This document shows, one piece after another, positions 1 through 64,000 of a DNA stretch of 64,000 nucleotides (position 1 is the first letter of the stretch; each line of letters opens with the position of its first letter). A model generated the notes under the pieces. That model did not search any database. It saw only the letters and a list, made by a program, of their open reading frames with translations, and had not been told where the DNA came from. The translations under genes and the position numbers were made by a program. Source of the stretch: Algoriphagus sp. (GTDB lineage: Bacteria > Bacteroidota > Bacteroidia > Cytophagales > Cyclobacteriaceae). The stretch lies in NCBI GenBank assembly GCA_036676605.1, contig JAKFCO010000011.1, positions 39,933 to 103,932 on the forward strand, read 5' to 3'.

Positions 1-1359
1 ATGTTTGGCACATCGATCAAAGGTGCTGAAGTATATCGCTCAGAGGATGCGGGAAAAAGCTGGAAGAAAGTATCTGAGTCAGATATCAGCCGCCTGTACA
101 ATTCCTACGGTTATTACTTTGGCGAAGTGCGGGTAAATACTCAGGATGAAAATGAAATTTTCGTACTGGGTGTTCCTTTGCTGGTTTCCCGTGACGGAGG
201 CAAAAACTTTTCCCGAACTGATTCAATCGGTGATCCTCACTCCGATCATCAGTCCATGTGGATCAATCCCAAAGACAGCAAACACATTCTTCTTGGAAAC
301 GATGGCGGACTTTACAGAACCTATGGTGGCGGATCAAGATGGGATCATCTGAATACTCAAATGCCGATCTCTCAATTCTACTCTGTGATGGTAGATCAGG
401 CTACACCGTACAATATCTATGGCGGGATGCAGGACAACGGAGTTTGGTTTGGTAAGTCAACCAACGCTCCTTCTGATCTTTGGGAATCCTTAATGGGCGG
501 AGACGGGATGGTTGTGGCAGTTGACACCAGAAACAATGACATCGTTTATACAGGATCTCAGTTTGGATCCTATTTCAGAATCAATAAAGAAAACGGAGAT
601 CGCAAGCGAATCACACCAGGCCACGACATTGGGAATGCTCCCAACCGCTGGAACTGGAGAACTCCTGCTCGCTTGAGCAAGCATAATCAGGACATCGTCT
701 ACATGGGTTCTCAATATGTGTATCGAAGCATGGATCAGGGAAGCACCTGGACCACGATTTCACCAGACCTTACCAAAAATAAAAAAAACGGAAATGTGCC
801 TTTCGCCACACTTTCGGTGGTTGAAGAATCTCCTTTGGAATTCGGTACACTTTACGCAGGATCTGATGACGGGAATGTTTGGATCACAAGAAACGGCGGA
901 GGAAACTGGACAAGCCTCAATGCAGGCCTTCCTCAGGACAGATGGGTAAGCAGTATCAGCCCATCCAAATTTCGGGAAGGATTGGTTTACATCACTTTGA
1001 ATGGCTACCGGTACGACGAATTCACCACAATGGTGTATAAGAGTGCAGACTATGGAAAAACCTGGACTGCGATCAAAGGCAACATGCCCGATGAGTCCGC
1101 TAACATTTTGATCGAAGATCATACGAATCCCGCGATCCTATTCCTGGGAACAGATCATGGATTGTATGTAACAATGGATGGAGGAAATAACTGGAACCTG
1201 TTCCAGGGTGAGATTCCTAACGTAGCCATCTACGATCTTGTGATTCAGGAGCGTGAAAATCATCTGATCGTGGGTTCACATGGACGAAGCGTCTATGTGG
1301 TTGAGCTGAAGCCGATTCAGGATTTGGCAAAACCTGCACAACTGGTCATGGAGAAATAA
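1..1359 (+). CDS. BNR/Asp-box repeat (VPS10/sortilin-like) beta-propeller glycosyl hydrolase-like protein, 5' truncated by window
   Basis: Repeated S-x-D-x-G-x-(T/S)-W Asp-box motifs (SEDAGKSW, SRDGGKNF, SMDQGSTW, SADYGKTW, TMDGGNNW). Confidence 0.8.
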   Translation: MFGTSIKGAEVYRSEDAGKSWKKVSESDISRLYNSYGYYFGEVRVNTQDENEIFVLGVPLLVSRDGGKNFSRTDSIGDPHSDHQSMWINPKDSKHILLGNDGGLYRTYGGGSRWDHLNTQMPISQFYSVMVDQATPYNIYGGMQDNGVWFGKSTNAPSDLWESLMGGDGMVVAVDTRNNDIVYTGSQFGSYFRINKENGDRKRITPGHDIGNAPNRWNWRTPARLSKHNQDIVYMGSQYVYRSMDQGSTWTTISPDLTKNKKNGNVPFATLSVVEESPLEFGTLYAGSDDGNVWITRNGGGNWTSLNAGLPQDRWVSSISPSKFREGLVYITLNGYRYDEFTTMVYKSADYGKTWTAIKGNMPDESANILIEDHTNPAILFLGTDHGLYVTMDGGNNWNLFQGEIPNVAIYDLVIQERENHLIVGSHGRSVYVVELKPIQDLAKPAQLVMEK

Positions 1360-1375
1360 AAAAGTTTCAAAAATC

Positions 1376-1412
1376 AAAAAAGCCCTCCCGGATAATCCGG
1401 GAGGGCTTTTTT
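1376..1412. terminator. Bidirectional intrinsic terminator
   Basis: 11-bp perfect stem GCCCTCCCGGA-taa-TCCGGGAGGGC with A-tract before and T-tract after, between convergent genes. Confidence 0.9.
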
Positions 1413-1428
1413 ATGGGTAAAAGAAATT

Positions 1429-2022
1429 TTAGAATAGTTTGAAACCGACCGAAAGAATCCATTGGCTGACTCGTTGATCAGTTTGAAATCCGCCCACATT
1501 TTCGGTAACATTTCCTAAAGAGCCTTCATACTTGGCATCCAGGATAAAGTTTCCAATATCAAAACCAAGTCCGGCCTGGTAGCCAATCGTGGCTTGTTTG
1601 TAATCCACATCCTGCACCACATCCGCTGCATCTTTCAACTCAGAGTCAATATTAATGCTTGCAATCGGCCCGGCTTGAATTCGGAAAAATTTAAACATTT
1701 TGAATCCCAACATAACCGGAATATCCAAGCGATTGAAGTCGGCTTTAAACTCAGAACTGCTACCTGATGTAGGACTGGTGTAAGAAAAAGTACCACTGGT
1801 TTGAGTGTAAAGTAGCTCAGGCTGTAAATAAAAACCAGCTATCCCAAATCTGGTAAAAACCCCGACATGGTATCCTAATTCTCCATCGCCTGTACTAAAA
1901 TCACCATCTTCTAATTCGATTTTGGTAGAACTCAGGCCAAACTTTGGTCCGATTGAGAAATTTTGAGAGTAGCCTGCTAACGTAATCATCAACAAGGCAA
2001 AAGTGAAAAGGAGTTTTTTCAT
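1429..2022 (-). CDS. Outer membrane beta-barrel (porin family, PorT-like) protein
   Basis: Signal peptide MKKLLFTFALL, alternating beta-strand pattern, C-terminal Phe; start moved to the ATG at 2022. Confidence 0.8.
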   Translation of the reverse strand: MKKLLFTFALLMITLAGYSQNFSIGPKFGLSSTKIELEDGDFSTGDGELGYHVGVFTRFGIAGFYLQPELLYTQTSGTFSYTSPTSGSSSEFKADFNRLDIPVMLGFKMFKFFRIQAGPIASINIDSELKDAADVVQDVDYKQATIGYQAGLGFDIGNFILDAKYEGSLGNVTENVGGFQTDQRVSQWILSVGFKLF

Positions 2023-2100
2023 GGCAAAAGTTTTTGGTTTATGTTGCTTACAACGCACGGTCGTTGAAAAAATTAGCAATTCTCCTGCCAGATGCCCTGA

Positions 2101-2472
2101 TTAATTCAGGAGAGCGCTTGCCTTGACTTTCGCCAGATTATACAAATCCCAAAAATCTATTGGTTTTGCAACTAAAGTATCAAACGGAATAGGAGTCGTT
2201 TGCCTGTAATATTCAACATCTCCTGCTGTAAAACCGATAATCGGAATTTTATTGGTTTTATCACTTTTTTTCAAATTTACCAATAACTCTACTCCATCCA
2301 TAAAAGGCATCATGATGTCTGTGAGAATGATGTTGAATGCGTTGTCTTTCTCTAAAAGATCCAGCGCTTCAACTCCATTATGAGCCAACACTACCGAGTC
2401 GTTTCCCTTTTCAAACATCTTTCGAAGGATCAAAAGGTGAAGTGAATTGTCGTCTACTACAAGTACTCGCAT
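2101..2472 (-). CDS. Single-domain response regulator (REC)
   Basis: VLVVDD, ILTDIMMPFMDG, KP motifs. Confidence 0.9.
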   Translation of the reverse strand: MRVLVVDDNSLHLLILRKMFEKGNDSVVLAHNGVEALDLLEKDNAFNIILTDIMMPFMDGVELLVNLKKSDKTNKIPIIGFTAGDVEYYRQTTPIPFDTLVAKPIDFWDLYNLAKVKASALLN

Positions 2473-2573
2473 AGTGCTGGGTCCGGGAGATTGAATATCA
2501 ATAAAATACTATTTCAAGTATATGAAATTCAATTAAGAATCAAAAACCTCCTAATTCAGGTTTTCTTAAAAAT

Positions 2574-2597
2574 AAAAAGGGAACCTCATAGGTTCCC
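2574..2597 (-). terminator. Intrinsic terminator after NSS transporter
   Basis: GGGAACCT-cat-AGGTTCCC hairpin; the A-tract on + gives a U-tract on -. Confidence 0.7.
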
Positions 2598-2633
2598 TCT
2601 TCGAAATTTTCTTTCTAATTAGTGTCTATCACT

Positions 2634-4013
2634 TTATTGGCCATTTCCGAATACTCCTAATAAGTCCAGAATAACCACTCCAATCACGATCGGACAAACC
2701 CACTTTATAAAGAAGATCCACCCCATGCGGTAAATCCCTTTAAATCCTGGTGCACCAGAAGTAAGTTCATCTGCATAGTCAGCTATTTTTTGTGCCCATC
2801 CCGTATATAAACTAAGCATCAGGCATATCAGAATTCCGGCAAAAGTGCCAAATACAAAGTCCATAATACCAAAGAACCCCTTCAGCTCATGACCGAGGAA
2901 ATTTATGGTCAAGTTTGCGAAGATATTACCTTCTATTGAAGATAGTGCCGAAGGAATTGATAATGCCATTGCTGCAATTCCAACTATCCAGGTTGCCCTT
3001 TTTCGGTTCCATTTTTTCTCGTCGATGAGATAAGACACAGGAACCTCCAGCATCGAAATAGTCGAGGTGAGCGCAGCTACCAGCAAAAGGATAAAGAATA
3101 ATGCTCCTATGACATTACCACCGGGCATTACATCGAAAACCTTTGGAAGTACTTCAAAGACAAGCGCCGGACCCGAAGCAGGATCTTTTCCGGGAAGCAA
3201 GGCAAATAAAGCGGGGAATACCATTAATCCGGCTAACATTGCCACTACAGTATCCATCCCTACTATCCAGCTTGCTGATTGGATGATATTTGACTTTTTG
3301 TCCAAATAAGAACCAAAAGTGATCATCAAACCCCAGCCCACTCCCAAGGAAAAGAAAGCTTGCCCAAGAGCGATTAAGAGAACTTTGGAATTAATCTTTG
3401 AAAAATCAGGTGATAAATAATATTCTATGCCTTCCTGGGCACCTTCCAGCGTCACTGATCTGCCAGCGATGAAAAGAATAATGATAAACAATACCGGCAT
3501 CAGAAATTTGGAAGCCTTTTCAATCCCGCCTGAAACTCCTCCTAAAACGATCAGAATCGTCATCAGGATAAAAGCAAAGGTCAAAGGAATGACATACATC
3601 GGCGTCCTGACAAACTCCTGGAAATCTACCGGGATGTTGATCAATTCGGTGAAAATATAAGCAAGCGTCCAACCGGCGATAACAGAATAATAACTAAAAA
3701 CTATGAAGCACATCGCAATACAAAGGACTCCGGCTATTTGCCAAAACTTATTTCCTCCTGTATCCCGGATCGCCCCGATTGGGTTTTTCTCTGATTTTCT
3801 CCCAAGTGAAATTTCATTCAATAACAAAGGTAAACCGATCAGTAAAACACAGAGGATGTAAACAAAGACAAAAGCTCCCCCACCATTTTCTCCGGTCAAA
3901 TATGGAAATCGCCAGATATTTCCCAAGCCAATCGCAGAGCCTGCCGCAGCCATAATGAAACCAAGGCTTGAGCCAAATTGACCTCTTTCCTCGGGGATTG
4001 AACTATCTGCCAT
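2634..4013 (-). CDS. Sodium-dependent transporter, NSS/SNF family
   Basis: AAGSAIGLGNIWRFPY and GQAFFSLGVG signatures, many TM segments; start MADSS at 4013. Confidence 0.92.
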   Translation of the reverse strand: MADSSIPEERGQFGSSLGFIMAAAGSAIGLGNIWRFPYLTGENGGGAFVFVYILCVLLIGLPLLLNEISLGRKSEKNPIGAIRDTGGNKFWQIAGVLCIAMCFIVFSYYSVIAGWTLAYIFTELINIPVDFQEFVRTPMYVIPLTFAFILMTILIVLGGVSGGIEKASKFLMPVLFIIILFIAGRSVTLEGAQEGIEYYLSPDFSKINSKVLLIALGQAFFSLGVGWGLMITFGSYLDKKSNIIQSASWIVGMDTVVAMLAGLMVFPALFALLPGKDPASGPALVFEVLPKVFDVMPGGNVIGALFFILLLVAALTSTISMLEVPVSYLIDEKKWNRKRATWIVGIAAMALSIPSALSSIEGNIFANLTINFLGHELKGFFGIMDFVFGTFAGILICLMLSLYTGWAQKIADYADELTSGAPGFKGIYRMGWIFFIKWVCPIVIGVVILDLLGVFGNGQ

Positions 4014-4050
4014 AAATGATACTGTGTTAAATTTGGGCAAAAACTCCTTT

Positions 4051-4968
4051 TTAAGAGCGGGCTAATATAATTTGATTTGCCAAAATAGCAATTCCCTCCC
4101 GGAAAGTTTTAGGCTCAAATCCGAGCTCCTTTCGGGCTTTTTCGATGATAAAACCGGTTTTTAATGGCCTCTTTGCAGGCTGTGTGAAGGTCGAGGAATC
4201 GGCTCTTTTGATTAAGTTTTTATCCAATCCAAAATATTCCGCAGCCATTATTGCCATCTGATACGGCGTCAAAAAATCAGAACCGGAAATATGATATATA
4301 CCCTCAGCCGAATGCTCTGCAATTAAAATACATCCGGTTGCAAGATCTTCCGCAAGGGTTGGGGTTCGAAATTGATCGTCCACAACCTGAATCTCTTTTC
4401 CTGCTTCAAGTGAGGATTTAACCCATAAAATTATATTGGACCGACTCAGATCATCTGCAATCCCATAAACCAAAACCGTCCGTACGATCGCCCATTTCGT
4501 GGAATGATTCATCACGTATTGTTCCGCTTCCAGCTTGGTTTGGCCGTAGAAGTTGACTGGTGAAGGCTCAGCAGATTCATCCAACGGCCCGGTTTCTCCG
4601 GAAAAAATAAAATCAGTTGAAACGTAAATGAAATGACTCTTGCAAAGCTCTCCGGCTCGAACCAGATATTCGGTTGCTTTTACATTCACTTCGTAGCAAG
4701 CTTCCTGATTTAGCTCGCAGGTATCCACGTTTGTAATGGCGGCTCCATGGATGATGATTTCAGGTTTGATTTCTCCCAAAACCTGGTTGACATGATCCGG
4801 ATCTGTGATGTCCAGAGAGACATATTTAAAACCTGCTCCGGTCAATCTGCAAGCACCTTTACCGCTTGCGATTACTTCGAATTCTTCTTTTTGAACCAGC
4901 CGCTCAACCAGCTTTTGACCCAAAAGTCCATTGGCTCCGGTGATAAAAATCTTCTTTTTAGTTGGCAT
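4051..4968 (-). CDS. dTDP-4-dehydrorhamnose reductase-like SDR oxidoreductase (RmlD family)
   Basis: TGANGLLG, STDFIF, YGQTK, DQFRTPT motifs. Confidence 0.85.
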   Translation of the reverse strand: MPTKKKIFITGANGLLGQKLVERLVQKEEFEVIASGKGACRLTGAGFKYVSLDITDPDHVNQVLGEIKPEIIIHGAAITNVDTCELNQEACYEVNVKATEYLVRAGELCKSHFIYVSTDFIFSGETGPLDESAEPSPVNFYGQTKLEAEQYVMNHSTKWAIVRTVLVYGIADDLSRSNIILWVKSSLEAGKEIQVVDDQFRTPTLAEDLATGCILIAEHSAEGIYHISGSDFLTPYQMAIMAAEYFGLDKNLIKRADSSTFTQPAKRPLKTGFIIEKARKELGFEPKTFREGIAILANQIILARS

Positions 4969-5803
4969 CAGGGTAGGTGTAGCCATACTCTTTTGCAATT
5001 TTCTTTTTGGACATCTTCTCCACTTTTACTGTCATGTAAACAGGACTTAAAGGAATTTCCCGGGAATCCGTTGGCTCATTTGCAATCTTCTCCACCACAT
5101 CCAGTCCCCGGATCACCTCTCCAAAAACAGTGTATTCCTGGTCCAAATGGGGAGTTCCTCCAAAAGTCGTGTATGCTTCGATTTGTTCAGGAGTATAATC
5201 TTTAGTCAGTTTCAGGCTAAGTGATTCAGCTATTTCATCACGCTTTGAAACCAAAAGTGAAGTCAGGCTATCAAACTCTCCTGCTTCATATAATCTTTTG
5301 TATTCGTTGCGAAGGTCTTGCTGACTGCCAATCTGCACATAGCGCATGAAAGCCTCCTGAAGCGCTTCCATGTCAGTGGTCAATTCTGCTTCATTGTAAA
5401 CTTTACCCTGCACGATGTAAAACTGTGAGGCATTGGAGCGGCGCTCCGGATTAATATTATCGCCTTGACGGGCGGCAGCAATCATTCCCTTTCTATGGTA
5501 GTGATTTGGGCGAATTTCGGCTGGTACCGTTGGCCATTTTTCAGCCGGCAATTCTTCTTTTGTAAAGACATCTCCGCCTTGAACCATAAATCCTTTAATG
5601 ATTCGATGAAACTCAGTGGAGTCAAATCTTCCGGCTTCCGCCAAAGCGATAAAGTTGGACTTATGCTCCGGCGTGTCGTCAAATAACAAAGCCACAATAT
5701 TTCCATGGCGTGTTTCGATCGTAATCACATAATCCTTGTCTCCTGCACAGGCAACGGAACTGACTAAAAGGAATAAAAAAAGCAGATTTTTCAGGTACCT
5801 CAT
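4958..5803 (-). CDS. Cyclophilin-type peptidylprolyl isomerase (lipoprotein-like signal)
   Basis: FHRIIKGFMVQGGD, SQFYI, HLDQEYTVFGEV. Confidence 0.92.
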   Translation of the reverse strand: MRYLKNLLFLFLLVSSVACAGDKDYVITIETRHGNIVALLFDDTPEHKSNFIALAEAGRFDSTEFHRIIKGFMVQGGDVFTKEELPAEKWPTVPAEIRPNHYHRKGMIAAARQGDNINPERRSNASQFYIVQGKVYNEAELTTDMEALQEAFMRYVQIGSQQDLRNEYKRLYEAGEFDSLTSLLVSKRDEIAESLSLKLTKDYTPEQIEAYTTFGGTPHLDQEYTVFGEVIRGLDVVEKIANEPTDSREIPLSPVYMTVKVEKMSKKKIAKEYGYTYPDAN

Positions 5804-6738
5804 TTATTAAGGGTTGATTTGATTTGATCCAATATTACTTTTCCGCCTGCGGCAAAAACCCGGTCTGCCAGCATTTTTCCTAATTCTTCCGGCTGATCCG
5901 AAGATCCGCTTACCTCAATCGCAATTCTGGTTTCCCCATCGAGACTGACGATTCCTCCGGAAAGCTTCAATTGATCTCCTTCCAGATTTGCCAAAGCAAA
6001 CACGGGAATGCTGCATCCTCCTTCCAAAACTCTCAAATAAGCCCTTTCGGCACGAAGCTTCTGTGAAGTCTCTTTGTGATTGCAAGCTTGGGTGATTTTA
6101 GCTTTCAGCTCAGAATTCAGGTTTGCTGATACTTCTATCGCCACACTTCCTTGTCCGACGGCAGGAGTAAATTCAGCCAAATCAAGTTCTTGCGAAATCA
6201 TTTCATCGTATCCCATTCGGTGAACACCCGCATAAGCAAGCAAAAGTGCATCGCAAAGTCCTTCCTCCATTTTGCGGATTCTGGTTTGCAGATTACCGCG
6301 AACCTCCACGGTTTTGACATGGGGATAGAAATGCTTCAAAGTCGAAACTCTCCGGGTCGAAGAAGTTCCCAATAACAAAGGCTTGGATGAATCCGCCAGT
6401 GAAATATTTTTTTGATGCGATACGATCACATCGTTCTCTTTTTCACGGTCGGTGAAAGCAATTATTTCAAACCCTTCCGGCAAATTCGACTGCATGTCTT
6501 TGGCACTATGCACGGCGATGTCAATCCGCCCATCGAGCAATTGATCCTCGAGCTCCTGAGTAAAAACCCCTTTACTTCCAATTTTTGCAATGGACAAATC
6601 AAGCCACTGATCTCCCTTGGTATCGATGGTGACAATCTCTGTTTCCAATCCTGATTTTTGCAAAAGTTCCTCTACGTAGTATGCCTGCCAAAGGGCAAGC
6701 TTGCTGCCGCGGGTCCCTATTTTTACTTTATGTTTCAT
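5800..6738 (-). CDS. hemC: Hydroxymethylbilane synthase
   Basis: [34 protein letters not shown]. Confidence 0.96.
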
Positions 6739-7643
6739 TGATTGCTTGCTCTTTTACCGGTGCGTTTGATTACACCATCTTCGATATACTTAATGATTTC
6801 ACCTGCAATATTGACTCCGGTTGCTTGCTCTATTCCTTCTAAACCAGGAGAACTGTTCACTTCCAAAATCAAAGGTCCCCGATCAGACTGCAGCATATCT
6901 ACCCCGGCAATATCCAGCCCAAGTGCTTTTGCAGCCCCAAGCGCGGCCTTTTTTTCCGCTGCCGAAAGTTTGATTACTGTTGCTTTTCCTCCACGATGCA
7001 GGTTGGAGCGAAACTCACCCTCCGCACCTTGTCGCTTCATGGCACCGACCACTTTCCCATTCACGATGAACGCCCGGATATCAGCGCCTTTGGCTTCTTT
7101 GATAAATTCCTGCACGATAATTCGCGCTTTCAATCCATGGAAAGCTTCGATTACCGATTGGCCGGCTTTCTTGGTTTCTGCCAAAACTACTCCAAGACCT
7201 TGCGTTCCTTCCAACAGTTTGATGATCAGCGGCGCACCGCCGACATGCTCTACGAGTTGCTTTTCTCCGCCTTTTGAAAAATTGGTAAATGCAGTTTTTG
7301 GCATCCCCAAACCTGCTTTTGAAAGGATCTGAAGACTTCGCAATTTATCCCTGCTTCGCACAATCGCCTGAGAATTGACTGCGGAGAAAACTCCCATCAA
7401 TTCAAATTGACGAACGACGGCCGTCCCGTAAAATGTAACAGAGGCTCCGATTCTTGGGATGATTGCATCGACTCCGGTGAGTTTTTCACCTTTGTAAATA
7501 ATCGAAGGTCCCTCCTGTTCAATGATCAGATCGCAAATACTGTGATTGACAATGATGGCTTCGTGACCGGCAGCCTGAACCGCCTGGTAAAGCCTTCGGG
7601 TTGAGTATAAATTGGAGTTCCTGGAAAGGATCGCGATTTTCAT
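6735..7643 (-). CDS. rimK: RimK family ATP-grasp alpha-L-glutamate ligase
   Basis: [41 protein letters not shown]. Confidence 0.95.
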
Positions 7644-8083
7644 TTTGTTTTTTTTCGGTAAGCCCTCGACAAATTAGAACCCGTCACATCTACAAGGAAA
7701 CGGTCCCTTAGAAGTTTTCGTCCCAGCAAAATGGAATTTTTCATGCTGGATCGATCAGAAAGCGTGAACTCAGCAGTATAAGTTTCCCCTGCCAACCTGA
7801 TTTTGGTTTCGATCAGATAGCGAGTCTCTGCATGCCCGAAAGAATTTCTCACTTTTTTTTCTCTGTATTTATCAAATCTTACAGTCTTTCCGGTGAAAGA
7901 TGGATGCCCCGGCAAAAGTACCTGAAAGGCCAAAACTTTTTTGCCTTTATATTCTTCTTCCCGGATCTGTTCTGCATGAATGCTGCTGGTGTAGGCTCCT
8001 GTATCAATTTTTGCCCAGACAAGTTTCAATCCCAGTTTAGGAAGGGAGATTTTCTCTTTTCGTCCGATGATCTTTTTCTCCAT
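7640..8083 (-). CDS. RimK-associated putative aspartic (ATP-dependent Zn protease family) protein
   Basis: [11 protein letters not shown] and ILLGR motifs, translationally coupled to rimK. Confidence 0.85.
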
Positions 8084-8084
8084 G

Positions 8085-9230
8085 TCACTCGATTTTGGCC
8101 ATCAGAAGGAGGATTTGCATCGAAAGATCAGTGAAAATCATCTTCGCATTTCCATTGCGTTCCAAATGATAATGAGCCTCATTGAATAGCGTATAGAGAC
8201 TATTCACATGATCTTCGGTCAGCACATTCACACTGATATTATTGACAAAATTTCTATCCTCACCACTTGTACGGAGGAGGGAATCCAAACTCATGTTTTT
8301 AAGCAAAATTTCCCGAAGGACATTCAGACCTGTCAGCATAAGTGACTTTTGGGCCTCCTTGTCTGCCTTGTGAAACTCATCTGACATCGTAAAAATCTCT
8401 TTGAGCTTTTTGCCATGGCAAAGTCGAAACCAATCTCTGATCTGGCTTACCTGCAAATCTTCGACTTGATTCAAGAGGCGGTAAGCTTCCCTCAAATTTC
8501 CATCAGCCACCATCGCGATTTGATCAGCTGCTCCGGGCTCGGAAAGTCCGGATTGAATGAGATGGGATTTGATTTCATCATCGGTAAATGCCCTCACCAT
8601 CACTTTCTGAGTTCGGGAAAGGATCGTCGTCAAAAGCTGATCCGGCTGAGAAGTTACCAGCATGAAAATCGTCTTCGCCTGCGGTTCTTCGATGATTTTG
8701 AGTAAAGCATTGGCAGCGGAGGGGTGTAAAAATTCCGGTGCCCAGATCAACATGATTTTATAGCCGCCTTCGAAAGACATCAGAGAAAGTGCCTGGATTA
8801 TTTTCCTTGCAGCTCCTTTAGAAATATTCAACTGCTTTTTCTCAAAGCCATTGAAATAGATGAAGTCATGGACATTGCCATAAGGCTGCTCGATGGCAAA
8901 CTTTCGCCAGCTGGTAAGAACATCTACTTTTTCTTCCTTTTCATCCTCTTCCTTTTCATCCTCTTTGGTTTTGGCAATCGCCGGAAAAGCAAAGTTCAGA
9001 TCCGGCAGAACCAATCTGGACATACGCTGACAGGCTGTACACTTTCCGCAGGAATCCTCAGGACCGGGATTTTGACAATATAAATAAGTGGCCAAAGCCA
9101 AAGACATAGTCAGGTTGGCAGAGCCTTCTGGCCCATAAAAAAGTAACGCATGCGCCAAATGATTATTTTTGACGGCATTGAGCAGGTTTTCTTTGGTCTC
9201 GGGCAAACCCGGAATTTCAGCAAATTGCAT
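8085..9230 (-). CDS. holB: DNA polymerase III delta-prime subunit
   Basis: HALLFYGPEGS, CGKCTAC zinc motif, AANALLKIIEEP. Confidence 0.9.
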   Translation of the reverse strand: MQFAEIPGLPETKENLLNAVKNNHLAHALLFYGPEGSANLTMSLALATYLYCQNPGPEDSCGKCTACQRMSRLVLPDLNFAFPAIAKTKEDEKEEDEKEEKVDVLTSWRKFAIEQPYGNVHDFIYFNGFEKKQLNISKGAARKIIQALSLMSFEGGYKIMLIWAPEFLHPSAANALLKIIEEPQAKTIFMLVTSQPDQLLTTILSRTQKVMVRAFTDDEIKSHLIQSGLSEPGAADQIAMVADGNLREAYRLLNQVEDLQVSQIRDWFRLCHGKKLKEIFTMSDEFHKADKEAQKSLMLTGLNVLREILLKNMSLDSLLRTSGEDRNFVNNISVNVLTEDHVNSLYTLFNEAHYHLERNGNAKMIFTDLSMQILLLMAKIE

Positions 9231-9241
9231 GATTTATTCGA

Positions 9242-10438
9242 TCAGGATGATTTCTCCCAAATTCTGTAACTCTTTGACGTTTCAAAAATCCTTTCAAGGA
9301 TTTCTTTGTCTTCAGGAGTCCAGGCTATTTTTCGACGACCCATCACTGCGATGGCCGCCTCCTCAAATTTGGGAAACTGGAAGGTAGAGAATCCTGCCGC
9401 TCCTCCCCAAGCAAAGGAAGGAATAAAGTTTCGGGGATATCCATCTCCAAAAACATTCGCCCCTACTCCAACGACTGTTCCGGTGTTGAACATCGTATTG
9501 ATGCCGCACTTGGAGTGGTCGCCCATCATCAAGCCGCAAAATTGCAGACCGGTATTGGCAAATCCACCTTTGGTATAATCCCAAAGTTTGACCGGAGAGT
9601 AGTTGTTTTTGAGGTTACTCGTGTTCGTATCGGCACCGAGATTACACCATTCGCCAATTACTGAGTTACCCAAGAAGCCCTCGTGGCCTTTGTTGCTGTA
9701 GCCGAAAATTACCGCGTTGGAAACTTCCCCGCCAACTTTCGAATGAGGTCCGACGGTCGTATCGCCACGAAGTTTTGCTCCCATATTAATGGTAGAGCCT
9801 TCGCAAAGCGCAAATGGTCCGCGGATCATGGAGCCTTCCTGGATCTCGGTATTTTTCCCAATATAGATCGGGCCGTTTTCAGCATTGAGAATGGCGGCTT
9901 TGATAGTAGCACCTTGCTCGATGAATATATTTTCCGGTGAATAAACCCGGGTGTAGGGATCGTTGATCTCAGCTGACTTTCGTCCTGAAGTGATCAGTTC
10001 AAAGTCCTTTTTGATTTCTGATCCATTGAATTGGAAGATGTTCCAGGTTTTTTGAAGCAAAACAGGCTCAGAGTCCAACTGGATTATTTCTTTTTCCTTC
10101 GCTAAGTCAAGGTTTTTCTCAGTTTCGCCGATGTAAGTTGCCAGAAGAGTTTTGCCGAAGTAAAGCGATTGATTCTTTTCGAGCTTTTGGAGAATTTTCT
10201 CCACTCCATTTTCAGGAAGCCAGGCACCGTTGACAGCTAATGCATCACCAGGTTTTCTGGAGAATTTCTTTTGCAAATAATCCTGGGTAAGGAAAGAAAC
10301 AGCTAAACCGGTGCGCTTCTCCCATTTTTCTGAAATTTTCAGGATCCCAATCCGGATATCCGCCACCGGCCGGGTAAAAGTAAAAGGTAAAAGGGATCCA
10401 CGAATGGCCGGATCATCAAACAAGAGCAAATTATCCAT
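9242..10438 (-). CDS. GlmU-like putative sugar nucleotidyltransferase (Bacteroidota type)
   Basis: LLPFTFTRPVADIRIG N-terminus plus hexapeptide repeats; start MDNLL at 10438. Confidence 0.85.
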   Translation of the reverse strand: MDNLLLFDDPAIRGSLLPFTFTRPVADIRIGILKISEKWEKRTGLAVSFLTQDYLQKKFSRKPGDALAVNGAWLPENGVEKILQKLEKNQSLYFGKTLLATYIGETEKNLDLAKEKEIIQLDSEPVLLQKTWNIFQFNGSEIKKDFELITSGRKSAEINDPYTRVYSPENIFIEQGATIKAAILNAENGPIYIGKNTEIQEGSMIRGPFALCEGSTINMGAKLRGDTTVGPHSKVGGEVSNAVIFGYSNKGHEGFLGNSVIGEWCNLGADTNTSNLKNNYSPVKLWDYTKGGFANTGLQFCGLMMGDHSKCGINTMFNTGTVVGVGANVFGDGYPRNFIPSFAWGGAAGFSTFQFPKFEEAAIAVMGRRKIAWTPEDKEILERIFETSKSYRIWEKSS

Positions 10439-10450
10439 AGGGCAAAAATA

Positions 10451-10487
10451 AAAAAGTCTCCCGGAATCCATGCTCCGGGAGACTTTT
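10451..10487 (-). terminator. Intrinsic terminator after rpmE2
   Basis: GTCTCCCGGA-8nt-TCCGGGAGAC stem with A/T flanks. Confidence 0.85.
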
Positions 10488-10506
10488 AAGAATGAGTTTG
10501 CTCGAA

Positions 10507-10755
10507 TTACTTCTTAGCAGCGTATCTTCTGTTGAATTTCTCAACACGACCTGCAGTATCAAGCATCATTTTCTTACCAGTATAGAACGGGTGAGATTCA
10601 GCACTTACTTCGATTTTGTATACCGGGTAGGTATTTCCATCTTCAAATACGATCGTCTCAGTTGTTTCGATTGTAGATTTTGTCAAAAACTTAAACTCGC
10701 TAGAAGTGTCATAGAAGACCACGTCTCTGTAGTTTGGATGAATTGCAGCTTTCAT
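10507..10755 (-). CDS. rpmE2: 50S ribosomal protein L31 type B
   Basis: [29 protein letters not shown]; no Cys. Confidence 0.96.
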
Positions 10756-10793
10756 ATCACTAATTTTTTATAGTATCTTTTTCAAATGAGGCA

Positions 10794-10825
10794 CAAAGTT
10801 ATCCTTTTTCAGAAAACACACCAAA
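10794..10825 (-). promoter_or_regulatory. Bacteroidota primary-sigma promoter of rpmE2
   Basis: On - strand TTTG, 20 nt, TAACTTTG, matching the -33/-7 consensus. Confidence 0.7.
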
Positions 10826-10937
10826 TCTTTCTCAAGTATTTCTTTACCAAATGAACAAAAGCTCCGAATTACGCCTTCCGAACCCTAAATATCAAATCAT
10901 TATTTCATGAATTGAAGGCTTTTTCTAGCTTTAGCCA

Positions 10938-12641
10938 ATGCAAAAACGATCCAGCCTGCGCCTGACCCTGAGTTTGCTCATTTTTATAGCATTCTACTCG
11001 CTCCCTTTTTTCTCACTTGCCCAAGGTTCCTACATCCCTTATGACCGGGATTACTATCATCGAATCGAGCGCTATGAAATCCTCCAAGGCAAAACCAACC
11101 CCTTTTTCAACACCGGCTACAAACCTCAAAGAAGAGATCTTGTGGCTAAATTCCTGGATAGCCTGGCCCTGGATTCAGCGGTGATTCGATCCCGGGTGGA
11201 TCAATTCAACCTCCAATTTCTGGCTCAGGACAACTGGGAATTTGTGGAGCAGGAAACCGAGATTTCGAAGAACCCATTTTTGAAAGCTCTGTACAAAAGA
11301 CCAGGCGACTTCACTTATTACAACAGCGACGAATTTGATATTCATGTCAATCCGGTCCTCTATATGAATGGAGGTATCGAAACCGACAATGACCGGAATA
11401 GGAACAGATTAACCAGGGGAGTAGCTATCAGAGGATCCGTTGACAAGAAAGTTGGGTTCTACACCTATCTGACTTCATCAGATGGATTTTTTCCGAGTTG
11501 GGTTAAGAACTATGCGGAATACAACGGGGCAGTTCCGGGAGAGGGATTTTGGAAAGAATATGAAACTGACGGCTACAGCTATTTTTCAGCCCTGGGGCAT
11601 GTGAATTTTCACCTTACCAAACACATCGAAGCACAGGTGGGTCACGATCGGAATTTCGTCGGAGAGGGCTATCGCTCCTTTTTACTTTCGGACTTTTCCA
11701 ATCCTTACATGTTCGTCAAGTTCAACACCAAAGTCTGGAAGTTTCAGCTGACCAACTTGTGGACCCAGATGACTGCCGATGTTTTTTATAACCGGGGCAG
11801 GCCAACTGACGGAAAATATCCTCAGAAGTATTTCTCATTCCACCGCCTGGGATTCAATGTGGGCAAAAAGCTGAACCTGGGTTTTTATGAATCCGTGATG
11901 ACAGACAAGATTGACTTCAATTATTTCAATCCATTTGTCTTCTTCCGATGGGTAGAGCAGCAGCAAGGTTCTCCGGATAAAGTCATGTTGGGAATCGATT
12001 ACAAGTGGCTTGTTTATCCCGGAATGGAACTCTACGGTCAGTTTGCCCTGGATGAGTTTGTCTTTGAAGAATTCTTCGGAATCAGCGGAGAGGGATCCAA
12101 GCGAAATAAATATGGAGTTCAGCTTGGCTACAAATACATCAATGTCTTTGGAGTCTCGAATCTGGATTTTCAATTTGAATGGAATCAGGCAAGACCTTAT
12201 GCTTTTCAGGAAAAGACGGACTACCAATCTTACTCCAACTGGCGCACACCTCTGACCCATCCTCGCGGCGCAAACTTCCGGGAGTTTGTCGGAATCATCA
12301 GATATCAGCCGATCCCAAAACTCAATCTTACCCTGTCCGGGATGTATCAGTTATTTGGAACTGACGAAGATGCTGTAACCAACTGGGGTGGCGATGTGCT
12401 GAAAAACAGACTGGTTGGAAGTCCGACTGGATTGTATAATAACTTCATTGGTCAGGGAGTGGAAAATCAGGTTATCCAATCAAATCTGAATGCCAGCTAT
12501 ATGCTGAAGCATAATTTCTTCATCGATGCGACCCATACTTTCCGCAGGAGAACAGCCGAAGATCTGGACAGCCCGGAAGTCAACCAACTTGTACAATTAG
12601 GGATTCGATGGAACTTCCTGAGACCGGATTACAATTACTAA
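10938..12641 (+). CDS. Outer membrane beta-barrel protein, Wzi/RemB-like
   Basis: Signal peptide, aromatic-rich strands, GHDRNFVGEGYRSFLLSD motif. Confidence 0.55.
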   Translation: MQKRSSLRLTLSLLIFIAFYSLPFFSLAQGSYIPYDRDYYHRIERYEILQGKTNPFFNTGYKPQRRDLVAKFLDSLALDSAVIRSRVDQFNLQFLAQDNWEFVEQETEISKNPFLKALYKRPGDFTYYNSDEFDIHVNPVLYMNGGIETDNDRNRNRLTRGVAIRGSVDKKVGFYTYLTSSDGFFPSWVKNYAEYNGAVPGEGFWKEYETDGYSYFSALGHVNFHLTKHIEAQVGHDRNFVGEGYRSFLLSDFSNPYMFVKFNTKVWKFQLTNLWTQMTADVFYNRGRPTDGKYPQKYFSFHRLGFNVGKKLNLGFYESVMTDKIDFNYFNPFVFFRWVEQQQGSPDKVMLGIDYKWLVYPGMELYGQFALDEFVFEEFFGISGEGSKRNKYGVQLGYKYINVFGVSNLDFQFEWNQARPYAFQEKTDYQSYSNWRTPLTHPRGANFREFVGIIRYQPIPKLNLTLSGMYQLFGTDEDAVTNWGGDVLKNRLVGSPTGLYNNFIGQGVENQVIQSNLNASYMLKHNFFIDATHTFRRRTAEDLDSPEVNQLVQLGIRWNFLRPDYNY

Positions 12642-12699
12642 AAAATCCCGCGAGCGCAATTTTGCGTAACTTCGCGGCCTATTTACCGAATACTCTGTC

Positions 12700-14532
12700 A
12701 TGAAGACCTATCTGCGAATTCTTTCCTACGCAAAGCCTTATGGAAAATTCGTTCCTGTATATGTGATTTATGCCTTTCTGGCAATCGTTTTTGGCTTGCT
12801 CAATTTCACTTTGCTCAAGCCGCTGTTCGATGTGATCTTCGAGCAGGTCGATCCCGCAGGACTTGTTCAATATCAGGAAAAGCCTTCGTTCAGCTTTTCC
12901 GTTGGTTATTTCACACATTTGTTCAACCATACATTTCTGGAGATCTCTGAGGCTTATGGCAAAATGGGCACGCTTTACTTTGTTTGCGGCATCATCGTGC
13001 TCTCAGTTTTCCTCTCCAATCTTTTCGCCTACCTCTCCGGAGTGGTTTTGGCCAATGTGAGAGCAGTCGTGATCAAGCGGATGCGAATGGATATTTTCCG
13101 ACAGGTAAGCACTTTACACATCGGGTATTTCTCCAATGAACGCAAGGGCGATCTGATGTCTAAAATGACCAACGACGTGCAGGAAGTGGAAAACACCATT
13201 GTGCAGTCGCTGAGAGTAGTTTTTCGGGAACCTGCCACAATCATTCTTTATTTCGCAGTGCTGTTTTTTATGTCGGTCAAACTGACACTTTTCACCATCC
13301 TGATCATCCCGATTTCGGGTGCGATCATAGGCGGGATCACTAGAAAATTGAAGAAAAAAGCGGTGCAAAGTCAGCAGTCGCTCGGAAGAATTGTCAACAT
13401 TCTCGATGAAACCCTCGGCGGAATGCGAGTGATCAAAGCCTTCAATGCGGAGCGATTTATGACCGGCAAGTTTGACACAGAGACGGATTATTATGCCGAT
13501 GTCAATGTGAACATGGCCCGTAAAAATGAACTCGCCTCTCCTATTTCTCAGTTTATGGGCGTTTTTGTAGTCGCCGGAATCCTCGTTTACGGAGGAAGTA
13601 TGGTCCTCAGCGGTGAGTCTGATCTCAGCGCTTCTGACTTCATCACCTACATCATTATTTTCACCCAAGTACTAAATCCTGCCAAAGAAATCTCCCGTGC
13701 GGTCAGCAGCATTCAGCGGGGAATTGCCTCGGCAGAGCGGATTTTCGAAGTGGTCGATACGACTTCACAGATCAAGTCTCCGGCGGTAGCAAAGCCATTG
13801 AAAAGGTTCGAAAATTCAATTGTCTTCGATCATGTAAGCTTTGCCTATCAGGATCAGAAAGTATTGAACAACATCAATTTCGAACTGAAAGCCGGAAAAA
13901 CCATCGCCCTTGTCGGCCCTTCCGGTGGCGGAAAATCCACATTAGCGGATCTGGTTCCGAGATTCTACGATCCTACCGAAGGCAAAATCCTTCTCGATGG
14001 CATCGATATCCGGGAGTTTGAGGTGCATAATCTCCGCGAACTCATGGGAATTGTGACTCAGGAATCCATCCTCTTCAACGATACCATATTTAACAACATC
14101 GCCTTCGGAATCGAGGACGCGACAGAAGAGCAAGTGATCGAAGCTGCGAAAATCGCCAACGCTCACAACTTCATCGTACAAATGGATGGTGGTTACCAAA
14201 GCTCCATAGGCGAGCGGGGATCCAAGCTTTCCGGAGGTCAAAGACAAAGAATCAGTATCGCCCGGGCTGTACTGAAAAATCCTCCCATCTTAATCCTGGA
14301 TGAAGCTACTTCCGCCCTGGATTCTGAATCTGAATTGCTGGTGCAGGAAGCGCTGACCAAGCTGATGGATAATCGTACGACTCTGGTGATTGCGCATAGG
14401 CTGAGTACAATTCAGCACGCAGACGAGATTTTGGTAATCGAGCGCGGGGAAATCGTGCAACGAGGAACACACGCCGAACTCAATCAGATCGAGGGTCTTT
14501 ACCAGAAGCTTTCCAGTATTCAGTCGGTTTAG
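12700..14532 (+). CDS. ABC transporter ATP-binding/permease, MsbA-like
   Basis: TM domain plus GPSGGGKST, LSGGQRQR, ILDEAT, IAHRL. Confidence 0.92.
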   Translation: MKTYLRILSYAKPYGKFVPVYVIYAFLAIVFGLLNFTLLKPLFDVIFEQVDPAGLVQYQEKPSFSFSVGYFTHLFNHTFLEISEAYGKMGTLYFVCGIIVLSVFLSNLFAYLSGVVLANVRAVVIKRMRMDIFRQVSTLHIGYFSNERKGDLMSKMTNDVQEVENTIVQSLRVVFREPATIILYFAVLFFMSVKLTLFTILIIPISGAIIGGITRKLKKKAVQSQQSLGRIVNILDETLGGMRVIKAFNAERFMTGKFDTETDYYADVNVNMARKNELASPISQFMGVFVVAGILVYGGSMVLSGESDLSASDFITYIIIFTQVLNPAKEISRAVSSIQRGIASAERIFEVVDTTSQIKSPAVAKPLKRFENSIVFDHVSFAYQDQKVLNNINFELKAGKTIALVGPSGGGKSTLADLVPRFYDPTEGKILLDGIDIREFEVHNLRELMGIVTQESILFNDTIFNNIAFGIEDATEEQVIEAAKIANAHNFIVQMDGGYQSSIGERGSKLSGGQRQRISIARAVLKNPPILILDEATSALDSESELLVQEALTKLMDNRTTLVIAHRLSTIQHADEILVIERGEIVQRGTHAELNQIEGLYQKLSSIQSV

Positions 14533-14653
14533 GTATATTTAGAGAACTAATTAATAATCGTATGAAATCAAGCATGACGCAAGCGACCCAAATTGGAATG
14601 ATTATGGGCCATGCGAGATTCCATATGGCCTTAAAAAATCAAATTACAATCAT

Positions 14654-15028
14654 ATGAAAAAGCTACATCAAATCCTGCAAATTGTCTTATTGGTCTATTT
14701 TGGGGCTTTTTTAATCTTTTTCCTGGGTTTTAGCTCCTTAGGCGGCATGTTTGGAATGGAGGAAATCACCGCTGATGCGATGATCACGGTTTTCCTGATC
14801 GGCGCTGTCATATTCCTCATTACCTGGGGCACGAGCTCTATGACGATGAAGGGAATGAACGAACAAATGAGCAAAAGAGAAATTGAAATGAATACTCTGA
14901 AAGCAAAACTGTATGACTTTGAACATCAAAAAACGACTCAGGTACCGCCTGCTTCTGTACCCCGAACCACCAAACCCGGGGAGTCGGATCAGAGTAATAT
15001 CGCAAAGCGACAGAATATCACGAATTGA
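14654..15028 (+). CDS. Hypothetical membrane protein (2 TM + coiled coil)
   Basis: Two hydrophobic segments then a coiled coil; followed by a terminator. Confidence 0.7.
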   Translation: MKKLHQILQIVLLVYFGAFLIFFLGFSSLGGMFGMEEITADAMITVFLIGAVIFLITWGTSSMTMKGMNEQMSKREIEMNTLKAKLYDFEHQKTTQVPPASVPRTTKPGESDQSNIAKRQNITN

Positions 15029-15048
15029 AAAATTTCAGATTGACATTG

Positions 15049-15076
15049 AAAAGGAAGCTCGAAAGGCTTCCTTTTT
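15049..15076 (+). terminator. Intrinsic terminator
   Basis: AAAAGGAAGC-7nt-GCTTCCTTTTT. Confidence 0.75.
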
Positions 15077-15272
15077 GTTTTCTGAAAGTCACAGAAAGTA
15101 TATTCCTTTCCTTCCGTAGGAACACGCCAATTCAAAAAATCAAATTCTACCAACCAGATGGCTTCCCGGTACAAATCCTTCCAAACAAAATAATCCCAAT
15201 TAATAAAGATTTAATTTTCTCAAACTACTATATTCAAGATACCAAGCTGGTTCCTTTTTTTTTTTCATTTAT

Positions 15273-16811
15273 ATGGTCGCAAAAACTTTTGGAAGTGCAG
15301 TATCCGGTGTGGATGCAAATCTAATCACCATCGAAGTCAACGTGGGTCAGGGAACCAGCTTTTTTATGGTGGGTTTGCCGGACAGCGCAGTCAAAGAATC
15401 CCAGCAACGTGTGGAATCTGCCCTGAAATATTTCGGCTACCGAATGCCCCGACAGAAAGTTGTCATCAACCTCGCTCCTGCTGACGTCCGAAAGGAAGGT
15501 TCAGCCTACGATCTCCCCATTGCAATGGGAATTCTCCAGGCTTCCGAACAGGTGGATTTCCCTACACTTGGAGAATATGTAATCATGGGCGAACTCTCGC
15601 TCGACGGGAGTCTTCGCCCGATCAAAGGTGTATTACCCATCGCCATCGAAGCCCGAAAGCGGGGTTTCAAAGGTTTTATCCTTCCGATGGAAAATGCCAA
15701 AGAGGCCTCCATCGTCAATAATCTTGACATCATCGCCGTGGACACGGTGCAAAATGCCATTCTATTTCTTCAGGGAGATTTGGTCATCGAGCCGCTCGTG
15801 ACCGACACCCGGGAGATTTTTTACGATTCCCTGGATCATATCGAATTCGACTTTGCCGATGTGCAAGGCCAGGAAAATATCAAACGTGCGATGGAAATCG
15901 CCGCCGCCGGAGGTCATAATGTGATCATGATCGGGCCTCCGGGAGCAGGCAAAACCATGCTTGCCAAGCGACTCCCCTCTATTCTTCCTCCTCTTTCTCT
16001 GGTGGAAGCATTGGAGACCACCAAGATTCACTCAGTTGCCGGCAAACTCGGAAAAAATGGTTCTCTGATGGCTCACCGCCCTTTTCGAAGTCCGCACCAT
16101 ACGATTTCGGATGTGGCTCTTGTTGGCGGTGGAGGAAATCCCCAACCCGGAGAAATCTCCCTGGCACATAACGGAGTACTTTTTCTGGATGAATTACCTG
16201 AATTCAAGCGGGCCGTCCTCGAAGTGATGCGTCAACCGCTGGAAGAGCGGAAAGTAACGATCTCAAGGGCCAAAGTTTCAGTGGACTATCCAGCCAACTT
16301 TATGCTGATTGCGAGTATGAATCCATGTCCTTGCGGATATTACAATCATCCGGACAAAGAATGTGTCTGCGGCCCGGGCATCGTGCAGCGCTATCTGAAC
16401 AAGGTTTCCGGTCCGCTGCTGGATCGCATCGATCTGCATGTGGAAGTGACTCCGGTGAAATTTGACGAGATGACCTCCACCCGCAAAACCGAATCCAGCA
16501 AATCTATCCGCGAGCGGGTGATCCGCGGAAGGGAGAGACAAGTGGAGCGATTCAAAGACAACCCGGAAGTCTTCTGCAATGCCATGATGCCTTCCCATCT
16601 CGTGAAGGAAGTCTGCCAAATCAATGATGCCGGTAAGGCCCTGCTCAAAACTGCTATGGAACGGCTTGGCCTTTCTGCCCGAGCTTACGATCGAATCCTG
16701 AAAGTTGCCCGCACCATCGCCGATATCTCAGGAAGCGAAACCATCAAAGTTGAGCATCTCGCCGAAGCGATTCAGTACAGGAGTTTGGATAGAGAAGGAT
16801 GGGCGGGGTGA
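15273..16811 (+). CDS. comM: YifB/ComM Mg-chelatase-like AAA+ ATPase
   Basis: INLAPADVRKEGSAYDLPIA, GPPGAGKT, LFLDELPEF, MNPCPCG, SGPLLDRID. Confidence 0.95.
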   Translation: MVAKTFGSAVSGVDANLITIEVNVGQGTSFFMVGLPDSAVKESQQRVESALKYFGYRMPRQKVVINLAPADVRKEGSAYDLPIAMGILQASEQVDFPTLGEYVIMGELSLDGSLRPIKGVLPIAIEARKRGFKGFILPMENAKEASIVNNLDIIAVDTVQNAILFLQGDLVIEPLVTDTREIFYDSLDHIEFDFADVQGQENIKRAMEIAAAGGHNVIMIGPPGAGKTMLAKRLPSILPPLSLVEALETTKIHSVAGKLGKNGSLMAHRPFRSPHHTISDVALVGGGGNPQPGEISLAHNGVLFLDELPEFKRAVLEVMRQPLEERKVTISRAKVSVDYPANFMLIASMNPCPCGYYNHPDKECVCGPGIVQRYLNKVSGPLLDRIDLHVEVTPVKFDEMTSTRKTESSKSIRERVIRGRERQVERFKDNPEVFCNAMMPSHLVKEVCQINDAGKALLKTAMERLGLSARAYDRILKVARTIADISGSETIKVEHLAEAIQYRSLDREGWAG

Positions 16812-16827
16812 GAATGGAGGATTAGAA

Positions 16828-17733
16828 ATGGAGAATGAAGAAATAGAAAATAGGATTCAAACGATCCGTGGTATCCAGGTGATGCTGGATAGTGATTTGG
16901 CTGAACTCTATCAGGTAGAAGTAAAAGTCTTGAACCAGGCTGTAGGAAGAAACCTAAATCGATTTCCTGAAAATTTTAGATTCCAGCTTGAAGAAAATGA
17001 TTTTCAAATCTTAAAATCATCCTCAAAGAACCTAGTCCATTCTTTAAGGTCACAAATTGTGACCTTAAAGAATGGCCGTGGCAAACACAGAAAATATCTT
17101 CCATACGCCTTTACTGAACAGGGCGTAGCCATGCTTTCAGCAGTTTTGAGAAGTGAAATAGCGGTCCAAGTCAGTATCCAAATCATGCAGGCGTTTGTCT
17201 CCATGCGTAAGTTCCTCTTGCAAAATGCCTCGGTTTTCCAGCGTCTTGATCATTTGGAACTGAACCAATTTCAAACCGATGAAAAAATTGAGCGGATTTT
17301 CAAGGCACTTGAAGTCAGTCAACCAGCTTTTGACATGGGGATTTTCTTTGACGGGCAGGTTTTTGATGCCTATACCTTTGTAGCTGACTTGATCAAAAAA
17401 GCACAAAAGGAGATTATTCTGATAGACAATTACGTGGACGAATCGGTTCTAACCTTGCTGACCAAACGTGCCAAAGAAGTGCAAGCGACTATTTATACCA
17501 AAAGCATCAGCAAATCCTTCCAATTGGATCTGGAGAAGCATCATGCCCAATATCCAGAAATACAGGTAAAAACCTTTACACAAAGTCATGATCGCTTTTT
17601 GCTGATTGACGGAAAGGAACTTTACCATATCGGTGCCTCACTAAAAGACTTGGGCAAAAAATGGTTTGCCTTCTCACGAATGGATAGCATGGCGGAGGTT
17701 GTATTGTCGCAATTAAACCAAGAGATTAGATGA
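16828..17733 (+). CDS. ORF6N domain DNA-binding protein with C-terminal PLD-like (HDRF) domain
   Basis: [28 protein letters not shown]-terminal HDRFLLID...HIGASLKDLGKK; start moved to 16828. Confidence 0.85.
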   Translation: MENEEIENRIQTIRGIQVMLDSDLAELYQVEVKVLNQAVGRNLNRFPENFRFQLEENDFQILKSSSKNLVHSLRSQIVTLKNGRGKHRKYLPYAFTEQGVAMLSAVLRSEIAVQVSIQIMQAFVSMRKFLLQNASVFQRLDHLELNQFQTDEKIERIFKALEVSQPAFDMGIFFDGQVFDAYTFVADLIKKAQKEIILIDNYVDESVLTLLTKRAKEVQATIYTKSISKSFQLDLEKHHAQYPEIQVKTFTQSHDRFLLIDGKELYHIGASLKDLGKKWFAFSRMDSMAEVVLSQLNQEIR

Positions 17734-17821
17734 AAGAGTTGGAGAAATTTTTGGTTGAAAACAGCAATTTTATCACCTAACTACACCTCCAATATTTAAA
17801 AAAGATTACCGGAATAATCAG

Positions 17822-17894
17822 GCGATTAAATTCGCCCACTTTGACCAAATCAATTCAATATCGAAACTTGGATCAAGAAGGCTGGGCGGGGTAG
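17822..17894 (+). repeat. Degenerate copy 2 of the comM 3' end
   Basis: Translates (one frameshift) AIKFAHLTKSIQYRNLDQEGWAG* versus comM TIKVEHLAEAIQYRSLDREGWAG*. Confidence 0.85.
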
Positions 17895-17920
17895 GAATTG
17901 AGAATTAGAAATGAAGAATT

Positions 17921-18088
17921 ATGAATAAATTCCTGCTTTATAAAAATGAAGTTGGTGAGACCCGGGTTGAGGTCTTACTTCAGGAGCAAACTGTTTGGCT
18001 GACTCAGAAAGCGATTGCTGTGCTTTTCGATAAAAATCGGCCAGTAATCACTAAGCACATTAAGAATATTTTTGAGACTTATGCTTAG
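17921..18088 (+). pseudogene. Truncated RhuM-family protein (55 aa)
   Basis: ETRVEVLLQEQTVWLTQKAIAVLFDKNRPVITKHIKNIF matches the RhuM N-terminal pattern; early stop. Confidence 0.75.
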
Positions 18089-18145
18089 AAGACAAAACCC
18101 AATTCAGTAACGCAACAAATCAATTGCATTTGATAACCTATAATT

Positions 18146-18476
18146 ATGAATGATCAAGGTAAAACCAAAGAGGAACTTATACAAAGAGTTACAAGAATTA
18201 CAGCAAGAGAATAATTTCTTAACGGCATTATACGATGAAGACAACACTGATCGCAAACGGGCAGTGCAAGAATTAATCATTGCTAACAAAGAACTTCACT
18301 TTCAAAATGAAGAGAAAGAAAAACAGGTAGCTGCAAATAAAGAACTCGAATCATTCAGCTATTCTGTCTCTCACGATCTGCAGGCACCCATAAGACACAT
18401 TGGTGGTTTTGGTGGTTTTGTTGATTTACTGATTAAAAATAATCCATCTCAACTCGACAAGGCAGGGTTAAGATAA
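18146..18476 (+). pseudogene. Relic of a PAS sensor histidine kinase
   Basis: MNDQGKTKEEL start with a frameshift, ELIIANKELHFQNEEKEK coil, HisKA ELESFSYSVSHDLQAP, then truncated. Confidence 0.75.
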
Positions 18477-18496
18477 TTGAAAATAAACAGAAAGCT

Positions 18497-20077
18497 ATGA
18501 ACATTTCACCATTGAAATCTCTACCAAACCTTCTTATTGTTGACGATGACACTTTGCAACTGACATTCCTCGAAACTGCCCTTAGAAAGCTCAAAGTTAA
18601 TCTGATTAAAGCCGAATCGGGTTTTGATGCGTTGGAAAAAACCAAGGGACTGGAACTGGCGCTGGCAATAATCGATGTCCAGATGCCCAAAATGAACGGC
18701 TATGAACTTGCATTGAAGTTGATTGAAGAAAGATCGGCGGTGAAGGTGCCAATAATTTTTATTACGGCAAGCTATGTAAATGAAATACAAGTTATAGAAG
18801 GATATGGTTTCGGAGCTGTCGATTACATCACAAAACCAATAAACAATCACATTCTGCTGTATAAAGTCAACGTGTTTCTTGACCTTTTCAATCAGAAACA
18901 GACAATTATCAGGAATGCATCGCTACTGAAAAAATCTGCGGAGGAATTAACCAAGGTCAATGCTACACTTAAAGTAAGCGAGGAAAAATACAGAACAATG
19001 TTAAATGCCTCTCCCGATGGTATTTTATTAACTGACCTGAAAGGGATCATTACCGAGGTTTCTGAAATCGGGCTTGAATTATTTGGAGCCGATACCAGAG
19101 ATTACCTGGTGGGTAAAAAAATTTTCCATTTCGTTCCATCTGAAGAAAAAAACACGATAAAGGAAATAATTGAAAAAACGATAATTGAAGGGCTTACACA
19201 AAATATTGAGTTAAAAATCAAAAAGAAAAACCAATCTTTATTTGCTGGTGAAATGAGTGCCACGTTAATACAGGAACCGGACGGGACGCCCTTATCATTC
19301 ATGATCATCATCCGCGATATTTCCCAACGCAAGATAACAGAGACAAAGCAGATGCATGCTGACCGTATGGCCAACCTTGGAGAAATGGCCTCAGGCATTG
19401 CACATGAAATTAACCAGCCATTAAATATCATTTCTCTGGTAATGGATAAAATTTTAATTGAGTCTGCCAAAACCGAAACTATCGACATCTGTTTCCTTAA
19501 AAATAAATCGGATAAAATTTTTGAAAATATAACCCGGATGAGGAACATCATTGATCATATCAGGGCCTTCTCGAGAAGCCACGATGATTACATATTGACA
19601 GCCTTCGATATTAATTCAAGCATCGAAAATGCCACTTCGATGATAGTGGGACAGTTCAAACATCTTGGAATCAACCTGAATCTTCAACTCGGAAAACAGA
19701 TTTCTCAAATATTTGGCAATACTTATAAATTTGAGCAGGTTATCCTTAATCTGTTGGTCAATGCCAAAGATGCAGTGATCGAAAAGAAAAGCAAAAAGTT
19801 AGAATATGTTGACATGATCATTGGAATCAGATCCTATTCGGAGAATCAGTTTATAATTGTTGAAGTTTCAGATAATGGTATTGGCATCAGTAATGACGAT
19901 GTCAATAATATCATGCTTCCTTTTTATACTTCAAAGGAGGAAGGAAAGGGAACCGGACTCGGGTTATCGATTTGTTACCAGATAATTAAGGAAATGAACG
20001 GAACCATAGAAATAACGAGCAAGAGATATCATGAAACAAAAATTAAAATAGTTTTGGATATTCAAAAGAAAAAGTAA
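18497..20077 (+). CDS. Hybrid REC-PAS-histidine kinase
   Basis: IVDDD/IDVQMP receiver, PAS, LGEMASGIAHEINQPL, QVILNLLVNAKDA, GTGLGLS. Confidence 0.92.
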   Translation: MNISPLKSLPNLLIVDDDTLQLTFLETALRKLKVNLIKAESGFDALEKTKGLELALAIIDVQMPKMNGYELALKLIEERSAVKVPIIFITASYVNEIQVIEGYGFGAVDYITKPINNHILLYKVNVFLDLFNQKQTIIRNASLLKKSAEELTKVNATLKVSEEKYRTMLNASPDGILLTDLKGIITEVSEIGLELFGADTRDYLVGKKIFHFVPSEEKNTIKEIIEKTIIEGLTQNIELKIKKKNQSLFAGEMSATLIQEPDGTPLSFMIIIRDISQRKITETKQMHADRMANLGEMASGIAHEINQPLNIISLVMDKILIESAKTETIDICFLKNKSDKIFENITRMRNIIDHIRAFSRSHDDYILTAFDINSSIENATSMIVGQFKHLGINLNLQLGKQISQIFGNTYKFEQVILNLLVNAKDAVIEKKSKKLEYVDMIIGIRSYSENQFIIVEVSDNGIGISNDDVNNIMLPFYTSKEEGKGTGLGLSICYQIIKEMNGTIEITSKRYHETKIKIVLDIQKKK

Positions 20078-20079
20078 AA

Positions 20080-21471
20080 ATGGAAATCCAAAATAAGATA
20101 AAAATCCTGATCCTTGATGATGAGAAGCAATTCACAGAAGAATTGGGTGGTTTTTTTGTGGGTTCAGACTATGAGGCGTTTGAGGCCAACACAGCAGAGG
20201 AAGGAAAAAAAATACTAAACAAAAATGAAATTGACCTCCTGATCCTTGACGTGCGGTTGCCAGGAGTGAACGGCCTGGATATTCTGAAAGAGGTGAAAAT
20301 TCAATATCCCGGCATGGAAGTCATCATAATTTCCGCTCATGGCGATATGGATACGGTGATCAAAGCCATGCGGCTTGGGGCATTCGATTATTTACGTAAG
20401 CCATTCAGGTATATCGACATTCAGATTGCCATTGCGCGTACCCAAAAATACCTTCAGATGCAACGAAGGCTGAAGAAGACGGAAGAAAAGAACTCATTGA
20501 TCTCAAAAACCCTTGAAGAAAAAATCGACCGCAAATTTATCGGCGTCAGCCCTCAGATTCTGGAGGTATTCGAACATGCCGTCACCGCCGCAAATTACCC
20601 CGAAGCCAATGTGCTGATTACCGGCGAAAGTGGAACCGGAAAAGAGAACATAGCCAGGATCATTCACTATTCAAACGTAAGGAAAGACCATATTTTTTGT
20701 GCCGTTAACAGCAGCGCCATTACAGAAACGCTTCTGGAAAGCGAATTTTTTGGTCATAAAAAGGGATCGTTTACCGGCGCCATCACCGATAAAATGGGTT
20801 ACTTTGAAGTGTGTAACGGAGGTACCCTGTTTCTTGACGAAATCGCAGATATGCCATTAAACCTGCAGGCGAAAATTCTGCGTGCCACGGAAGAAAAGGT
20901 GATCACCAGGGTGGGAGATACAAACCCGATTCATACCGACTTCCGGATCATTTCTGCCACCAATCATAATATTGATAAAAGGGTGGATCAAAAAAAATTC
21001 AGGCTCGACCTTCTTCACCGGCTCAATACACTGCATATACATATCCCCCCCCTCAGAGAAAGGCTAGAAGATATCAAACCCCTGCTGATCCATTTTGTTG
21101 ATGAATATGCTACGAAATTTAATAAACCAAAACTCAATATTTCCAGGGAGGTTTTTGATGCGCTCCTTAAATACGATTTCCCGGGAAATGTAAGGGAATT
21201 GAGAAATTTGACCGAAAGAGCTATCATCCTTTGCAAAGGCAGTTCACTCTCAATAGCTGACTTTCCTATTAAAAACAAAAGGACAGAAATAATAGTACCG
21301 AAAGACGATATGGTCAATCTGAAAACGAATGAGATTAAAATAGTACGAAAAGTACTCCAGGAATGTAAGTACAATCAGAAGCAAGCGTCAGATATGCTAG
21401 GAATAACTCGCGATGCCCTCATCAGGAAAATGAAAAAATACAATATTACCATTAGCAAAAACGAAGGGTAA
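20080..21471 (+). CDS. NtrC-family sigma54-dependent response regulator
   Basis: REC, GESGTGKE, ESEFFGHKKGSFTGA, LFLDEI, C-terminal Fis HTH. Confidence 0.94.
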   Translation: MEIQNKIKILILDDEKQFTEELGGFFVGSDYEAFEANTAEEGKKILNKNEIDLLILDVRLPGVNGLDILKEVKIQYPGMEVIIISAHGDMDTVIKAMRLGAFDYLRKPFRYIDIQIAIARTQKYLQMQRRLKKTEEKNSLISKTLEEKIDRKFIGVSPQILEVFEHAVTAANYPEANVLITGESGTGKENIARIIHYSNVRKDHIFCAVNSSAITETLLESEFFGHKKGSFTGAITDKMGYFEVCNGGTLFLDEIADMPLNLQAKILRATEEKVITRVGDTNPIHTDFRIISATNHNIDKRVDQKKFRLDLLHRLNTLHIHIPPLRERLEDIKPLLIHFVDEYATKFNKPKLNISREVFDALLKYDFPGNVRELRNLTERAIILCKGSSLSIADFPIKNKRTEIIVPKDDMVNLKTNEIKIVRKVLQECKYNQKQASDMLGITRDALIRKMKKYNITISKNEG

Positions 21472-21550
21472 CAGCCCATTTCGGTATAGTAGACAATTTT
21501 GGTTCCACTGGAAATGTTGCGAAAAACACCATAAATTTAAGCGATTTATA

Positions 21551-21696
21551 AAACACGAATTATCACGAATTAGTGAAATTGGAATCTGATTTTTCAAAAT
21601 GATTAACTTTTTAGGGGTGTTGTAAAAAAAGCATGCGTTTTTTAGGCCGGAACCTTGCAGCTAAAGAATTAGTGGAAATTCGTGAAATTCTTGTTT
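21551..21696. repeat. Imperfect inverted repeat pair (miniature element or scar)
   Basis: AAACACGAATTATCACGAATT at 21551 versus AATTCGTGAAATTCTTGTTT at 21677. Confidence 0.55.
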
Positions 21697-22058
21697 TTTT
21701 ATTTTTCCACACAAAAGCCAGTAGAACCTTCTTTGAAGAGCATCACTCCTAATTTCCTGCCACAATAGGTGGGGTCTGCTGAAAAACTCAGAAATTTCAA
21801 TGTATTAAAACCAGTCCAGATTGGCATTTGGATGGTTTTTTGATTTCAAGATCGCCTGGATTAGCTCTATGTCAATTAAATCTGTATTTAATCTACCTAT
21901 TTCCGCACAAGTGTGCTATTATTTCTATAAATACATCATAATCTTGTGATATTCCATTCTGAAAACTAATTATTTTTTTAAAAATTAAAATTATTATCAA
22001 ACTCATAATCAGACAGTTAAATACTCGAATCATTTATTTTTTATTTAACATATTTTTA

Positions 22059-22073
22059 TGGCAAACCATTTGG
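22059..22073 (+). promoter_or_regulatory. Candidate sigma54 -24/-12 promoter of gvpA
   Basis: TGGCAAACCATTTGG versus TGGCAC-N5-TTGC; correct spacing, G in place of C at -12; 70 nt upstream of the gvpA ATG. Confidence 0.55.
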
Positions 22074-22143
22074 TTAGTCCAATGGCAAGAGGTAAACCGT
22101 CCCTCATATTAAAGCACGGTATAACAATCTAATATCATATATC

Positions 22144-22350
22144 ATGGCAGTAGAAAAAACAAACGGTTCATCCAGCCTTGTAGAGGTGATCGACCGTATC
22201 CTCGACAAAGGTGTCGTAGTTGATGCATGGGTAAGAGTTTCATTGGTAGGTATCGAACTGCTTGCAATTGAAGCAAGGATAGTCGTTGCCTCTGTTGAAA
22301 CATACCTTAAGTATGCAGAAGCAATCGGATTAACTGCTAAAGCCGCATAA
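22144..22350 (+). CDS. gvpA: Major gas vesicle structural protein GvpA
   Basis: [56 protein letters not shown] is canonical GvpA. Confidence 0.98.
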
Positions 22351-22491
22351 GGCATTTTGCAGTTACGCAGTTATTTTTGCTAAAACATCCTTCCAGGTCA
22401 AATACCCGAAAGCATGATTTACCAAAAATTTCTCTTTTCTCCAGAATTTTTCCTTTTCTCCAAAAGTAAAATCGAAACAAAACCATTATAT

Positions 22492-23160
22492 ATGAATACC
22501 CAGCCTGAATTAAATATAGATGGTTTTTTTGAAAACATTATAAGCTCCTACGAAACCCGGATTCAAAAAATTCAAACTGCTTTCCAAGCATCAGAAATCA
22601 TTACGGAAACATCCCACTCCCTGTTCGACAATGTCCATAATTCCTTATACGAACTTAAAAAGGAAAGAGACATTTTAAATTCCAGGCTATGCGAAACCCT
22701 GGCAAAAAATGGTTCCCTGCGTAAAAAAGATTACAATACGATGATGTCGGGCATTCTCGGCGCACTTGACGAAAAGGAAAGAGAAGCCGAAAGCCGGTTT
22801 TTGACTTTTATTGAAGCCCAGAAAGAGAATGCCCAATCGCTTAAAAATAGCCTGTTGGACATCAAAGATATTACCTCCCAAGACAACTGCGAAAAAATCA
22901 CCATCATCAAAGAGCAACTTTCTCAGATTTCAAAACTGCAGGAAATGAGAAAGGAAACGGTAATGAAGACATTCATGGATTTCCAGCAAATGCATAACAG
23001 AATAATGGAATGTCTTGAAAACTTACTTGAAAAAGGCGATCACATTCTTATACATGATATAAAAAAGATTAAAGATCAAATAATTCAACCCCGTAGGACA
23101 AGTACCCTACGGAGTAAAGAAATCAACCCCGTAGGACTAGCATCCAACAGGATAAACTAA
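22492..23160 (+). CDS. Hypothetical all-helical protein in the gvp operon
   Basis: Coiled-coil pattern, KNGSLRKKDYNTMM motif; start moved to MNTQPEL. Confidence 0.7.
   Translation: MNTQPELNIDGFFENIISSYETRIQKIQTAFQASEIITETSHSLFDNVHNSLYELKKERDILNSRLCETLAKNGSLRKKDYNTMMSGILGALDEKEREAESRFLTFIEAQKENAQSLKNSLLDIKDITSQDNCEKITIIKEQLSQISKLQEMRKETVMKTFMDFQQMHNRIMECLENLLEKGDHILIHDIKKIKDQIIQPRRTSTLRSKEINPVGLASNRIN
23085..23137. repeat. REP-like unit: 15-bp direct repeat with hairpin
   Basis: TCAACCCCGTAGGAC at 23085 and 23123; CCGTAGG-8nt-CCTACGG hairpin at 23091-23112. Confidence 0.65.
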
Positions 23161-23204
23161 CACAGGTAATCAAATATTCATTAACCAAATTAGGAGATAA
23201 AAAA

Positions 23205-24392
23205 ATGGGACTAGCATCAGAAATGAAAAACTTGAGTGAAGATATACTTGCTTCATTCAAACAACGCATCAGGGAAAACGAAGAGCTTGTAACCGATGTG
23301 CAGAAAACCCTCGACGGTTTTCGCAAGGACCACCAGGAGATGGCCGCTGTTTTAAACGCCAATGCTTCAGCCCTTAGAAAAGGACTTGTACATGGGGAAA
23401 AAGAACGACTGAATACCTTCAATGAATTAATGACCGGGATTCATCGCACAATCGCCTCTATACAGAAAGAAGTGGTAGCAATTCAAACTTCCACCTTCAA
23501 TATGATAAATGAATTCACAACCGACAGAGCACAAATGGCTGACGAGTTGAAGAAATTCTTTGCACAGGGCAGGGCCGGCAGGATGCAAAACGAAAAAAAT
23601 AGGATAAGGGAATTTGATGCCCTCATGAAAAACATCAACCAAGATATTAAAAGTATCAACGATGAGGTTTTAACGATTTTAAAAAATACGAGCGACATGT
23701 TAGACAGGTTTGAAAAAGAGCATCTGGAAATGTCGGCTGAGCTTAGAGCAGAACTGAGTAAAAACCTGGCTGAAAGAGTTGAATATACCAGAACATTGCT
23801 GAATAGGTTTCAGAAAAGATTATCGGAGATCGGCAAAGAAAGTCAAAAGGTGGCTCAAAAGCTGAGGAAAGATCTTGCCAATGGCGAAATAGAAAGGATT
23901 AACGACTACAATGGTATAATGAAAGGAATCCATGTGGCGGTAAAAGGAATCCGCAAAGAAGTAAAGGACGTTCAAAAAGCCACTACCGGAATGCTTGGGG
24001 GTTTTTCGCAAGACAGAGGGCAGGCCTCGGCTGAGTGGAACAAGATGAAGGACTCCATTGCTCAATTAAGGAAAACAGGCGTTGTTACATCGTCTAAGGA
24101 GGTAGTCGGGAAAGCTGAAAAAAAAGGGGAAGTGAAAATAGAACCCCCGACTGAAGCAGTAAAGAAAATCCTGGTTGAAGTTCTGCCAAAAGTGGAGTCC
24201 AAACCAGTAGTACCGATGACACTGGAAGAGAAAATAATGACTTATATCAGCAAGCATCCCAAAGGGGTAAAAATTTCGGAAATGGAAGAACCACTGGGAG
24301 AAACACGGATGAAGCTTGGGTTTATCGCTAAAGGTTTACTGGATCAAGGGAAAGTCCAAAAAATGGATAATATTTATTTCCCCTTAAAATAG
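23205..24392 (+). CDS. GvpC-like helical repeat protein with C-terminal winged-helix-like domain
   Basis: Position between gvpA and gvpN; three long imperfect repeats E-x-E/N-R...LM..I...I..EV...T..ML..F; C-terminal LEEKIMTYISKHPKGVKISEM...GLLDQGKV. Confidence 0.6.
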   Translation: MGLASEMKNLSEDILASFKQRIRENEELVTDVQKTLDGFRKDHQEMAAVLNANASALRKGLVHGEKERLNTFNELMTGIHRTIASIQKEVVAIQTSTFNMINEFTTDRAQMADELKKFFAQGRAGRMQNEKNRIREFDALMKNINQDIKSINDEVLTILKNTSDMLDRFEKEHLEMSAELRAELSKNLAERVEYTRTLLNRFQKRLSEIGKESQKVAQKLRKDLANGEIERINDYNGIMKGIHVAVKGIRKEVKDVQKATTGMLGGFSQDRGQASAEWNKMKDSIAQLRKTGVVTSSKEVVGKAEKKGEVKIEPPTEAVKKILVEVLPKVESKPVVPMTLEEKIMTYISKHPKGVKISEMEEPLGETRMKLGFIAKGLLDQGKVQKMDNIYFPLK

Positions 24393-24488
24393 CATCCGGG
24401 TACTGAGCGAAGTCGAAGCGCTAAACCAGTAACCAATTAATGTGTTATATCCATTTCAAAATAAAAGGCCCTGACAAAAATAATCAGA

Positions 24489-24780
24489 TGTGCATTTTGT
24501 AGTGGAAAGGGAAAGATCCCTTTGATTTTACACTCCAATATCAGATTGCCTGGTAAGTAACGACAGGGGCAGGTTAAAATGGACGAACCCCTAAAAAAAT
24601 GTGTTTTTTTGTTCGGGCACAGGCAAAAACCCACTTGGCACCAGGGTTCCGTGTATCGTATGTGGAGGAAAGGGAAATAATTACTGCGAAAGCAATATAA
24701 AATGTACTCAATGCAAAGGAACGGGGAAATCAAGCGATGGCCTGCCATATTCCCGTTGCGGAGACAAAGGCTTAATTTGA
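24489..24780 (+). pseudogene. Frameshifted DnaJ-type zinc finger (CxxCxGxG repeat) protein
   Basis: CAFCSGKG, FCSGTG, CIVCGGKG, CTQCKGTG and degenerate motifs across different frames; start uncertain. Confidence 0.75.
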
Positions 24781-24782
24781 CA

Positions 24783-24986
24783 ATGGACAATGGATTATAC
24801 CCAATGAACAATACCGGAAACAAAATCAGGAAGAGTTTGCTGAAAAGACAAGAAGCATTAAATAGGTTTAAAGCCAGAAAGGAGGCCTTTTTTCTGGCTA
24901 AGGAACAAATAACAAAGGATATTGAGGAGGCCAGAAACATCTGGATAAACACATTGAAACTACTCCCCAAACAGGAATTTAATTAA
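24783..24986 (+). CDS. Small basic helical hypothetical protein upstream of gvpN
   Basis: In-operon ORF (start 24783 or 24804) ending 21 nt before gvpN. Confidence 0.5.
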   Translation: MDNGLYPMNNTGNKIRKSLLKRQEALNRFKARKEAFFLAKEQITKDIEEARNIWINTLKLLPKQEFN

Positions 24987-25007
24987 TGATTTATCAAACC
25001 ATCAACC

Positions 25008-25925
25008 ATGAGCAATAACAATGAAATGAACACCGTACTTGAACTAAGGCCAATGTCAAATTTTGTAGAAACCGATTACATTAAAGACATTACCAGCCGT
25101 GGGCTTACTTACATAAAAGCGGGATTCCCGGTACATTTCAGAGGCCCGTCAGGAACCGGGAAAACAACCGTGGCTATGCATCTGGCTAGTAAAATCGGAA
25201 GGCCGGTGGTCATAATTCATGGTGACGCCGAGTACAAAACTTCCGATCTAATTGGCAGCGAACAGGGATATAAATATAAAAAGCTGGACGATAAGTTTAT
25301 TCACTCTGTCCATAAATATGAGGAGAATATGTCAAAGCAATGGGTGAATAACCGTTTGACTATCGCTGTTAAAAACGGATTTACCCTTATTTACGATGAA
25401 TTTACACGCTCCCGTCCTGAAGCAAATAACATCCTGCTTCCCATCCTGCAGGAGAGAATGCTGAGCACATCGGCTACAAAAGAAGAGGATTACTACATGA
25501 AGGTGCATCCTGAATTCCGTGCCATCTTTACTTCAAATCCTGAAGAGTATGCCGGCGTTAACCGGACTCAGGATGCCCTTCGCGACAGGATGGTTACCAT
25601 GGACCTCGATCATTTCGATTTTGAAACCGAGTTACAAATTACCATGGCAAAATCTGACCTTTCACTAAAAGATACTGAAACAATAGTTAAAATTGTCAGA
25701 GGCTTGCGAGAATCGGGGAAAACCGAATTTGACCCGACGATCCGCGGTTCGATTATGATTGCAAAAACACTGGCAACTTTAGACACCACCCCTTCGGAAT
25801 CCAAAAGTATATTCAGAAAAATTTGTCAGGATATTCTCACTTCCGAAACGAGCCGGATTGGCTCAAAAACCAATCAGGAAAAGGTAAAGATCATTGTTGA
25901 TGAATTAATAGAACAATATATATAG
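25008..25925 (+). CDS. gvpN: Gas vesicle AAA+ ATPase GvpN
   Basis: GFPVHFRGPSGTGKT, YDEFTRSRPEANN, FTSNPEEYAGV, QDALRDR. Confidence 0.96.
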   Translation: MSNNNEMNTVLELRPMSNFVETDYIKDITSRGLTYIKAGFPVHFRGPSGTGKTTVAMHLASKIGRPVVIIHGDAEYKTSDLIGSEQGYKYKKLDDKFIHSVHKYEENMSKQWVNNRLTIAVKNGFTLIYDEFTRSRPEANNILLPILQERMLSTSATKEEDYYMKVHPEFRAIFTSNPEEYAGVNRTQDALRDRMVTMDLDHFDFETELQITMAKSDLSLKDTETIVKIVRGLRESGKTEFDPTIRGSIMIAKTLATLDTTPSESKSIFRKICQDILTSETSRIGSKTNQEKVKIIVDELIEQYI

Positions 25926-25972
25926 TATCACGACAAAACGCACCATCAACCCATCATCAAATCCAAAATATT

Positions 25973-26287
25973 ATGCCAATATCAAGTGCAATTAAAGGAC
26001 TTCAGAGCATTAAATCAATGCAAAATGTCGTTAAATCTGGCATTCCCAACAAGGAGGAATCAGATTTCATAAAATTGTATATGTATGAAAAAGAAAGAAC
26101 CCGGTTGAAGAGTGAAGAAATAAGGATTTTACTAAGGCTTGAGATCATTCAAAGCAGGTTAAAGGAGATCCAGAATTATAATGATGAAAAAGCAGGACAG
26201 ATGCAGGTTCCTGAACCGCAGGAGCTCAATCAAAAAGAAACAGTAAAGGTAAAATCTGATTTTAAAACAATGTCAATAAACTACTAA
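25973..26287 (+). CDS. Coiled-coil gas vesicle accessory protein (GvpV-like by position)
   Basis: Follows gvpN, coiled-coil core; family assignment positional only. Confidence 0.45.
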   Translation: MPISSAIKGLQSIKSMQNVVKSGIPNKEESDFIKLYMYEKERTRLKSEEIRILLRLEIIQSRLKEIQNYNDEKAGQMQVPEPQELNQKETVKVKSDFKTMSINY

Positions 26288-26300
26288 AAAACAATGTATT

Positions 26301-26600
26301 ATGGCAGAACCTCCCCATTCAATTAACGCGGCCGGCCTTGCCGATATTCTCGAAAGAGTACTCGATAAAGGGATCGTAATTGCAGGCGATATCAAGATAC
26401 AAATTGCTGATATTGATTTGCTGACCATAAAAATCAGATTGCTGGTTTGTTCAGTTGACAAGGCCATGGAGATGGGCATCAACTGGTGGCAGGAAGATAC
26501 CTATCTCTCTACCAAAGCCAGGGAAAAAGCGCTGATGGAACATCAAGAAACTTTGGAGGCCCGTTTGGAAAAACTTGAGGCCATTAGCAAACCAGCTTAA
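26301..26600 (+). CDS. gvpJ: GvpA/J family minor structural protein (GvpJ-type)
   Basis: LADILERVLDKGIVIAGDI...DLLTIKIRLLVCSVDKAMEMGINWW. Confidence 0.85.
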   Translation: MAEPPHSINAAGLADILERVLDKGIVIAGDIKIQIADIDLLTIKIRLLVCSVDKAMEMGINWWQEDTYLSTKAREKALMEHQETLEARLEKLEAISKPA

Positions 26601-26628
26601 TTTTAATGAGCTAATAATTATCAATAAA

Positions 26629-27147
26629 ATGGAAAACGATAAAAATAAAGAAAAAAAAGACGAAGCCGCTTTTGATCTTTTCGGACTTGGTGGTTTGTTC
26701 AAGGGCATCGAAAAACTGGTTGACCTTGCCGGAAAGCTCGAAGAAAAGGGTGGAATCAGCAAGGAAGGCGAGATCAATTTTGATCATATCAAAAAAGGCA
26801 TGAAAGGTGTTTATGGCTTTACCATCAACACGGCAGGCGGAGGTACCCCGAAAGTATCGACTTTCGGAAATATAAAAAAAACGCCCGAAGGGCCCAAAGT
26901 GGATGAAGAACGCGAGCCGATAACTGACCTCTTTGATGAAAAAACCGAAGTTGTGATTATTGCTGAAATGCCCGGAATAGAGGAAAGCGACATCAAAATT
27001 GATCTGAAGGAAGATATCCTTGAAATTTCGGCAGCCGGCAAAAACCGTACTTACCACAAAGAACTACTGCTTCCTTCAAAAGTAAGCAGTAAAAATTTAA
27101 AGCACAAATTTACAAATGGCATCCTTGAGATTCGGATAAAAAAATAA
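26629..27147 (+). CDS. Hsp20/alpha-crystallin family protein (GvpH-like)
   Basis: IAEMPGIEESDI, NGILEIRI; start moved to 26629. Confidence 0.85.
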   Translation: MENDKNKEKKDEAAFDLFGLGGLFKGIEKLVDLAGKLEEKGGISKEGEINFDHIKKGMKGVYGFTINTAGGGTPKVSTFGNIKKTPEGPKVDEEREPITDLFDEKTEVVIIAEMPGIEESDIKIDLKEDILEISAAGKNRTYHKELLLPSKVSSKNLKHKFTNGILEIRIKK

Positions 27148-27152
27148 ATGTT

Positions 27153-28106
27153 ATGGCACTGACCGGTTTAGATAGCAACGAACTTAAACTCATTCTTTTG
27201 GGGGGAAAAGGCGGTGTAGGAAAAACCGGCTGTGCAACTGCAATAGCCATTGAGCTATCAAAAACCTTCAAAACAATTCTTATCTCACCATATCCAGCAC
27301 ATTCAGTTTCTGACAGCCTGGGAAAATTCATCGGCTTTAAGCAACAGCCTGTGAAAGGGGTTAATAACCTTACTGCTATTGAAATTGCAGCAGAAGTAGC
27401 ATTTTCAACATTTAAAGAGCAAAACCAGGCCCAACTTGAAAAACTTTTTGATACATCTACAAACCTTGATCAGGAAGACACCGGGCAATTGATGGATGTC
27501 TCTATCCCCGGCATTGATGAAATAATGAGCTTCAAAATAATCACTGATTTTCTTGAAGAAGGGAAATACGACAAATTAATAGTTGATACAGCCCCTACCG
27601 GCCATGCACTACGACTATTTGCGTCGCCAAAGCTGCTGGATGAATGGATTAAAGTTGCCGCACGGATATGGTGGAAATACCGCTATATGGTTACCAGTTT
27701 TTCGGGTTCCTATTAACAGGATGAGGTGGACGCATTTTTATTCAGCCTGAAAAAAATGGTTAAAAGAATCCAAAACCTGTTGCGGGATAAAACCAAATGT
27801 GAATTTATCCCGGTTTGTATCCCCGAAGCGATGGCAATCATGGAAACGGGCAGGCTGCTTGCAAATCCCGGCACATCTGAAATAATTGCGCAGCAGATAA
27901 TCGTGAACAATGTAATGGTTTCGGATGATGGTGATTTTTGCAAAAAAATAAAGGCTGGTCAATTACCCTATTTACAAGAGATTAAAGAAACGTTTAGCAA
28001 TTTAAATATAGTTGAAGTACCAAAATTTACTGAGGAGATCAAAGGACTGGAAGCATTGAATCAATTAAGGATGAGTCTTTTTGGAGATAAACCAATTAAC
28101 CAATAA
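27153..28106 (+). pseudogene. ArsA/Get3-family ATPase with in-frame TAA at 27714-27716
   Basis: GGKGGVGKT, PGIDE, VDTAPTGH; frame continues after the stop; STDPAH motif altered to SPYPAH. Confidence 0.85.
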
Positions 28107-28119
28107 ACCATCAGCCAAA

Positions 28120-30273
28120 ATGAAAGACGAAATAATATTACGTGTAAAAGAAGCACCGGTAAAGGATGTTGGAAGGGCAATTGCCAGGATTGATCCAAAA
28201 GATATGAAGTTGATGGGCTTGGAAAGTGGCGACGTGATCGCTATTGAAGGCAAACGTGCCACGCCGGTTAAGATCATGCCTTGTTATCCCGAAGACAGGG
28301 ATAAGCGTATTATTCAGATTGATGGAATTACCAGAGAAAATGCTCAGGCTGGGGTTGATGAAAAAGTGAAGATCATTAAAACTACCTGCCGTCAGGCTTC
28401 AAAAATAAAACTCAAGCCCGATACAAAATCCGGTTCTTTATTCAAGGCCGATGACGCGAAATACATTGGTTCGCTCATCAATGGCCTTTCGGTAACAAAA
28501 GGCGATAAAGTAAGAGCCACCCTCTTTGGTTCCCGGTCGGTTAATTATACAGTAACCGGTACCAATCCGGACGGGGTGGTACTGATACACCCAAATACCA
28601 CCTTTCAGCTTGAATTGACGAAGCAAGAGGGTGAAAGCAAAAGTAAGGTTTCGTATGAAGACATCGGTGGACTTGGAAATCAGGTTCAACGCATCCGGGA
28701 GATGATAGAACTGCCCTTGAAGTATCCTGAAATTTTTGAACGTCTTGGTGTTCAGGCTCCCAAAGGCGTATTTCTATATGGCCCTCCGGGAACCGGGAAA
28801 ACGCTCATCGTTAGAGCAGTGGCCCATGAAACGGATGCCTATTTTATCAACATTTCCGGCCCGGAGATCATGGGAAAATTTTATGGGGAAAGTGAAGGCC
28901 GGATAAGGAAAATTTTTGAAGAGGCTCAGGCACGTGCACCTTCCATCATTTTTATCGATGAAATTGATGCTATTGCGCCCAAGCGGGAAGATATGGGCGG
29001 TGAAAAGCAGGTTGAAAAGCGTGTTGTAGCCCAACTATTATCGCTTATGGACGGATTGGAATCGAGGGGGAAGGTCATTGTAATTGGCGCAACCAATATT
29101 CCTAATTCCATTGATCCGGCGCTGAGAAGGCCGGGACGTTTTGATCGCGAAATTTCTATCGCTATTCCCGATAAAAAAGGCAGGCTGGAAATTCTTCACA
29201 TCCATACCAGAGGAATTCCCTTGTCGATGGATGTAGATATGGAAAAACTGGCGGAAATCACCCATGGTTTTGTGGGCGCCGATCTGGAAGCTTTAGCCAG
29301 GGAAGCCGCCATGACTGCTTTGCGGAAAATACTCCCGCAAATCGATTTCGAGATGGCTGAAATCCCTTACGAACTTTTGATGTCGCTCGAAGTAACCATG
29401 GATAACTTTTTTGACGCGATGAAAGAGGTGGAGCCATCGGCCATCAGGGAGGTTTTCGTGGAAGTGCCCAATGTGAAATGGGATGATGTTGGCGGCCTTG
29501 ATGAAATCAAAGAGGCTTTAAAGGAAACTGTGGAGTGGCCCCTTATATATGACGAACTGTTTAAAAAAGCCGATACCAAGCCTCCAAAGGGAATTATCCT
29601 TCACGGGAAACCCGGCACAGGCAAAACCTATCTTGCAAAAGCGCTCGCAAGCGAGAGTGGAGTTAATTTTATTTCTGTAAAAGGTCCGCAGATTTTAAGC
29701 CGCTACATCGGTGAATCGGAAAAAGGGGTCAGGGAACTCTTCAGAATGGCAAAACAGGCATCGCCTTGCATCTTGTTTCTGGACGAAATAGACAGCCTTA
29801 CCCCCAGGCGTAGTAACGACAGTTCAGGTTCCGGGGTAATCGAAAGGGTGATTGGCCAGTTCCTTACCGAAATGGATGGCATTGAAGACCTGAAAGGGGT
29901 GATTGTGCTGGCCGCCACCAACAGAATCGATTTAATTGACCCTGCTTTACTAAGAAGTGGCCGGTTTGATCTGATATTTGAATTGCCGTTACCCGATGTA
30001 AAAACCAGGGAAAAAATATTCGGCATCCATTCCCGGAATAAACCCCTTGACAAAAAAGTAAACCTGAACAAACTGGCTCTGAAAACAGAAAACCTCACAG
30101 GATCAGATATCGAATTTATTTGCCGTAAAGCGGCCATGTTTTCCATTCGCGAATTGATTGATAAAAACAGCGGAAAATCGAACGAAGTTATCGGCGAAAT
30201 CATCATCCTGGAGAGTCATTTCGAAGAAGCGATTAGGCTGGTATTACAGCAAAACGCAACGAAGAAAGGTTGA
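28120..30273 (+). CDS. CDC48/p97 family AAA+ ATPase
   Basis: N-domain plus two AAA modules (GPPGTGKT/IDEID, GKPGTGKT/LDEID), ALRRPGRFDRE. Confidence 0.95.
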   Translation: MKDEIILRVKEAPVKDVGRAIARIDPKDMKLMGLESGDVIAIEGKRATPVKIMPCYPEDRDKRIIQIDGITRENAQAGVDEKVKIIKTTCRQASKIKLKPDTKSGSLFKADDAKYIGSLINGLSVTKGDKVRATLFGSRSVNYTVTGTNPDGVVLIHPNTTFQLELTKQEGESKSKVSYEDIGGLGNQVQRIREMIELPLKYPEIFERLGVQAPKGVFLYGPPGTGKTLIVRAVAHETDAYFINISGPEIMGKFYGESEGRIRKIFEEAQARAPSIIFIDEIDAIAPKREDMGGEKQVEKRVVAQLLSLMDGLESRGKVIVIGATNIPNSIDPALRRPGRFDREISIAIPDKKGRLEILHIHTRGIPLSMDVDMEKLAEITHGFVGADLEALAREAAMTALRKILPQIDFEMAEIPYELLMSLEVTMDNFFDAMKEVEPSAIREVFVEVPNVKWDDVGGLDEIKEALKETVEWPLIYDELFKKADTKPPKGIILHGKPGTGKTYLAKALASESGVNFISVKGPQILSRYIGESEKGVRELFRMAKQASPCILFLDEIDSLTPRRSNDSSGSGVIERVIGQFLTEMDGIEDLKGVIVLAATNRIDLIDPALLRSGRFDLIFELPLPDVKTREKIFGIHSRNKPLDKKVNLNKLALKTENLTGSDIEFICRKAAMFSIRELIDKNSGKSNEVIGEIIILESHFEEAIRLVLQQNATKKG

Positions 30274-30690
30274 TAGAGAGGTTGATAAGTTGAAAAAAGG
30301 ATAAAATATGAAATATTCATTTGAAAATCTGGAAGTTTGGCAAACGTCAAGAAAACTGGTAAATGATATTTATCAGGTGATCTCCAATTTTCCACAGGAT
30401 GAAAAATTTGGATTAACCAGCCAACTTAGAAGAGTTTCAATATCTGTGAGCAGTAATATCGCAAAAGGAAGTACCCGATGTAGTAAAAAAGACCAATCAA
30501 GATTTTACGAAATTGCTTTTGGTAGTCTTATAGAAGTTTTAAATCAATTGATACTTGCTACTGATTTGAAATTTTTACAAGAAAACCAATTAACCACACT
30601 CAGGGCAAAAATTGATCCTATTGGAAGAATGTCGAATGGACTTTATCAATCAACCTATCAACTCATAAACAAACTAATAAACCCATCAAC
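30267..30690. repeat. Complementary short-repeat flanks around the four-helix-bundle gene
   Basis: AGGTTGAT x2 plus AAGTTGA at 30267-30293; ATCAACCTATCAACT...CCATCAAC at 30649-30690. Confidence 0.65.
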
Positions 30691-30694
30691 ATAA
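30308..30694 (+). CDS. Four helix bundle protein (23S rRNA IVP-like family)
   Basis: FENLEVWQ, FPQDEKFGLTSQLRRVSISVSSNIAKG, AFGSLIEV. Confidence 0.92.
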   Translation: MKYSFENLEVWQTSRKLVNDIYQVISNFPQDEKFGLTSQLRRVSISVSSNIAKGSTRCSKKDQSRFYEIAFGSLIEVLNQLILATDLKFLQENQLTTLRAKIDPIGRMSNGLYQSTYQLINKLINPST

Positions 30695-30700
30695 AAAAGC

Positions 30701-31741
30701 ATGACAACAAAAGGAATATACATCTATGGGATTGTGCCGAACTTTTACAGTACGGATATGTTCAGATCATTGGAAAATTCAGGGGTTTATGCCATCCCCT
30801 TGCAAAACATATCTGCCATTGTTTCCGATAGGGAGAGTGCTCACATCGATTATTTAGACAGGGAAACCCTGGGATATTTGCTGGTTCATCATCAGAAAAC
30901 GATTGAAGGGCTCATGGAGAAAGGATTCAACATGCTTATCCCCATGCGGCTCGGTACGATTGTAAACTCAAAGGAAGAGGTTATTAAAATACTGGCAAAC
31001 GGCCATGATTTAATTATTGACACCCTGAAGAAAATTGAATACCTGACAGAAATTGACTTGGTGGTTACCTGGGCAGATTTTCCTGATCTCCTCACAGAGA
31101 TCGCTGGCCATCCCGAAATCATAGCAATGAAAGATAATATCCTGAAAAAGACAGACACACTTTCACAAATTGACCAGATGAAAGTAGGGATACTGGTTCA
31201 GTCAAAATTAAAAGAAAAAAACACAAAGGTTGAATTGAATATCCTGGATTCGTTGGCATCAATCAGTCTCGATATAAAAACACATGAGGTGATGAATGAC
31301 CAGATGGTAACCAATTCCGCGCTTCTTATTGACAGGAATAAAAAAGCAAAATTTGAACAGGTAATTGACCAGCTTGATGAAGAATACAAGGGGTTGTTGA
31401 ACTTCAAATTGGTCGGTCCTCTGCCGTGTTATAGTTTTTATACTATTGAAGTTAAAGAGCTGAATCCAGAGCATGTGGCACAGGCAAAAAAAGAACTTGA
31501 GCTGAGAGAAGAAACTTCGGAATCTGAAATAAAAAAAGCATATCTGAAAAAAGCAAAATTATTTCATCCCGATGCACATCAGGACAATGGCGACGAAGAA
31601 AACTTCAGCAGGATCAATAAGGCCTATCATACATTGCTTGATTATTCAGCGGGGGCAAGGCAATCATCGGAAGTGAATTTAATCTCTCTGGCAAAAGAAA
31701 AAGTGATTGAAAATTTGATTCTGGTAAAAATAAAGGAATAA
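30701..31741 (+). CDS. GvpL/GvpF family protein fused to a C-terminal J-domain
   Basis: GIYIYGI, VHHQKTIE, IPMRLGT, VGPLPCYSF; then EIKKAYLKKAKLFHPDA...INKAYHTL. Confidence 0.9.
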   Translation: MTTKGIYIYGIVPNFYSTDMFRSLENSGVYAIPLQNISAIVSDRESAHIDYLDRETLGYLLVHHQKTIEGLMEKGFNMLIPMRLGTIVNSKEEVIKILANGHDLIIDTLKKIEYLTEIDLVVTWADFPDLLTEIAGHPEIIAMKDNILKKTDTLSQIDQMKVGILVQSKLKEKNTKVELNILDSLASISLDIKTHEVMNDQMVTNSALLIDRNKKAKFEQVIDQLDEEYKGLLNFKLVGPLPCYSFYTIEVKELNPEHVAQAKKELELREETSESEIKKAYLKKAKLFHPDAHQDNGDEENFSRINKAYHTLLDYSAGARQSSEVNLISLAKEKVIENLILVKIKE

Positions 31742-31742
31742 T

Positions 31743-32516
31743 ATGCAACGCGACGGAAAGTACATTTATTGCATCATTGCATCGGATTACGACATCAATA
31801 TCGGGCCGATAGGAATAGGCGGACGTGGCGACCTGGTCTCCACCATCGGTTTCGATGGCTTGTGTATGGTGGTGAGCGACCATCCGCTCAGCAGGTTCGT
31901 AGTCAATCCCGAAAACATGCTGGCGCACCAAAAGGTGATCGAAATGGTGATGAAGGAATTCAGAAGTGTGATCCCAATCAGGTTTGGTACCATTGCGGCA
32001 ACCCCCGATGAAATACGGAACCTGCTGAACCGAAGATACAGCGAGTTTATGGAATTGCTCAGGCAGTTCGAAAACAAGGTAGAGCTCAATGTGAGGGGAA
32101 CCTGGAAAAACATGGGAATGATTTACAAGGAGATCGACAAGGAACATGCTGAGCTTCAAAAAATCAGAGCTGAAATAGAGAAAATTGATGATAAGGAAGA
32201 AAGAAACCTGAAAATTGCTGAAGCCGGAAATCTTGTAGCAAATGCGCTGATTGAAAAGAAAACGGAGGAGACAGAAACGATTATCGATGCTTTCCGCAAA
32301 TCGGTGTTCGAGTATAAACATAATAAAACGAGCGGAGATGCCATGTTTATTAATACCGCATTTCTTATGAACAGCGGCAGGGAGGTCGAATTCGACAACA
32401 TCATGACCGACATTGGCGCCAGATACGAGAATCGGAGCGATTTTGTATATACAGCCCCGTTGCCGATTTTTAATTTCATTGACCTGAAAATATTCCCCGA
32501 AAAATGGGAATTATAA
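31743..32516 (+). CDS. GvpL/GvpF family protein
   Basis: GKYIYCII, AHQKVIE, IPIRFGT, TAPLPIFNF. Confidence 0.92.
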   Translation: MQRDGKYIYCIIASDYDINIGPIGIGGRGDLVSTIGFDGLCMVVSDHPLSRFVVNPENMLAHQKVIEMVMKEFRSVIPIRFGTIAATPDEIRNLLNRRYSEFMELLRQFENKVELNVRGTWKNMGMIYKEIDKEHAELQKIRAEIEKIDDKEERNLKIAEAGNLVANALIEKKTEETETIIDAFRKSVFEYKHNKTSGDAMFINTAFLMNSGREVEFDNIMTDIGARYENRSDFVYTAPLPIFNFIDLKIFPEKWEL

Positions 32517-32538
32517 AATAATTTATATAACAACTGTT

Positions 32539-33321
32539 ATGAGCAACGAACTGGAAATACCGAAAGAAGGAAAATACATTTATGGGATTATCAGGCATGC
32601 AGGCCCCTTAGACTATGGTCCGATTGGCATGGGTAGACGGGCCGACTTGGTTTATGGGATCAATTTCAAAGATATCAGCGCCATCGTCAGTAATTCCCCG
32701 ATCATTCAATATGAAGCCAGAAGAGTGAACATGATCACCCATGAAAATGTACTTGAGGAAGTTATGAAACAATTTACGGTTCTTCCTGTTCGGTTTTCAA
32801 CCATCTCCGAGCATAATGATGACGCCGGAATCTTAAGAATCCTTGAAACAGAATATAAAAAATTCGATAGCCTGCTTAGTCAGATGGAAGGCAAGAAAGA
32901 ACTTGGACTCAAGGTACTTGCGCAGGAAGCTGCGATCTATGAAAGCATCATTGAAAAACATGATGAAATCAGGTCACTCAGAGGAAAATTGATAAACCTT
33001 CCTGCCGATAAAACCCATTACCAGCGCATGAAAATCGGCGAAATGGTCGCGGAAGCGCTTAAAAAGGAGACGGAAAATTATAAAAACAGTATCCTCGATG
33101 TTCTAAGCCCACTTACAGATGATGTGAAGATAAACGACAACTATGGAGAAATGATGATTCTCAATGCTGCATTTCTTGTTAAAAACACATCTGAACCCGT
33201 GTTTGACAAAGCGGTGAACGATTTGGATGAAAAATATGGCCGCTTTATGACCTTCAAATACGTAGGGACATTGCCACTATATAATTTTGTTAGCCTTGTA
33301 ATTAACACGAAAGGAGTTTAA
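32539..33321 (+). CDS. GvpL/GvpF family protein
   Basis: GKYIYGII, THENVLEEVM, LPVRFST, VGTLPLYNFV. Confidence 0.92.
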   Translation: MSNELEIPKEGKYIYGIIRHAGPLDYGPIGMGRRADLVYGINFKDISAIVSNSPIIQYEARRVNMITHENVLEEVMKQFTVLPVRFSTISEHNDDAGILRILETEYKKFDSLLSQMEGKKELGLKVLAQEAAIYESIIEKHDEIRSLRGKLINLPADKTHYQRMKIGEMVAEALKKETENYKNSILDVLSPLTDDVKINDNYGEMMILNAAFLVKNTSEPVFDKAVNDLDEKYGRFMTFKYVGTLPLYNFVSLVINTKGV

Positions 33322-33322
33322 T

Positions 33323-33559
33323 ATGTTTTTAATCGATAGCATACTGTTAGCCCCTTTAAAAGGAATTATTTTTATCGCAGAGAAAGTCAATGAGGTGATC
33401 AAGAAAGAAACGTCGGATGAAGGCACCATTAAAGAAAGGTTGATGGCATTGCAGCTGAAATTTGAGATGGATGAAATTGACGAAGAAGAATATGACAAAA
33501 GAGAAGATGAGATATTGAAATTACTGGAAAATATCAGAGCGGAGAAACAAAACAAATAG
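33323..33559 (+). CDS. gvpG: Gas vesicle protein GvpG
   Basis: MFLIDSILLAPLKG...LQLKFEMDEIDEEEYDKREDEIL. Confidence 0.92.
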   Translation: MFLIDSILLAPLKGIIFIAEKVNEVIKKETSDEGTIKERLMALQLKFEMDEIDEEEYDKREDEILKLLENIRAEKQNK

Positions 33560-33579
33560 TGAAATAAAAAAAAGAAAAA

Positions 33580-33852
33580 ATGAGTAATATTATCGATGTT
33601 AAAAAAGCAGTGGTTAAGTTCCTGAAAGAGAACATTAACGGTTATGACATAACGGTTATAAAAATTGAAAAAGTAAAAGAAATTTGGAATTCAGTGGCAG
33701 AAGTATATGAAGACGATTCATTTTTAAAATCAATGAACCTTCCGCCGAAAAAGGTACGGCTGTTCTATTCGGTCAGGATGGATGATAAACTTGAAATTAC
33801 ATCCTTCAAACGACATGATTCATTTGAAGGAATGGAAAGCACTGACGAGTAA
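33580..33852 (+). CDS. GvpO/GvpR-like gas vesicle protein
   Basis: W..VAEVYE...Y.V.MD....ITSFKR pattern resembles GvpO; in-operon. Confidence 0.6.
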   Translation: MSNIIDVKKAVVKFLKENINGYDITVIKIEKVKEIWNSVAEVYEDDSFLKSMNLPPKKVRLFYSVRMDDKLEITSFKRHDSFEGMESTDE

Positions 33853-33874
33853 TATTAATTAACGAATTCGTGTC

Positions 33875-34672
33875 ATGATAAATGATCTGATATATGTTTA
33901 TTGCCTATCATCACGCAGCCCTCTCGGGCTCGTACCCGACATGGAGTCCAGTGGCTTGGAATCTCTTATGTTCGATGATTTTTACGTGATCGTTAAATAT
34001 GTTTCTGAAAGTGAATTCTCTGAAGAAAACTTCAAAAAGAATTTATCAGATATTCTGTGGTTGGAATTAAATGCGCGGGAGCATATCAGGGTAATCACCG
34101 CGATCATGGAATATAGTACCGTAATCCCTTTTAAATTTGGCACTATCTATAATACTAAAGCCAGTTTGAAAAAATTCATCACGGATTATTCTGATTCATT
34201 GATCGAAAACTTCCATCATATCAAAGAAAAAGAAGAGTGGTCGGTTAAAATTTATTGCGATCGTAAAACACTGTGCGAACAAATTGACGAATTGAGCGAG
34301 GAAGCTGCTGCGCTGGAAAAGCAGATCATGGCAAGTTCGCCTGGGAAAGCATTTCTTTTAAAAATAAAAAAAACAGCCCTGATCGAAAACGAGATGGACA
34401 GGATTTGTAAGAACTACGGACAGGAGTATTATGATGAATTTAAAAATCTGAGCGAATCAACCGACCTCAACAACCTTCTTCCGAAAGAGTTTACCGAAAG
34501 AGAGTTTACCATGATCCTTAATGCCAGCTTTCTTGTAAGTAAAAACAAAGTGGCTGATTTTATTAGTACAGTCGACACACTGAGTAAAAAGGATGGAAAT
34601 TCCGGCATTTTTATTGAAGCAACCGGCCCCTGGCCACCATTTAGTTTTATCTCCATTAAAGAAAAACAATAA
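33875..34672 (+). CDS. GvpL/GvpF family protein
   Basis: LIYVYCL, EHIRVIT, IPFKFGT, TGPWPPFSF. Confidence 0.92.
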   Translation: MINDLIYVYCLSSRSPLGLVPDMESSGLESLMFDDFYVIVKYVSESEFSEENFKKNLSDILWLELNAREHIRVITAIMEYSTVIPFKFGTIYNTKASLKKFITDYSDSLIENFHHIKEKEEWSVKIYCDRKTLCEQIDELSEEAAALEKQIMASSPGKAFLLKIKKTALIENEMDRICKNYGQEYYDEFKNLSESTDLNNLLPKEFTEREFTMILNASFLVSKNKVADFISTVDTLSKKDGNSGIFIEATGPWPPFSFISIKEKQ

Positions 34673-34875
34673 TGCACAATAATGTAATCGACCGGTCTAA
34701 AGACATTACCATACTTGAATTGCTCGACAGAGTATTGAACAAAGGGGTCATCCTCAGCGGCGATATTGTAATTTCAGTAGCAGATGTCGACCTGGTATAT
34801 GTTGGCGTTAAGTTAATGTTAAGCTCAGTTGAAACAATGGAGCAATTAAGGTCCGGAAAGTCAGTAATTGTGTAG
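34672..34875 (+). CDS. GvpA/J family small protein (GvpS/GvpM-type)
   Basis: ILELLDRVLNKGVILSGDIVISVADVDLVYVGVKLMLSSVET. Confidence 0.88.
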   Translation: MHNNVIDRSKDITILELLDRVLNKGVILSGDIVISVADVDLVYVGVKLMLSSVETMEQLRSGKSVIV

Positions 34876-34877
34876 AC

Positions 34878-35633
34878 ATGGAAAAGATTATTTATTCCAT
34901 ATTATCCGTAAAAAGAAATCCTGAGAAGTTAAATGCTCTGTTGGTTGGGATGAAGGGCATTTCGGGTTCTGACTTATGTGCTGTTTCCTTTGATGAAATT
35001 ACTGCGGTTGTAAGCGATATTAATAGAACCAATTTAATCGCAGATAGATCCAATGCCATTGAATATGCAGGGGTGATCGAAAACCTTGCGCAACAATTTA
35101 CGGTTCTTCCCATGCGATATGGTTCCATAATGGAATCAACCGGATCAATTATTAAAATGCTCGAAAGAAATTATCATGAATTTCAACAAAATCTTCAGAA
35201 AGTTGAAAACAAGCGTGAATTCGGGCTAAAGATCTTTTGTGATTCCGAAAAATTACAGGCAGAACTGAGGGCAAAATCAGAGACCCATACCACTACACCT
35301 GCCAAACATGCCCCGGAAATCAAAAATTCAGTATACAGGGATTGGGTGAATAAAAAACTTAAGGAACATAGGCTTGAGGAATTGCTGCTAACATACGTTG
35401 ATTCGGTTATTGTAAAGATCACTGGATACCTTGACCGATTGAACGCGGTCAATAAATTCAAAAAAATGGCGACTGCTACGAATATAATCGATGCGGTTTT
35501 TTTACTTGATAAGGAGCGGAAAGATGCTTTGATTCAGGCGGTTGAAATTTTACAAAACCAATATCCAGGGCTAAACTTTGTCCTGACCGGGCCCTGGCCT
35601 CCGTATAATTTTGTGGAAATCAATATAAAGTAA
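34878..35633 (+). CDS. GvpL/GvpF family protein
   Basis: LPMRYGS, LTGPWPPYNFV. Confidence 0.88.
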   Translation: MEKIIYSILSVKRNPEKLNALLVGMKGISGSDLCAVSFDEITAVVSDINRTNLIADRSNAIEYAGVIENLAQQFTVLPMRYGSIMESTGSIIKMLERNYHEFQQNLQKVENKREFGLKIFCDSEKLQAELRAKSETHTTTPAKHAPEIKNSVYRDWVNKKLKEHRLEELLLTYVDSVIVKITGYLDRLNAVNKFKKMATATNIIDAVFLLDKERKDALIQAVEILQNQYPGLNFVLTGPWPPYNFVEINIK

Positions 35634-35641
35634 TCAGCACG

Positions 35642-35986
35642 ATGAGTGAAAATAAAATATTATTTAATACCGGATCGCTTGATGAGCTTTCGGAGGAGAT
35701 CGGGAAACTAACAAACAATGAAGAGTCCAAGCTAAAGTTAGGCCCAGACAATGCTGATTCCGGGCTGGCAAAACTGGTATTAACCCTGGTTGAACTCATT
35801 CGTAAATTGATTGAAAAGCAAGCCATGCGCAGAGTTGACGGCGGATCATTGACTGAAGATGAGATTGAACGGCTCGGCGAAACATTAATGAAACTTGAGC
35901 TGAAAATGGAAGAGCTGAAAAAGCACTTTAACCTCAACGACCGCGACTTAAACATCAATCTCGGTCCATTGGGCGATTTAATGTAA
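35642..35986 (+). CDS. gvpK: Gas vesicle protein GvpK
   Basis: GLAKLVLTLVELIRKLIEKQAMRR...IERLG...DLNINLGPLG. Confidence 0.95.
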   Translation: MSENKILFNTGSLDELSEEIGKLTNNEESKLKLGPDNADSGLAKLVLTLVELIRKLIEKQAMRRVDGGSLTEDEIERLGETLMKLELKMEELKKHFNLNDRDLNINLGPLGDLM

Positions 35987-36003
35987 AGAGCAATTTTGAT
36001 ACC

Positions 36004-37641
36004 ATGAAAAAGGATGACAAATCAGAAGCAGCAATCCTACGCCAAAAGGCGGAACAAGAATTAATCATTGCTAACAAAGAACCTCACTCTCAAAACGAGT
36101 ACAAGAAAGCAAAGCAAGCACTTCTCCGATCGGAGAAGAATTTCCGTCGTTCAATTTCAGAATCTCCTTTGGGCATACGTATTGTTTCTGTCGATGGAAA
36201 AATAATTTATTCCAATAAAGCCTTCCTTGATATTTATGGATTCAACAGCCTTGAAGAAATTGAAAGTATACCAGCAATAAATCTACACACTCCAGAAAGT
36301 TATGCGAAACATCAGGAAAGAAAAGAGAAAAGAAAAAATGGACATGAGGTATTTGATTATGAGATAAGTATTATATGTAAAAACGCGGAAATCCGCCATG
36401 TAAAAGTTTGGAGAAAAGAAGTTCTGTGGAATGGGATCAAGCATTATCAGGTAATTAATCTAAATATTACGGAACAAAAGAAGCTAATCATAGATCTGAT
36501 GGCAGCCAAAGAACACGCCGAAGAAAGCGACAGGCTGAAATCTGCATTCCTGGCCAATGTGAGTCACGAAATACGTACTCCCATGAATGGCATTCTGGGT
36601 TTTGCCGAAATACTTAAAGAACCAAAGTTAACAGGTAAAGAGCAGCAAGAGTATATCAGAATTATTGAGAAAAGCGCTGCCCGTATGCTCAATATCATCA
36701 ACGATATTGTTGATATTTCGAAAATAGAATCGGGCCTGATGAAAGTTAATGCGAAGGAGTCGAATGTAAACGAGCAAATCGAACACATTTATACCTTCTT
36801 CAAACCGGAGATTGAAGGGAAAGGAATGCAGTTTTTCTTTAAAAACAGCTTGCCGTTAAAAGAAGCCATCCTAAAAACAGACCACGAGAAAGTCTATGCC
36901 ATTCTCACCAACCTGGTTAAAAATGCAATTAAATTCAGCGATAAAGGTTCAATCGGATTGGGGTATGAGAAAAATGGGGAATACTTTGAGTTTTTTGTAA
37001 AAGACACCGGCATCGGTATTCCTAAAGACAGACAAAAAGCTATTTTTGACCGTTTTGTCCAGGCCGACATCAGCGATAAAAGAGCTTTTCAGGGAGCAGG
37101 ATTGGGATTATCCATTTCGAAAGCTTATGTGGAAATGCTGGGTGGCAAAATTTGGGTAGAAAGCGAAGTGAGTAAAGGCTCAATATTTTATTTTACCATT
37201 CCTTATAATGCAGAATTGGAAGAAAAAAATGTCATTCAGAATGTTATTTTGCCTGAAGGAGCAGATAATCAGATTAAAAACCTGAAAATATTAATTGCCG
37301 AAGACGATGAATTATCGGCAATTATTCTTGGCAATATAGTTCGACTATACGGCAAAGAAGTCATGAAAGCAGGAACCGGTGTGGAAGCGGTTGAAGCTTG
37401 CCGCAATAACCCTGACATCGATTTGGTTCTGATGGATATTAAAATGCCCGAAATGGACGGAGATGAAGCCACCAGACAAATACGTCAATTTAACAAAGAT
37501 GTGGTTATTATTGCCCAAACAGCTTTTGCACTGACTGGAGACCAGGAAAAGACAATAGCGGCAGGATGCAATGATTATATTTCAAAACCCATTAAGAAAG
37601 ATAAAATAATGGAGTTAATGAAGAAATATTTCCAAAAATAG
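36004..37641 (+). CDS. PAS-HisKA-HATPase-REC hybrid sensor kinase
   Basis: FLANVSHEIRTPMNG, NLVKNAIKF, GAGLGLS, LMDIKMP. Confidence 0.93.
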   Translation: MKKDDKSEAAILRQKAEQELIIANKEPHSQNEYKKAKQALLRSEKNFRRSISESPLGIRIVSVDGKIIYSNKAFLDIYGFNSLEEIESIPAINLHTPESYAKHQERKEKRKNGHEVFDYEISIICKNAEIRHVKVWRKEVLWNGIKHYQVINLNITEQKKLIIDLMAAKEHAEESDRLKSAFLANVSHEIRTPMNGILGFAEILKEPKLTGKEQQEYIRIIEKSAARMLNIINDIVDISKIESGLMKVNAKESNVNEQIEHIYTFFKPEIEGKGMQFFFKNSLPLKEAILKTDHEKVYAILTNLVKNAIKFSDKGSIGLGYEKNGEYFEFFVKDTGIGIPKDRQKAIFDRFVQADISDKRAFQGAGLGLSISKAYVEMLGGKIWVESEVSKGSIFYFTIPYNAELEEKNVIQNVILPEGADNQIKNLKILIAEDDELSAIILGNIVRLYGKEVMKAGTGVEAVEACRNNPDIDLVLMDIKMPEMDGDEATRQIRQFNKDVVIIAQTAFALTGDQEKTIAAGCNDYISKPIKKDKIMELMKKYFQK

Positions 37642-37671
37642 GGGAATAAATGCCAAACCAGACGACTACTG

Positions 37672-37815
37672 ATACCCTACAATGCTGAACTGGAAGAAAA
37701 ATTGTTGTCAAAAATGTTGTCTCGACTGATAGAGCTGATAATTAGATTAAAATGCTTGAAACGGAAGGATATGAAGCCCCCCAGACAAATCCGACAATTT
37801 AATAAAGGCCTGGTT
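37672..37815 (+). repeat. Degenerate partial duplicate of the preceding kinase 3' region
   Basis: ATACCCTACAATGCTGAACTGGAAGAAAAA resembles 37196-37230; CCAGACAAATCCGACAATTTAATAAAG resembles 37471-37498. Confidence 0.65.
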
Positions 37816-37842
37816 AAAGAACAAAGCTAAAAACCTTTCACA

Positions 37843-38526
37843 ATGAAGACACTGATATATGTTCCCATCATTCATTCAAGTGCCGACATGGGCTCCCTGG
37901 GGGAAGAACTTAAGCGCAAAACTGTTTCCGAACTTGGGGAAAATAAATGGCAAAAGCACGCCGATACTGTAAATGGTTACTGGGAAGCAATTGAATACTA
38001 TTTTGAAAACATTGATATCGCTATCAAGGGGATAAAAATATATCAGGACGGAATGTTTGTTGATGGTGATATGGCAATGAAAATCATAGACGAAGGCATC
38101 AAATCAGGAAGCAAAAATTCTGAAATTGTTTCAAAACTTATCGGTCGGGGGGCAATACTTATCAAGACAGAAGATTTTAAAATGGTCAAAGATGAATACG
38201 ATGGACTTCAATCTGTCTTAAAATCAAAAACCAATATTAAAAAACTCTTTCTACTGCTCAGGTATAAAATTTTAAAACCCATATTTTTATTGAGGAGGGA
38301 TAATTTTATTGCCGGCAGGATAGCTGAAACGTTGGACAAAAATGAAACAGGAATTCTTTTTATCGGGGCTTATCACAATATCATAAAAAAACTGCCCAAA
38401 GATATTACTGTGATTGAATTGAAAGAAATCGCAAAAATCCGAAAATATCAAAGAGCAATTCAATCTGATTCAAAAATTAAAACACTGCAACTTGAAAAAC
38501 TTACGGAATATCTGATTCAAAAATGA
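37843..38526 (+). CDS. Hypothetical protein with TraB/Tiki-like motifs
   Basis: N-terminal PIIHS and C-terminal RDNFIAGRI...ILFIGAYH. Confidence 0.55.
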   Translation: MKTLIYVPIIHSSADMGSLGEELKRKTVSELGENKWQKHADTVNGYWEAIEYYFENIDIAIKGIKIYQDGMFVDGDMAMKIIDEGIKSGSKNSEIVSKLIGRGAILIKTEDFKMVKDEYDGLQSVLKSKTNIKKLFLLLRYKILKPIFLLRRDNFIAGRIAETLDKNETGILFIGAYHNIIKKLPKDITVIELKEIAKIRKYQRAIQSDSKIKTLQLEKLTEYLIQK

Positions 38527-39190
38527 TAAAGATCTTAGCCATCGATGATAAGCGGAACAACCTGGTGGTTCTGACTGCGCTATTCTCCAGATCATTACTG
38601 CGGTGTCAGGCAGGGAGGGCATTGAAACCTGCAAAAGACTGAAAGAGGACAATTTTCTGAAGCGGATTCCGGTAATCATTATCACCGCAACCAAATCCGA
38701 TAGCAAAACCCGCACAAAAGCGTTGGAAACGGGTGTAGAAGTATTCCTGTCAAAACCCATCGATGAAGCGGAGCTGACAGCATAGGTTTCTTGCATGCTT
38801 CGTATTAAAAGATCGGAAGACAAGGTAATACAAGATAACGAACGGGTTGAAGCGCTTGTTCATGAACGGACAAAAGGGATGGAAGAGAGCAAACGAGCTG
38901 CCTTGAATTTATTGGAAGATTTAAAAACTGAAATGGAGCGTCGTAGGTTGTCGGAAGAGGTGCTGAAGCATAGCCAAGAGCAGTTTCTCAATCTCTATAA
39001 CAATGCGCCTGTCGGTCTCTATCGGACAACCCCGGATGAAAAAAAATGGTTCTAAATGGATCCGTACAGAGGCGCTGAGAAATTTGCCGGGCAGAAAAAG
39101 CCTGACATGGTCCTGATCACGGATATCCACGGGGTAATGCTCGATTCGGTCCGCTTGAGAAAGCGCTATACCTCCTTAAAACAATGGTAA
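38523..39190 (+). pseudogene. Broken hybrid response regulator/PAS kinase fragments
   Basis: MIKILAIDD start, frameshift, SKPIDEAELTA-TAG-VSCMLRIKR, PAS start LYNNAPVGLYRT, further REC fragment KPDMVLITDI. Confidence 0.7.
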
Positions 39191-39346
39191 AATAACTGCT
39201 GTTTTTGGGCAAAAAAGCACCTCAGAATATGGCTAAAACCACTTTTTATACACACTTTGCTATATAGAATACAGGGAAAAGGACTATAAAAAACCCTGCC
39301 AAGAGTCCTTGTTGGCCATCTCCAAAAAAAAATGCTATTTTTCTCC

Positions 39347-40252
39347 ATGCAAAATATTTCACGTAGAAAATTTATCCAAACTACCTCATTAGCTACAGCA
39401 GCTCTGCTCACCAGCAATACAGATGGCTTGGCCGGCACGGCTAAAAAAGTTACGGTAGGTGCACACCTATGGGTATATGCAAGCAAGTATCCTCCAAATT
39501 GGGATTGCACTCCTATTATTGAGCAAGTATTCTCTGATTTGAAATATGCCGGCATGGACGGTGTGGAGGTAATGCACACAAACCTGTTTCATGCCGATGC
39601 GGTCACTCGGCTGAGTTCGTTAACTGATAAGTACAAACTTCCGGTTATTGGCACTTCATACAGTGCCGATATGTGGAATAAAGAAAAGCACTCCCAAATC
39701 GAAGACGAGTGTGGTATGCTCACGGAAAAACTTCAAAAACTTAACGCGAAAACCATTGGTCTTACTGTAGGTAATGCCGGACATAGGAAGACAGGAGAGG
39801 AACTGGACTTGCAGGCAGCTATTTTAAGGAAAATACTTGCACAGTCTACAGCGAATGGTATCACACCAAATTTGCACAACCATACCTACGAGGTGACTGA
39901 TGGTATGCACGATTTACAGGGAACGTTAGAAAGAATTCCCGATTTTCCATTGGGACCAGATCTCAATTGGCTAATCCGAGGAGGTGTTGATCCCGTGGAG
40001 TTTATCAAAAAACACAAAAAACAAATTGTGTATCTGCACATACGCGACCAGTTCAATAATGGAGAATGGAGTGAAGCGGTAGGTGAAGGCGAAACAGATT
40101 TTACGTCCATTAGTACAGCTCTTCATGCCATTGAATTTGATGGCATTGCAACAATTGAGCTAGCCTTTCCAAACAATTTTACTCCAACACGTGAGTTACG
40201 TGACAGTTGGAAGCAGAGTCGCAATCATGTTAAAAAAGTGTTTGGATATTAG
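39347..40252 (+). CDS. Sugar phosphate isomerase/epimerase (AP endonuclease 2-like TIM barrel) with Tat signal
   Basis: SRRKF Tat motif; GVE, HNHTYE, PDLNW, HIRD, IEL. Confidence 0.85.
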   Translation: MQNISRRKFIQTTSLATAALLTSNTDGLAGTAKKVTVGAHLWVYASKYPPNWDCTPIIEQVFSDLKYAGMDGVEVMHTNLFHADAVTRLSSLTDKYKLPVIGTSYSADMWNKEKHSQIEDECGMLTEKLQKLNAKTIGLTVGNAGHRKTGEELDLQAAILRKILAQSTANGITPNLHNHTYEVTDGMHDLQGTLERIPDFPLGPDLNWLIRGGVDPVEFIKKHKKQIVYLHIRDQFNNGEWSEAVGEGETDFTSISTALHAIEFDGIATIELAFPNNFTPTRELRDSWKQSRNHVKKVFGY

Positions 40253-40349
40253 CATTAAGATGTCCCTTAAATCACTTCCATTAGCATCTTTCAATAATTG
40301 ATCAAAAAAGGGTACTGGTTTTTTTTACGGTTAGTGGACACTCATCGGG

Positions 40350-40452
40350 GCGGAGACCATCGCTGGTATCTGCGGAAGCGATGTCATCAAAATCAAATCT
40401 GGTCGAGGTGATTCAGTATAGAAGGTTGCACAGAGAAAGATGGACGGGGTGA
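40350..40452 (+). repeat. Degenerate copy 3 of the comM 3' end
   Basis: AETIAGICGSDVIKIK[19 protein letters not shown] versus comM [34 protein letters not shown]. Confidence 0.88.
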
Positions 40453-40468
40453 GAATGGAGAATTTAAA

Positions 40469-41226
40469 ATGAAGAATGAGGAAATAGAAAATAGAATTCA
40501 CACGATCCGTGGTATCCAAGTAATGCTGGATAGTGATTTGGCTGAACTTTATCAAGTGGAAACTAGAACAATTAACCAAGCTGTAAAAAGAAATTTAGAT
40601 CGGTTTCCTGGGGATTTTAGATTCCAGTTGACTTTAGAGGAGGTGAAAAATCTAAGATCGCAAAATGCGCCCTTAAATGGCAATCTCTCTTCAAGATCAC
40701 AAAATGTGATCTTGAAGAGAGAAAAACACATTCGCGAAAAAAACATCAAGTACTTGCCTTATGCCTTCACCGAACAGGGAGTAACCATGCTTTCAGCAGT
40801 TTTGCGAAGTGATGTAGCTGTTCAAGTCATCTCCAAATCATGAAAGCCTTTGTCTCCATGCGAAAGTTTCTTTTGCAAAACGCCTCAGTTTTTCAGCGTT
40901 TGGATAGTTTGGAACTAAAGCAACTGCAAACCGATGGGAAAATTGAACGGATTTTCAAGGCATTGGAAGCCGGTCAACCAGCTCCAGACAAGGGGATATT
41001 CTTTGATGGGCAGATTTTTGATGCCTATGTTTTTGTAGCCGATCTGATCAAGAAAGCACAAAATGAGATTATTCTGATAGACAATTACGTGGACAAATCG
41101 ATCCTAACCTTGCTGACCAAACGAGCCAAAGAAGTCCAAGCGACTATTTATACCAAAAGCATCACATGCAACGATGCATGGTTTTATTCCATTAATGCAT
41201 GTTTGGAGTGGGTCAATCCAACATGA
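40469..41226 (+). pseudogene. Second ORF6N gene, frameshifted and 3' truncated
   Basis: Close paralog of 16828-17733; 1-nt deletion near 40830; homology ends after YTKSI (about 41163). Confidence 0.88.
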
Positions 41227-41405
41227 AAAAAATGCAGCCCGGGATTAGAAAATCCGGTTGACAGGGTGTAGCATCCACTTCACCCATTTATCCAAATTCC
41301 TTTAAATGCCCGGAAATTAATTCCTCCCAATTTGCACTTGGCAAGCAATTGGCTTTGTCTTTTTTTCGGGTGTGATTTCTTCCCAGCCTTTAGGACTCGG
41401 CAGTC

Positions 41406-43634
41406 TTAGCGCCCTTGTTTCCTGGCAGTTTCAATGACTCCTCTAAACACATTTCTGCCATCTTCGAGGACTTTCAGTACCTCCTGCTTTTGCTCATCCG
41501 TATAGAACAATCCCTTGGTATTCACCCACTCTTCAAAACTATTGGTGATCTCAATAAATTTTTGGGCAGGCTCGGACATTCCGGCAGGCCTTCCTTTGAA
41601 ATTGATGAAAACCGGATTGGAATGGGCTCCCTCTGTTCTCACTGCCAACCAGCCTGAATCCGTAAGGGTAATTTCTTCATTCAGATCGGTACCCGAATGG
41701 ATCACTTTCCCATTAAAGACAATTTCGACTGGCAAATCGCCTTGAGGAGAAATGGCTTTGGCAGAAATCTCAAGCTTGGTCTTTTTGCCCTGGGTGTTGA
41801 TTTCTGAACCGGGCAGTTGGCCATTCACTGTAAAAAACAACATGGGTCCTTTGGTAATGAAACTTTTTCCTGCCTGGAGCGCTGCTCTCCAGTTTTCAAT
41901 CGTAAAAGGCTTGCCATCGAGTTGCACATACACCCTGGGAGTATCCCGGATATCCCAATCGGGTCCTGCTGTAGCCATGACTTTAAATCCACAGTTGAGC
42001 AGATCATACCACACCTCCTGCTGCCCTCCATTGCCATAGATCTCTGCGAGCTGGATTTTTCCCAATGCTACATCCACCGGCATTTCAAATCCAGTGGAAG
42101 GCCAAGGGGTTTGGATCTGCTCTCCCTCGGTAATGAAATTCCCAAAGTGAGCGCCGATGGTAGTTCCTCCATTATCCAATGCTTCCTGCAAAACGACCGC
42201 ATTGGGCGGATAATCTGGCCCCGCAAGTTCGCCAAGAGCTCCTGAGCTAATTGGCTGCACCAGGTAGTCCAATCCCAGAAAAACCAGGTGTCCATAAGGA
42301 TTACTTCTGTATTCCTGATCATAGGTGACCAGATGTTGTTCGGTACTGAATGCCTTTCTTAATCCCATGGGGTATTCATTGGCATAAATGGCATGGGTGC
42401 TCCATTCTCCCTTTAGAGTCAAAATTGCTGAAACATGAAGATCCTCTGCCTGGGTGATCAAAGGCCAATACCTCGAAAACATGACCGGCATACCGCTATC
42501 CGTGGTGTGAATATGAGTATGTCCCGAATACCAGCCCAGTTTGGGCATATCGATCCATCGTTCCAGTTTTACATCTACCATCCCATTTTCAGGTACGGCA
42601 ATACTCACCGGCTTGTATTCAAAACCATGGTAGAGGGTGGCCGTTTTCCCTTTAGGTTCTACCCCGAGACTTGCTTCATTGGAAATGTAGAAAAAAGGAC
42701 CTGGCTGAAAATCCCACAAGGTGGTCTTCCACCCTTTGGTGCGGTTCATCGCATACGAAGTTCCCTTGAGAGGAGTCCAGTACAGATTATTGTTGGCATC
42801 TTTCACTTCAACCCTGGCCTTCAAAGGTTCACCAGTTTGAGCATCAGTCACCCGAAAACGAATCGATCGGTCAAAATCCGGCAATTCATCGTTGGCGATA
42901 TGGTCATAGGTCGCCAAGGGTAATAAGTCAATGGTTTTCCCTGGAAACACCCTGGAAGGAACCGACTTCATAGCTACACTTTTGAGCTGAATGTTGGCGT
43001 TTGCCTCCTGGCCTTGTTCATTTTTGACTGTGATCGAGCTCTCGGAAAGACCTTCTGTATAGGGCTGCAAAACGGCAAACGTGTAGCGAGATTCTCCTCC
43101 ATTAAGGCGAATTTCCTTTTTCCAAAACAGGATGTCGTCGCTGTACTCCCCGGAAATAGTATAGGTGATGGGCCCGGTGCTTTGATTTGTCATTTTTACC
43201 AGTACCACCCGCGAGTGCTGGACCTCCACTTCAAAACCGGGATTATCCCAGACCACACTTACCCCATCCCCAAGCAAAAACCTGATTACCGGCTGCTCCT
43301 TTTCGAGTTGCTGAAAATACTGGCGGCAGGCAGCCAACAGGTTTTTTTGGAGCGATTTGGCAACACTGATTTGGTCCATTACCTCATGGGAATTGACAAG
43401 CAGGTTTCCACTGTCCGTAAGCTCCCTTATTTTCCAAGAGGCCTCGCGCAATTGTTGCCATTTTGCAAAAATCGCTACCGCTAGTGGATCCTCATGACGC
43501 ATTAATTGAATAGCCATCAAATAATCGTTGATCTCCTCCAGCTCAGGGTCGGTATGACCGGGATGGGCCTGGGATTGATAGGAAAACATCAGGCCAATGA
43601 TTAGCAAAAGAAACAGGGTGATCGTCTTTTTCAT
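41406..43634 (-). CDS. Secreted CehA/McbA-like (PHP-fold) metallohydrolase
   Basis: Signal peptide, GWYSGHTHIHT, YGHLVFLG, GAHFG, WYDLLNCG, AHSNPVF. Confidence 0.7.
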   Translation of the reverse strand: MKKTITLFLLLIIGLMFSYQSQAHPGHTDPELEEINDYLMAIQLMRHEDPLAVAIFAKWQQLREASWKIRELTDSGNLLVNSHEVMDQISVAKSLQKNLLAACRQYFQQLEKEQPVIRFLLGDGVSVVWDNPGFEVEVQHSRVVLVKMTNQSTGPITYTISGEYSDDILFWKKEIRLNGGESRYTFAVLQPYTEGLSESSITVKNEQGQEANANIQLKSVAMKSVPSRVFPGKTIDLLPLATYDHIANDELPDFDRSIRFRVTDAQTGEPLKARVEVKDANNNLYWTPLKGTSYAMNRTKGWKTTLWDFQPGPFFYISNEASLGVEPKGKTATLYHGFEYKPVSIAVPENGMVDVKLERWIDMPKLGWYSGHTHIHTTDSGMPVMFSRYWPLITQAEDLHVSAILTLKGEWSTHAIYANEYPMGLRKAFSTEQHLVTYDQEYRSNPYGHLVFLGLDYLVQPISSGALGELAGPDYPPNAVVLQEALDNGGTTIGAHFGNFITEGEQIQTPWPSTGFEMPVDVALGKIQLAEIYGNGGQQEVWYDLLNCGFKVMATAGPDWDIRDTPRVYVQLDGKPFTIENWRAALQAGKSFITKGPMLFFTVNGQLPGSEINTQGKKTKLEISAKAISPQGDLPVEIVFNGKVIHSGTDLNEEITLTDSGWLAVRTEGAHSNPVFINFKGRPAGMSEPAQKFIEITNSFEEWVNTKGLFYTDEQKQEVLKVLEDGRNVFRGVIETARKQGR

Positions 43635-44128
43635 GGGTGAAGGTGAGATGGGGGTGACCTCAGGTTATTTTACTTTGCGGAAGACAAGTTTATTAAATTT
43701 TGAATTCTGTCGGAGGAAATAAGGTCAAAACAATTAATAAAATATCTTCAAGTAGGAAAAATGGGGAAATAAATTCCGAACCAAACAAACTTTCTAATCC
43801 CCAGCTACTCTTAGTCTTTACCTATCCACCCCCGATGGGTGTAGATTACCTTTCACTTAGTTTGTAACTTCACCCAAATATCCTTACCATTTTTGCAAAT
43901 GGACATCCACCAAAAAATTCAATTGCATACTCTGAAAAACAGGAAGGAGTAATCGCTGACTACTCCAAATTCAGGAGGGAATAAACTCTATTTACCTTTT
44001 ATCCCAAGTTGAAACAAGAAGCTTCCCCCGTTCAAAGAAAATCGGATCAACATTGAAAATTTTTAGAAGAACTTAGAATTCAATCCTTTTTCGGACTTAT
44101 TTTAAAAGCCTGTTCAATCCTCAACTTT

Positions 44129-45202
44129 ATGCACAAAAGAACCCTTCTTATCCTCGCACTATTCTTCTGCTTCGGCCCTTCCTGGGCTCAGAAAAAAACC
44201 AAACATCCCAAAAACATCATTTTGATGGTGGGTGACGGCATGGGAGTAGCTCAAATCTATGCCGGTCTTACCGCCAACCATGGCCACCTGAATCTGGAGA
44301 GTTTCCCGGTGGTGGGTTTCCACAAGAACCAGGCGAGTAACAGTTTCGTGACCGATTCGGCTGCCGGAGCCACCGCTTTTTCCTGCGGGAAAAAAACCTA
44401 CAATGGCGCTATCGGAGTGGATGAGAATGGTGTAGCTCTTCCAACGATTCTTGAAATCGCTGAAGACAAAGGCCTTTCCACCGGACTGGTAGCGACTTGC
44501 TCCATCACCCACGCGACTCCGGCGAGCTTTATCTCCCATCAGGCTTCCCGGTCTTTGGATGAGAATATCGCCCTGGACTTTCTGAAAACTGACATCGATG
44601 TCTTTATTGGCGGAGGAAGGAAATTTTTCGCAAACCGGACTGACGGGTTAAATCTGGTCGACTCCCTAAAAAACAGAAACTACCGGATTGCCAACTCAAT
44701 CGCGGAAGTTCAGCAAATCAAAACCGGAAAGCTTGCTGCTTTTTTGGCCGATGAACAGCAACCGAGATTTTCCGAAGGACGTGGAGATGAATTGGTGAAA
44801 TCCACGGAGGTCGCACTGAACCTGTTAAAGAACAATAAAAAAGGCATGTTCTTGATGATCGAAGGTTCTCAGATCGACTGGGGAGGACATGCCAATGATA
44901 CCCAATACATTGTGGAGGAAATGATTGACTTTGACAATGCCATCGGAAAGGTGTTGGAATTTGCCTCCAAGAACAAAAACACTTTGGTGATCATCACTGC
45001 CGACCATGAAACCGGTGGATTCACGATCAACGGAGGCAATACCGAGACCGGAGTTGTCGAGGGTAAGTTTACCACAGGCAGCCATACGGGAGTGATGATT
45101 CCGGTATTTGCATTTGGTCCGGGATCAGAAAATTTCGCAGGGATTTATGAAAACAACGATATCTTCCACAAGATGATGCGTGCATTTCGTTTTTCGAAGT
45201 AA
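44129..45202 (+). CDS. Alkaline phosphatase
   Basis: GDGMG, TDSAAGATA, EGSQIDWGGH, TADHETGG, SHT. Confidence 0.93.
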   Translation: MHKRTLLILALFFCFGPSWAQKKTKHPKNIILMVGDGMGVAQIYAGLTANHGHLNLESFPVVGFHKNQASNSFVTDSAAGATAFSCGKKTYNGAIGVDENGVALPTILEIAEDKGLSTGLVATCSITHATPASFISHQASRSLDENIALDFLKTDIDVFIGGGRKFFANRTDGLNLVDSLKNRNYRIANSIAEVQQIKTGKLAAFLADEQQPRFSEGRGDELVKSTEVALNLLKNNKKGMFLMIEGSQIDWGGHANDTQYIVEEMIDFDNAIGKVLEFASKNKNTLVIITADHETGGFTINGGNTETGVVEGKFTTGSHTGVMIPVFAFGPGSENFAGIYENNDIFHKMMRAFRFSK

Positions 45203-45297
45203 GCCTGAAACCGTAAGAAGTAATTAAAGATTCTCCGGGAATTTGGTGATCAAAACAAGTTCAATCCTTTCAGGATTGTTGCCCGGATATTTACCAT

Positions 45298-45670
45298 TCA
45301 ATAGCCACTCAAGACATGGGTGGCTATTGAATATTGACCACTTCGTGGCAGGTATCATTGGATCAAAGTAGAAGAATAATCCCGAAGGGATTGAACTTTT
45401 CAATAACCATGGGTGAAACCCATGGAAAACCGTGAATAAAAAAACACATGCTTTTCGGGATTTGAAATCCCGAACCCAGATCGTCGGATTTTAAATCCAA
45501 GGATCATTATCCGCTTCTTAGCCAAAAGGGGAAGAAGAATCAATTATGGCTTCGACTCCGCTCAGCCACCAGATTCTGTTTTTTTTAGGGAGGGGAAAAT
45601 GCGGCTGCGCCGCATTTTCCCCTCCCTCCCAAATTAAAACCTATCCGGTCACCGAGCTAAGTCGAGGTGA
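45298..45670. repeat. Cluster of REP-like palindromes
   Basis: TCAATAGCCAC..GTGGCTATTGA; CCATGGGTGAAACCCATGG; CGGGATTTGAAATCCCG; GGCTTCGACTCCGCTCAGCC; 19-bp perfect IR at 45587-45627; CACCGAGCTAAGTCGAGGTG. Confidence 0.75.
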
Positions 45671-45729
45671 AGAAGAATTCAATTCGGCTCCTTGCTAAAT
45701 TAGGATATCCATGAATCCAGATAAACTCC

Positions 45730-46458
45730 TCAATCCTCTTTCTCAAAAACCAGAAAATGCTGAATATTCATAAATTGACCGCTTTCCACCAGTTTGAATC
45801 CATTCGCTTTCAGTTCTTTTTCAACTTGCCTGACTGTCATTTTATGCAGGGGTTTGATGGCTATGGCAGGGTCTTCACCCCGGTACTCGATCAATAAGAT
45901 TTTACCATCCGGTTTAAGCGATTCCTTGATTGCGGTCAGCATTTCCTGAGGATATTCGAGTTCATGATACACATCCACCATGATCACCAGATCGATGGAT
46001 TTTGAAGGGAGATTTGGGGTTTGCTCCGCACCCATAATCGGAAAGACATTTGAAAAACCCAGTTCCTTGGTTCGATCCTGAAGGTATTGGATGGCTTCAT
46101 CCTGAATTTCCACAGCATAGACTTTTCCTTCAGGAACTTTGGGAGCGATTCGGAAGGTATAATATCCTGATCCTGCACCTATATCTGCAACCACGCTATT
46201 GGAACTTATCGGCAGGTTTTCCAGGGCCAGTGAAATACTTTCTTCCTGTTCACGGCTTAGCCGCTCAAGCCAGTCTCGCCCTTCGAATCCCATAACAAAG
46301 GAAATTTCCCTCCCCATATACACTTTTCCAATCCCATCATAAGCCGGGGTTTTAGAGGTATAGGGAGAATCAGCAGCCTTGGGTTTGTTTTGTGCATGGC
46401 AGGAAAAATTCACCGCCAGACTCAAACTGATTATCAAGTAAAATAGGGATCTCTTCAT
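45730..46458 (-). CDS. Class I SAM-dependent methyltransferase with signal peptide
   Basis: VADIGAGSGYYT, DLVIMVDVYHE. Confidence 0.88.
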   Translation of the reverse strand: MKRSLFYLIISLSLAVNFSCHAQNKPKAADSPYTSKTPAYDGIGKVYMGREISFVMGFEGRDWLERLSREQEESISLALENLPISSNSVVADIGAGSGYYTFRIAPKVPEGKVYAVEIQDEAIQYLQDRTKELGFSNVFPIMGAEQTPNLPSKSIDLVIMVDVYHELEYPQEMLTAIKESLKPDGKILLIEYRGEDPAIAIKPLHKMTVRQVEKELKANGFKLVESGQFMNIQHFLVFEKED

Positions 46459-47120
46459 GGTTTTTTTTAGCTAAACACTTAAAATCAGGGCATGTTTTTG
46501 AAAAGGAACTTTTTGCTAAAAACGTGGAAAGTTTTGGTCAATCAAGAAGGTCCAACCTTTTTTCCAATTCAATCCTAACTCGCGGTTTTTTTCCTTCGTC
46601 ACTTTTTGAAGCCAAAAAGTAACCCTGCCTGCCTGCCGGCAGGCAAAAACCTTAATGCCTGGCTATTTACTTCAAATAGGCAGTTTTTAGTCCCAGAAGA
46701 AGCATTCTTGGCTATTTGATTTTAACCCTTGACCAACCCTAAAAATGGGTGGATTTCTCTCGTTTCACTTCGAGAACTAACCCATTTTCTTAACGGTTTG
46801 ATCTGCGGTTTTAAAACCGTAAATACCCCATGGCATTACATAACTCGAAACTTTTCAACTCACCGAATGCTGCCCACTAATTCTAACATTTTTTATAAAA
46901 TGATCTTACTTGAACTATTGTTAACAGTCAGAATAATAAATGATAGAAGTTCTACATCGCGAGCTGTGGTCTGTGGACTGTCGTTGGTGAACGATTATTC
47001 GGAGGTATTTAGCATTGATTGGGACCTTCGGTCATCATAGAGGATAATCATCTTATTTTTTAATAGATTCGATCGTCAGTTCTGGCGGCAACAGAATGAA
47101 ATTCAAAAAATCAAATCTTT

Positions 47121-48407
47121 ATGAGATCAACAATTTTTGCAGCATGCTTCTTATCCATCAGCATTTCCACTTTCTCCCAAGAGAAAAAAGCAGATGAAAA
47201 GTATGTGACGGAGGTGAATAAGCTCGCTCAGGATAAAACGATTTCCACTGCTTTTGCAGAGATTGAGAAGCTTAATCCCAAAACTATTCAGGATTTAATC
47301 ATGCTCAATGAGATTCCTGCTCCGCCATTTAAGGAAACCGAAAGAGGTCTGAAATACAGGCAGATGCTGGAGGAAGCCGGCGGAGTGAAGGTTTGGATTG
47401 ATAGCATAGGAAATGTCCTGGCACTTCGAAAAGGAACAGTTGGCAACCGGGTTGTCGCTATCGACGGACATTTGGATACTGTCTTTCCCGAAGGAACGGA
47501 TGTGAAAGTAAAGATGAGGGGAGATACGCTTTTTGCACCCGGAATTGGCGATAATACACGTGGACTGATCGTCGTACTTACTGTCCTGAGAGCGATGGAA
47601 AAAGCAAATATTCAGACCACCGATGACGTTCTATTTGTCGCCACTGTCGGTGAAGAAGGCAACGGAGATCTGCGCGGAGTGAAATACCTTTTTGAGAAAA
47701 GCGATATCAAAATCGATTCCTGGATTTCGATTGATGCCTTTGGTACAGGCACTGTCGCAAACCGCGGGACTGGCTCTTTGCGCTATAAAGTCACAATTTC
47801 CGGTCCGGGCGGACATTCCTGGGGAGATTTTGGTTTGGTAAATCCTCACCACGCTTTGGGAAAAATGATCAATTATTTCTCCGATGAGGCAGCTCGATTT
47901 TCCGCTGTTGCCAGGACAAAAACCAGTTTCAACGTAGGGAAAATCGGAGGCGGAACTTCTGTCAATTCAATCCCTTTCGAATCCTGGATGGAAGTAGATA
48001 TGCGCTCAGAAGATGATGAAAGCTTAAGCACAATGGATTCGATTTTTAAATCCTCGCTTCACAAAGGTCTGAATGAATACAACACCAATCGAAAGACGGA
48101 ACCTGCATTGACAATTCAAATTGATCAAATCGGATTCAGACCATCAGGAACAACAGATGAAAATACTCCCTTAATTCAACGTTCATTGGCAGCGATCCAA
48201 TCCTTTGGCATCACTCCTTCCTTGTATATCATGTCGGGAAATGCCAATCTGCCCATTTCAAAAGGCATTCCTGCCGTGACATTGGGTTGGGGCGGTCAGG
48301 GCGACAATGCCCATGCCCTCGACGAGTGGTGGCTGGACGACAAAGGAACTGATGCGATAAAATTAGCCCTGCTCACATTGATTTCTGAGGCGGGACTTAG
48401 TAAGTAG
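47121..48407 (+). CDS. M20/M25/M40 family metallopeptidase
   Basis: GHLDTVF, GIGDN, VGEEG, GGHSW, AHALDEW. Confidence 0.9.
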   Translation: MRSTIFAACFLSISISTFSQEKKADEKYVTEVNKLAQDKTISTAFAEIEKLNPKTIQDLIMLNEIPAPPFKETERGLKYRQMLEEAGGVKVWIDSIGNVLALRKGTVGNRVVAIDGHLDTVFPEGTDVKVKMRGDTLFAPGIGDNTRGLIVVLTVLRAMEKANIQTTDDVLFVATVGEEGNGDLRGVKYLFEKSDIKIDSWISIDAFGTGTVANRGTGSLRYKVTISGPGGHSWGDFGLVNPHHALGKMINYFSDEAARFSAVARTKTSFNVGKIGGGTSVNSIPFESWMEVDMRSEDDESLSTMDSIFKSSLHKGLNEYNTNRKTEPALTIQIDQIGFRPSGTTDENTPLIQRSLAAIQSFGITPSLYIMSGNANLPISKGIPAVTLGWGGQGDNAHALDEWWLDDKGTDAIKLALLTLISEAGLSK

Positions 48408-48520
48408 GGGTGTTTTGAGTATTTGAAAAAGCGTGGAAAAACAGACGGAAGACAGAAGAAAGTTTGACGGAAGACCGGAGAGGCGGGGCACTTCATTCTT
48501 TTGGTTTATTTTTTCTCGAT

Positions 48521-49621
48521 TTACTCATCCAGACTTTCCAGAATTCCTTCTTTCAGCTTCAACTCACGATCAAAAATCAGCGGATAATTGGTTCGTCCTT
48601 TTACAGGCCAGTTGTTGAGCCAGCTTTTGCCATCGTGCAATCCCCAAAAAGTAACCCGGGATATTTTATCGCTGTGCTTTTGAAATAACCTGAAAATACC
48701 ACTATAGCGCTCAGCAAGTTGAGTTTGGATTTCCGCAGGAAGGCTGTCGGCATAGGGATTCCATTCGGGAGAGGATTCATAGTCAATATTCAAATCCGCT
48801 CCCTGAGAATTATCCGGACGTGGAAGAACATCCACATCGAGTTCGGTTACCATCACCTGAAAACCTGCGGCGTGGATTTCCACAATCGCATTTTCGATCA
48901 GTTCCAGCGAAGGTGAAGACAACCGATAATGTCCCTGCATCCCGATTCCGTCTATTCGGATTCCCTCCGATCGCAGTTCTTTGGCCAAATCAAGAATTGC
49001 TTTTCGCTTCTCCGGTTTCCAGACATTGTAATCATTGTAGTAGAGTTCGGCGTCCGGGTCAGCTTGGTTCGCCTTTCGGAAAGCTGCTTTGATATACTCA
49101 GTCCCGGTGATCGTGTACCAATGTGATTGCCGAAAGGATCCATCATCTTCAAAAGCCTCATTCACCACATCCCAGCCATGAATTTTGCCTTTGTACCTGC
49201 CGACCACAGTTTCGATATGATCCTCCATCCGTCGGATCAAACCAGATTTATCCAGGAACTGACTTTCTCCATCCCGGAAAACCCAACCCGGAGTTTGCTG
49301 ATGCCAAACAAGCGTATGTCCAACCACAAAAACACCCAATTTCTCTCCCAAAGCCACATATTGATCGCCATACTCAAAATTGTAGGTTCCTTCTTTCGGA
49401 TGAACAGGTCCCCATTTCAGACCATTTTCAGAGGTGATGCTGCTGAAATGAAGTGATAAAAGTGAATCTGCGCCAAGTTCTACTCCTGACACCTGTCCCA
49501 TATTCAGCGCCGCTCCAATGAAAAAATCATTCTGAAATTGATCTTTCAGGCCTGACACTTTCGACTTTTGACAGGCTGAAAATGCTAAAAGGCAGGCAAA
49601 AGCAAACAGATATATCTTCAT
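48521..49621 (-). CDS. GH10 endo-1,4-beta-xylanase (lipoprotein)
   Basis: ENGLKW, GHTLVWHQQ, WDVVNEA, MQGH, TELDV. Confidence 0.93.
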   Translation of the reverse strand: MKIYLFAFACLLAFSACQKSKVSGLKDQFQNDFFIGAALNMGQVSGVELGADSLLSLHFSSITSENGLKWGPVHPKEGTYNFEYGDQYVALGEKLGVFVVGHTLVWHQQTPGWVFRDGESQFLDKSGLIRRMEDHIETVVGRYKGKIHGWDVVNEAFEDDGSFRQSHWYTITGTEYIKAAFRKANQADPDAELYYNDYNVWKPEKRKAILDLAKELRSEGIRIDGIGMQGHYRLSSPSLELIENAIVEIHAAGFQVMVTELDVDVLPRPDNSQGADLNIDYESSPEWNPYADSLPAEIQTQLAERYSGIFRLFQKHSDKISRVTFWGLHDGKSWLNNWPVKGRTNYPLIFDRELKLKEGILESLDE

Positions 49622-49896
49622 ATAAACCTTTAAATACCAGGGTGTCAGATTCGGTGCGAATTAATTTTACGTTTAAATATCGTTGAAAATATCAATAAAT
49701 ACTTATTATTAAACTATAATTTTAAAACGATTTCCAATAATTTTTTTAAAATTATTTCATCAAGACATTTAAAACTACCCCCTACTTTCTTTGTCTATTG
49801 GAATGGAAAAAATTCTATTTTTAGTTTGTTAGAAAGCTCCTCGAAAACCCAAGGAGAAGCGACGAATTGTTTGATAAATTTGTTAATTACACAGAC

Positions 49897-51252
49897 GTGG
49901 AAACTTTGAAAAAAATACTGATCATCGATGATGAGGAAAAGCTGAGAACCTTACTGACTAGAATAATCAGCTTGGAAGGGTTTGAGGTCTTCCAGGCGGG
50001 AGACTTTAAATCTTCTTTTAAAAAATTAGAGCAAAACGACATTGATGTAGTGCTTTGCGATGTCAAGCTTCCCGATGGGAATGGCGTTGATTTTTCAAAA
50101 AAGATCAAAGGCAAGTATCCCTTGGTTGAAATCATTTTGTTGACAGCTTATGGAAATATTCCTGACGGTGTGCAAGCCATCAAAAACGGAGCGTTTGACT
50201 ACATCACCAAAGGGGACGACAACAACAAAATCGTTCCCCTGCTTTTCCGGGCACTCGAAAAGGCGGATTTGGCCAAGCGGGTACAGCACCTCGAAAACCA
50301 ACTTTCTGAAAAACATTCTTTCGACAAAATCATAGGCAAATCAAAATCAATTCAGAAAGCAATAGACTTGGCCAAAATGGTCGCTGAAACCGATGCAACT
50401 GTTTTGTTGACAGGTGAAACAGGAACTGGCAAAGAAGTATTTGCCCAAGCCATTCATCAGGAGAGCAAACGTTCAAAGCAGAATTTTGTGGCGATCAATT
50501 GCTCGGCTTTCAGCAAAGATTTACTGGAAAGTGAAATGTTTGGGCACAAAGCCGGGGCATTCACAGGTGCTGTAAAAGACCAAAAAGGACTTTTTGAAGA
50601 AGCCAATAATGGTACTATTTTTCTGGATGAGATCGGAGAAATGGCCTTGGACTTACAGGCTAAAGTGCTTAGAGTAATAGAAACAGGAGAGCTATTGAAA
50701 GTTGGCGAATCCAAACAAACCAAAGTAAATGTTCGGGTAATTGCAGCAACCAACAGGGATTTACAGGAAGAAATTAAAAAAGGGACTTTTAGGGAGGATT
50801 TGTTTTACCGAATCTCCGTTTTTCAGATACCGTTACCCCATCTAAGGGAACGTGTATCGGACATTGAATTGTTGGCAAATCACTTTGTGGCTTTGTTTTC
50901 AGCGAAAATGAATAAAAAAATTAAATCAATATCGCCAGATGTTTTAGAAGCATTGAAGCTCTATCCATGGCACGGAAACATCAGGGAATTGAAAAATGCT
51001 ATTGAACGCGCAGTGATTCTAACTTCAGGAGATCAAATTGAATTGGATGCATTACCTATTCAAATGCAGCAATCTCCTGGCAAGAATACTAAGAGCCGCC
51101 AACTTTCTGCCTTCGAATTGGCAAGTGTAGAAAAGCTGCACATCCAAAAGGTGATTAACTACACCAATGGCAACAAGACAAAAACCGCAGAATTATTGGG
51201 AATAGCAGTCACTACGCTCTATCGGAAGTTGGCCGAGTTTGGCATAGAGTAA
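49897..51252 (+). CDS. NtrC-family sigma54-dependent response regulator (kdp-associated)
   Basis: REC, GETGTGKE, GAFTGA, HTH; GTG start assumed. Confidence 0.92.
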   Translation: METLKKILIIDDEEKLRTLLTRIISLEGFEVFQAGDFKSSFKKLEQNDIDVVLCDVKLPDGNGVDFSKKIKGKYPLVEIILLTAYGNIPDGVQAIKNGAFDYITKGDDNNKIVPLLFRALEKADLAKRVQHLENQLSEKHSFDKIIGKSKSIQKAIDLAKMVAETDATVLLTGETGTGKEVFAQAIHQESKRSKQNFVAINCSAFSKDLLESEMFGHKAGAFTGAVKDQKGLFEEANNGTIFLDEIGEMALDLQAKVLRVIETGELLKVGESKQTKVNVRVIAATNRDLQEEIKKGTFREDLFYRISVFQIPLPHLRERVSDIELLANHFVALFSAKMNKKIKSISPDVLEALKLYPWHGNIRELKNAIERAVILTSGDQIELDALPIQMQQSPGKNTKSRQLSAFELASVEKLHIQKVINYTNGNKTKTAELLGIAVTTLYRKLAEFGIE

Positions 51253-51260
51253 AAACCCAC

Positions 51261-51301
51261 CCTACCAAAACGCTAGGATTAACCCTTTCAAAACGAAAGG
51301 G
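51261..51301. promoter_or_regulatory. Tandem 17-bp dyad sites (candidate activator sites; second may double as terminator)
   Basis: CCTACCAAAACGCTAGG and CCTTTCAAAACGAAAGG, 23 bp apart. Confidence 0.55.
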
Positions 51302-51420
51302 TTTTTTATTTGTGGCCAGTTGAAAATTTTCATATTTAGCTTATTTTTAGATATTTATAATGTAATTTATTTTTAGGAACAGGTATTGGCATAAGAGGGA
51401 AATACGCAACGAATTTTCTT

Positions 51421-51777
51421 ATGGCAAAGCAAATACCTGTAGTTATCGAAATAATTGAGGGTTCTGAGATTAAATACCTACATCCCATCTTTAAGGCAAA
51501 AAATTCACGAAGAGTCCACCTTCCTCAGAGAGTCGGACAGATCTTAGGGAATGACAAGGATTATGCTTGGCAGCACAAGGTCAGGGAATTCATTTTTTTA
51601 ATCTTTCATGCACCTGTGATGTTTCCCAAAGAGATTTTAAAATCCTCGAAATGGCTGAAAGCAGCTCAATACGGACATTTCACTACCTCCCCAAGTTTTC
51701 TCTTTTTCCAAAACTATCCTACCACTGTACCATTCGCTCCTTTTCATCAAAGTAACAATCGATACTCAAAAAACTAA
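51421..51777 (+). CDS. Hypothetical ORF upstream of kdpF (possibly frameshifted)
   Basis: ORF in the operon-leading position only. Confidence 0.3.
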   Translation: MAKQIPVVIEIIEGSEIKYLHPIFKAKNSRRVHLPQRVGQILGNDKDYAWQHKVREFIFLIFHAPVMFPKEILKSSKWLKAAQYGHFTTSPSFLFFQNYPTTVPFAPFHQSNNRYSKN

Positions 51778-51783
51778 AGAACA

Positions 51784-51861
51784 ATGACAGCCTTATTCAT
51801 TATCTCAATTGCAGTTTTCAGCTATATGTGCTACGTCCTGCTTAAACCAGAAAAATTTTAA
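51784..51861 (+). CDS. kdpF: K+-transporting ATPase subunit F
   Basis: MTALFIISIAVFSYMCYVLLKPEKF, directly before kdpA (not in the ORF track). Confidence 0.92.
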   Translation: MTALFIISIAVFSYMCYVLLKPEKF

Positions 51862-51865
51862 AACT

Positions 51866-53569
51866 ATGAACACAGAAATATTTGGCATAATGCTCATGTA
51901 CGGTCTGGTGTTGGCGTTGGCTATTCCACTTGGCAGGTACATCGGCAAGGTTTTCAACTACGAAAACACTTGGCTCGATAAAATTTTCAATCCGCTTGAC
52001 AACCTGTTTTTCAAACTAAGCGGCATTGATCCCAATATTGAAATGACCTGGAAACAGCACTTGGTGGCATTGCTTACCATCAATATTTTTTGGTTTATCA
52101 TTTCCATGCTGGTACTAACGAATATGGCTTGGCTTCCACTCAATCCTGACGGCAATCCATCCATGAGTACCGATTTAGCTTTCAACACTTCGGTAAGTTT
52201 CGTGACCAACTCTAACCTTCAACACTATTCAGGCGAAAACGGCTTATCGTATTTGGGTCAGTTGCTATTGATGCTGTGGCAATTCATTAGTGCCGGAACC
52301 GGGATTGCCATTTGTGCCGTGGTGTTTATTGCCATGAAAGAACGTACCACGCAAACTTTGGGTAACTTTTATTCGCTGTTTGTAAGAAGCTGCACCAGGA
52401 TTCTTTTACCGATAGCATTTGTGTTGGCTTTGATTCTTGCGTTTAACGGAACACCCATGACTTTGGAAGGCAAAGACACCATGGTAACGCTTCAGGGAGA
52501 CACAGTGGAAGTAAGCCGTGGTCCGGTAGCTGCATTTGTAGCTATCAAACAATTGGGTACAAATGGCGGGGGCTTCTACGGACCTAACTCAACCCATCCC
52601 TTTGAAAATCCTAACTATGTCACCAATATAGTTGAGAGCGTTTCTATCCTCTTAATCCCAATTGCAATGGTATTTGCGATGGGCTATGTGTTACGCAGAA
52701 GGAAGCTGGCCATTACCGTATTTGGGGTAATGACTATAGGCTTCTTGTTGTTGCTCATTCCTTCGGTGATTTATGAAATGAAAGGTAACCCAGCAATCTC
52801 TCAAATGGGGATTTCGCAACCCATGGGCAGTATGGAAGGCAAAGAGGTGCGGTTTGGTGCGGCAGCCTCTGCCAATTGGGCTATTTACACCACAAGCACG
52901 AGTAATGGATCAGTGAATGCCATGCACGACAGCATGACACCACTTACAGGAATGTTCACTTTGTTGGGAATGATGATAAATTCCTTTTATGGTGGCGTGG
53001 GTGTTGGTTTTTTAAACTTCTATATCTTCATCATACTGGCCGTTTTCATCAGTGGGTTGATGGTGGGTAGAACCCCGGAATTTCTAGGCAAAAAGATTGA
53101 AGCCGGAGAAATGAAAATCGCCATGGTCATTGCCTTGCTGCATCCTTTGATGATTCTTTCAGGCACAGCAATTTCGAGTTACTTATATACCGGAAATCCC
53201 ATTGAATACTCAGCTTGGTTAAACAATCCCGGATATCACGGTTTCAGCGAAATGCTGTATGAGTTCAGCTCAGCTAGTGCCAACAACGGTAGCGGTTTTG
53301 AAGGTTTGGGCGACAATACACCATTTTGGAATATTGCCACCGGGTTAGTGATGTTGCTGGCTCGTTACCTGCCCATCATCGGACCCGTGGCTATTGCGGG
53401 AATTTTGGCTAGCAAAAAATACATTCCTGAAAGTACCGGAACCCTTAAAACCGATACAGCCACATTCGGACTAATCGTATTTGCAGTGATTGTCATTGTT
53501 GCATCTCTTTCATTCTTCCCTGCGCTTACATTGGGACCTTTTGCAGAATATTTTTCAATGCTTAAATAA
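51866..53569 (+). CDS. kdpA: K+-transporting ATPase subunit A
   Basis: [41 protein letters not shown]. Confidence 0.97.
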
Positions 53570-53577
53570 TCCAGAAA

Positions 53578-55614
53578 ATGACAAAGAATACATCTTTATT
53601 TCAAAAGGAATTGGTGATAGAAGCATTGAAACACTCTTTCATCAAACTCAATCCCGCGATAATGTTCCGCAATCCGGTAATGTTTACCGTAGAAATAGGA
53701 ACGGCAGTCATGTTTGGCGTTTGCATTTGGATTTTGGCTGGCAATCAAACTCAAGGAAGTTTTGCTTACAACTTAACAGTATTCCTGATTCTGCTACTCA
53801 CTTTGTTATTTGCCAATTTTGCCGAAGCTATTGCCGAAGCAAGAGGCAAAGCCCAGGCTGACAGCTTACGTAAAACAAGAGAAGAAACCCCTGCAAAATA
53901 CCTTCGCAGGACAGGTGAATCCTATGCAGCCGAAGTCACCATTATCCCTTCCTCTCAACTCAAAAAAGATGATGTTTTTGTTTGCGAAGCGGGAGACATA
54001 ATTCCTTCAGACGGTGAAATCATAGAAGGACTTGCCACGATTGACGAAAGTGCTATTACCGGAGAAAGCGCCCCCGTAATTCGCGAAGCCGGAGGAGATA
54101 AGAGTTCCGTGACTGGGGGAACCAAAGTCTTATCAGACAAAATCAAAGTAATAGTTAGCACTGAACAGGGAGAAAGTTTTCTGGACAAAATGATTGCCTT
54201 GGTAGAAGGTGCAAGCCGTCAAAAAACCCCCAATGAAATTGCGTTGACTATTCTTTTGGCTGGCTTTACACTAGTATTCATCATTGTGACAGTGACCCTG
54301 AAACCCTTTGCTGATTATGCCAATACCCCAATTACTATAGCCTCCTTCATTTCTCTTTTCGTGTGCCTGATTCCAACAACCATTGGCGGATTACTCTCGG
54401 CTATCGGTATTGCAGGAATGGACAGGGCATTGAGAGCCAATGTAATTACCAAAAGCGGGAAGGCGGTTGAGACAGCAGGAGATATTGACGTTTTACTTTT
54501 GGACAAAACCGGGACCATCACGATCGGCAACAGGAAAGCCACCAATTTTTATCCTGCACTTGGTGTGAACGATAAGCAATTTATCAAATCGGTCGTGCTG
54601 AGCTCCATGAGTGACGAAACGCCCGAAGGAAAATCGATCATAGATTTGGCTGGAATCAATCCCTTGAGTTACCAGATCCCTAATCCAATTTTCATCAAGT
54701 TTTCTGCCGAAACAAGAAGTTCAGGAATAAACTTCGAGAACACCCGAATCCGAAAAGGAGCAACCGATGCCATCAGATTACTCTGCGATAATGCAGGAAA
54801 CAGTTTTCCGGTTGAAATTGCAGAACGGGTCAAAACCATTTCAAGCAACGGTGGCACTCCGCTGGTGGTTTCGGAGAATGAAAAAGTAATCGGTGTTATT
54901 GAATTGCAGGACATCATCAAACCAGGCATTCATGAACGCTTCGAGCGACTTCGTAAAATGGGCATTAAAACAGTGATGGTAACGGGAGACAATCCTTTGA
55001 CTGCCAAATACATTGCCGAAAAAGCAGGGGTTGATGATTTTATTGCCGAGGCAAAACCTGAGGACAAGATGAACTACATCAAAAAAGAACAGGCAGAAGG
55101 CAGATTAGTAGCTATGATGGGTGATGGAACCAATGACGCACCTGCTTTGGCTCAGGCTGATGTTGGAGTTGCTATGAATAGCGGAACACAGGCAGCAAAA
55201 GAAGCCGGAAATATGGTGGATCTGGATAATGATCCTACCAAATTGATTGAAGTAGTGGAAATTGGCAAACAGCTTTTAATGACCAGAGGAACACTCACCA
55301 CTTTCAGCATCGCCAACGATGTAGCAAAATACTTTGCCATTATCCCTGCATTGTTCATTGTGGCAATACCTTCCTTGCAAGGCCTGAACATTATGAATTT
55401 GCATAGTCCTGAGAGTGCTATTCTTTCAGCCGTGATCTTCAATGCCATCATCATTCCTTTGCTAATCCCGTTGGCTTTAAAAGGGGTGGCATACAAACCG
55501 ATCGGTGCAAGTGCTTTACTTCGAAGAAACTTGGTCATTTATGGATTGGGTGGTGTAATCGTTCCGTTTATCGGAATCAAAGCCATTGACCTTTTTGTTT
55601 CACTGTTTATTTAA
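53578..55614 (+). CDS. kdpB: K+-transporting ATPase subunit B
   Basis: [23 protein letters not shown]. Confidence 0.97.
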
Positions 55615-55699
55615 CTAACCGTTAATGAGTGAAGAAATAGGAAGATAAAGACCATAGGTCCTTTAACTACTTTGAATGAAAAATTAAAACTTTAATAAA

Positions 55700-56260
55700 A
55701 TGAAATCGAACATCATCCCCGCAATAAGACTCACATTGGTTTGTCTGGTATTCTTTATCGGTATTTATACCTCTGTTGTGTTGGCTTTCGGTCAACTTGC
55801 CCCCAACAATGGCAAGGGCGAAACCATCAGCCAAAACGGTAAAACCTATTATATCAATATTGGCCAATCATTCACAGAGGATAAATACTTTTATTCAAGA
55901 CCTTCTGCCGTTGGTTACAACGCAGAAGGTTCGGGAGGAAGCAATAAAGGCCCTTCCAATCCCGATTATTTGGCAGAAGTACAAGCAAGAATTGATACCT
56001 TTTTAGAGCATAATCCTGATGTAACCAAATCAGAAATTCCATCGGAATTAGTTACGGCAAGCGGAAGTGGGTTAGATCCGAATATTTCCATCCAATCGGC
56101 CAAAGTACAGGTAAAGCGCATTGCTAAAATCCGGAACATCAGCGAATCAAATTTGGAACAACTTATAGCGAAACAAACAGAAAAACCATTTCTCGGCCTT
56201 TTTGGCACCGAAAAAATCAATGTCTTGAAACTTAACCTCGCCTTGGATATTTTAAATTAA
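55700..56260 (+). CDS. kdpC: K+-transporting ATPase subunit C
   Basis: SGGSNKGPSN, VTASGSGLDP, NVLKLNLALD. Confidence 0.96.
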   Translation: MKSNIIPAIRLTLVCLVFFIGIYTSVVLAFGQLAPNNGKGETISQNGKTYYINIGQSFTEDKYFYSRPSAVGYNAEGSGGSNKGPSNPDYLAEVQARIDTFLEHNPDVTKSEIPSELVTASGSGLDPNISIQSAKVQVKRIAKIRNISESNLEQLIAKQTEKPFLGLFGTEKINVLKLNLALDILN

Positions 56261-56265
56261 GTACA

Positions 56266-57342
56266 ATGGAAAAGACTTTTATCGCATTGTTGACATTGTT
56301 TAGTGTAAGCAGTTATGCCCAAACCAACAGCACGAAAAATCCACTAAAATTTAGCGGATATCTCGAAACCTATTATGCTTATGACTTTGGAAAACCTGCT
56401 GATCACAACCGGCCCGCATTTATATACTCTTTCAACAGGCACAACGAAGTAAATCTCAATTTGGGCTTAATAAAAGCAGCCTACCAAACCAATAAAGTAA
56501 GAGCGAATTTGGCCTTGATGACCGGCACCTATACCAATGCTAATCTGGCCTCCGAACCGGGTGTTTTAAAAAACATCTTTGAGGCCAATGCCGGAGTGAA
56601 AATCTCTCAAACAAAAAACCTATGGGTGGACGCTGGTATTTTTACTTCACACATCGGTTTTGAGAGTGCTATCGGCAAACACTGCTGGAACCTGACAAGA
56701 AGTATTCTGGCGGACAATTCACCCTATTACGAAACTGGCGCGAAAATCTCCTATACAAGCGATAATGAGAAGTGGTTTGTCAGCGGACTGGTCTTGAACG
56801 GCTGGCAGCGTATCCAGCGCGCAGATGGCAACAATACACCGGCATTCGGACATCAACTTACGTTTAAACCGAACTCAAAAATTACTTTAAACAGCAGTTC
56901 ATTTGTAGGAAGTGACACTCCTGACAGCACTCGTCAAATGCGCTATTTTCATAACTTTTATGGGCAATTCCAGCTGGATGAAAAATTCGGTTTGACTCTG
57001 GGTTTTGAAATTGGTGCTCAACAAAAATCAAAGGGCAGCGGCGATTACGACAGATGGTACTCTCCGGTATTGATAGCTCAGTTTTCTCCTACGAAAAAAA
57101 TAAGTATTGCGGCACGTGGGGAGCATTTCATTGATGCCAACGAGGTGATTATCCTTACTGAAACCCCAAACGGTTTTCAGACTTTCGGCTATTCCATCAA
57201 CCTGGATTACCACATTACTGACATTGTCGTGTGGCGAATTGAAGGCAGAGGATTCGAAAGTGAAGATGAGGTTTTTACAGTCAGTGATGAGCCAAGCACT
57301 AGCAATTATTCTTTGGTTACCTCCTTAGCCATTTCATTCTAA
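56266..57342 (+). CDS. Outer membrane porin/beta-barrel associated with kdp
   Basis: Signal peptide, beta-strand pattern, C-terminal Phe, in-operon. Confidence 0.8.
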   Translation: MEKTFIALLTLFSVSSYAQTNSTKNPLKFSGYLETYYAYDFGKPADHNRPAFIYSFNRHNEVNLNLGLIKAAYQTNKVRANLALMTGTYTNANLASEPGVLKNIFEANAGVKISQTKNLWVDAGIFTSHIGFESAIGKHCWNLTRSILADNSPYYETGAKISYTSDNEKWFVSGLVLNGWQRIQRADGNNTPAFGHQLTFKPNSKITLNSSSFVGSDTPDSTRQMRYFHNFYGQFQLDEKFGLTLGFEIGAQQKSKGSGDYDRWYSPVLIAQFSPTKKISIAARGEHFIDANEVIILTETPNGFQTFGYSINLDYHITDIVVWRIEGRGFESEDEVFTVSDEPSTSNYSLVTSLAISF

Positions 57343-58467
57343 ATGACAGAAAAAGATAAAACCGTTCAGCACTTTCTCGACCTTATAAAAAAGTCAAGAA
57401 AAGGAAAGTTTAAAATCTACATCGGTATGAGTGCCGGTGTAGGCAAAACTTTCCGGATGCTACAAGAAGCCCATTCTCTCCTTAAAAACGGGATTGATGT
57501 GAAAATCGGATACATCGAACCACACAACCGGAAAGAGACTTTGGACCTCATGGACGGTTTACCCATTATTCCCAGAAGGAAGCTGTTTTATAAAGGCAAG
57601 GAGCTTGAAGAAATGGATTTGCAGGGAATCATTAACCTTCGGCCCGAAGTGGTGATTGTGGATGAACTAGCCCATTCAAATATTGAGGGAAGTAAAAATG
57701 AAAAACGCTGGCAGGATGTGTTGGATATTCTTTCTGCAGGAATCAATGTGATCTCTGCTGTAAACATTCAGCATATTGAAAGCCTCAATGAAGAAATCAA
57801 GACCATTACAGGTGTAGAGGTAAAAGAGCGGATCCCGGACAGTGTTTTGGCTCAGGCCGATGAGGTGGTCAACATCGACCTCACTTCTGATGAGCTAATC
57901 TCCCGATTGAAGGAGGGCAAAATTTACCAGCAGGATAAAATCGAAACTGCACTAAAAAACTTTTTTAAAAGTGAGCACATCCTGCAGTTGCGTGAACTGG
58001 CCCTTAAAGAAGTAGCTTCTCAGGTAGAAAGAAAGGTTGAAATAGAGGTAACCAAGCCAAAATCCATCAAACATGAACGGTTTTTGGCATGCATCAGCAC
58101 GAATGAAAAAACAGCAAAAACTGTCATCCGAAAAACTGCACGCCTGGCCAACTACTACAACAGCAAATGGTATGTCCTATATGTCCAGACACCCAAGGAA
58201 AGTGTCGACAAAATCCCGCTGGACAAGCAAAGACATTTAATCAACAATTTCAAATTGGCCACTGAACTTGGAGCTGAAATCATTAAAATAGAAAGTCCGA
58301 GGGTTTCTAAAGCAATTATTGAGCAAGCTGTAGAACGAAAAATCACCACCATCTGTGTCGGCAAACCACACCTCAATTTGTTACAAATCATTTTGGCAAC
58401 AAACGTATTCAACGAGCTGCTGAGAAAACTATCCTCAAACGAGATTGACCTAATAATACTTTCCTAA
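57343..58467 (+). CDS. kdpD: KdpD N-terminal sensor (Walker A + USP) as a stand-alone protein
   Basis: YIGMSAGVGKT, VDELAHSN, KRWQDV, NIQHIESLN. Confidence 0.9.
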   Translation: MTEKDKTVQHFLDLIKKSRKGKFKIYIGMSAGVGKTFRMLQEAHSLLKNGIDVKIGYIEPHNRKETLDLMDGLPIIPRRKLFYKGKELEEMDLQGIINLRPEVVIVDELAHSNIEGSKNEKRWQDVLDILSAGINVISAVNIQHIESLNEEIKTITGVEVKERIPDSVLAQADEVVNIDLTSDELISRLKEGKIYQQDKIETALKNFFKSEHILQLRELALKEVASQVERKVEIEVTKPKSIKHERFLACISTNEKTAKTVIRKTARLANYYNSKWYVLYVQTPKESVDKIPLDKQRHLINNFKLATELGAEIIKIESPRVSKAIIEQAVERKITTICVGKPHLNLLQIILATNVFNELLRKLSSNEIDLIILS

Positions 58468-60189
58468 ATGAAAATAAAAACCAAAATAAGACTGGGTATT
58501 GGGCTTCTCTTTTTGTTGATACTCTTATTGAGTATTGTAGGCACAAACTATATCAACAAATTAAAACAGGATACTGAAAATATCCTGGAGGCTAACTACA
58601 ATACATTACTCTATTCAAGAAATATGTTGGTTGCATTGGAAGACAGTTCCGATCAGGCCATCCAATTGTTTGAATCCAATCTCAAAAATCAAGAGAGTAA
58701 CATTTCTGAGATCGGTGAAAAAGAAGCTACTCTCGAATTGAAAAGAAATTTAGAGTTGCTAAAAAGTAATAAAAACGACCTCTCCATACAAAAGAAAATC
58801 CGGGAGGAGATTTTCAAAATAATGGAAATAAATATGATTGCTATTCAAAAAAAGAGTGAGAAAGCCAAAGAAACTGCCAATAATGCGGTGTTTTGGATTG
58901 TAATCACCGGTTCACTTTGCTTTTTAATCGCATTTATCCTGCTGCTAAACCTGCCCTCCAACATTGCAAAAACCATCTCCAAACTAACCGAAAGCATAAA
59001 GCAAATTGCTGCCAAAAACTATTCGGAGCGAGTGCACTTTGAGGGTAACAGCGAATTTGGACAGTTGGCCAAGTCATTTAATACAATGGCTGAAAAGCTG
59101 GAAGAATATAACAACAGCAATTTGGCCAAGCTGATGATGGAAAAAAAACGAATTGAAGCACTCATCAACAACATGCATGACCCGGTCATTGGATTAGATG
59201 AGAACTTGAAAGTGATTTTCGCAAATAATGAGGCCATAAAAATATCTGGGGTGAATGAAGCAAATCTAATCGGACACTCCACCCAAGAGTTAGCGGAGAA
59301 GAACGATTTGATCAGGACTCTCATTCAGGATATCATGATTCCAGACAGCCGACCAAAGCCAAAACCTATCAAAATTTTTGCAGACAATAAAGAAGGATAT
59401 TTTGAAAAAGAAACGTTGCACATTTCGATCTCTCCAACCGGCGAGCAGACACACCGCCTCGTTGGGCATGTCATCATCCTGAGAAATGTGACAGAATATA
59501 AAGAACTTGACTCTGCCAAAACAAATTTCATTGCCACTGTTTCTCACGAATTTAAAACTCCGATTTCTTCCATAAAATTGAGTTTGCAACTACTCGAAAA
59601 TGAGCAAATCGGCAATCTGAATGAAGAACAAAAAAATTTACTCGACAGTATAAAAGACGATACCAACCGTCTTTTGAAAATTACAGGAGAACTTCTGAAT
59701 ATGACACAAGTGGAAAGTGGAAATATCCAGCTAACCATACTTCCTACCGACCCAAAAGAAATTCTTCAGTATTCGATCAATGCCACCAAAACACAGGCAG
59801 AGCAAAAACAAATCAAATTTGAAATCAGCTGCCCGGATGAAGTTCCAAAAGTTCATGCAGACAATGAAAAGACAGCTTGGGTCTTAACCAACCTGATTTC
59901 AAATGCTATCAGGTATTCTTACGACAACTCTATTATTTATTTGTCCATCAGGCCTGTCGGAAATAAAATGCAAATTTCAGTTCGTGACACTGGACAGGGA
60001 ATAGCCCCACAATACAAGGACAAAATTTTTGACCGCTATTTCCGGGTTCCGGGGAGAAAAACAGAAGGAACGGGTCTTGGTTTGGCAATAAGTAAAGAAT
60101 TTATTGAAGCACAGGGGGGACAAATATCCGTTGAAAGTGAATTTGGTGCAGGAAGCACATTTACAGTAACCTTAAATATTTTGCCCTAA
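58468..60189 (+). CDS. Membrane HAMP-PAS histidine kinase
   Basis: 2 TM, HAMP, SHEFKTP, NLISNAIRY, GTGLGLA. Confidence 0.92.
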   Translation: MKIKTKIRLGIGLLFLLILLLSIVGTNYINKLKQDTENILEANYNTLLYSRNMLVALEDSSDQAIQLFESNLKNQESNISEIGEKEATLELKRNLELLKSNKNDLSIQKKIREEIFKIMEINMIAIQKKSEKAKETANNAVFWIVITGSLCFLIAFILLLNLPSNIAKTISKLTESIKQIAAKNYSERVHFEGNSEFGQLAKSFNTMAEKLEEYNNSNLAKLMMEKKRIEALINNMHDPVIGLDENLKVIFANNEAIKISGVNEANLIGHSTQELAEKNDLIRTLIQDIMIPDSRPKPKPIKIFADNKEGYFEKETLHISISPTGEQTHRLVGHVIILRNVTEYKELDSAKTNFIATVSHEFKTPISSIKLSLQLLENEQIGNLNEEQKNLLDSIKDDTNRLLKITGELLNMTQVESGNIQLTILPTDPKEILQYSINATKTQAEQKQIKFEISCPDEVPKVHADNEKTAWVLTNLISNAIRYSYDNSIIYLSIRPVGNKMQISVRDTGQGIAPQYKDKIFDRYFRVPGRKTEGTGLGLAISKEFIEAQGGQISVESEFGAGSTFTVTLNILP

Positions 60190-60443
60190 ACCACCAACAC
60201 TAAAGAGTTCATTGTCCTGCTTGGGAAATCGAAAAAACCTTCTCTTTCTTCCCATAAGGAAAATTGGATGCTTGACGAAAAATCTTAGGTAAACTTCAAG
60301 ATGATGATTTCCAGATCCTCTGTCGGATCTCATCTTTCCCAAAACAACCAATTTCCTGCCTCCCACCACTTACAATTCACCACTCACTTCTTACAAATTT
60401 AATCTCTCAAATAAATCCGAAATCATACTTCCGAAATCCGATA

Positions 60444-60983
60444 TCACTCCTTCCCGCTTCCTTTAAACTGATCTTCTTTGTAAGCAAACAGGATATTGAA
60501 TGTGGTCAGGGAACCGTAAGCCCGGGTGATGTATTGTTGCAGATTGACGCGATCCTCGTCGTCTAGCTTGGGATGGTTGTTGATGTTTTGCTCGAGGACC
60601 CTGAGCTTTTCCCTTACCATCACAATCTTGTGAAAAAAGGAACTCATGGGTACTTCCTTGCCTTGCAGGCTTGGATCGCTTGGATTAAAAGTGACAGTTC
60701 CTCCCATCCATTTCCCCCCAAGCGGGATCAAAGGCGCTCTTTCGGCAGTTTGAAGTAAAGCTTCCCGGATCGCCTTTTCCACATCCTTCATCGTGAGAAT
60801 AGGAAAATCCGGCACTTTCGCCTGCTCCACGGTGAAGCCTTCGTAATCCCTGGCGATTGTCTTTACTTCTTCATTTGATGAAAAATAGATCTTGTAATAA
60901 GTCCCGTCAATTGCCACTATTACTCCTGATCCAAACTTGGGATGACCAATCCTGCTTCCGATTCCTAATTCTCTTGCTTCCAT
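60444..60983 (-). CDS. Conserved hypothetical protein with N-terminal Tudor/SH3-like motif
   Basis: GSRIGHPKFGSGVIV; start moved to MEARE. Confidence 0.7.
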   Translation of the reverse strand: MEARELGIGSRIGHPKFGSGVIVAIDGTYYKIYFSSNEEVKTIARDYEGFTVEQAKVPDFPILTMKDVEKAIREALLQTAERAPLIPLGGKWMGGTVTFNPSDPSLQGKEVPMSSFFHKIVMVREKLRVLEQNINNHPKLDDEDRVNLQQYITRAYGSLTTFNILFAYKEDQFKGSGKE

Positions 60984-61197
60984 ATCAAAAAGGGGTTTAT
61001 TAAGCCCAAAATAAGAATTTATCCGAACCAAAATACAATTGAAATTTGCTCGCATGCTGAAAAGCTTTCAAGGAAATGCTCAGTGTGGAAGGAGAAATAC
61101 CAGGTCACTTTCTCTCCGGGAGAAACCTGTTTCGCCAAAAACATATTTCTAAATACCTTGTATTTGTACAAGGTTCTTGGCACCACAACCCCACCCT

Positions 61198-61785
61198 ATG
61201 AAGAATTGGAAGTCTTTTATGATCCAGGGAATCGCCGTTTTCCTTGGCTTTACCTTTTGGGGTGCAGGCATGGTAAAACTTTTTAGTGAACACCAATTTG
61301 TTGGTTGGATCGGTCCTCCCTGGCTGGTGGAAGAAATGGCAAAATATAACCTCGCCCTTTATGCAACCTTCATAGCTTATAGTCAGATTTTCATCGGTTT
61401 TTCGCTCCTTACTACCAGATATAAACTCCTCGGAAGCATCCTGATGATCCCAATGATCGTCAATATTTTGATGGTGACGATTTCACTTGAATGGCAGGGA
61501 ACTCCGTTTGTTTTGGCTTTTTTACTCTTACTTGATTTGATTTTACTTTGGCAATACAGGGATTTCTTTCGTCCATTAATTGAGGAAAGTTTCAAAATTT
61601 CTGAAGTCAAACCCAGAAATCCCCGAAGCCTGAACGGACATTTGGTTTGGCTAGCCGGACTGGGACTTCAGATTTTGGCAGTTCCGGTTTCCTTCTGGAA
61701 TTGGTATACTGCCTGCGCGATCGTTTTTGCGGGATTAATTCTGGCCTTCTTAAGTATCAAAGCGGACCGAATCAATGCAGGTTAA
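61198..61785 (+). CDS. DoxX-like membrane protein
   Basis: Multiple TM segments, AGMVKL, QIFIGFSLL. Confidence 0.65.
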   Translation: MKNWKSFMIQGIAVFLGFTFWGAGMVKLFSEHQFVGWIGPPWLVEEMAKYNLALYATFIAYSQIFIGFSLLTTRYKLLGSILMIPMIVNILMVTISLEWQGTPFVLAFLLLLDLILLWQYRDFFRPLIEESFKISEVKPRNPRSLNGHLVWLAGLGLQILAVPVSFWNWYTACAIVFAGLILAFLSIKADRINAG

Positions 61786-61842
61786 TTCAATTCAGTATTT
61801 TCACCCTCCCTTAATTCCCTCAACTTATCCTGATCCTTCTTC

Positions 61843-62491
61843 ATGTCCGAACCCATTTTCACATTTTTCCTGATCCTTCATATCGCTGAAGGTTCGATTG
61901 GCCAATTAACCGGAATGCTTGTTCTGAGCTTGACTAAAGGCAAAAAACTTCACCTGGCTTTGGGAACACTCTTTGTCTTCGGAATGTGACTGCCGGAATT
62001 TCTTCCCTGGCATTGGCAATTATGCATCCCAACCCATTTCTGTTCATAATCGGCGCATTCACCTTGTACATGACCGGCACGGGAGTTGGATTCATCAAAT
62101 CAAAATTGTCCAACCCGACTCTGGCTCCGGTTGACCGGATACTTCAAGTCGGGATGGGGATCTCGGGAATTATTCTGATCGGCCGGGGTGCCAAACTCTT
62201 GTTTACCGGAAGCATGTTTGGCCTGGCGCTGATTACTTTTGGAGGAATAGGGATGTCGATGCTGGTGATAGATCTGAAGAAAACGGGCAAACCGGAGTCC
62301 GACAAACTTGCCTGTATCCAAATCCATATTCAGCGACTTTTAGGGGTTTCATCACATCATTTACCGCATTTTTGGCGGTCAATCTGGAATATATGCCTGA
62401 CCTTATTCCGGGATGGATGTATTGGATTCTTCCCACTGCATTCATCACTCCTCTGATCAGCTACTGGTCAAAAAAATACAAGAAATCTTAA
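61843..62491 (+). pseudogene. Membrane protein (DUF2306-like) with two frameshifts
   Basis: LILHIAEGSIG start; frameshifts near 61985 and 62345; continues FTAFLAVN...SYWSKKYKKS*. Confidence 0.7.
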
Positions 62492-62602
62492 TTTCTCCTG
62501 AGTTTTGGCGCTGGCCTCCGAGCTGCTTTTTACCTTTCTGTTTACTTTTTCTATCCTTCGAAAAACCGTAAATTCATCAACCAAAACTCTAAAAACAACA
62601 CT

Positions 62603-63034
62603 ATGAAAATCTATCCTTATCTCAACTTTGACGGGAAGGCCGAAGAGGCCATGGCCTTTTATCAATCAGTTCTCGGAGGTGAATTCGAAGGTGGAATCAA
62701 CTATTTTTCAGAAATCCCGGGAATGGATCTTCCCGAAGAAGAAAAAAATCGGGTCATGCACGTGAGTCTCAAAATCAGCGATCAAGTCAAAATCATGGCA
62801 AGCGATACCAGCCCAAGTATGGGGCATGTCTGGATCAAAGGAAACCACAATCACATCTCGCTTCACCCGGATACCAAAGAGGAAGGCGAGCGGCTTTTCA
62901 ATGGGCTATCCACCGGAGGCACAGTGGAAATGCCTTATGAAAAAGCCTTTTGGGGGTCTTATTATGGGAATTTCGAAGACAAATATGGCATCGGTTGGAT
63001 GGTCAACTATGAATTGAAGCCGGGAGAGGAATGA
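62603..63034 (+). CDS. VOC/PhnB family protein
   Basis: PYLNFDGKAEEAMAFY, VMHVSL, FWGSYYGNFEDKYGIGW. Confidence 0.92.
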   Translation: MKIYPYLNFDGKAEEAMAFYQSVLGGEFEGGINYFSEIPGMDLPEEEKNRVMHVSLKISDQVKIMASDTSPSMGHVWIKGNHNHISLHPDTKEEGERLFNGLSTGGTVEMPYEKAFWGSYYGNFEDKYGIGWMVNYELKPGEE

Positions 63035-63106
63035 AGGCTGAAATATGAAGGCTGAATTTCAACATTTCCTAAAAAATGATCTTCCATCCAAAATTGTGAA
63101 TAGTCA

Positions 63107-63153
63107 GAAAATAAAATTGGCACCCGCGAGATTGGGGTGCCAATTTTATTTTC
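63107..63153. terminator. Bidirectional terminator, 19-bp perfect stem
   Basis: GAAAATAAAATTGGCACCC-9nt-GGGTGCCAATTTTATTTTC between convergent genes. Confidence 0.9.
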
Positions 63154-63182
63154 ATTTCAAACTTCAGATTTCAAACTTCCAA

Positions 63183-64000
63183 CTATTTCATATAGGAATC
63201 TCTCACCGCTTTAAACTCGGAACTTTCTTTCCAGGATGGCCAAACAATTGAATTAGCGAGGTTTTTCCCAACGTTGTAAAGTATCTGAACATCATCTACC
63301 GCTCCGTCAAGATTCCACCTGGAAGCATCGTATTCGTCGGAAGGTTTGTGGTAATAGTTGGCAGTATATCCATCCTGAAGCTCTTTCCCATACTCTTTGC
63401 CTTTTTCGAAATGGTCAATTCCCGTTCCGATGTACAAAGCAGGAACACCGATTTTCGCAAAATTGAAGTGGTCGGATCGGAAATAATAGCCTGCAGAAGG
63501 AGTCGGTTCAGGAGCAGAGTATCTTCCCACTTTCTCCAATTCCACGTTCAGTAAATCCTCCATATCAGACTGACCGATTCCAATCAGCGACACATCTTTC
63601 ATTTTTCCATAAGGATTGATGCCATCCATATTGATGTTGGCAACGGTTTTTTCCTTCGGAAATATTGGATTTTGGGCATAGTAATTTGAACCCCAAAGTC
63701 CTTGCTCCTCAGCAGTCACTGATAAGAAAACGACAGTTCGAGCAGGCTGCTTGTCTGTTTTGAAAGCTTTGGCCAAAGCCAAAAGTGCTGCAGTTCCGGA
63801 TGCATTGTCCAAAGCGCCATTGTAAATGCTGTCACCAGTTTCGTCTGGCTTTCCAATTCCCAGGTGATCCCAATGAGCCGAGTAAATGATCACTTCTTCA
63901 GGCTTTTCTGCACCTGTGATTTTTGCTACCACATTTTGTGAAATCTGATATTTTGCCTCCACACCAATGGAAGTACTTGCTTTGAGATTCATCGGTACAG
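63183..64000 (-). CDS. M28 family metallopeptidase, 5' part outside window
   Basis: SAHWDH, GALDNASG, TAEEQG, RSDH, YHKPSD. Confidence 0.92.
   Translation of the reverse strand, partial: VPMNLKASTSIGVEAKYQISQNVVAKITGAEKPEEVIIYSAHWDHLGIGKPDETGDSIYNGALDNASGTAALLALAKAFKTDKQPARTVVFLSVTAEEQGLWGSNYYAQNPIFPKEKTVANINMDGINPYGKMKDVSLIGIGQSDMEDLLNVELEKVGRYSAPEPTPSAGYYFRSDHFNFAKIGVPALYIGTGIDHFEKGKEYGKELQDGYTANYYHKPSDEYDASRWNLDGAVDDVQILYNVGKNLANSIVWPSWKESSEFKAVRDSYMK

Follow-up and report, generated by a model that had tools for sequence, protein, structure and literature searches.

Gas-vesicle (gvp) genes of Serratia sp. ATCC 39006 are regulated by the NtrC-like protein GvrA together with GvrB and GvrC. 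Structures 8GBS and 7R1C are the solved shells of Anabaena/Dolichospermum and Bacillus megaterium gas vesicles. Clusters that combine gvp genes with hsp20 and an arsA homologue were described in Pelodictyon (Chlorobium) luteolum and Polaribacter irgensii; they contain four to five L/F copies, and the gvp-linked ArsA was given as a two-domain protein of about 600 aa (Castillo & Saier 2010, PMC2963123). The window analysed here, a 64,000-nt stretch of contig JAKFCO010000011.1 from an Algoriphagus (Cyclobacteriaceae) genome, holds a 17.5-kb island with a complete gas-vesicle gene set and its own regulators. The original prediction stated that the lineage has no characterised system, and the literature that could be searched agrees with this. 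The segment 18497-35986 is most likely a gas-vesicle island of the type common to green sulfur bacteria and lake Bacteroidales, one that entered an Algoriphagus lineage horizontally and today occupies a variable stretch beside the 3′ end of comM. Clusters of this type are already familiar: they were noted in 2010 in the genomes of Polaribacter and Pelodictyon, and many MAGs have them.

Gene families were assigned by Pfam and NCBIfam scans (Table 1). The scans bore out the original prediction of a co-oriented cluster at 22144-35986, with gvpA, gvpN, gvpG, gvpK, five gvpF/L genes (PF06386 E-values between 1e-46 and 3e-60) and two GvpA paralogues, gvpJ-like and gvpS/M-like, all on the + strand. 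Along its whole length GvpA aligns with shell proteins of known structure (E 4e-33 for 8GBS, 2.5e-24 for 7R1C) and is 94-99% identical in MAG loci; the GvpF/L protein with a J-domain has 346 aa in 55 loci. The inventory of the prediction lacked Hsp20, ArsA, Cdc48 and the DnaJ fusion, all of them members of the conserved unit, as well as a four-helix-bundle gene, and its boundaries excluded the kinase/activator pair at 18497-21471, likewise a component of that unit. Its GvpO-like gene, orf90, stands as a weak match: the score is below the family cut-off, and 23 of 24 relatives also match PF05800 weakly (best E 1.4e-4). Two further points did not hold, namely that all frames are open (see arsA below) and that a GvpC-like gene is present.

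Table 1. Features of the gas-vesicle island and its surroundings, in window coordinates.
Feature	Position	Strand	Basis or remark
Native comM/yifB	15273..16811	+	TIGR00368, 655 bits
ORF6N-domain gene after comM	16828..17733	+	PF10543
Relic ORF, 55 aa	17921..18088	+	ORF call
Coiled-coil/HisKA fragment, 108 aa	18150..18476	+	Resembles start of kinase at 36004; repeat D6
REC-PAS-HisKA-HATPase sensor kinase	18497..20077	+	Pfam; first gene of conserved island
NtrC-type sigma54-dependent response regulator (REC - Sigma54_activat - HTH_8)	20080..21471	+	Pfam E 7e-60
Putative enhancer (UAS) palindrome CCGCACAAGTGTGC	21903..21916	+	~155 nt upstream of -24 element
Sigma54-type -24/-12 promoter TGGCAAACCATTTGG	22059..22073	+	GG-N8-TTG[CGT] pattern
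Conserved gvpA leader element AGAGGTAAACCGTCCCTC-N-AAGCACGGT	22088..22120	+	53 instances
gvpA, major shell protein	22144..22350	+	PF00741, 59 bits
All-helical 222-aa protein, gvpC position	22492..23160	+	Conserved in 73 loci
395-aa helical protein	23205..24392	+	In 78 loci
Small ORF preceding gvpN	24702..24986	+	Poorly conserved
gvpN, AAA+ ATPase	25008..25925	+	TIGR02640, 350 bits (cut-off 267)
104-aa coiled-coil protein, orf104	25973..26287	+	Alignment; conserved in both cluster types
gvpJ-like GvpA paralogue	26301..26600	+	PF00741, 62.6 bits
Hsp20/alpha-crystallin protein (172 aa, judged from relatives)	26629..27147	+	PF00011; NF041800, 139 bits
ArsA/Get3-like ATPase, split	27153..28106	+	In-frame TAA 27714-27716
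Cdc48/VAT-type double-ring AAA+ unfoldase	28114..30273	+	CDC48_N + CDC48_2 + 2x AAA
Four-helix-bundle (23S rRNA IVS / bAvd-like) gene	30308..30694	+	PF05635, TIGR02436
GvpF/L with C-terminal J-domain	30701..31741	+	PF06386 + PF00226
GvpF/L	31743..32516	+	PF06386
GvpF/L	32539..33321	+	PF06386
gvpG	33323..33559	+	PF05120, 69 bits
Divergent GvpO-like protein, orf90	33580..33852	+	PF05800, 15.4 bits (cut-off 25)
GvpF/L	33875..34672	+	PF06386
GvpS/M-like GvpA paralogue	34672..34875	+	PF00741
GvpF/L	34878..35633	+	PF06386
gvpK, final gene of conserved island	35642..35986	+	PF05121, 116 bits
PAS-HisKA-HATPase-REC hybrid kinase	36004..37641	+	Pfam
Third comM tail and frameshifted, decayed ORF6N copy (40469-41226)	40403..41226	+	Repeats D1-D4

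More than 60 species have the island as a single conserved unit. Nucleotide homology to 80 MAG loci spans approximately 18500 to 35986, beginning at the sensor kinase and in most loci stopping at the end of gvpK; gene order is identical in more than 60 MAG loci and recurs in FMO-bearing green sulfur genomes.

The gvpC position is occupied by two helical proteins. The listed ORF of the shorter one starts at 22414, whereas relatives and independent gene calls give 22492; it has no Pfam or NCBIfam match, and an AF2 model shows four long helices (pLDDT 61). It has a 60-aa module in common with the 395-aa protein (hhalign E 1e-4), which consists of two very long helices with an internal 163-aa duplication, evident from self-similarity, followed by a linker without order and, at the C-terminus, a winged-helix-like domain (AF2 pLDDT 75); its only family matches, to ApoLp-III and phasin, are weak. 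Homology of either protein to GvpC was rejected, neither matching PF01304; the 395-aa protein is a candidate functional analogue. Conservation of the small ORF before gvpN is limited to some 60 aa at its C-terminal end. Pfam and NCBIfam gave no family match for orf104, which has a 32% identical homologue in the compact cluster of a Cyclobacteriaceae relative. The four-helix-bundle gene occurs in 7 of about 60 loci, at varying positions, and has eight paralogues in the host genome; it is a sporadic insert rather than a constant part of the island.

Control elements upstream of gvpA are conserved along with the genes. The sensor kinase occupies the same position in 39 MAG loci (61-81% identity), and the activator is 73-83% identical in MAG loci that carry it next to gvpA, these figures referring to its 40 best matches, of which one weak 34% match is a different regulator. 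The host genome contains rpoN. The GG-N8-TTG[CGT] pattern, expected by chance in about 1% of promoter regions, was found in 27 of 40 (the window and 26 MAG loci), 31-33 nt before the leader motif except for one locus at 41 nt; all 26 aligned MAG promoters have a CGCAC/CGCGT-N4-GTGCG/ACGCG palindrome, placed as far upstream as the one in the window. Each of the 53 instances of the leader motif, one in the window and 52 in MAG loci, lies upstream of a gvpA copy, tandem copies included. The leader has no Rfam match. Its two interleaved stems, in which 92% of cells are paired and whose covariation score was matched by 1 of 500 shuffles, suggest an H-type pseudoknot.

From these features we propose that the REC-PAS kinase phosphorylates the adjacent NtrC-type activator, which would bind the palindrome and open the sigma54 promoter, giving a gvpA transcript that begins with the conserved structured leader. 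GvpA, the GvpJ/GvpS paralogues, GvpF/L, GvpG, GvpK, the GvpO-like protein and the GvpN ATPase would then build the gas-permeable protein shell. The two long-helix proteins encoded 3′ of gvpA may coat or brace this shell, as GvpC does elsewhere, and Hsp20, the Cdc48/VAT protein and the J-domain GvpF may handle the aggregation-prone shell proteins; we infer these roles from position and family. The Get3-like ATPase, apparently lost through a nonsense mutation, would evidently be dispensable. Regulated buoyancy would be a plausible outcome.

The chaperone block consists of Hsp20, ArsA/Get3 and Cdc48/VAT. Cdc48 matches Thermoplasma VAT (5G4F) over its full length with an E-value of 7e-217, and the nearest solved structures to ArsA are Get3 and ARSA1; the TAA codon splits the ArsA product into about 187 and 116 aa, and the gene is probably a pseudogene. 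This position codes for a residue in 63 aligned MAG copies, most often through CAG, CAA or AAA, and in 62 MAG loci arsA is a single reading frame of about 316 aa. The split was repeated in five independent contigs; the stop is genuine and not an assembly error. With arsA broken, the AGGAG element that precedes the start codon in most MAG gvpA upstream regions absent, and the intergenic region upstream of gvpA enlarged to 672 nt from the roughly 255 nt of MAG loci, the island could be heading for decay. A stronger form of this idea, that the island is already a relic which no longer makes vesicles and in which arsA was merely the first gene lost, we regard as unlikely. Besides the missing AGGAG and the enlarged spacer, the fixation of the nonsense codon across several independent assemblies and the truncated kinase and REC fragments at both edges of the island speak for it, but the other genes, about 20, are full length, dN/dS is 0.03-0.25 for every island gene, and promoter, enhancer and leader are all kept. 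Moreover, other carriers lack arsA or have it split: two MAG loci show no match (L073, L086), one retains the C-terminal part only (L035), and a green sulfur genome (G844) has the gene in two pieces. Thus, loss of arsA need not disable the system.

Horizontal gain, which the original prediction had put forward, is well supported by five independent lines of evidence: GvpN phylogeny, discordance with RpoB, distribution, synteny and composition. Lake MAGs that bear the label Bacteroidales or Prolixibacteraceae, more than 80 species in all, have a GvpN 80-98% identical to the window copy, and in green sulfur bacteria, whose gene order matches, the figure is 80-84%. In the tree the window copy is nested within the clade of lake MAGs, several supported nodes deep, a long, fully supported branch parting the clade from five genomes of the host family. 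Six Bacteroidota MAG hosts for which RpoB was read have GvpN 92-96% identical to that of the window, against 55-60% within the family; RpoB identity to the host is 68-71% for MAG hosts, 82-83% in the family and 95% in the genus. GvpN is absent from all nine other Algoriphagus congeners sampled and present in 13 of 401 genomes of the order, nowhere above 61% identity; GvpA occurs in 6 of 301 family genomes. With 39.7% GC the island lies below the genome value of 42.3% (4.6th percentile), and its tetranucleotide distance falls in the top 3%. Strictly vertical descent, with two ancient cluster types in the Bacteroidota ancestor and differential loss leaving one to Algoriphagus, is very improbable: it would explain why less constrained genes (GvpF5, 47-73%; the sensor kinase) diverge about as RpoB does and why dS to the sampled islands is high, but it demands that the island was lost from nine of nine congeners, from some 98% of the family and from every other member of the order that was sampled, and it conflicts with the nested position of GvpN and with an atypical, congener-specific insert bounded by comM-tail repeats. 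The horizontally acquired island derives from genes that circulate among Bacteroidales of anoxic lakes and green sulfur bacteria, and is a clear but fairly ordinary instance of buoyancy genes passing between distant bacteria. Its dS to full-length MAG islands is 0.4-3 and no close donor was found among the sampled genomes; either the transfer is therefore an older event, or its donor belongs to a lineage outside the sample.

The flanks are native. The host was correctly predicted to be Cyclobacteriaceae-like and is an Algoriphagus: at a threshold of 90% identity, its native ComM groups with proteins of that genus alone. This gene, with 91.5% amino acid identity and synteny in three congeners, is the last one syntenic with other Algoriphagus; synteny ends at 16814, directly after it, and picks up again near 45742. 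Three diverged comM tail repeats (family D3) lie at 16762-16842, 17845-17925 and 40403-40483, and the segments 16756-17476 and 40403-41226 form a pair of direct repeats about 23.65 kb apart. Congeners lack the ORF6N gene at this position. The order of 17845-18476, the left edge of the acquired DNA, is preserved in 14 independent contigs. On the right, the hybrid kinase has homologues in few loci (L065, L067, L090) and none in congeners; it is acquired DNA that the island does not regularly include. Among the ORFs scanned between 16.8 and 45.7 kb there was neither an integrase nor any other mobility gene. The chimera objection raised by the prediction, under which a contig of Bacteroidales origin would have been misjoined to the Algoriphagus genome or placed in its bin, is the least credible reading, for even though the island's nearest relatives all belong to another order and some comparison bins are clearly mislabelled (rows labelled Eubacteriales or Chitinophaga pinensis, for instance), genus-conserved genes flank the island on both sides within one 120.8-kb contig, the stretch from comM through ORF6N to the island kinase and activator is covered by 14 independent Logan contigs drawn from several runs, and the genome has a completeness of 99.99% and a contamination of 0.49%.

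Among known systems, the cluster type of 2010 was represented here by the FMO-bearing green sulfur genomes G844, G802 and G974. Their order is that of the window: gvpA, two helical genes, gvpN, a small coiled-coil gene, gvpJ, hsp20, arsA, cdc48, gvpF-DnaJ, gvpF, gvpF, gvpG, gvpO-like, gvpF, gvpS, gvpF and gvpK. G844 and G802 are the closer (GvpN 80-83%, GvpA 96-97%, Cdc48 72-80% identity) and G974 is farther away (66%, 88% and 62%, respectively). Green sulfur hosts are phototrophs, whereas the window belongs to an aerobic-type Cytophagales genus; it has a single gvpA where the green sulfur clusters have three or four, a broken arsA, a kinase/sigma54-activator pair co-oriented directly upstream, and a gvpA leader motif not found in the green sulfur clusters. 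In the window and its relatives, ArsA is a single-domain protein of about 316 aa, unlike the published account (PMC2963123). The lake Bacteroidales/Prolixibacteraceae MAG islands (L019-L098), 70-91% identical at the nucleotide level over 18.5-36.0 kb, have regulators, promoter, enhancer palindrome and leader motif in common with the window; they differ in their intact arsA (62 loci), the AGGAG before gvpA (most), often tandem gvpA, their flanks and their hosts (RpoB 68-71%). Five other Cyclobacteriaceae genomes (L014-L018), from the same family as the host, carry a compact cluster of about 6 kb that, like the window, has gvpK, A, N, J, arsA, F, G, S and homologues of orf104 and orf90, but lacks hsp20, cdc48 and the DnaJ fusion, has two to three GvpF copies, a GvpN 55-60% identical to that of the window, and a different upstream motif, AAGGGnnTCCCTT. 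Serratia sp. ATCC 39006, compared by description rather than sequence, likewise encodes a sigma54-type enhancer-binding protein and a kinase with its gvp genes, while gene order and accessory genes differ. Compared with Anabaena/Dolichospermum and Bacillus megaterium, the window lacks a GvpC homologue and GvpR/T/U and carries extra chaperone genes.

Open-reading-frame listing and HMM scans confirmed the core of the original prediction, namely GvpA, GvpN, GvpK, GvpG, two A/J paralogues and five L/F proteins, all encoded in the same orientation. GvpA and its two paralogues are the only PF00741 matches in the whole genome (exactly three), and GvpA matches the solved shells 8GBS (E 4e-33) and 7R1C. 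The extent originally proposed for the cluster, 22144-35986, holds for this gvp core; the unit itself is larger. Nucleotide homology to 80 related loci starts at about 18500 and stops at 35986, and the conserved unit (here termed the island) therefore takes in the genes for a histidine kinase and a sigma54 activator. The proposed GvpO-like gene, orf90, is weakly upheld: its match falls short of the family cut-off, spans positions 17-88 of the 94 in the PF05800 model and recurs in 23 of 24 relatives (best E among these, 1.4e-4). A profile search of this GvpO-like family against the PDB returned only noise. The proposed GvpC-like gene fared worse. A Pfam scan of the gas-vesicle cluster proteins gave no match to PF01304 (GvpC, 33-residue repeats), and what resides at the gvpC position are two proteins of long helices, with repeats of about 60 aa and 163 aa, whose likeness to GvpC is not one of homology. 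These proteins can be called GvpC analogues by position only.

Features of the gas vesicle island and of its left and right edges (window positions)
Feature	Position	Strand	Evidence or remark
comM 3' end, first copy	16762-16842
ORF6N, intact	16828-17733		after first comM tail
comM 3' end, second copy	17845-17925		followed by 55-aa relic
REC-PAS histidine kinase	18497-20077		part of conserved unit
NtrC-type sigma54 activator	20080-21471		Sigma54_activat AAA+ domain, E 7e-60
Upstream palindrome, putative enhancer	21903-21916		about 155 nt before promoter; kept across loci
Putative -24/-12 element	22059-22073		GG-N8-TTG[CGT]
gvpA leader, 33 nt	22088-22120		upstream of every gvpA copy, tandem copies included
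gvpA	22144-22350	+	PF00741, 59 bits (cut-off 25)
Helical protein	22492-23160	+	all-helical, repeats of about 60 aa (AlphaFold model)
Helical protein, 395 aa	23205-24392	+	all-helical, 163-aa repeat, winged-helix-like C-terminus (AlphaFold model)
Small ORF	24702-24986	+	between second helical gene and gvpN
gvpN, AAA+ ATPase	25008-25925	+	TIGR02640 equivalog, 350 bits (cut-off 266.8)
104-aa coiled-coil gene	25973-26287	+
gvpJ-like GvpA paralogue	26301-26600	+	PF00741, 62.6 bits
Hsp20	26629-27147	+
arsA, ArsA/Get3-like ATPase	27153-28106	+	in-frame TAA at 27714-27716
Cdc48/VAT-type AAA+	28114-30273	+	full-length match to Thermoplasma VAT
Four-helix-bundle gene	30308-30694	+	23S-IVS/bAvd-like; TIGR02436
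GvpF/L with J-domain	30701-31741	+	PF06386 above cut-off
GvpF/L	31743-32516	+	PF06386 above cut-off
GvpF/L	32539-33321	+	PF06386 above cut-off
gvpG	33323-33559	+	PF05120 above cut-off, single match
Divergent GvpO-like gene, orf90	33580-33852	+	PF05800, 15.4 bits (below 25-bit cut-off)
GvpF/L	33875-34672	+	PF06386 above cut-off
GvpS/M-like GvpA paralogue	34672-34875	+	PF00741, 56.2 bits
GvpF/L	34878-35633	+	PF06386 above cut-off
gvpK	35642-35986	+	PF05121 above cut-off, single match
comM 3' end, third copy	40403-40483
ORF6N, frameshifted	40469-41226		after third comM tail

The window lies within a 120.8-kb contig; the genome to which this contig belongs measures 4.64 Mb and has a completeness of 99.99%. 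The cluster of proteins at least 90% identical to the native ComM holds Algoriphagus proteins only, which identifies the host as Algoriphagus (Cyclobacteriaceae). Horizontal gain of the gvp genes, as originally proposed, is supported by their patchy distribution, the GvpN tree, RpoB discordance and composition alike. GvpA occurs in 6 of 301 genomes of the host family, and GvpN in none of nine other Algoriphagus congeners and in 13 of 401 genomes of the host order, with at most 61% identity to the protein of the window. At least 80 genomes at species level encode a GvpN 80-98% identical to it; almost all are stratified-lake MAGs that carry the label Bacteroidales, Prolixibacteraceae or Lentimicrobiaceae, and the gene order is shared throughout. 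The RpoB of six Bacteroidota MAG hosts is 68-71% identical to that of the window's host, whereas members of the host family reach 82-83% and those of the genus 95%. The GvpN tree puts the window several supported nodes deep inside the MAG clade, which a long, fully supported branch parts from the host family's own GvpN. The island has a GC content of 39.7%, compared with 42.3% genome-wide, which places it at the 4.6th percentile, and its tetranucleotide distance falls in the top 3%. In a phylum-wide sample, GvpN was 80-84% identical in one family of small genomes. All four tested genomes of this family encode the FMO protein, as do three genomes of two related families, whose GvpN is more distant, and all of these genomes therefore belong to green sulfur bacteria. 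The same gene order, including hsp20-arsA-cdc48, was seen in three FMO-bearing genomes, two of which have gvpF-DnaJ as well. PLSDB plasmids yielded no island of this type (best GvpN match, 47%). Together, these data support acquisition of the island from a bacterial gene pool of anoxic lakes. Values of dS between 0.4 and 3 argue against a recent transfer from any sampled full-length donor.

Three observations concern individual relatives. The 5-kb MAG contig L019, compared with window positions 22589-27713, is mosaic. It is 91% identical up to gvpJ; dS is about 0.04-0.24 over the stretch that starts at the first helical gene and ends with gvpJ, and 0.7-1.3 in hsp20 and arsA, a pattern that suggests recombination between island variants. 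A MAG labelled Neomarinimicrobiota (L046) carries the same island with a 95% identical GvpN, and its RpoB is 53% identical to all others; either the island has crossed phyla or the contig has been mis-binned. Among the GvpN relatives, MAGs with the labels Eubacteriales and Chitinophaga pinensis seem to be mislabelled or mis-binned.

Three congeners share synteny with the window through msbA and comM as far as 16814. Genus-level matches return near 45742, and their congener counterparts lie about 140-150 kb from comM. The 3' end of comM is present in three copies, which share 66-80% mutual identity over the first 50 nt; over 81 nt, the other two are 77% and 81% identical to the first tail. A small gene of DNA-binding type follows each of them: an intact ORF6N the first, a 55-aa relic the second and a frameshifted ORF6N the third. 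The first and third tails with their ORF6N genes thus form a pair of direct repeats that encloses the island at a spacing of about 23.65 kb. The three copies suggest that DNA has inserted more than once at the 3' end of comM. Across 16.8-45.7 kb, the ORFs scanned (small ORFs being covered in part) gave no match to an integrase or recombinase family, and comparing the three tails with those of congeners did not single out the native one. Fourteen independent Logan contigs from several runs show the order comM, ORF6N, two small ORFs, kinase and activator; hence the junction is not an assembly artefact. A 108-aa coiled-coil/HisKA fragment (18150-18476) is a second copy of the beginning of the hybrid kinase gene at 36004, with 76% identity over 80 nt, and a REC-domain relic (37672-37816) follows that kinase; both are rearrangement debris at the island edges. 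The right side of the window is rearranged relative to congeners. Positions 49867-60189, with a sigma54 activator, kdpA, kdpB and further downstream ORFs, have no DNA match in the three congeners and therefore constitute a second strain-specific block.

Besides the activator gene, the island has a putative -24/-12 element and an upstream palindrome, and rpoN is encoded in the genome. In 27 of 40 promoter regions, that of the window included, a -24/-12 element precedes the gvpA leader by 31-33 nt (by 41 nt in one locus); the chance expectation for such an element at that place is about 1%. The -12 element of the window reads TTGG in place of TTGC, a variant that several relatives share. With activator, rpoN, promoter and enhancer all represented, the island appears from its sequence to be an operon of the sigma54/enhancer-binding-protein type. 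The spacer between regulators and gvpA is longer in the window than in the MAG loci. Directly ahead of the gvpA start codon, most MAG loci have a TAGGAGATTAAAA-like (AGGAG) element. The window has none at 22121-22143; an element of this kind before a start codon is unusual for Bacteroidota.

The conserved gvpA leader is potentially the most novel feature of the island. Its 53 instances (one in the window and 52 in MAG loci) can be drawn as two interleaved stems with 92% of cells paired, and compensatory changes occur at three pairs. Of 500 shuffles, 1 reached the covariation score and 3 the number of further pair types. Since most columns are invariant, these figures are only suggestive of a structured RNA. 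No Rfam family matches the leader. Its presence before each tandem gvpA copy argues for action at the RNA level as opposed to transcription initiation. We tentatively consider, as a somewhat doubtful possibility, that the leader, which would stand at the start of each gvpA transcript of this Bacteroidales-type island, is a new H-type pseudoknot RNA controlling translation or stability of the shell-protein mRNA. Such an RNA might respond to a ligand or to an island protein.

Between the gvpJ and gvpF genes of the window sit hsp20, an arsA homologue and a gene for a Cdc48-type ATPase, in an order also found in green sulfur genomes and more than 55 MAG loci. The N-terminal half of ArsA matches Get3/ARSA1 structures. 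All frames of the cluster had been described as open; this is incorrect for arsA, which is interrupted by an in-frame TAA. Five independent Logan contigs carry the identical split, which rules out an assembly error and indicates that the stop is real. Recoding of the TAA is unlikely, because the triplet is one base change away from codons that relatives use there and because other carriers have lost arsA or have it in pieces. Among 63 copies in relatives, CAG, two changes away, is the commonest codon at this position; CAA (13), AAA (11) and GAA (3), each one change away, account for 27. As for the other carriers, arsA is unmatched in the MAG islands L073 and L086, matched at its C-terminal part only in L035, and present as two pieces of 231 and 107 aa in the green sulfur genome G844 (locus L141). 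Islands of this type seem to have lost the Get3-like ATPase more than once. Its absence, partial state or splitting in these four carriers, together with the natural break in the window, suggests that it may be dispensable.

The four-helix-bundle gene that follows cdc48 is sporadic: of about 60 related islands, only 7 have it (L026, L043, L059, L078 and L098 among them). Its position varies between the arsA/cdc48 gap, the 3' side of cdc48 and that of gvpG, and the genome has 8 paralogues; the gene behaves like a small mobile insert.

The ratio dN/dS is 0.03-0.25 for all island genes, and gene lengths equal those of relatives with the exception of arsA. The island is real, essentially complete and probably functional, and on present sequence evidence is predicted as likely to direct vesicle production.

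Gas vesicle genes in Bacteroidota and their horizontal spread are unsurprising in themselves. Meniscus glaucopis, a member of the Prolixibacteraceae by NCBI taxonomy, and Pelodictyon species are gas-vacuolate. Literature searches on the gas vesicles of Algoriphagus, of Prolixibacteraceae and of Meniscus glaucopis brought up no paper devoted to them, and one on gas vesicle gene clusters in Bacteroidota was equally empty; searches linking gas vesicles with Cdc48, Cyclobacteriaceae or Algoriphagus gave incidental co-occurrence of terms only, and none of the papers describes this system. The present case documents well how a whole organelle operon, together with its own sensor, activator, promoter and leader, has passed between orders, and its donor gene pool can be identified as the anoxic-layer bacteria of stratified lakes, green sulfur bacteria included. 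If culturable, this Algoriphagus would be much easier to work with than the Bacteroidales carriers, which are uncultured, and could serve as a test bed for the Hsp20/Cdc48/J-domain module, the helical proteins replacing GvpC and the gvpA leader.

A different, compact cluster of about 6 kb (L014-L018) is found in five Cyclobacteriaceae genomes of three genera (G067, G110, G112, G235 and G282), in the order gvpK-A-N-x-x-J-arsA-F-G-F-S. Unlike the island, it lacks hsp20, cdc48 and the DnaJ fusion, and its GvpN is 55-60% identical to that of the window. Its arsA is intact and single-domain; its gvpA is preceded by a conserved AAGGGnnTCCCTT palindrome, and large multi-kinase genes and response regulators adjoin the cluster. 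In Pelodictyon luteolum and Polaribacter irgensii, arsA homologues and hsp20 were noted in 2010 alongside gvpNLFGJKM, in clusters with four to five L/F copies (PMC2963123). The island type is thus already known from genome sequences, and what is new is its presence in Algoriphagus through inter-order transfer.

Follow-up and report, generated by a model that had tools for sequence, protein, structure and literature searches.

In this Algoriphagus sp. genome the gas vesicle (gvp) operon carries a group of chaperone-type genes which we think likely to be a conserved accessory module specific to gvp clusters of this kind, consisting of an Hsp20, a Get3-like ATPase, a Cdc48/VAT unfoldase and a GvpF protein joined to a J-domain (GvpF-J), and for which we propose a role in chaperoning gas vesicle proteins. 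The Bacteroidia subtype of the cluster adds a six-motif DnaJ-type zinc-finger protein, and some clusters add an Hsp70. All five elements lie at 24489-31741 on the plus strand of the window (the whole 64,000-nucleotide stretch analysed), within a tightly packed operon bounded by gvpA (22144) and gvpK (35986). The preliminary description had placed five chaperone genes in this one operon; the positions are right and the Hsp20, Cdc48 and GvpF-J genes are intact, but the zinc-finger and ArsA/Get3 genes are pseudogenes (Table 1).

Table 1. Coordinates of the gvp operon and of its chaperone-related features, in positions of the window
Feature	Position	Strand	Basis
Whole gvp operon	22144..35986	+	Pfam and NCBIfam matches; gene order common to L001, L002 and ~80 other loci
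DnaJ-type zinc-finger pseudogene	24471..24780	+	three-frame translation; alignment to intact L001 homologue (103 aa)
Small coiled-coil ORF, ~60 aa, conserved, intact	24804..24986	+	3' of zinc-finger gene in relatives
Hsp20/alpha-crystallin-domain protein, 172 aa, intact	26629..27147	+	PF00011
Get3/ArsA-type ATPase pseudogene, single domain	27153..28106	+	in-frame TAA 27714-27716
Cdc48/VAT double-ring AAA+ ATPase, 716 aa, intact	28123..30273	+	TIGR01243 911 bits vs cut-off 803
23S-rRNA-IVS/bAvd-like four-helix-bundle gene	30308..30694	+	PF05635 120 bits
GvpF/L-family protein with J-domain, 346 aa, intact	30701..31741	+	PF06386 161.9 bits; PF00226 50.2 bits vs 27.8
J-domain of the preceding protein	31466..31669	+	helices 256-266, 274-288, 299-323 (DSSP of model); HPD nt 31565-31573

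The operon begins with gvpA, two coiled-coil genes, the zinc-finger pseudogene, a small ORF, gvpN, a 104-aa ORF and gvpJ, continues with hsp20, the arsA pseudogene, cdc48, an IVS-type gene and gvpF-J, and closes with two gvpF genes, gvpG, a 90-aa ORF, a further gvpF, gvpS, gvpL and gvpK. The small ORF that follows the zinc-finger gene is homologous to ORFs of 59-61 aa at loci L001 and L003, with a dN/dS of 0.21 against L001; it had no family match in the family search. The preliminary description did not list the IVS-type gene that separates cdc48 from gvpF-J. This gene is not found at that spot in L001, L002 or L104, and such genes adjoin cdc48 at varying spots in 7 of 80 loci; judged from these sequence comparisons, it is an insertion that lies outside the conserved module. 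The whole cluster occupies a low-GC segment between direct repeats of ~0.8 kb that are 79% identical, and neither gvpN nor Cdc48 occurs in any sampled genome of the host's genus, family or order (401-genome Bacteroidota sample), so the cluster was probably acquired by horizontal transfer.

Among the 401 sampled Bacteroidota genomes, gvpN was found in 33, Cdc48 in 34 and both in 32; these counts cover a single phylum and 11 genera and lack phylogenetic independence. Three genomes are discordant: G238 and G298 have clusters cut by contig ends, and G116 carries, outside any gvp setting, a Cdc48 of a different kind (48% identity). When loci were instead found by Cdc48 similarity, 79 of 80 had gvp genes. 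The locus order is GvpJ-Hsp20-ArsA-Cdc48-GvpF-J-GvpF, its portion from Hsp20 to GvpF-J being invariant in ~70 species-level loci, and the median gaps are 5 nt between Hsp20 and ArsA and 1 nt between GvpF-J and the GvpF that follows it. That the chaperone genes might not accompany gvp in other genomes had been set beforehand as a possible refutation; they do accompany it, Cdc48 being present in 32 of the 33 genomes with gvpN. The earlier proposal of a private proteostasis pipeline thus holds as to a helper set dedicated to gvp, since co-occurrence and synteny speak against chance neighbors, but in this genome the pipeline is incomplete, its zinc-finger and Get3-like members being pseudogenes.

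The module is not obligatory for gas vesicles. GvpF-J is missing in one Chlorobiaceae genus (L005-L008), in one bacterial family (f40) Cdc48 lies apart from gvpN and often has internal stop codons, and several lineages, that of the window included, have lost ArsA and the zinc finger through gene death or deletion. We know of no Cdc48 or J-domain genes described in the well-studied gvp clusters of Halobacterium, Anabaena, B. megaterium and Serratia.

All that survives of the zinc-finger gene in the window are CxxCxGxG remnants, spread over two reading frames. Relative to L001 the ATG (24471-73) has become CTG, single nucleotides have been deleted at three places, a TAA stands at 24558-60, the T run at 24604-10 has gained one T, and the last motif has a Cys>Tyr change; with the start lost, a stop and a frameshift, no translatable gene with paired CxxCxGxG motifs is left. 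Its intact relatives, of ~103 aa, have six invariant CxxCxGxG motifs and, at 32.7 and 36.3 bits, reach the cut-off for PF00684 (32.7). Their best Foldseek neighbors, the DnaJA3 zinc-finger domain, anti-TRAP and BSD2, are weak and non-significant (E >= 0.095). The relatives share the repeated CxxCxGxG motif with BSD2 (plant, Rubisco assembly), Bacillus anti-TRAP and the DnaJ cysteine-rich domain, but fit six motifs into 103 aa where those zinc-finger chaperones have four.

Family matches of the window arsA to PF02374 and TIGR00345 are clear, and both ORF halves match PF02374 (model positions 2-168 and 191-303). The in-frame TAA stands where relatives have a Gln codon (CAA/CAG). The window protein deviates at 8 of the 104 columns that are >=95% conserved, including D47Y in the invariant STDPAHS, and the feature set of the Get3/ArsA family (intact frame, deviant Walker A, DPAHS, DTAPTGH), found in L001-type relatives, is broken here. 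The intact L001 homologue is nearest to Chlamydomonas ARSA1 and M. jannaschii Get3; its CGFC aligns with CDFC of M. jannaschii Get3, whereas the window has GDFC, with the first Cys gone. Likeness to Get3 (M. jannaschii 3UG6, yeast Get3, Chlamydomonas ARSA1) extends to Walker A GKGGVGKT, switch II DTAPTGH and, in L001, the aligned zinc-binding CxxC. Unlike in Get3 systems, the ATPase of the gvp clusters is always encoded between Hsp20 (before) and Cdc48 (after), and, judging from gene context, nothing in the gvp cluster can be recognised as a gene for a Get1/2-type membrane receptor.

The Hsp20 has its alpha-crystallin domain (PF00011, 28.4 bits vs cut-off 20.8; PF17886, ArsA_HSP20, 22.7 vs 22.5), comes just below the cut-off of NCBIfam NF041800 'archaeal Hsp20' (139.5 bits vs 140), and is intact in 69 of 69 assessable loci. 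It is alike in kind to GvpH of haloarchaea, a non-essential accessory protein within the gvp cluster that stops GvpM aggregation (PMC9501494), but has no detected sequence relation to it: at E up to 10 the window protein matched only the HSP20, ArsA_HSP20 and CS models.

The Cdc48 gene encodes the full N-D1-D2 architecture, an N domain of double-psi barrel and beta-clam followed by two AAA rings (CDC48_N, CDC48_2, two AAA and two AAA_lid_3), with Thermoplasma VAT 5G4F as best solved relative (E 9e-217). Walker A/B motifs are present in both rings (GPPGTGKT/IIFIDEID and GKPGTGKT/ILFLDEID), as are pore loops KFYG in D1 and RYIG in D2, and the catalytic and pore-loop motifs are kept in 96 loci. 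These domains, motifs and aromatic pore loops are shared with Thermoplasma VAT and archaeal Cdc48 (5G4F, 5VC7). Unlike those, the gvp-cluster enzyme is bacterial, is encoded inside gvp clusters only, has its client assigned by inference, and lacks the C-terminal HbYX motif, the window protein ending in ...QQNATKKG and relatives in QNATKK or NILN. HbYX serves proteasome docking in archaeal Cdc48 members and is not family-defining; to our knowledge, Bacteroidota have no 20S proteasome. No second copy of Cdc48 or ArsA was found in the genome.

A GvpF with an HPD J-domain had been noted in the preliminary description, and the J-domain proved complete, with PF06386 and PF00226 both matched. The HPD, at residues 289-291 in the loop between helices II and III, does not vary among the 80 unique homologues compared, and this pair of domains recurs at the same length in more than 120 sequence clusters. 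In an AlphaFold2 model (pLDDT 88, pTM 0.79; J helices ~87-91), Foldseek matched the J part to the T. thermophilus DnaJ J-domain (4J80/4J7Z, probability 1.00, 62 columns, 29-31% identity) and the GvpF part, which has the GvpF-like two-domain fold, to 4QSG/6L5D (E 1e-13, TM (target) 0.69-0.71). A last beta-strand comes after the J helices in the predicted model; the J-domain may therefore be an excursion that loops out from the C-terminal sheet of GvpF. TopJ models weakly match the J part. The protein resembles HscB/Jac1, auxilin and Mycoplasma TopJ, in which an HPD J-domain is joined to a client- or structure-specific binding domain and directs general Hsp70 to one cellular structure (IscU delivery, clathrin and terminal-organelle assembly, respectively); it differs in that the partner domain is a 4QSG-like GvpF/L fold. 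The genome has a single DnaK gene, a housekeeping copy on contig C21, while six loci, including those of cultured Flavobacterium strains, have an Hsp70 gene inside the gvp cluster.

Decay of the two dead genes could be followed by comparison with strain L108, an independent Logan assembly with 99.56% nucleotide identity to the window. Both the zinc-finger and arsA lesions recur in L108, whose copies have extra private indels, with arsA also frameshifted. The zinc-finger region differs at 36 positions per kb, against ~3-4 per kb elsewhere, and arsA shows 0 synonymous to 8 nonsynonymous differences, whereas cdc48 shows 6 to 0. The zinc-finger gene probably died before arsA, because it has more lesions. 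The remaining cluster genes are all full length, and since the arsA nonsense mutation the intact genes have accumulated 32 synonymous and 15 nonsynonymous differences between window and L108 (P = 6e-10 vs neutrality; omega ~0.14), a pattern indicating that the rest of the operon stayed under purifying selection after the death of arsA. Against L001 and L002 the module genes have dN/dS of 0.05-0.27. With both genes dead and the remainder intact, the window amounts to a natural knockout of the Get3/zinc-finger part.

Zinc finger and ArsA have been lost jointly three separate times, in the window and in L054 and L061, where both genes are cleanly deleted and the rest of the cluster is kept; loss of ArsA alone was seen in no lineage among the loci compared. 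The three joint losses hint at a link between the zinc-finger protein and Get3. GvpF-J is intact and conserved in all three lineages, and it also occurs in Chlorobiaceae-type clusters that have no zinc-finger gene, which argues against the earlier notion of a DnaJ split into a zinc-finger protein and a GvpF-tethered J-domain.

For the proposed chaperone module we infer the roles of shielding, extraction and DnaK recruitment, and the client of each chaperone, from family knowledge alone. The GvpF moiety would bind subunits of the GvpA family, which are very hydrophobic, in line with published work on GvpF, and its HPD J-domain would trigger ATP hydrolysis by DnaK, so that the client is clamped or passed on. 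Hsp20 would act as an ATP-independent holdase, and the Cdc48/VAT hexamer would thread and unfold mis-assembled or aggregated wall protein for re-use. The Get3-like ATPase and the zinc-finger protein may form an optional branch for the shielding or delivery of hydrophobic segments; this branch would have been lost here with the zinc-finger gene going first and then arsA, through CAA>TAA. It is conceivable, though doubtful, that Cdc48/VAT, GvpF-J and Hsp70 together make up an ATP-driven feeder or extractor of GvpA at the vesicle wall, with the zinc finger and Get3 as a separate, mutually dependent and dispensable branch for capture and delivery. We know of no motor for GvpA insertion or removal at the wall except GvpN. 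If this were true, the three joint losses would be the first genetic hint of a zinc-finger-Get3 partnership.

Conservation and synteny would fit equally well if the module served removal rather than assembly, Cdc48 extracting wall protein from collapsed or unwanted vesicles and GvpF-J with Hsp70 dismantling the lattice in the manner of auxilin, itself a lattice-bound J-domain adaptor that recruits Hsp70 for disassembly. A cell so equipped could lower its buoyancy and recycle GvpA. Cdc48/VAT enzymes are extractors and unfoldases, both pore loops here are aromatic, and a tail without proteasome docking suggests that the product is released, not degraded. We nevertheless hold this turnover role to be unlikely: the J-domain is fused to GvpF, which is tied to early monomeric GvpA binding and nucleation (PMC9501494, PMC11445434), and the position in the middle of a biosynthetic operon, with very short gaps, implies that the module is made together with the structural proteins.

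Two further readings deny the module a gas vesicle role in this genome or altogether. That the entire cluster is what remains of a transferred island, now non-functional and in decay, with its surviving chaperone genes idle, would accord with two pseudogenes within 4 kb, the inserted IVS-type gene, the low-GC segment with its repeats, and the absence of gvpN and Cdc48 from sampled relatives of the host; we rate it as decidedly improbable, in view of the full-length state of the other genes and their 32:15 ratio, the confinement of elevated, all-nonsynonymous change to the two dead genes, and the clean loss of the same two genes from otherwise retained clusters in L054 and L061. Least probable, and to our minds very unlikely, is a general stress cassette co-travelling with gvp islands without any specific link to gas vesicles. 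An archaeal-style hsp20-AAA+ heat-shock operon is known in Pyrococcus, the closest characterised relatives of the Hsp20, the Get3-like protein and Cdc48 are archaeal or eukaryotic, and the cluster is mobile; but Cdc48 without gvp is essentially never seen in the 401 genomes, cdc48 always lies between gvpJ and gvpF within the operon, one member shares a polypeptide with GvpF, and the genome has no second Cdc48 or ArsA for general needs.

The association of ArsA and Hsp20 with gas vesicle operons of Bacteroidetes/Chlorobi was published by Castillo and Saier in 2010 (PMC2963123), for clusters from Polaribacter irgensii, Pelodictyon luteolum, Geobacter uraniireducens, Anabaena/Nostoc and an acidobacterium, where the ATPase was proposed to supply the energy for a step of biogenesis and Hsp20 to be a chaperone. 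The clusters studied here likewise have an ArsA-family ATPase and Hsp20 inside the gvp operon, but the ArsA proteins in that report are two-domain proteins of ~600 aa, whereas here the protein is single-domain, Get3-like and ~315 aa, with a pseudogene in this genome; Cdc48, the J-domain fusion, the zinc-finger protein and Hsp70 are not mentioned there. The view that no integrated role had been described must therefore be narrowed for ArsA and Hsp20, but stands for Cdc48, the J-domain fusion and the zinc finger, on which we found nothing published in gvp clusters.

How extremely hydrophobic GvpA is kept soluble and inserted into the growing vesicle is a question for the field. GvpF binds GvpA and is a proposed GvpA chaperone (PMC9501494, PMC11445434); GvpA expression in E. 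coli is proteotoxic (PMC12848028), and gas vesicles are of limited use as acoustic reporter genes in heterologous hosts, where poor folding and proteotoxicity stand in the way (PMC12848028, PMC11445434). A large, strongly conserved cluster family with its own unfoldase, holdase and Hsp70 adaptor offers candidate parts for better heterologous assembly, and cultured Flavobacterium strains have the full set, including the in-cluster Hsp70, so that the hypothesis is testable at the bench. The family also gives Cdc48/VAT and a Get3-like ATPase a bacterial setting with an obvious candidate client. The window is a natural experiment in which the Get3-like and zinc-finger genes were dispensable while the remainder was selected; it allows the parts to be ordered from more to less dispensable and hints at which of them may work in pairs.

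We found a tightly packed gas-vesicle operon on the forward strand of the window, a single unit running from gvpA to gvpK; its gvpN matches TIGR02640 at 350 bits. The preliminary description had listed five chaperone genes within it as a private proteostasis pipeline for GvpA and GvpJ. Three of these are intact (hsp20, cdc48 and gvpF-J, which encodes a GvpF/L-family protein fused to a J-domain), while the other two, for a DnaJ-type zinc finger and for the Get3-like ATPase ArsA, are pseudogenes. Minus-strand ORFs of 148-235 aa overlying the operon genes had no match in a family search, and lacking one are regarded as spurious. An Rfam search of window 21-39 kb found no family, and scan counts of promoter-like and terminator-like sites in the operon were not above those of shuffled sequence and are uninformative.

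Features of the gas-vesicle segment and its surroundings, in window positions
Feature	Position	Strand	Remarks
Gas-vesicle operon	22144-35986	+	
gvpA		+	
Two coiled-coil genes		+	
Zinc-finger gene		+	broken
~60-aa ORF		+	
gvpN		+	
104-aa ORF	25973-26287	+	no family
gvpJ-type gene		+	
hsp20	26629-27147	+	intact; alpha-crystallin domain
arsA/get3		+	broken; in-frame TAA at 27714-16
cdc48	28123-30273	+	intact, full Cdc48/VAT AAA protein; N, D1 and D2 domains; TIGR01243, 911 bits
23S-rRNA-IVS/bAvd-type gene	30308-30694	+	four-helix bundle
gvpF-J	30701-31741	+	intact; 346 aa; GvpF/L domain, then J-domain
Two further gvpF/L		+	
gvpG		+	
90-aa ORF	33580-33852	+	no family
gvpF/L		+	
gvpS-type gene		+	
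gvpF/L		+	
gvpK		+	
Hybrid kinase	36004-37641		PAS/HisKA/HATPase/receiver
227-aa ORF	37843-38526		no family
248-aa ORF	22414-23160		no family
Direct repeats, ~0.8 kb	~16713-17509, ~40356-41164		79% identical
~100-nt repeat	14560-14665		

The four ORFs without family keep their positions in nearly all related gvp clusters, and the 104-, 90- and 248-aa ORFs do so in Chlorobiaceae too; all four are unnamed core members of such clusters. An insertion of the hybrid kinase separates gvpK from the conserved 227-aa ORF. The two genes adjoin each other in L001, the closest complete relative; another relative (L002) has an Hsp70 at the kinase position, and kinases are also found at the cluster end in many relatives. 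A DZR-type zinc-ribbon gene (62-100 aa), lying between gvpG and the 90-aa ORF in L001 (L001:12884-13114) and about 35 other loci, is missing in the window.

The intact Hsp20 scores 139.5 bits against the NCBIfam 'archaeal Hsp20' model (cut-off 140), and also matches the Pfam model of an Hsp20-like domain known fused to ArsA proteins; kinship with haloarchaeal GvpH was rejected, there being no match even at E up to 10. Thermoplasma VAT is the best solved relative of the Cdc48 (E 9e-217), which has Walker A and B motifs in each ring and pore loops KFYG and RYIG; its C-terminus has no HbYX tail. GvpF-J was modelled with AlphaFold2 from a 26-sequence alignment (pLDDT 88, pTM 0.79). The model has the GvpF fold (Foldseek: 4QSG, 6L5D; E 1e-13), J helices at 256-266, 274-288 and 299-323, the HPD at 289-291, and a final strand at 339-345. 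For the J part, Foldseek finds the J-domain of T. thermophilus DnaJ at probability 1.0. Clustered at 90% identity, the fusion proteins form more than 120 groups; almost all are of precisely 346 aa, every one has the two Pfam domains, and the HPD is invariant in 80/80 unique sequences. In several Chlorobiaceae-type loci (L009:7700-7711 and others) cdc48 and gvpF-J lie in the same frame, parted by a TAG and two codons; because of this shared frame the genome search gave open frames of ~1064 aa, which are not Cdc48-GvpF-J fusions, and no sign of read-through of the TAG was found in these loci.

Co-occurrence of the chaperone genes with gvp, on which the preliminary description had staked its reading, was found. 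Among 401 evenly sampled Bacteroidota genomes, counting Cdc48 above its curated cut-off, gvpN was present in 33, Cdc48 in 34 and both in 32, mostly ~3 kb apart on one strand; the positives come from 11 genera, so these counts are non-independent. Two of the three discordant genomes have clusters cut by contig ends (G238 ends inside hsp20 and G298 begins at gvpJ), and in G116, the remaining one, the Cdc48 is of a different kind, at 48% identity, and lies in another context. Scanning a single genome from each species gave 387 Cdc48 relatives. The best 80 of these loci, from freshwater-lake MAGs (Bacteroidales, Prolixibacteraceae, Lentimicrobiaceae, Ignavibacteria, Chlorobiaceae), all have gvp genes except one on a 2.4-kb contig fragment, and share the invariant order GvpJ-Hsp20-ArsA-Cdc48-GvpF-J-GvpF-GvpF-GvpG, with median gaps of 5 nt between Hsp20 and ArsA and 1 nt between GvpF-J and the next gvpF. 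Where assessable, Hsp20 is intact in 69/69 loci, GvpF-J in 70/70, ArsA in 70/72 and the zinc finger in 47/62, the last being absent from all Chlorobiaceae-type clusters, which have GvpF-J and ArsA. An Hsp70 of ~600 aa stands at the cluster end in six loci, among them those of cultured Flavobacterium strains (F. bomense, LS1P28 and others); the cluster end in the window has none, and the single DnaK of the genome is on contig C21. The module is thus real, conserved and gvp-specific within Bacteroidota, Chlorobia and Ignavibacteria included; the pipeline proposed for it is neither obligatory nor, in the window, complete.

One Bacteroidota family, f40 (G130:C15, G362:C90, G186:C19, G118:C13, G194:C7; loci L112, L115, L021), has a gvp-type Cdc48 distant from gvpN. 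It stays near an arsA homologue, with two opposite-strand genes between, and in 5 genomes the match contains at least one internal stop codon, often one TGA; these could be pseudogenes, recoding, or alignments spanning two ORFs.

Of the zinc-finger gene, the window retains only CxxCxGxG remnants in two frames. Relative to the intact 103-aa homologue in L001 its start is changed (ATG>CTG), three single bases are missing, a T-run is longer by one T, there is a TAA, and the last motif has Cys>Tyr. In intact relatives six CxxCxGxG motifs are invariant, and the score reaches the cut-off for the DnaJ central domain; the model of an intact protein (pLDDT 89) has as its nearest structural neighbors the DnaJA3 finger, anti-TRAP and BSD2, all non-significant (Foldseek E >=0.095). 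The arsA gene has its in-frame TAA where L001, L002 and two slightly more distant relatives (L104, L105) have CAA or CAG, and its product deviates in 8/104 columns of >=95% conservation (the median of the other sequences is 0), including D47Y within the invariant STDPAHS motif. Intact ArsA relatives are single-domain proteins of ~315 aa, in contrast to the two-domain arsenite-pump type, and are closest to Chlamydomonas ARSA1 and the Get3 proteins of M. jannaschii and M. thermautotrophicus; in the alignment a CxxC of theirs falls at the zinc site of Get3.

Sequencing error, programmed frameshifting and recoding were weighed as explanations of these breaks. An independent Logan assembly of a sequencing run from a near-identical strain (L108; 99.56% identity to the window over 16.8 kb) carries the same arsA TAA and the same broken zinc finger. 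Changes private to L108 fall in precisely this pair of genes: a 1-nt arsA deletion, T8 vs T7, an extra G, and a 7-nt duplication. Error or programmed frameshifting at the zinc-finger T-run was rejected, as there are at least six separate lesions including the lost start, and L108 differs again at the same homopolymers. Recoding of the arsA TAA was rejected in view of the radical changes at invariant positions and the frameshift in L108. ArsA is intact (320 aa) in L104 and L105, at 94-97% nucleotide identity. Since the breaks are common to two assemblies, have been added to in one, and are preceded by an intact ArsA in close relatives, the sequences indicate that the lesions are recent and genuine, not assembly noise. 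The zinc finger has more lesions than arsA, and so probably died before it.

The arsA nonsense mutation is common to the window and L108, and therefore all differences between the two are younger than it. Among these, the intact cluster genes have 32 synonymous and 15 nonsynonymous (binomial P = 6e-10; neutral expectation 75%), with Cdc48 alone at 6:0 and Hsp20, Cdc48 and GvpF-J summed at 10:3, while ArsA has 0 synonymous and 8 nonsynonymous, plus the frameshift (Fisher P = 0.0004). Relative to L001 and L002, dN/dS is 0.05-0.07 for Cdc48, ~0.10 for Hsp20 and 0.21-0.27 for GvpF-J, within the range of core gvp genes. Selection on the intact genes after the arsA nonsense mutation argues that the operon continues to be maintained although the Get3-like gene and the zinc finger are gone.

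Three clusters, at separate places on the Cdc48 tree, are without both zinc finger and ArsA: that of the window, whose sister (at 99% support) is L002, a cluster with both genes present, and L054 and L061, where both were cleanly deleted. The zinc finger alone is lost in three clusters, and among the clusters compared none has lost ArsA and kept the zinc finger (table 48/0/3/3, Fisher P = 0.0008); the numbers are small, and this association of losses is suggestive only. GvpF-J is intact in every cluster with either loss. Because it persists where the zinc finger was lost or never present, as in the Chlorobiaceae-type clusters, the data do not support the proposal that the zinc finger is the missing half of a DnaJ split between it and the GvpF-tethered J-domain. 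The Get3-like ATPase is a better candidate for its partner, if any exists.

The gvp segment was likely acquired horizontally, since GC over window ~18-40 kb is 37-41%, below the 42-46% of the flanks, direct repeats bracket it, neither gvpN nor Cdc48 occurs in any genome sampled from the genus, family or order, and its Cdc48 is 96% identical to one from Flavobacterium. No clean empty site was found in same-genus genomes: the left flank is conserved only to ~16.8 kb, and the right flank was not found. The repeats and the stop of homology near 16.8 kb are consistent with an island integrated beside a duplicated gene end. Over 25 copies of the ~100-nt repeat, at 75-95% identity, are scattered across many contigs of the genome and of a congener (G409); it probably represents a small dispersed or MITE-like element. 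The IVS/bAvd-type gene, between cdc48 and gvpF-J in the window, occurs in 7/80 related loci (L027, L030, L035, L042, L047, L076, L086) at varying sites, before cdc48 or between arsA and cdc48. In L104 (4265-4340) and L105 it is reduced to a remnant of 76 nt that matches window 30425-30500, and at least 8 further copies lie elsewhere in the genome; the pattern resembles that of a small gene, mobile or repeatedly inserted, that favors the cdc48 neighborhood.

That gvp clusters can contain hsp20 and homologues of arsA is already known from Polaribacter, Pelodictyon, Geobacter, Anabaena/Nostoc and an acidobacterium; energising and chaperone roles were proposed for them (Castillo & Saier, 2010; PMC2963123). 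A full-text literature search of incomplete coverage found no published link of gas vesicles to bacterial Cdc48, J-domain or Get3. GvpF binds monomeric GvpA and has been proposed as its chaperone (PMC9501494, PMC11445434), and GvpA made without assembly factors is proteotoxic (PMC12848028). A GvpF bearing an HPD J-domain would direct Hsp70 onto clients bound by GvpF, Hsp20 would serve as a holdase for hydrophobic subunits, and those that aggregate or assemble wrongly would be unfolded by the Cdc48/VAT ring; Get3 and the zinc finger may form an optional branch for shielding or delivery. The main rival is a module that dismantles vesicles, with which the gene content is equally compatible. The window is of particular value because both the Get3-like gene and the zinc-finger gene are naturally knocked out in it, with selection persisting on Cdc48, Hsp20 and GvpF-J.
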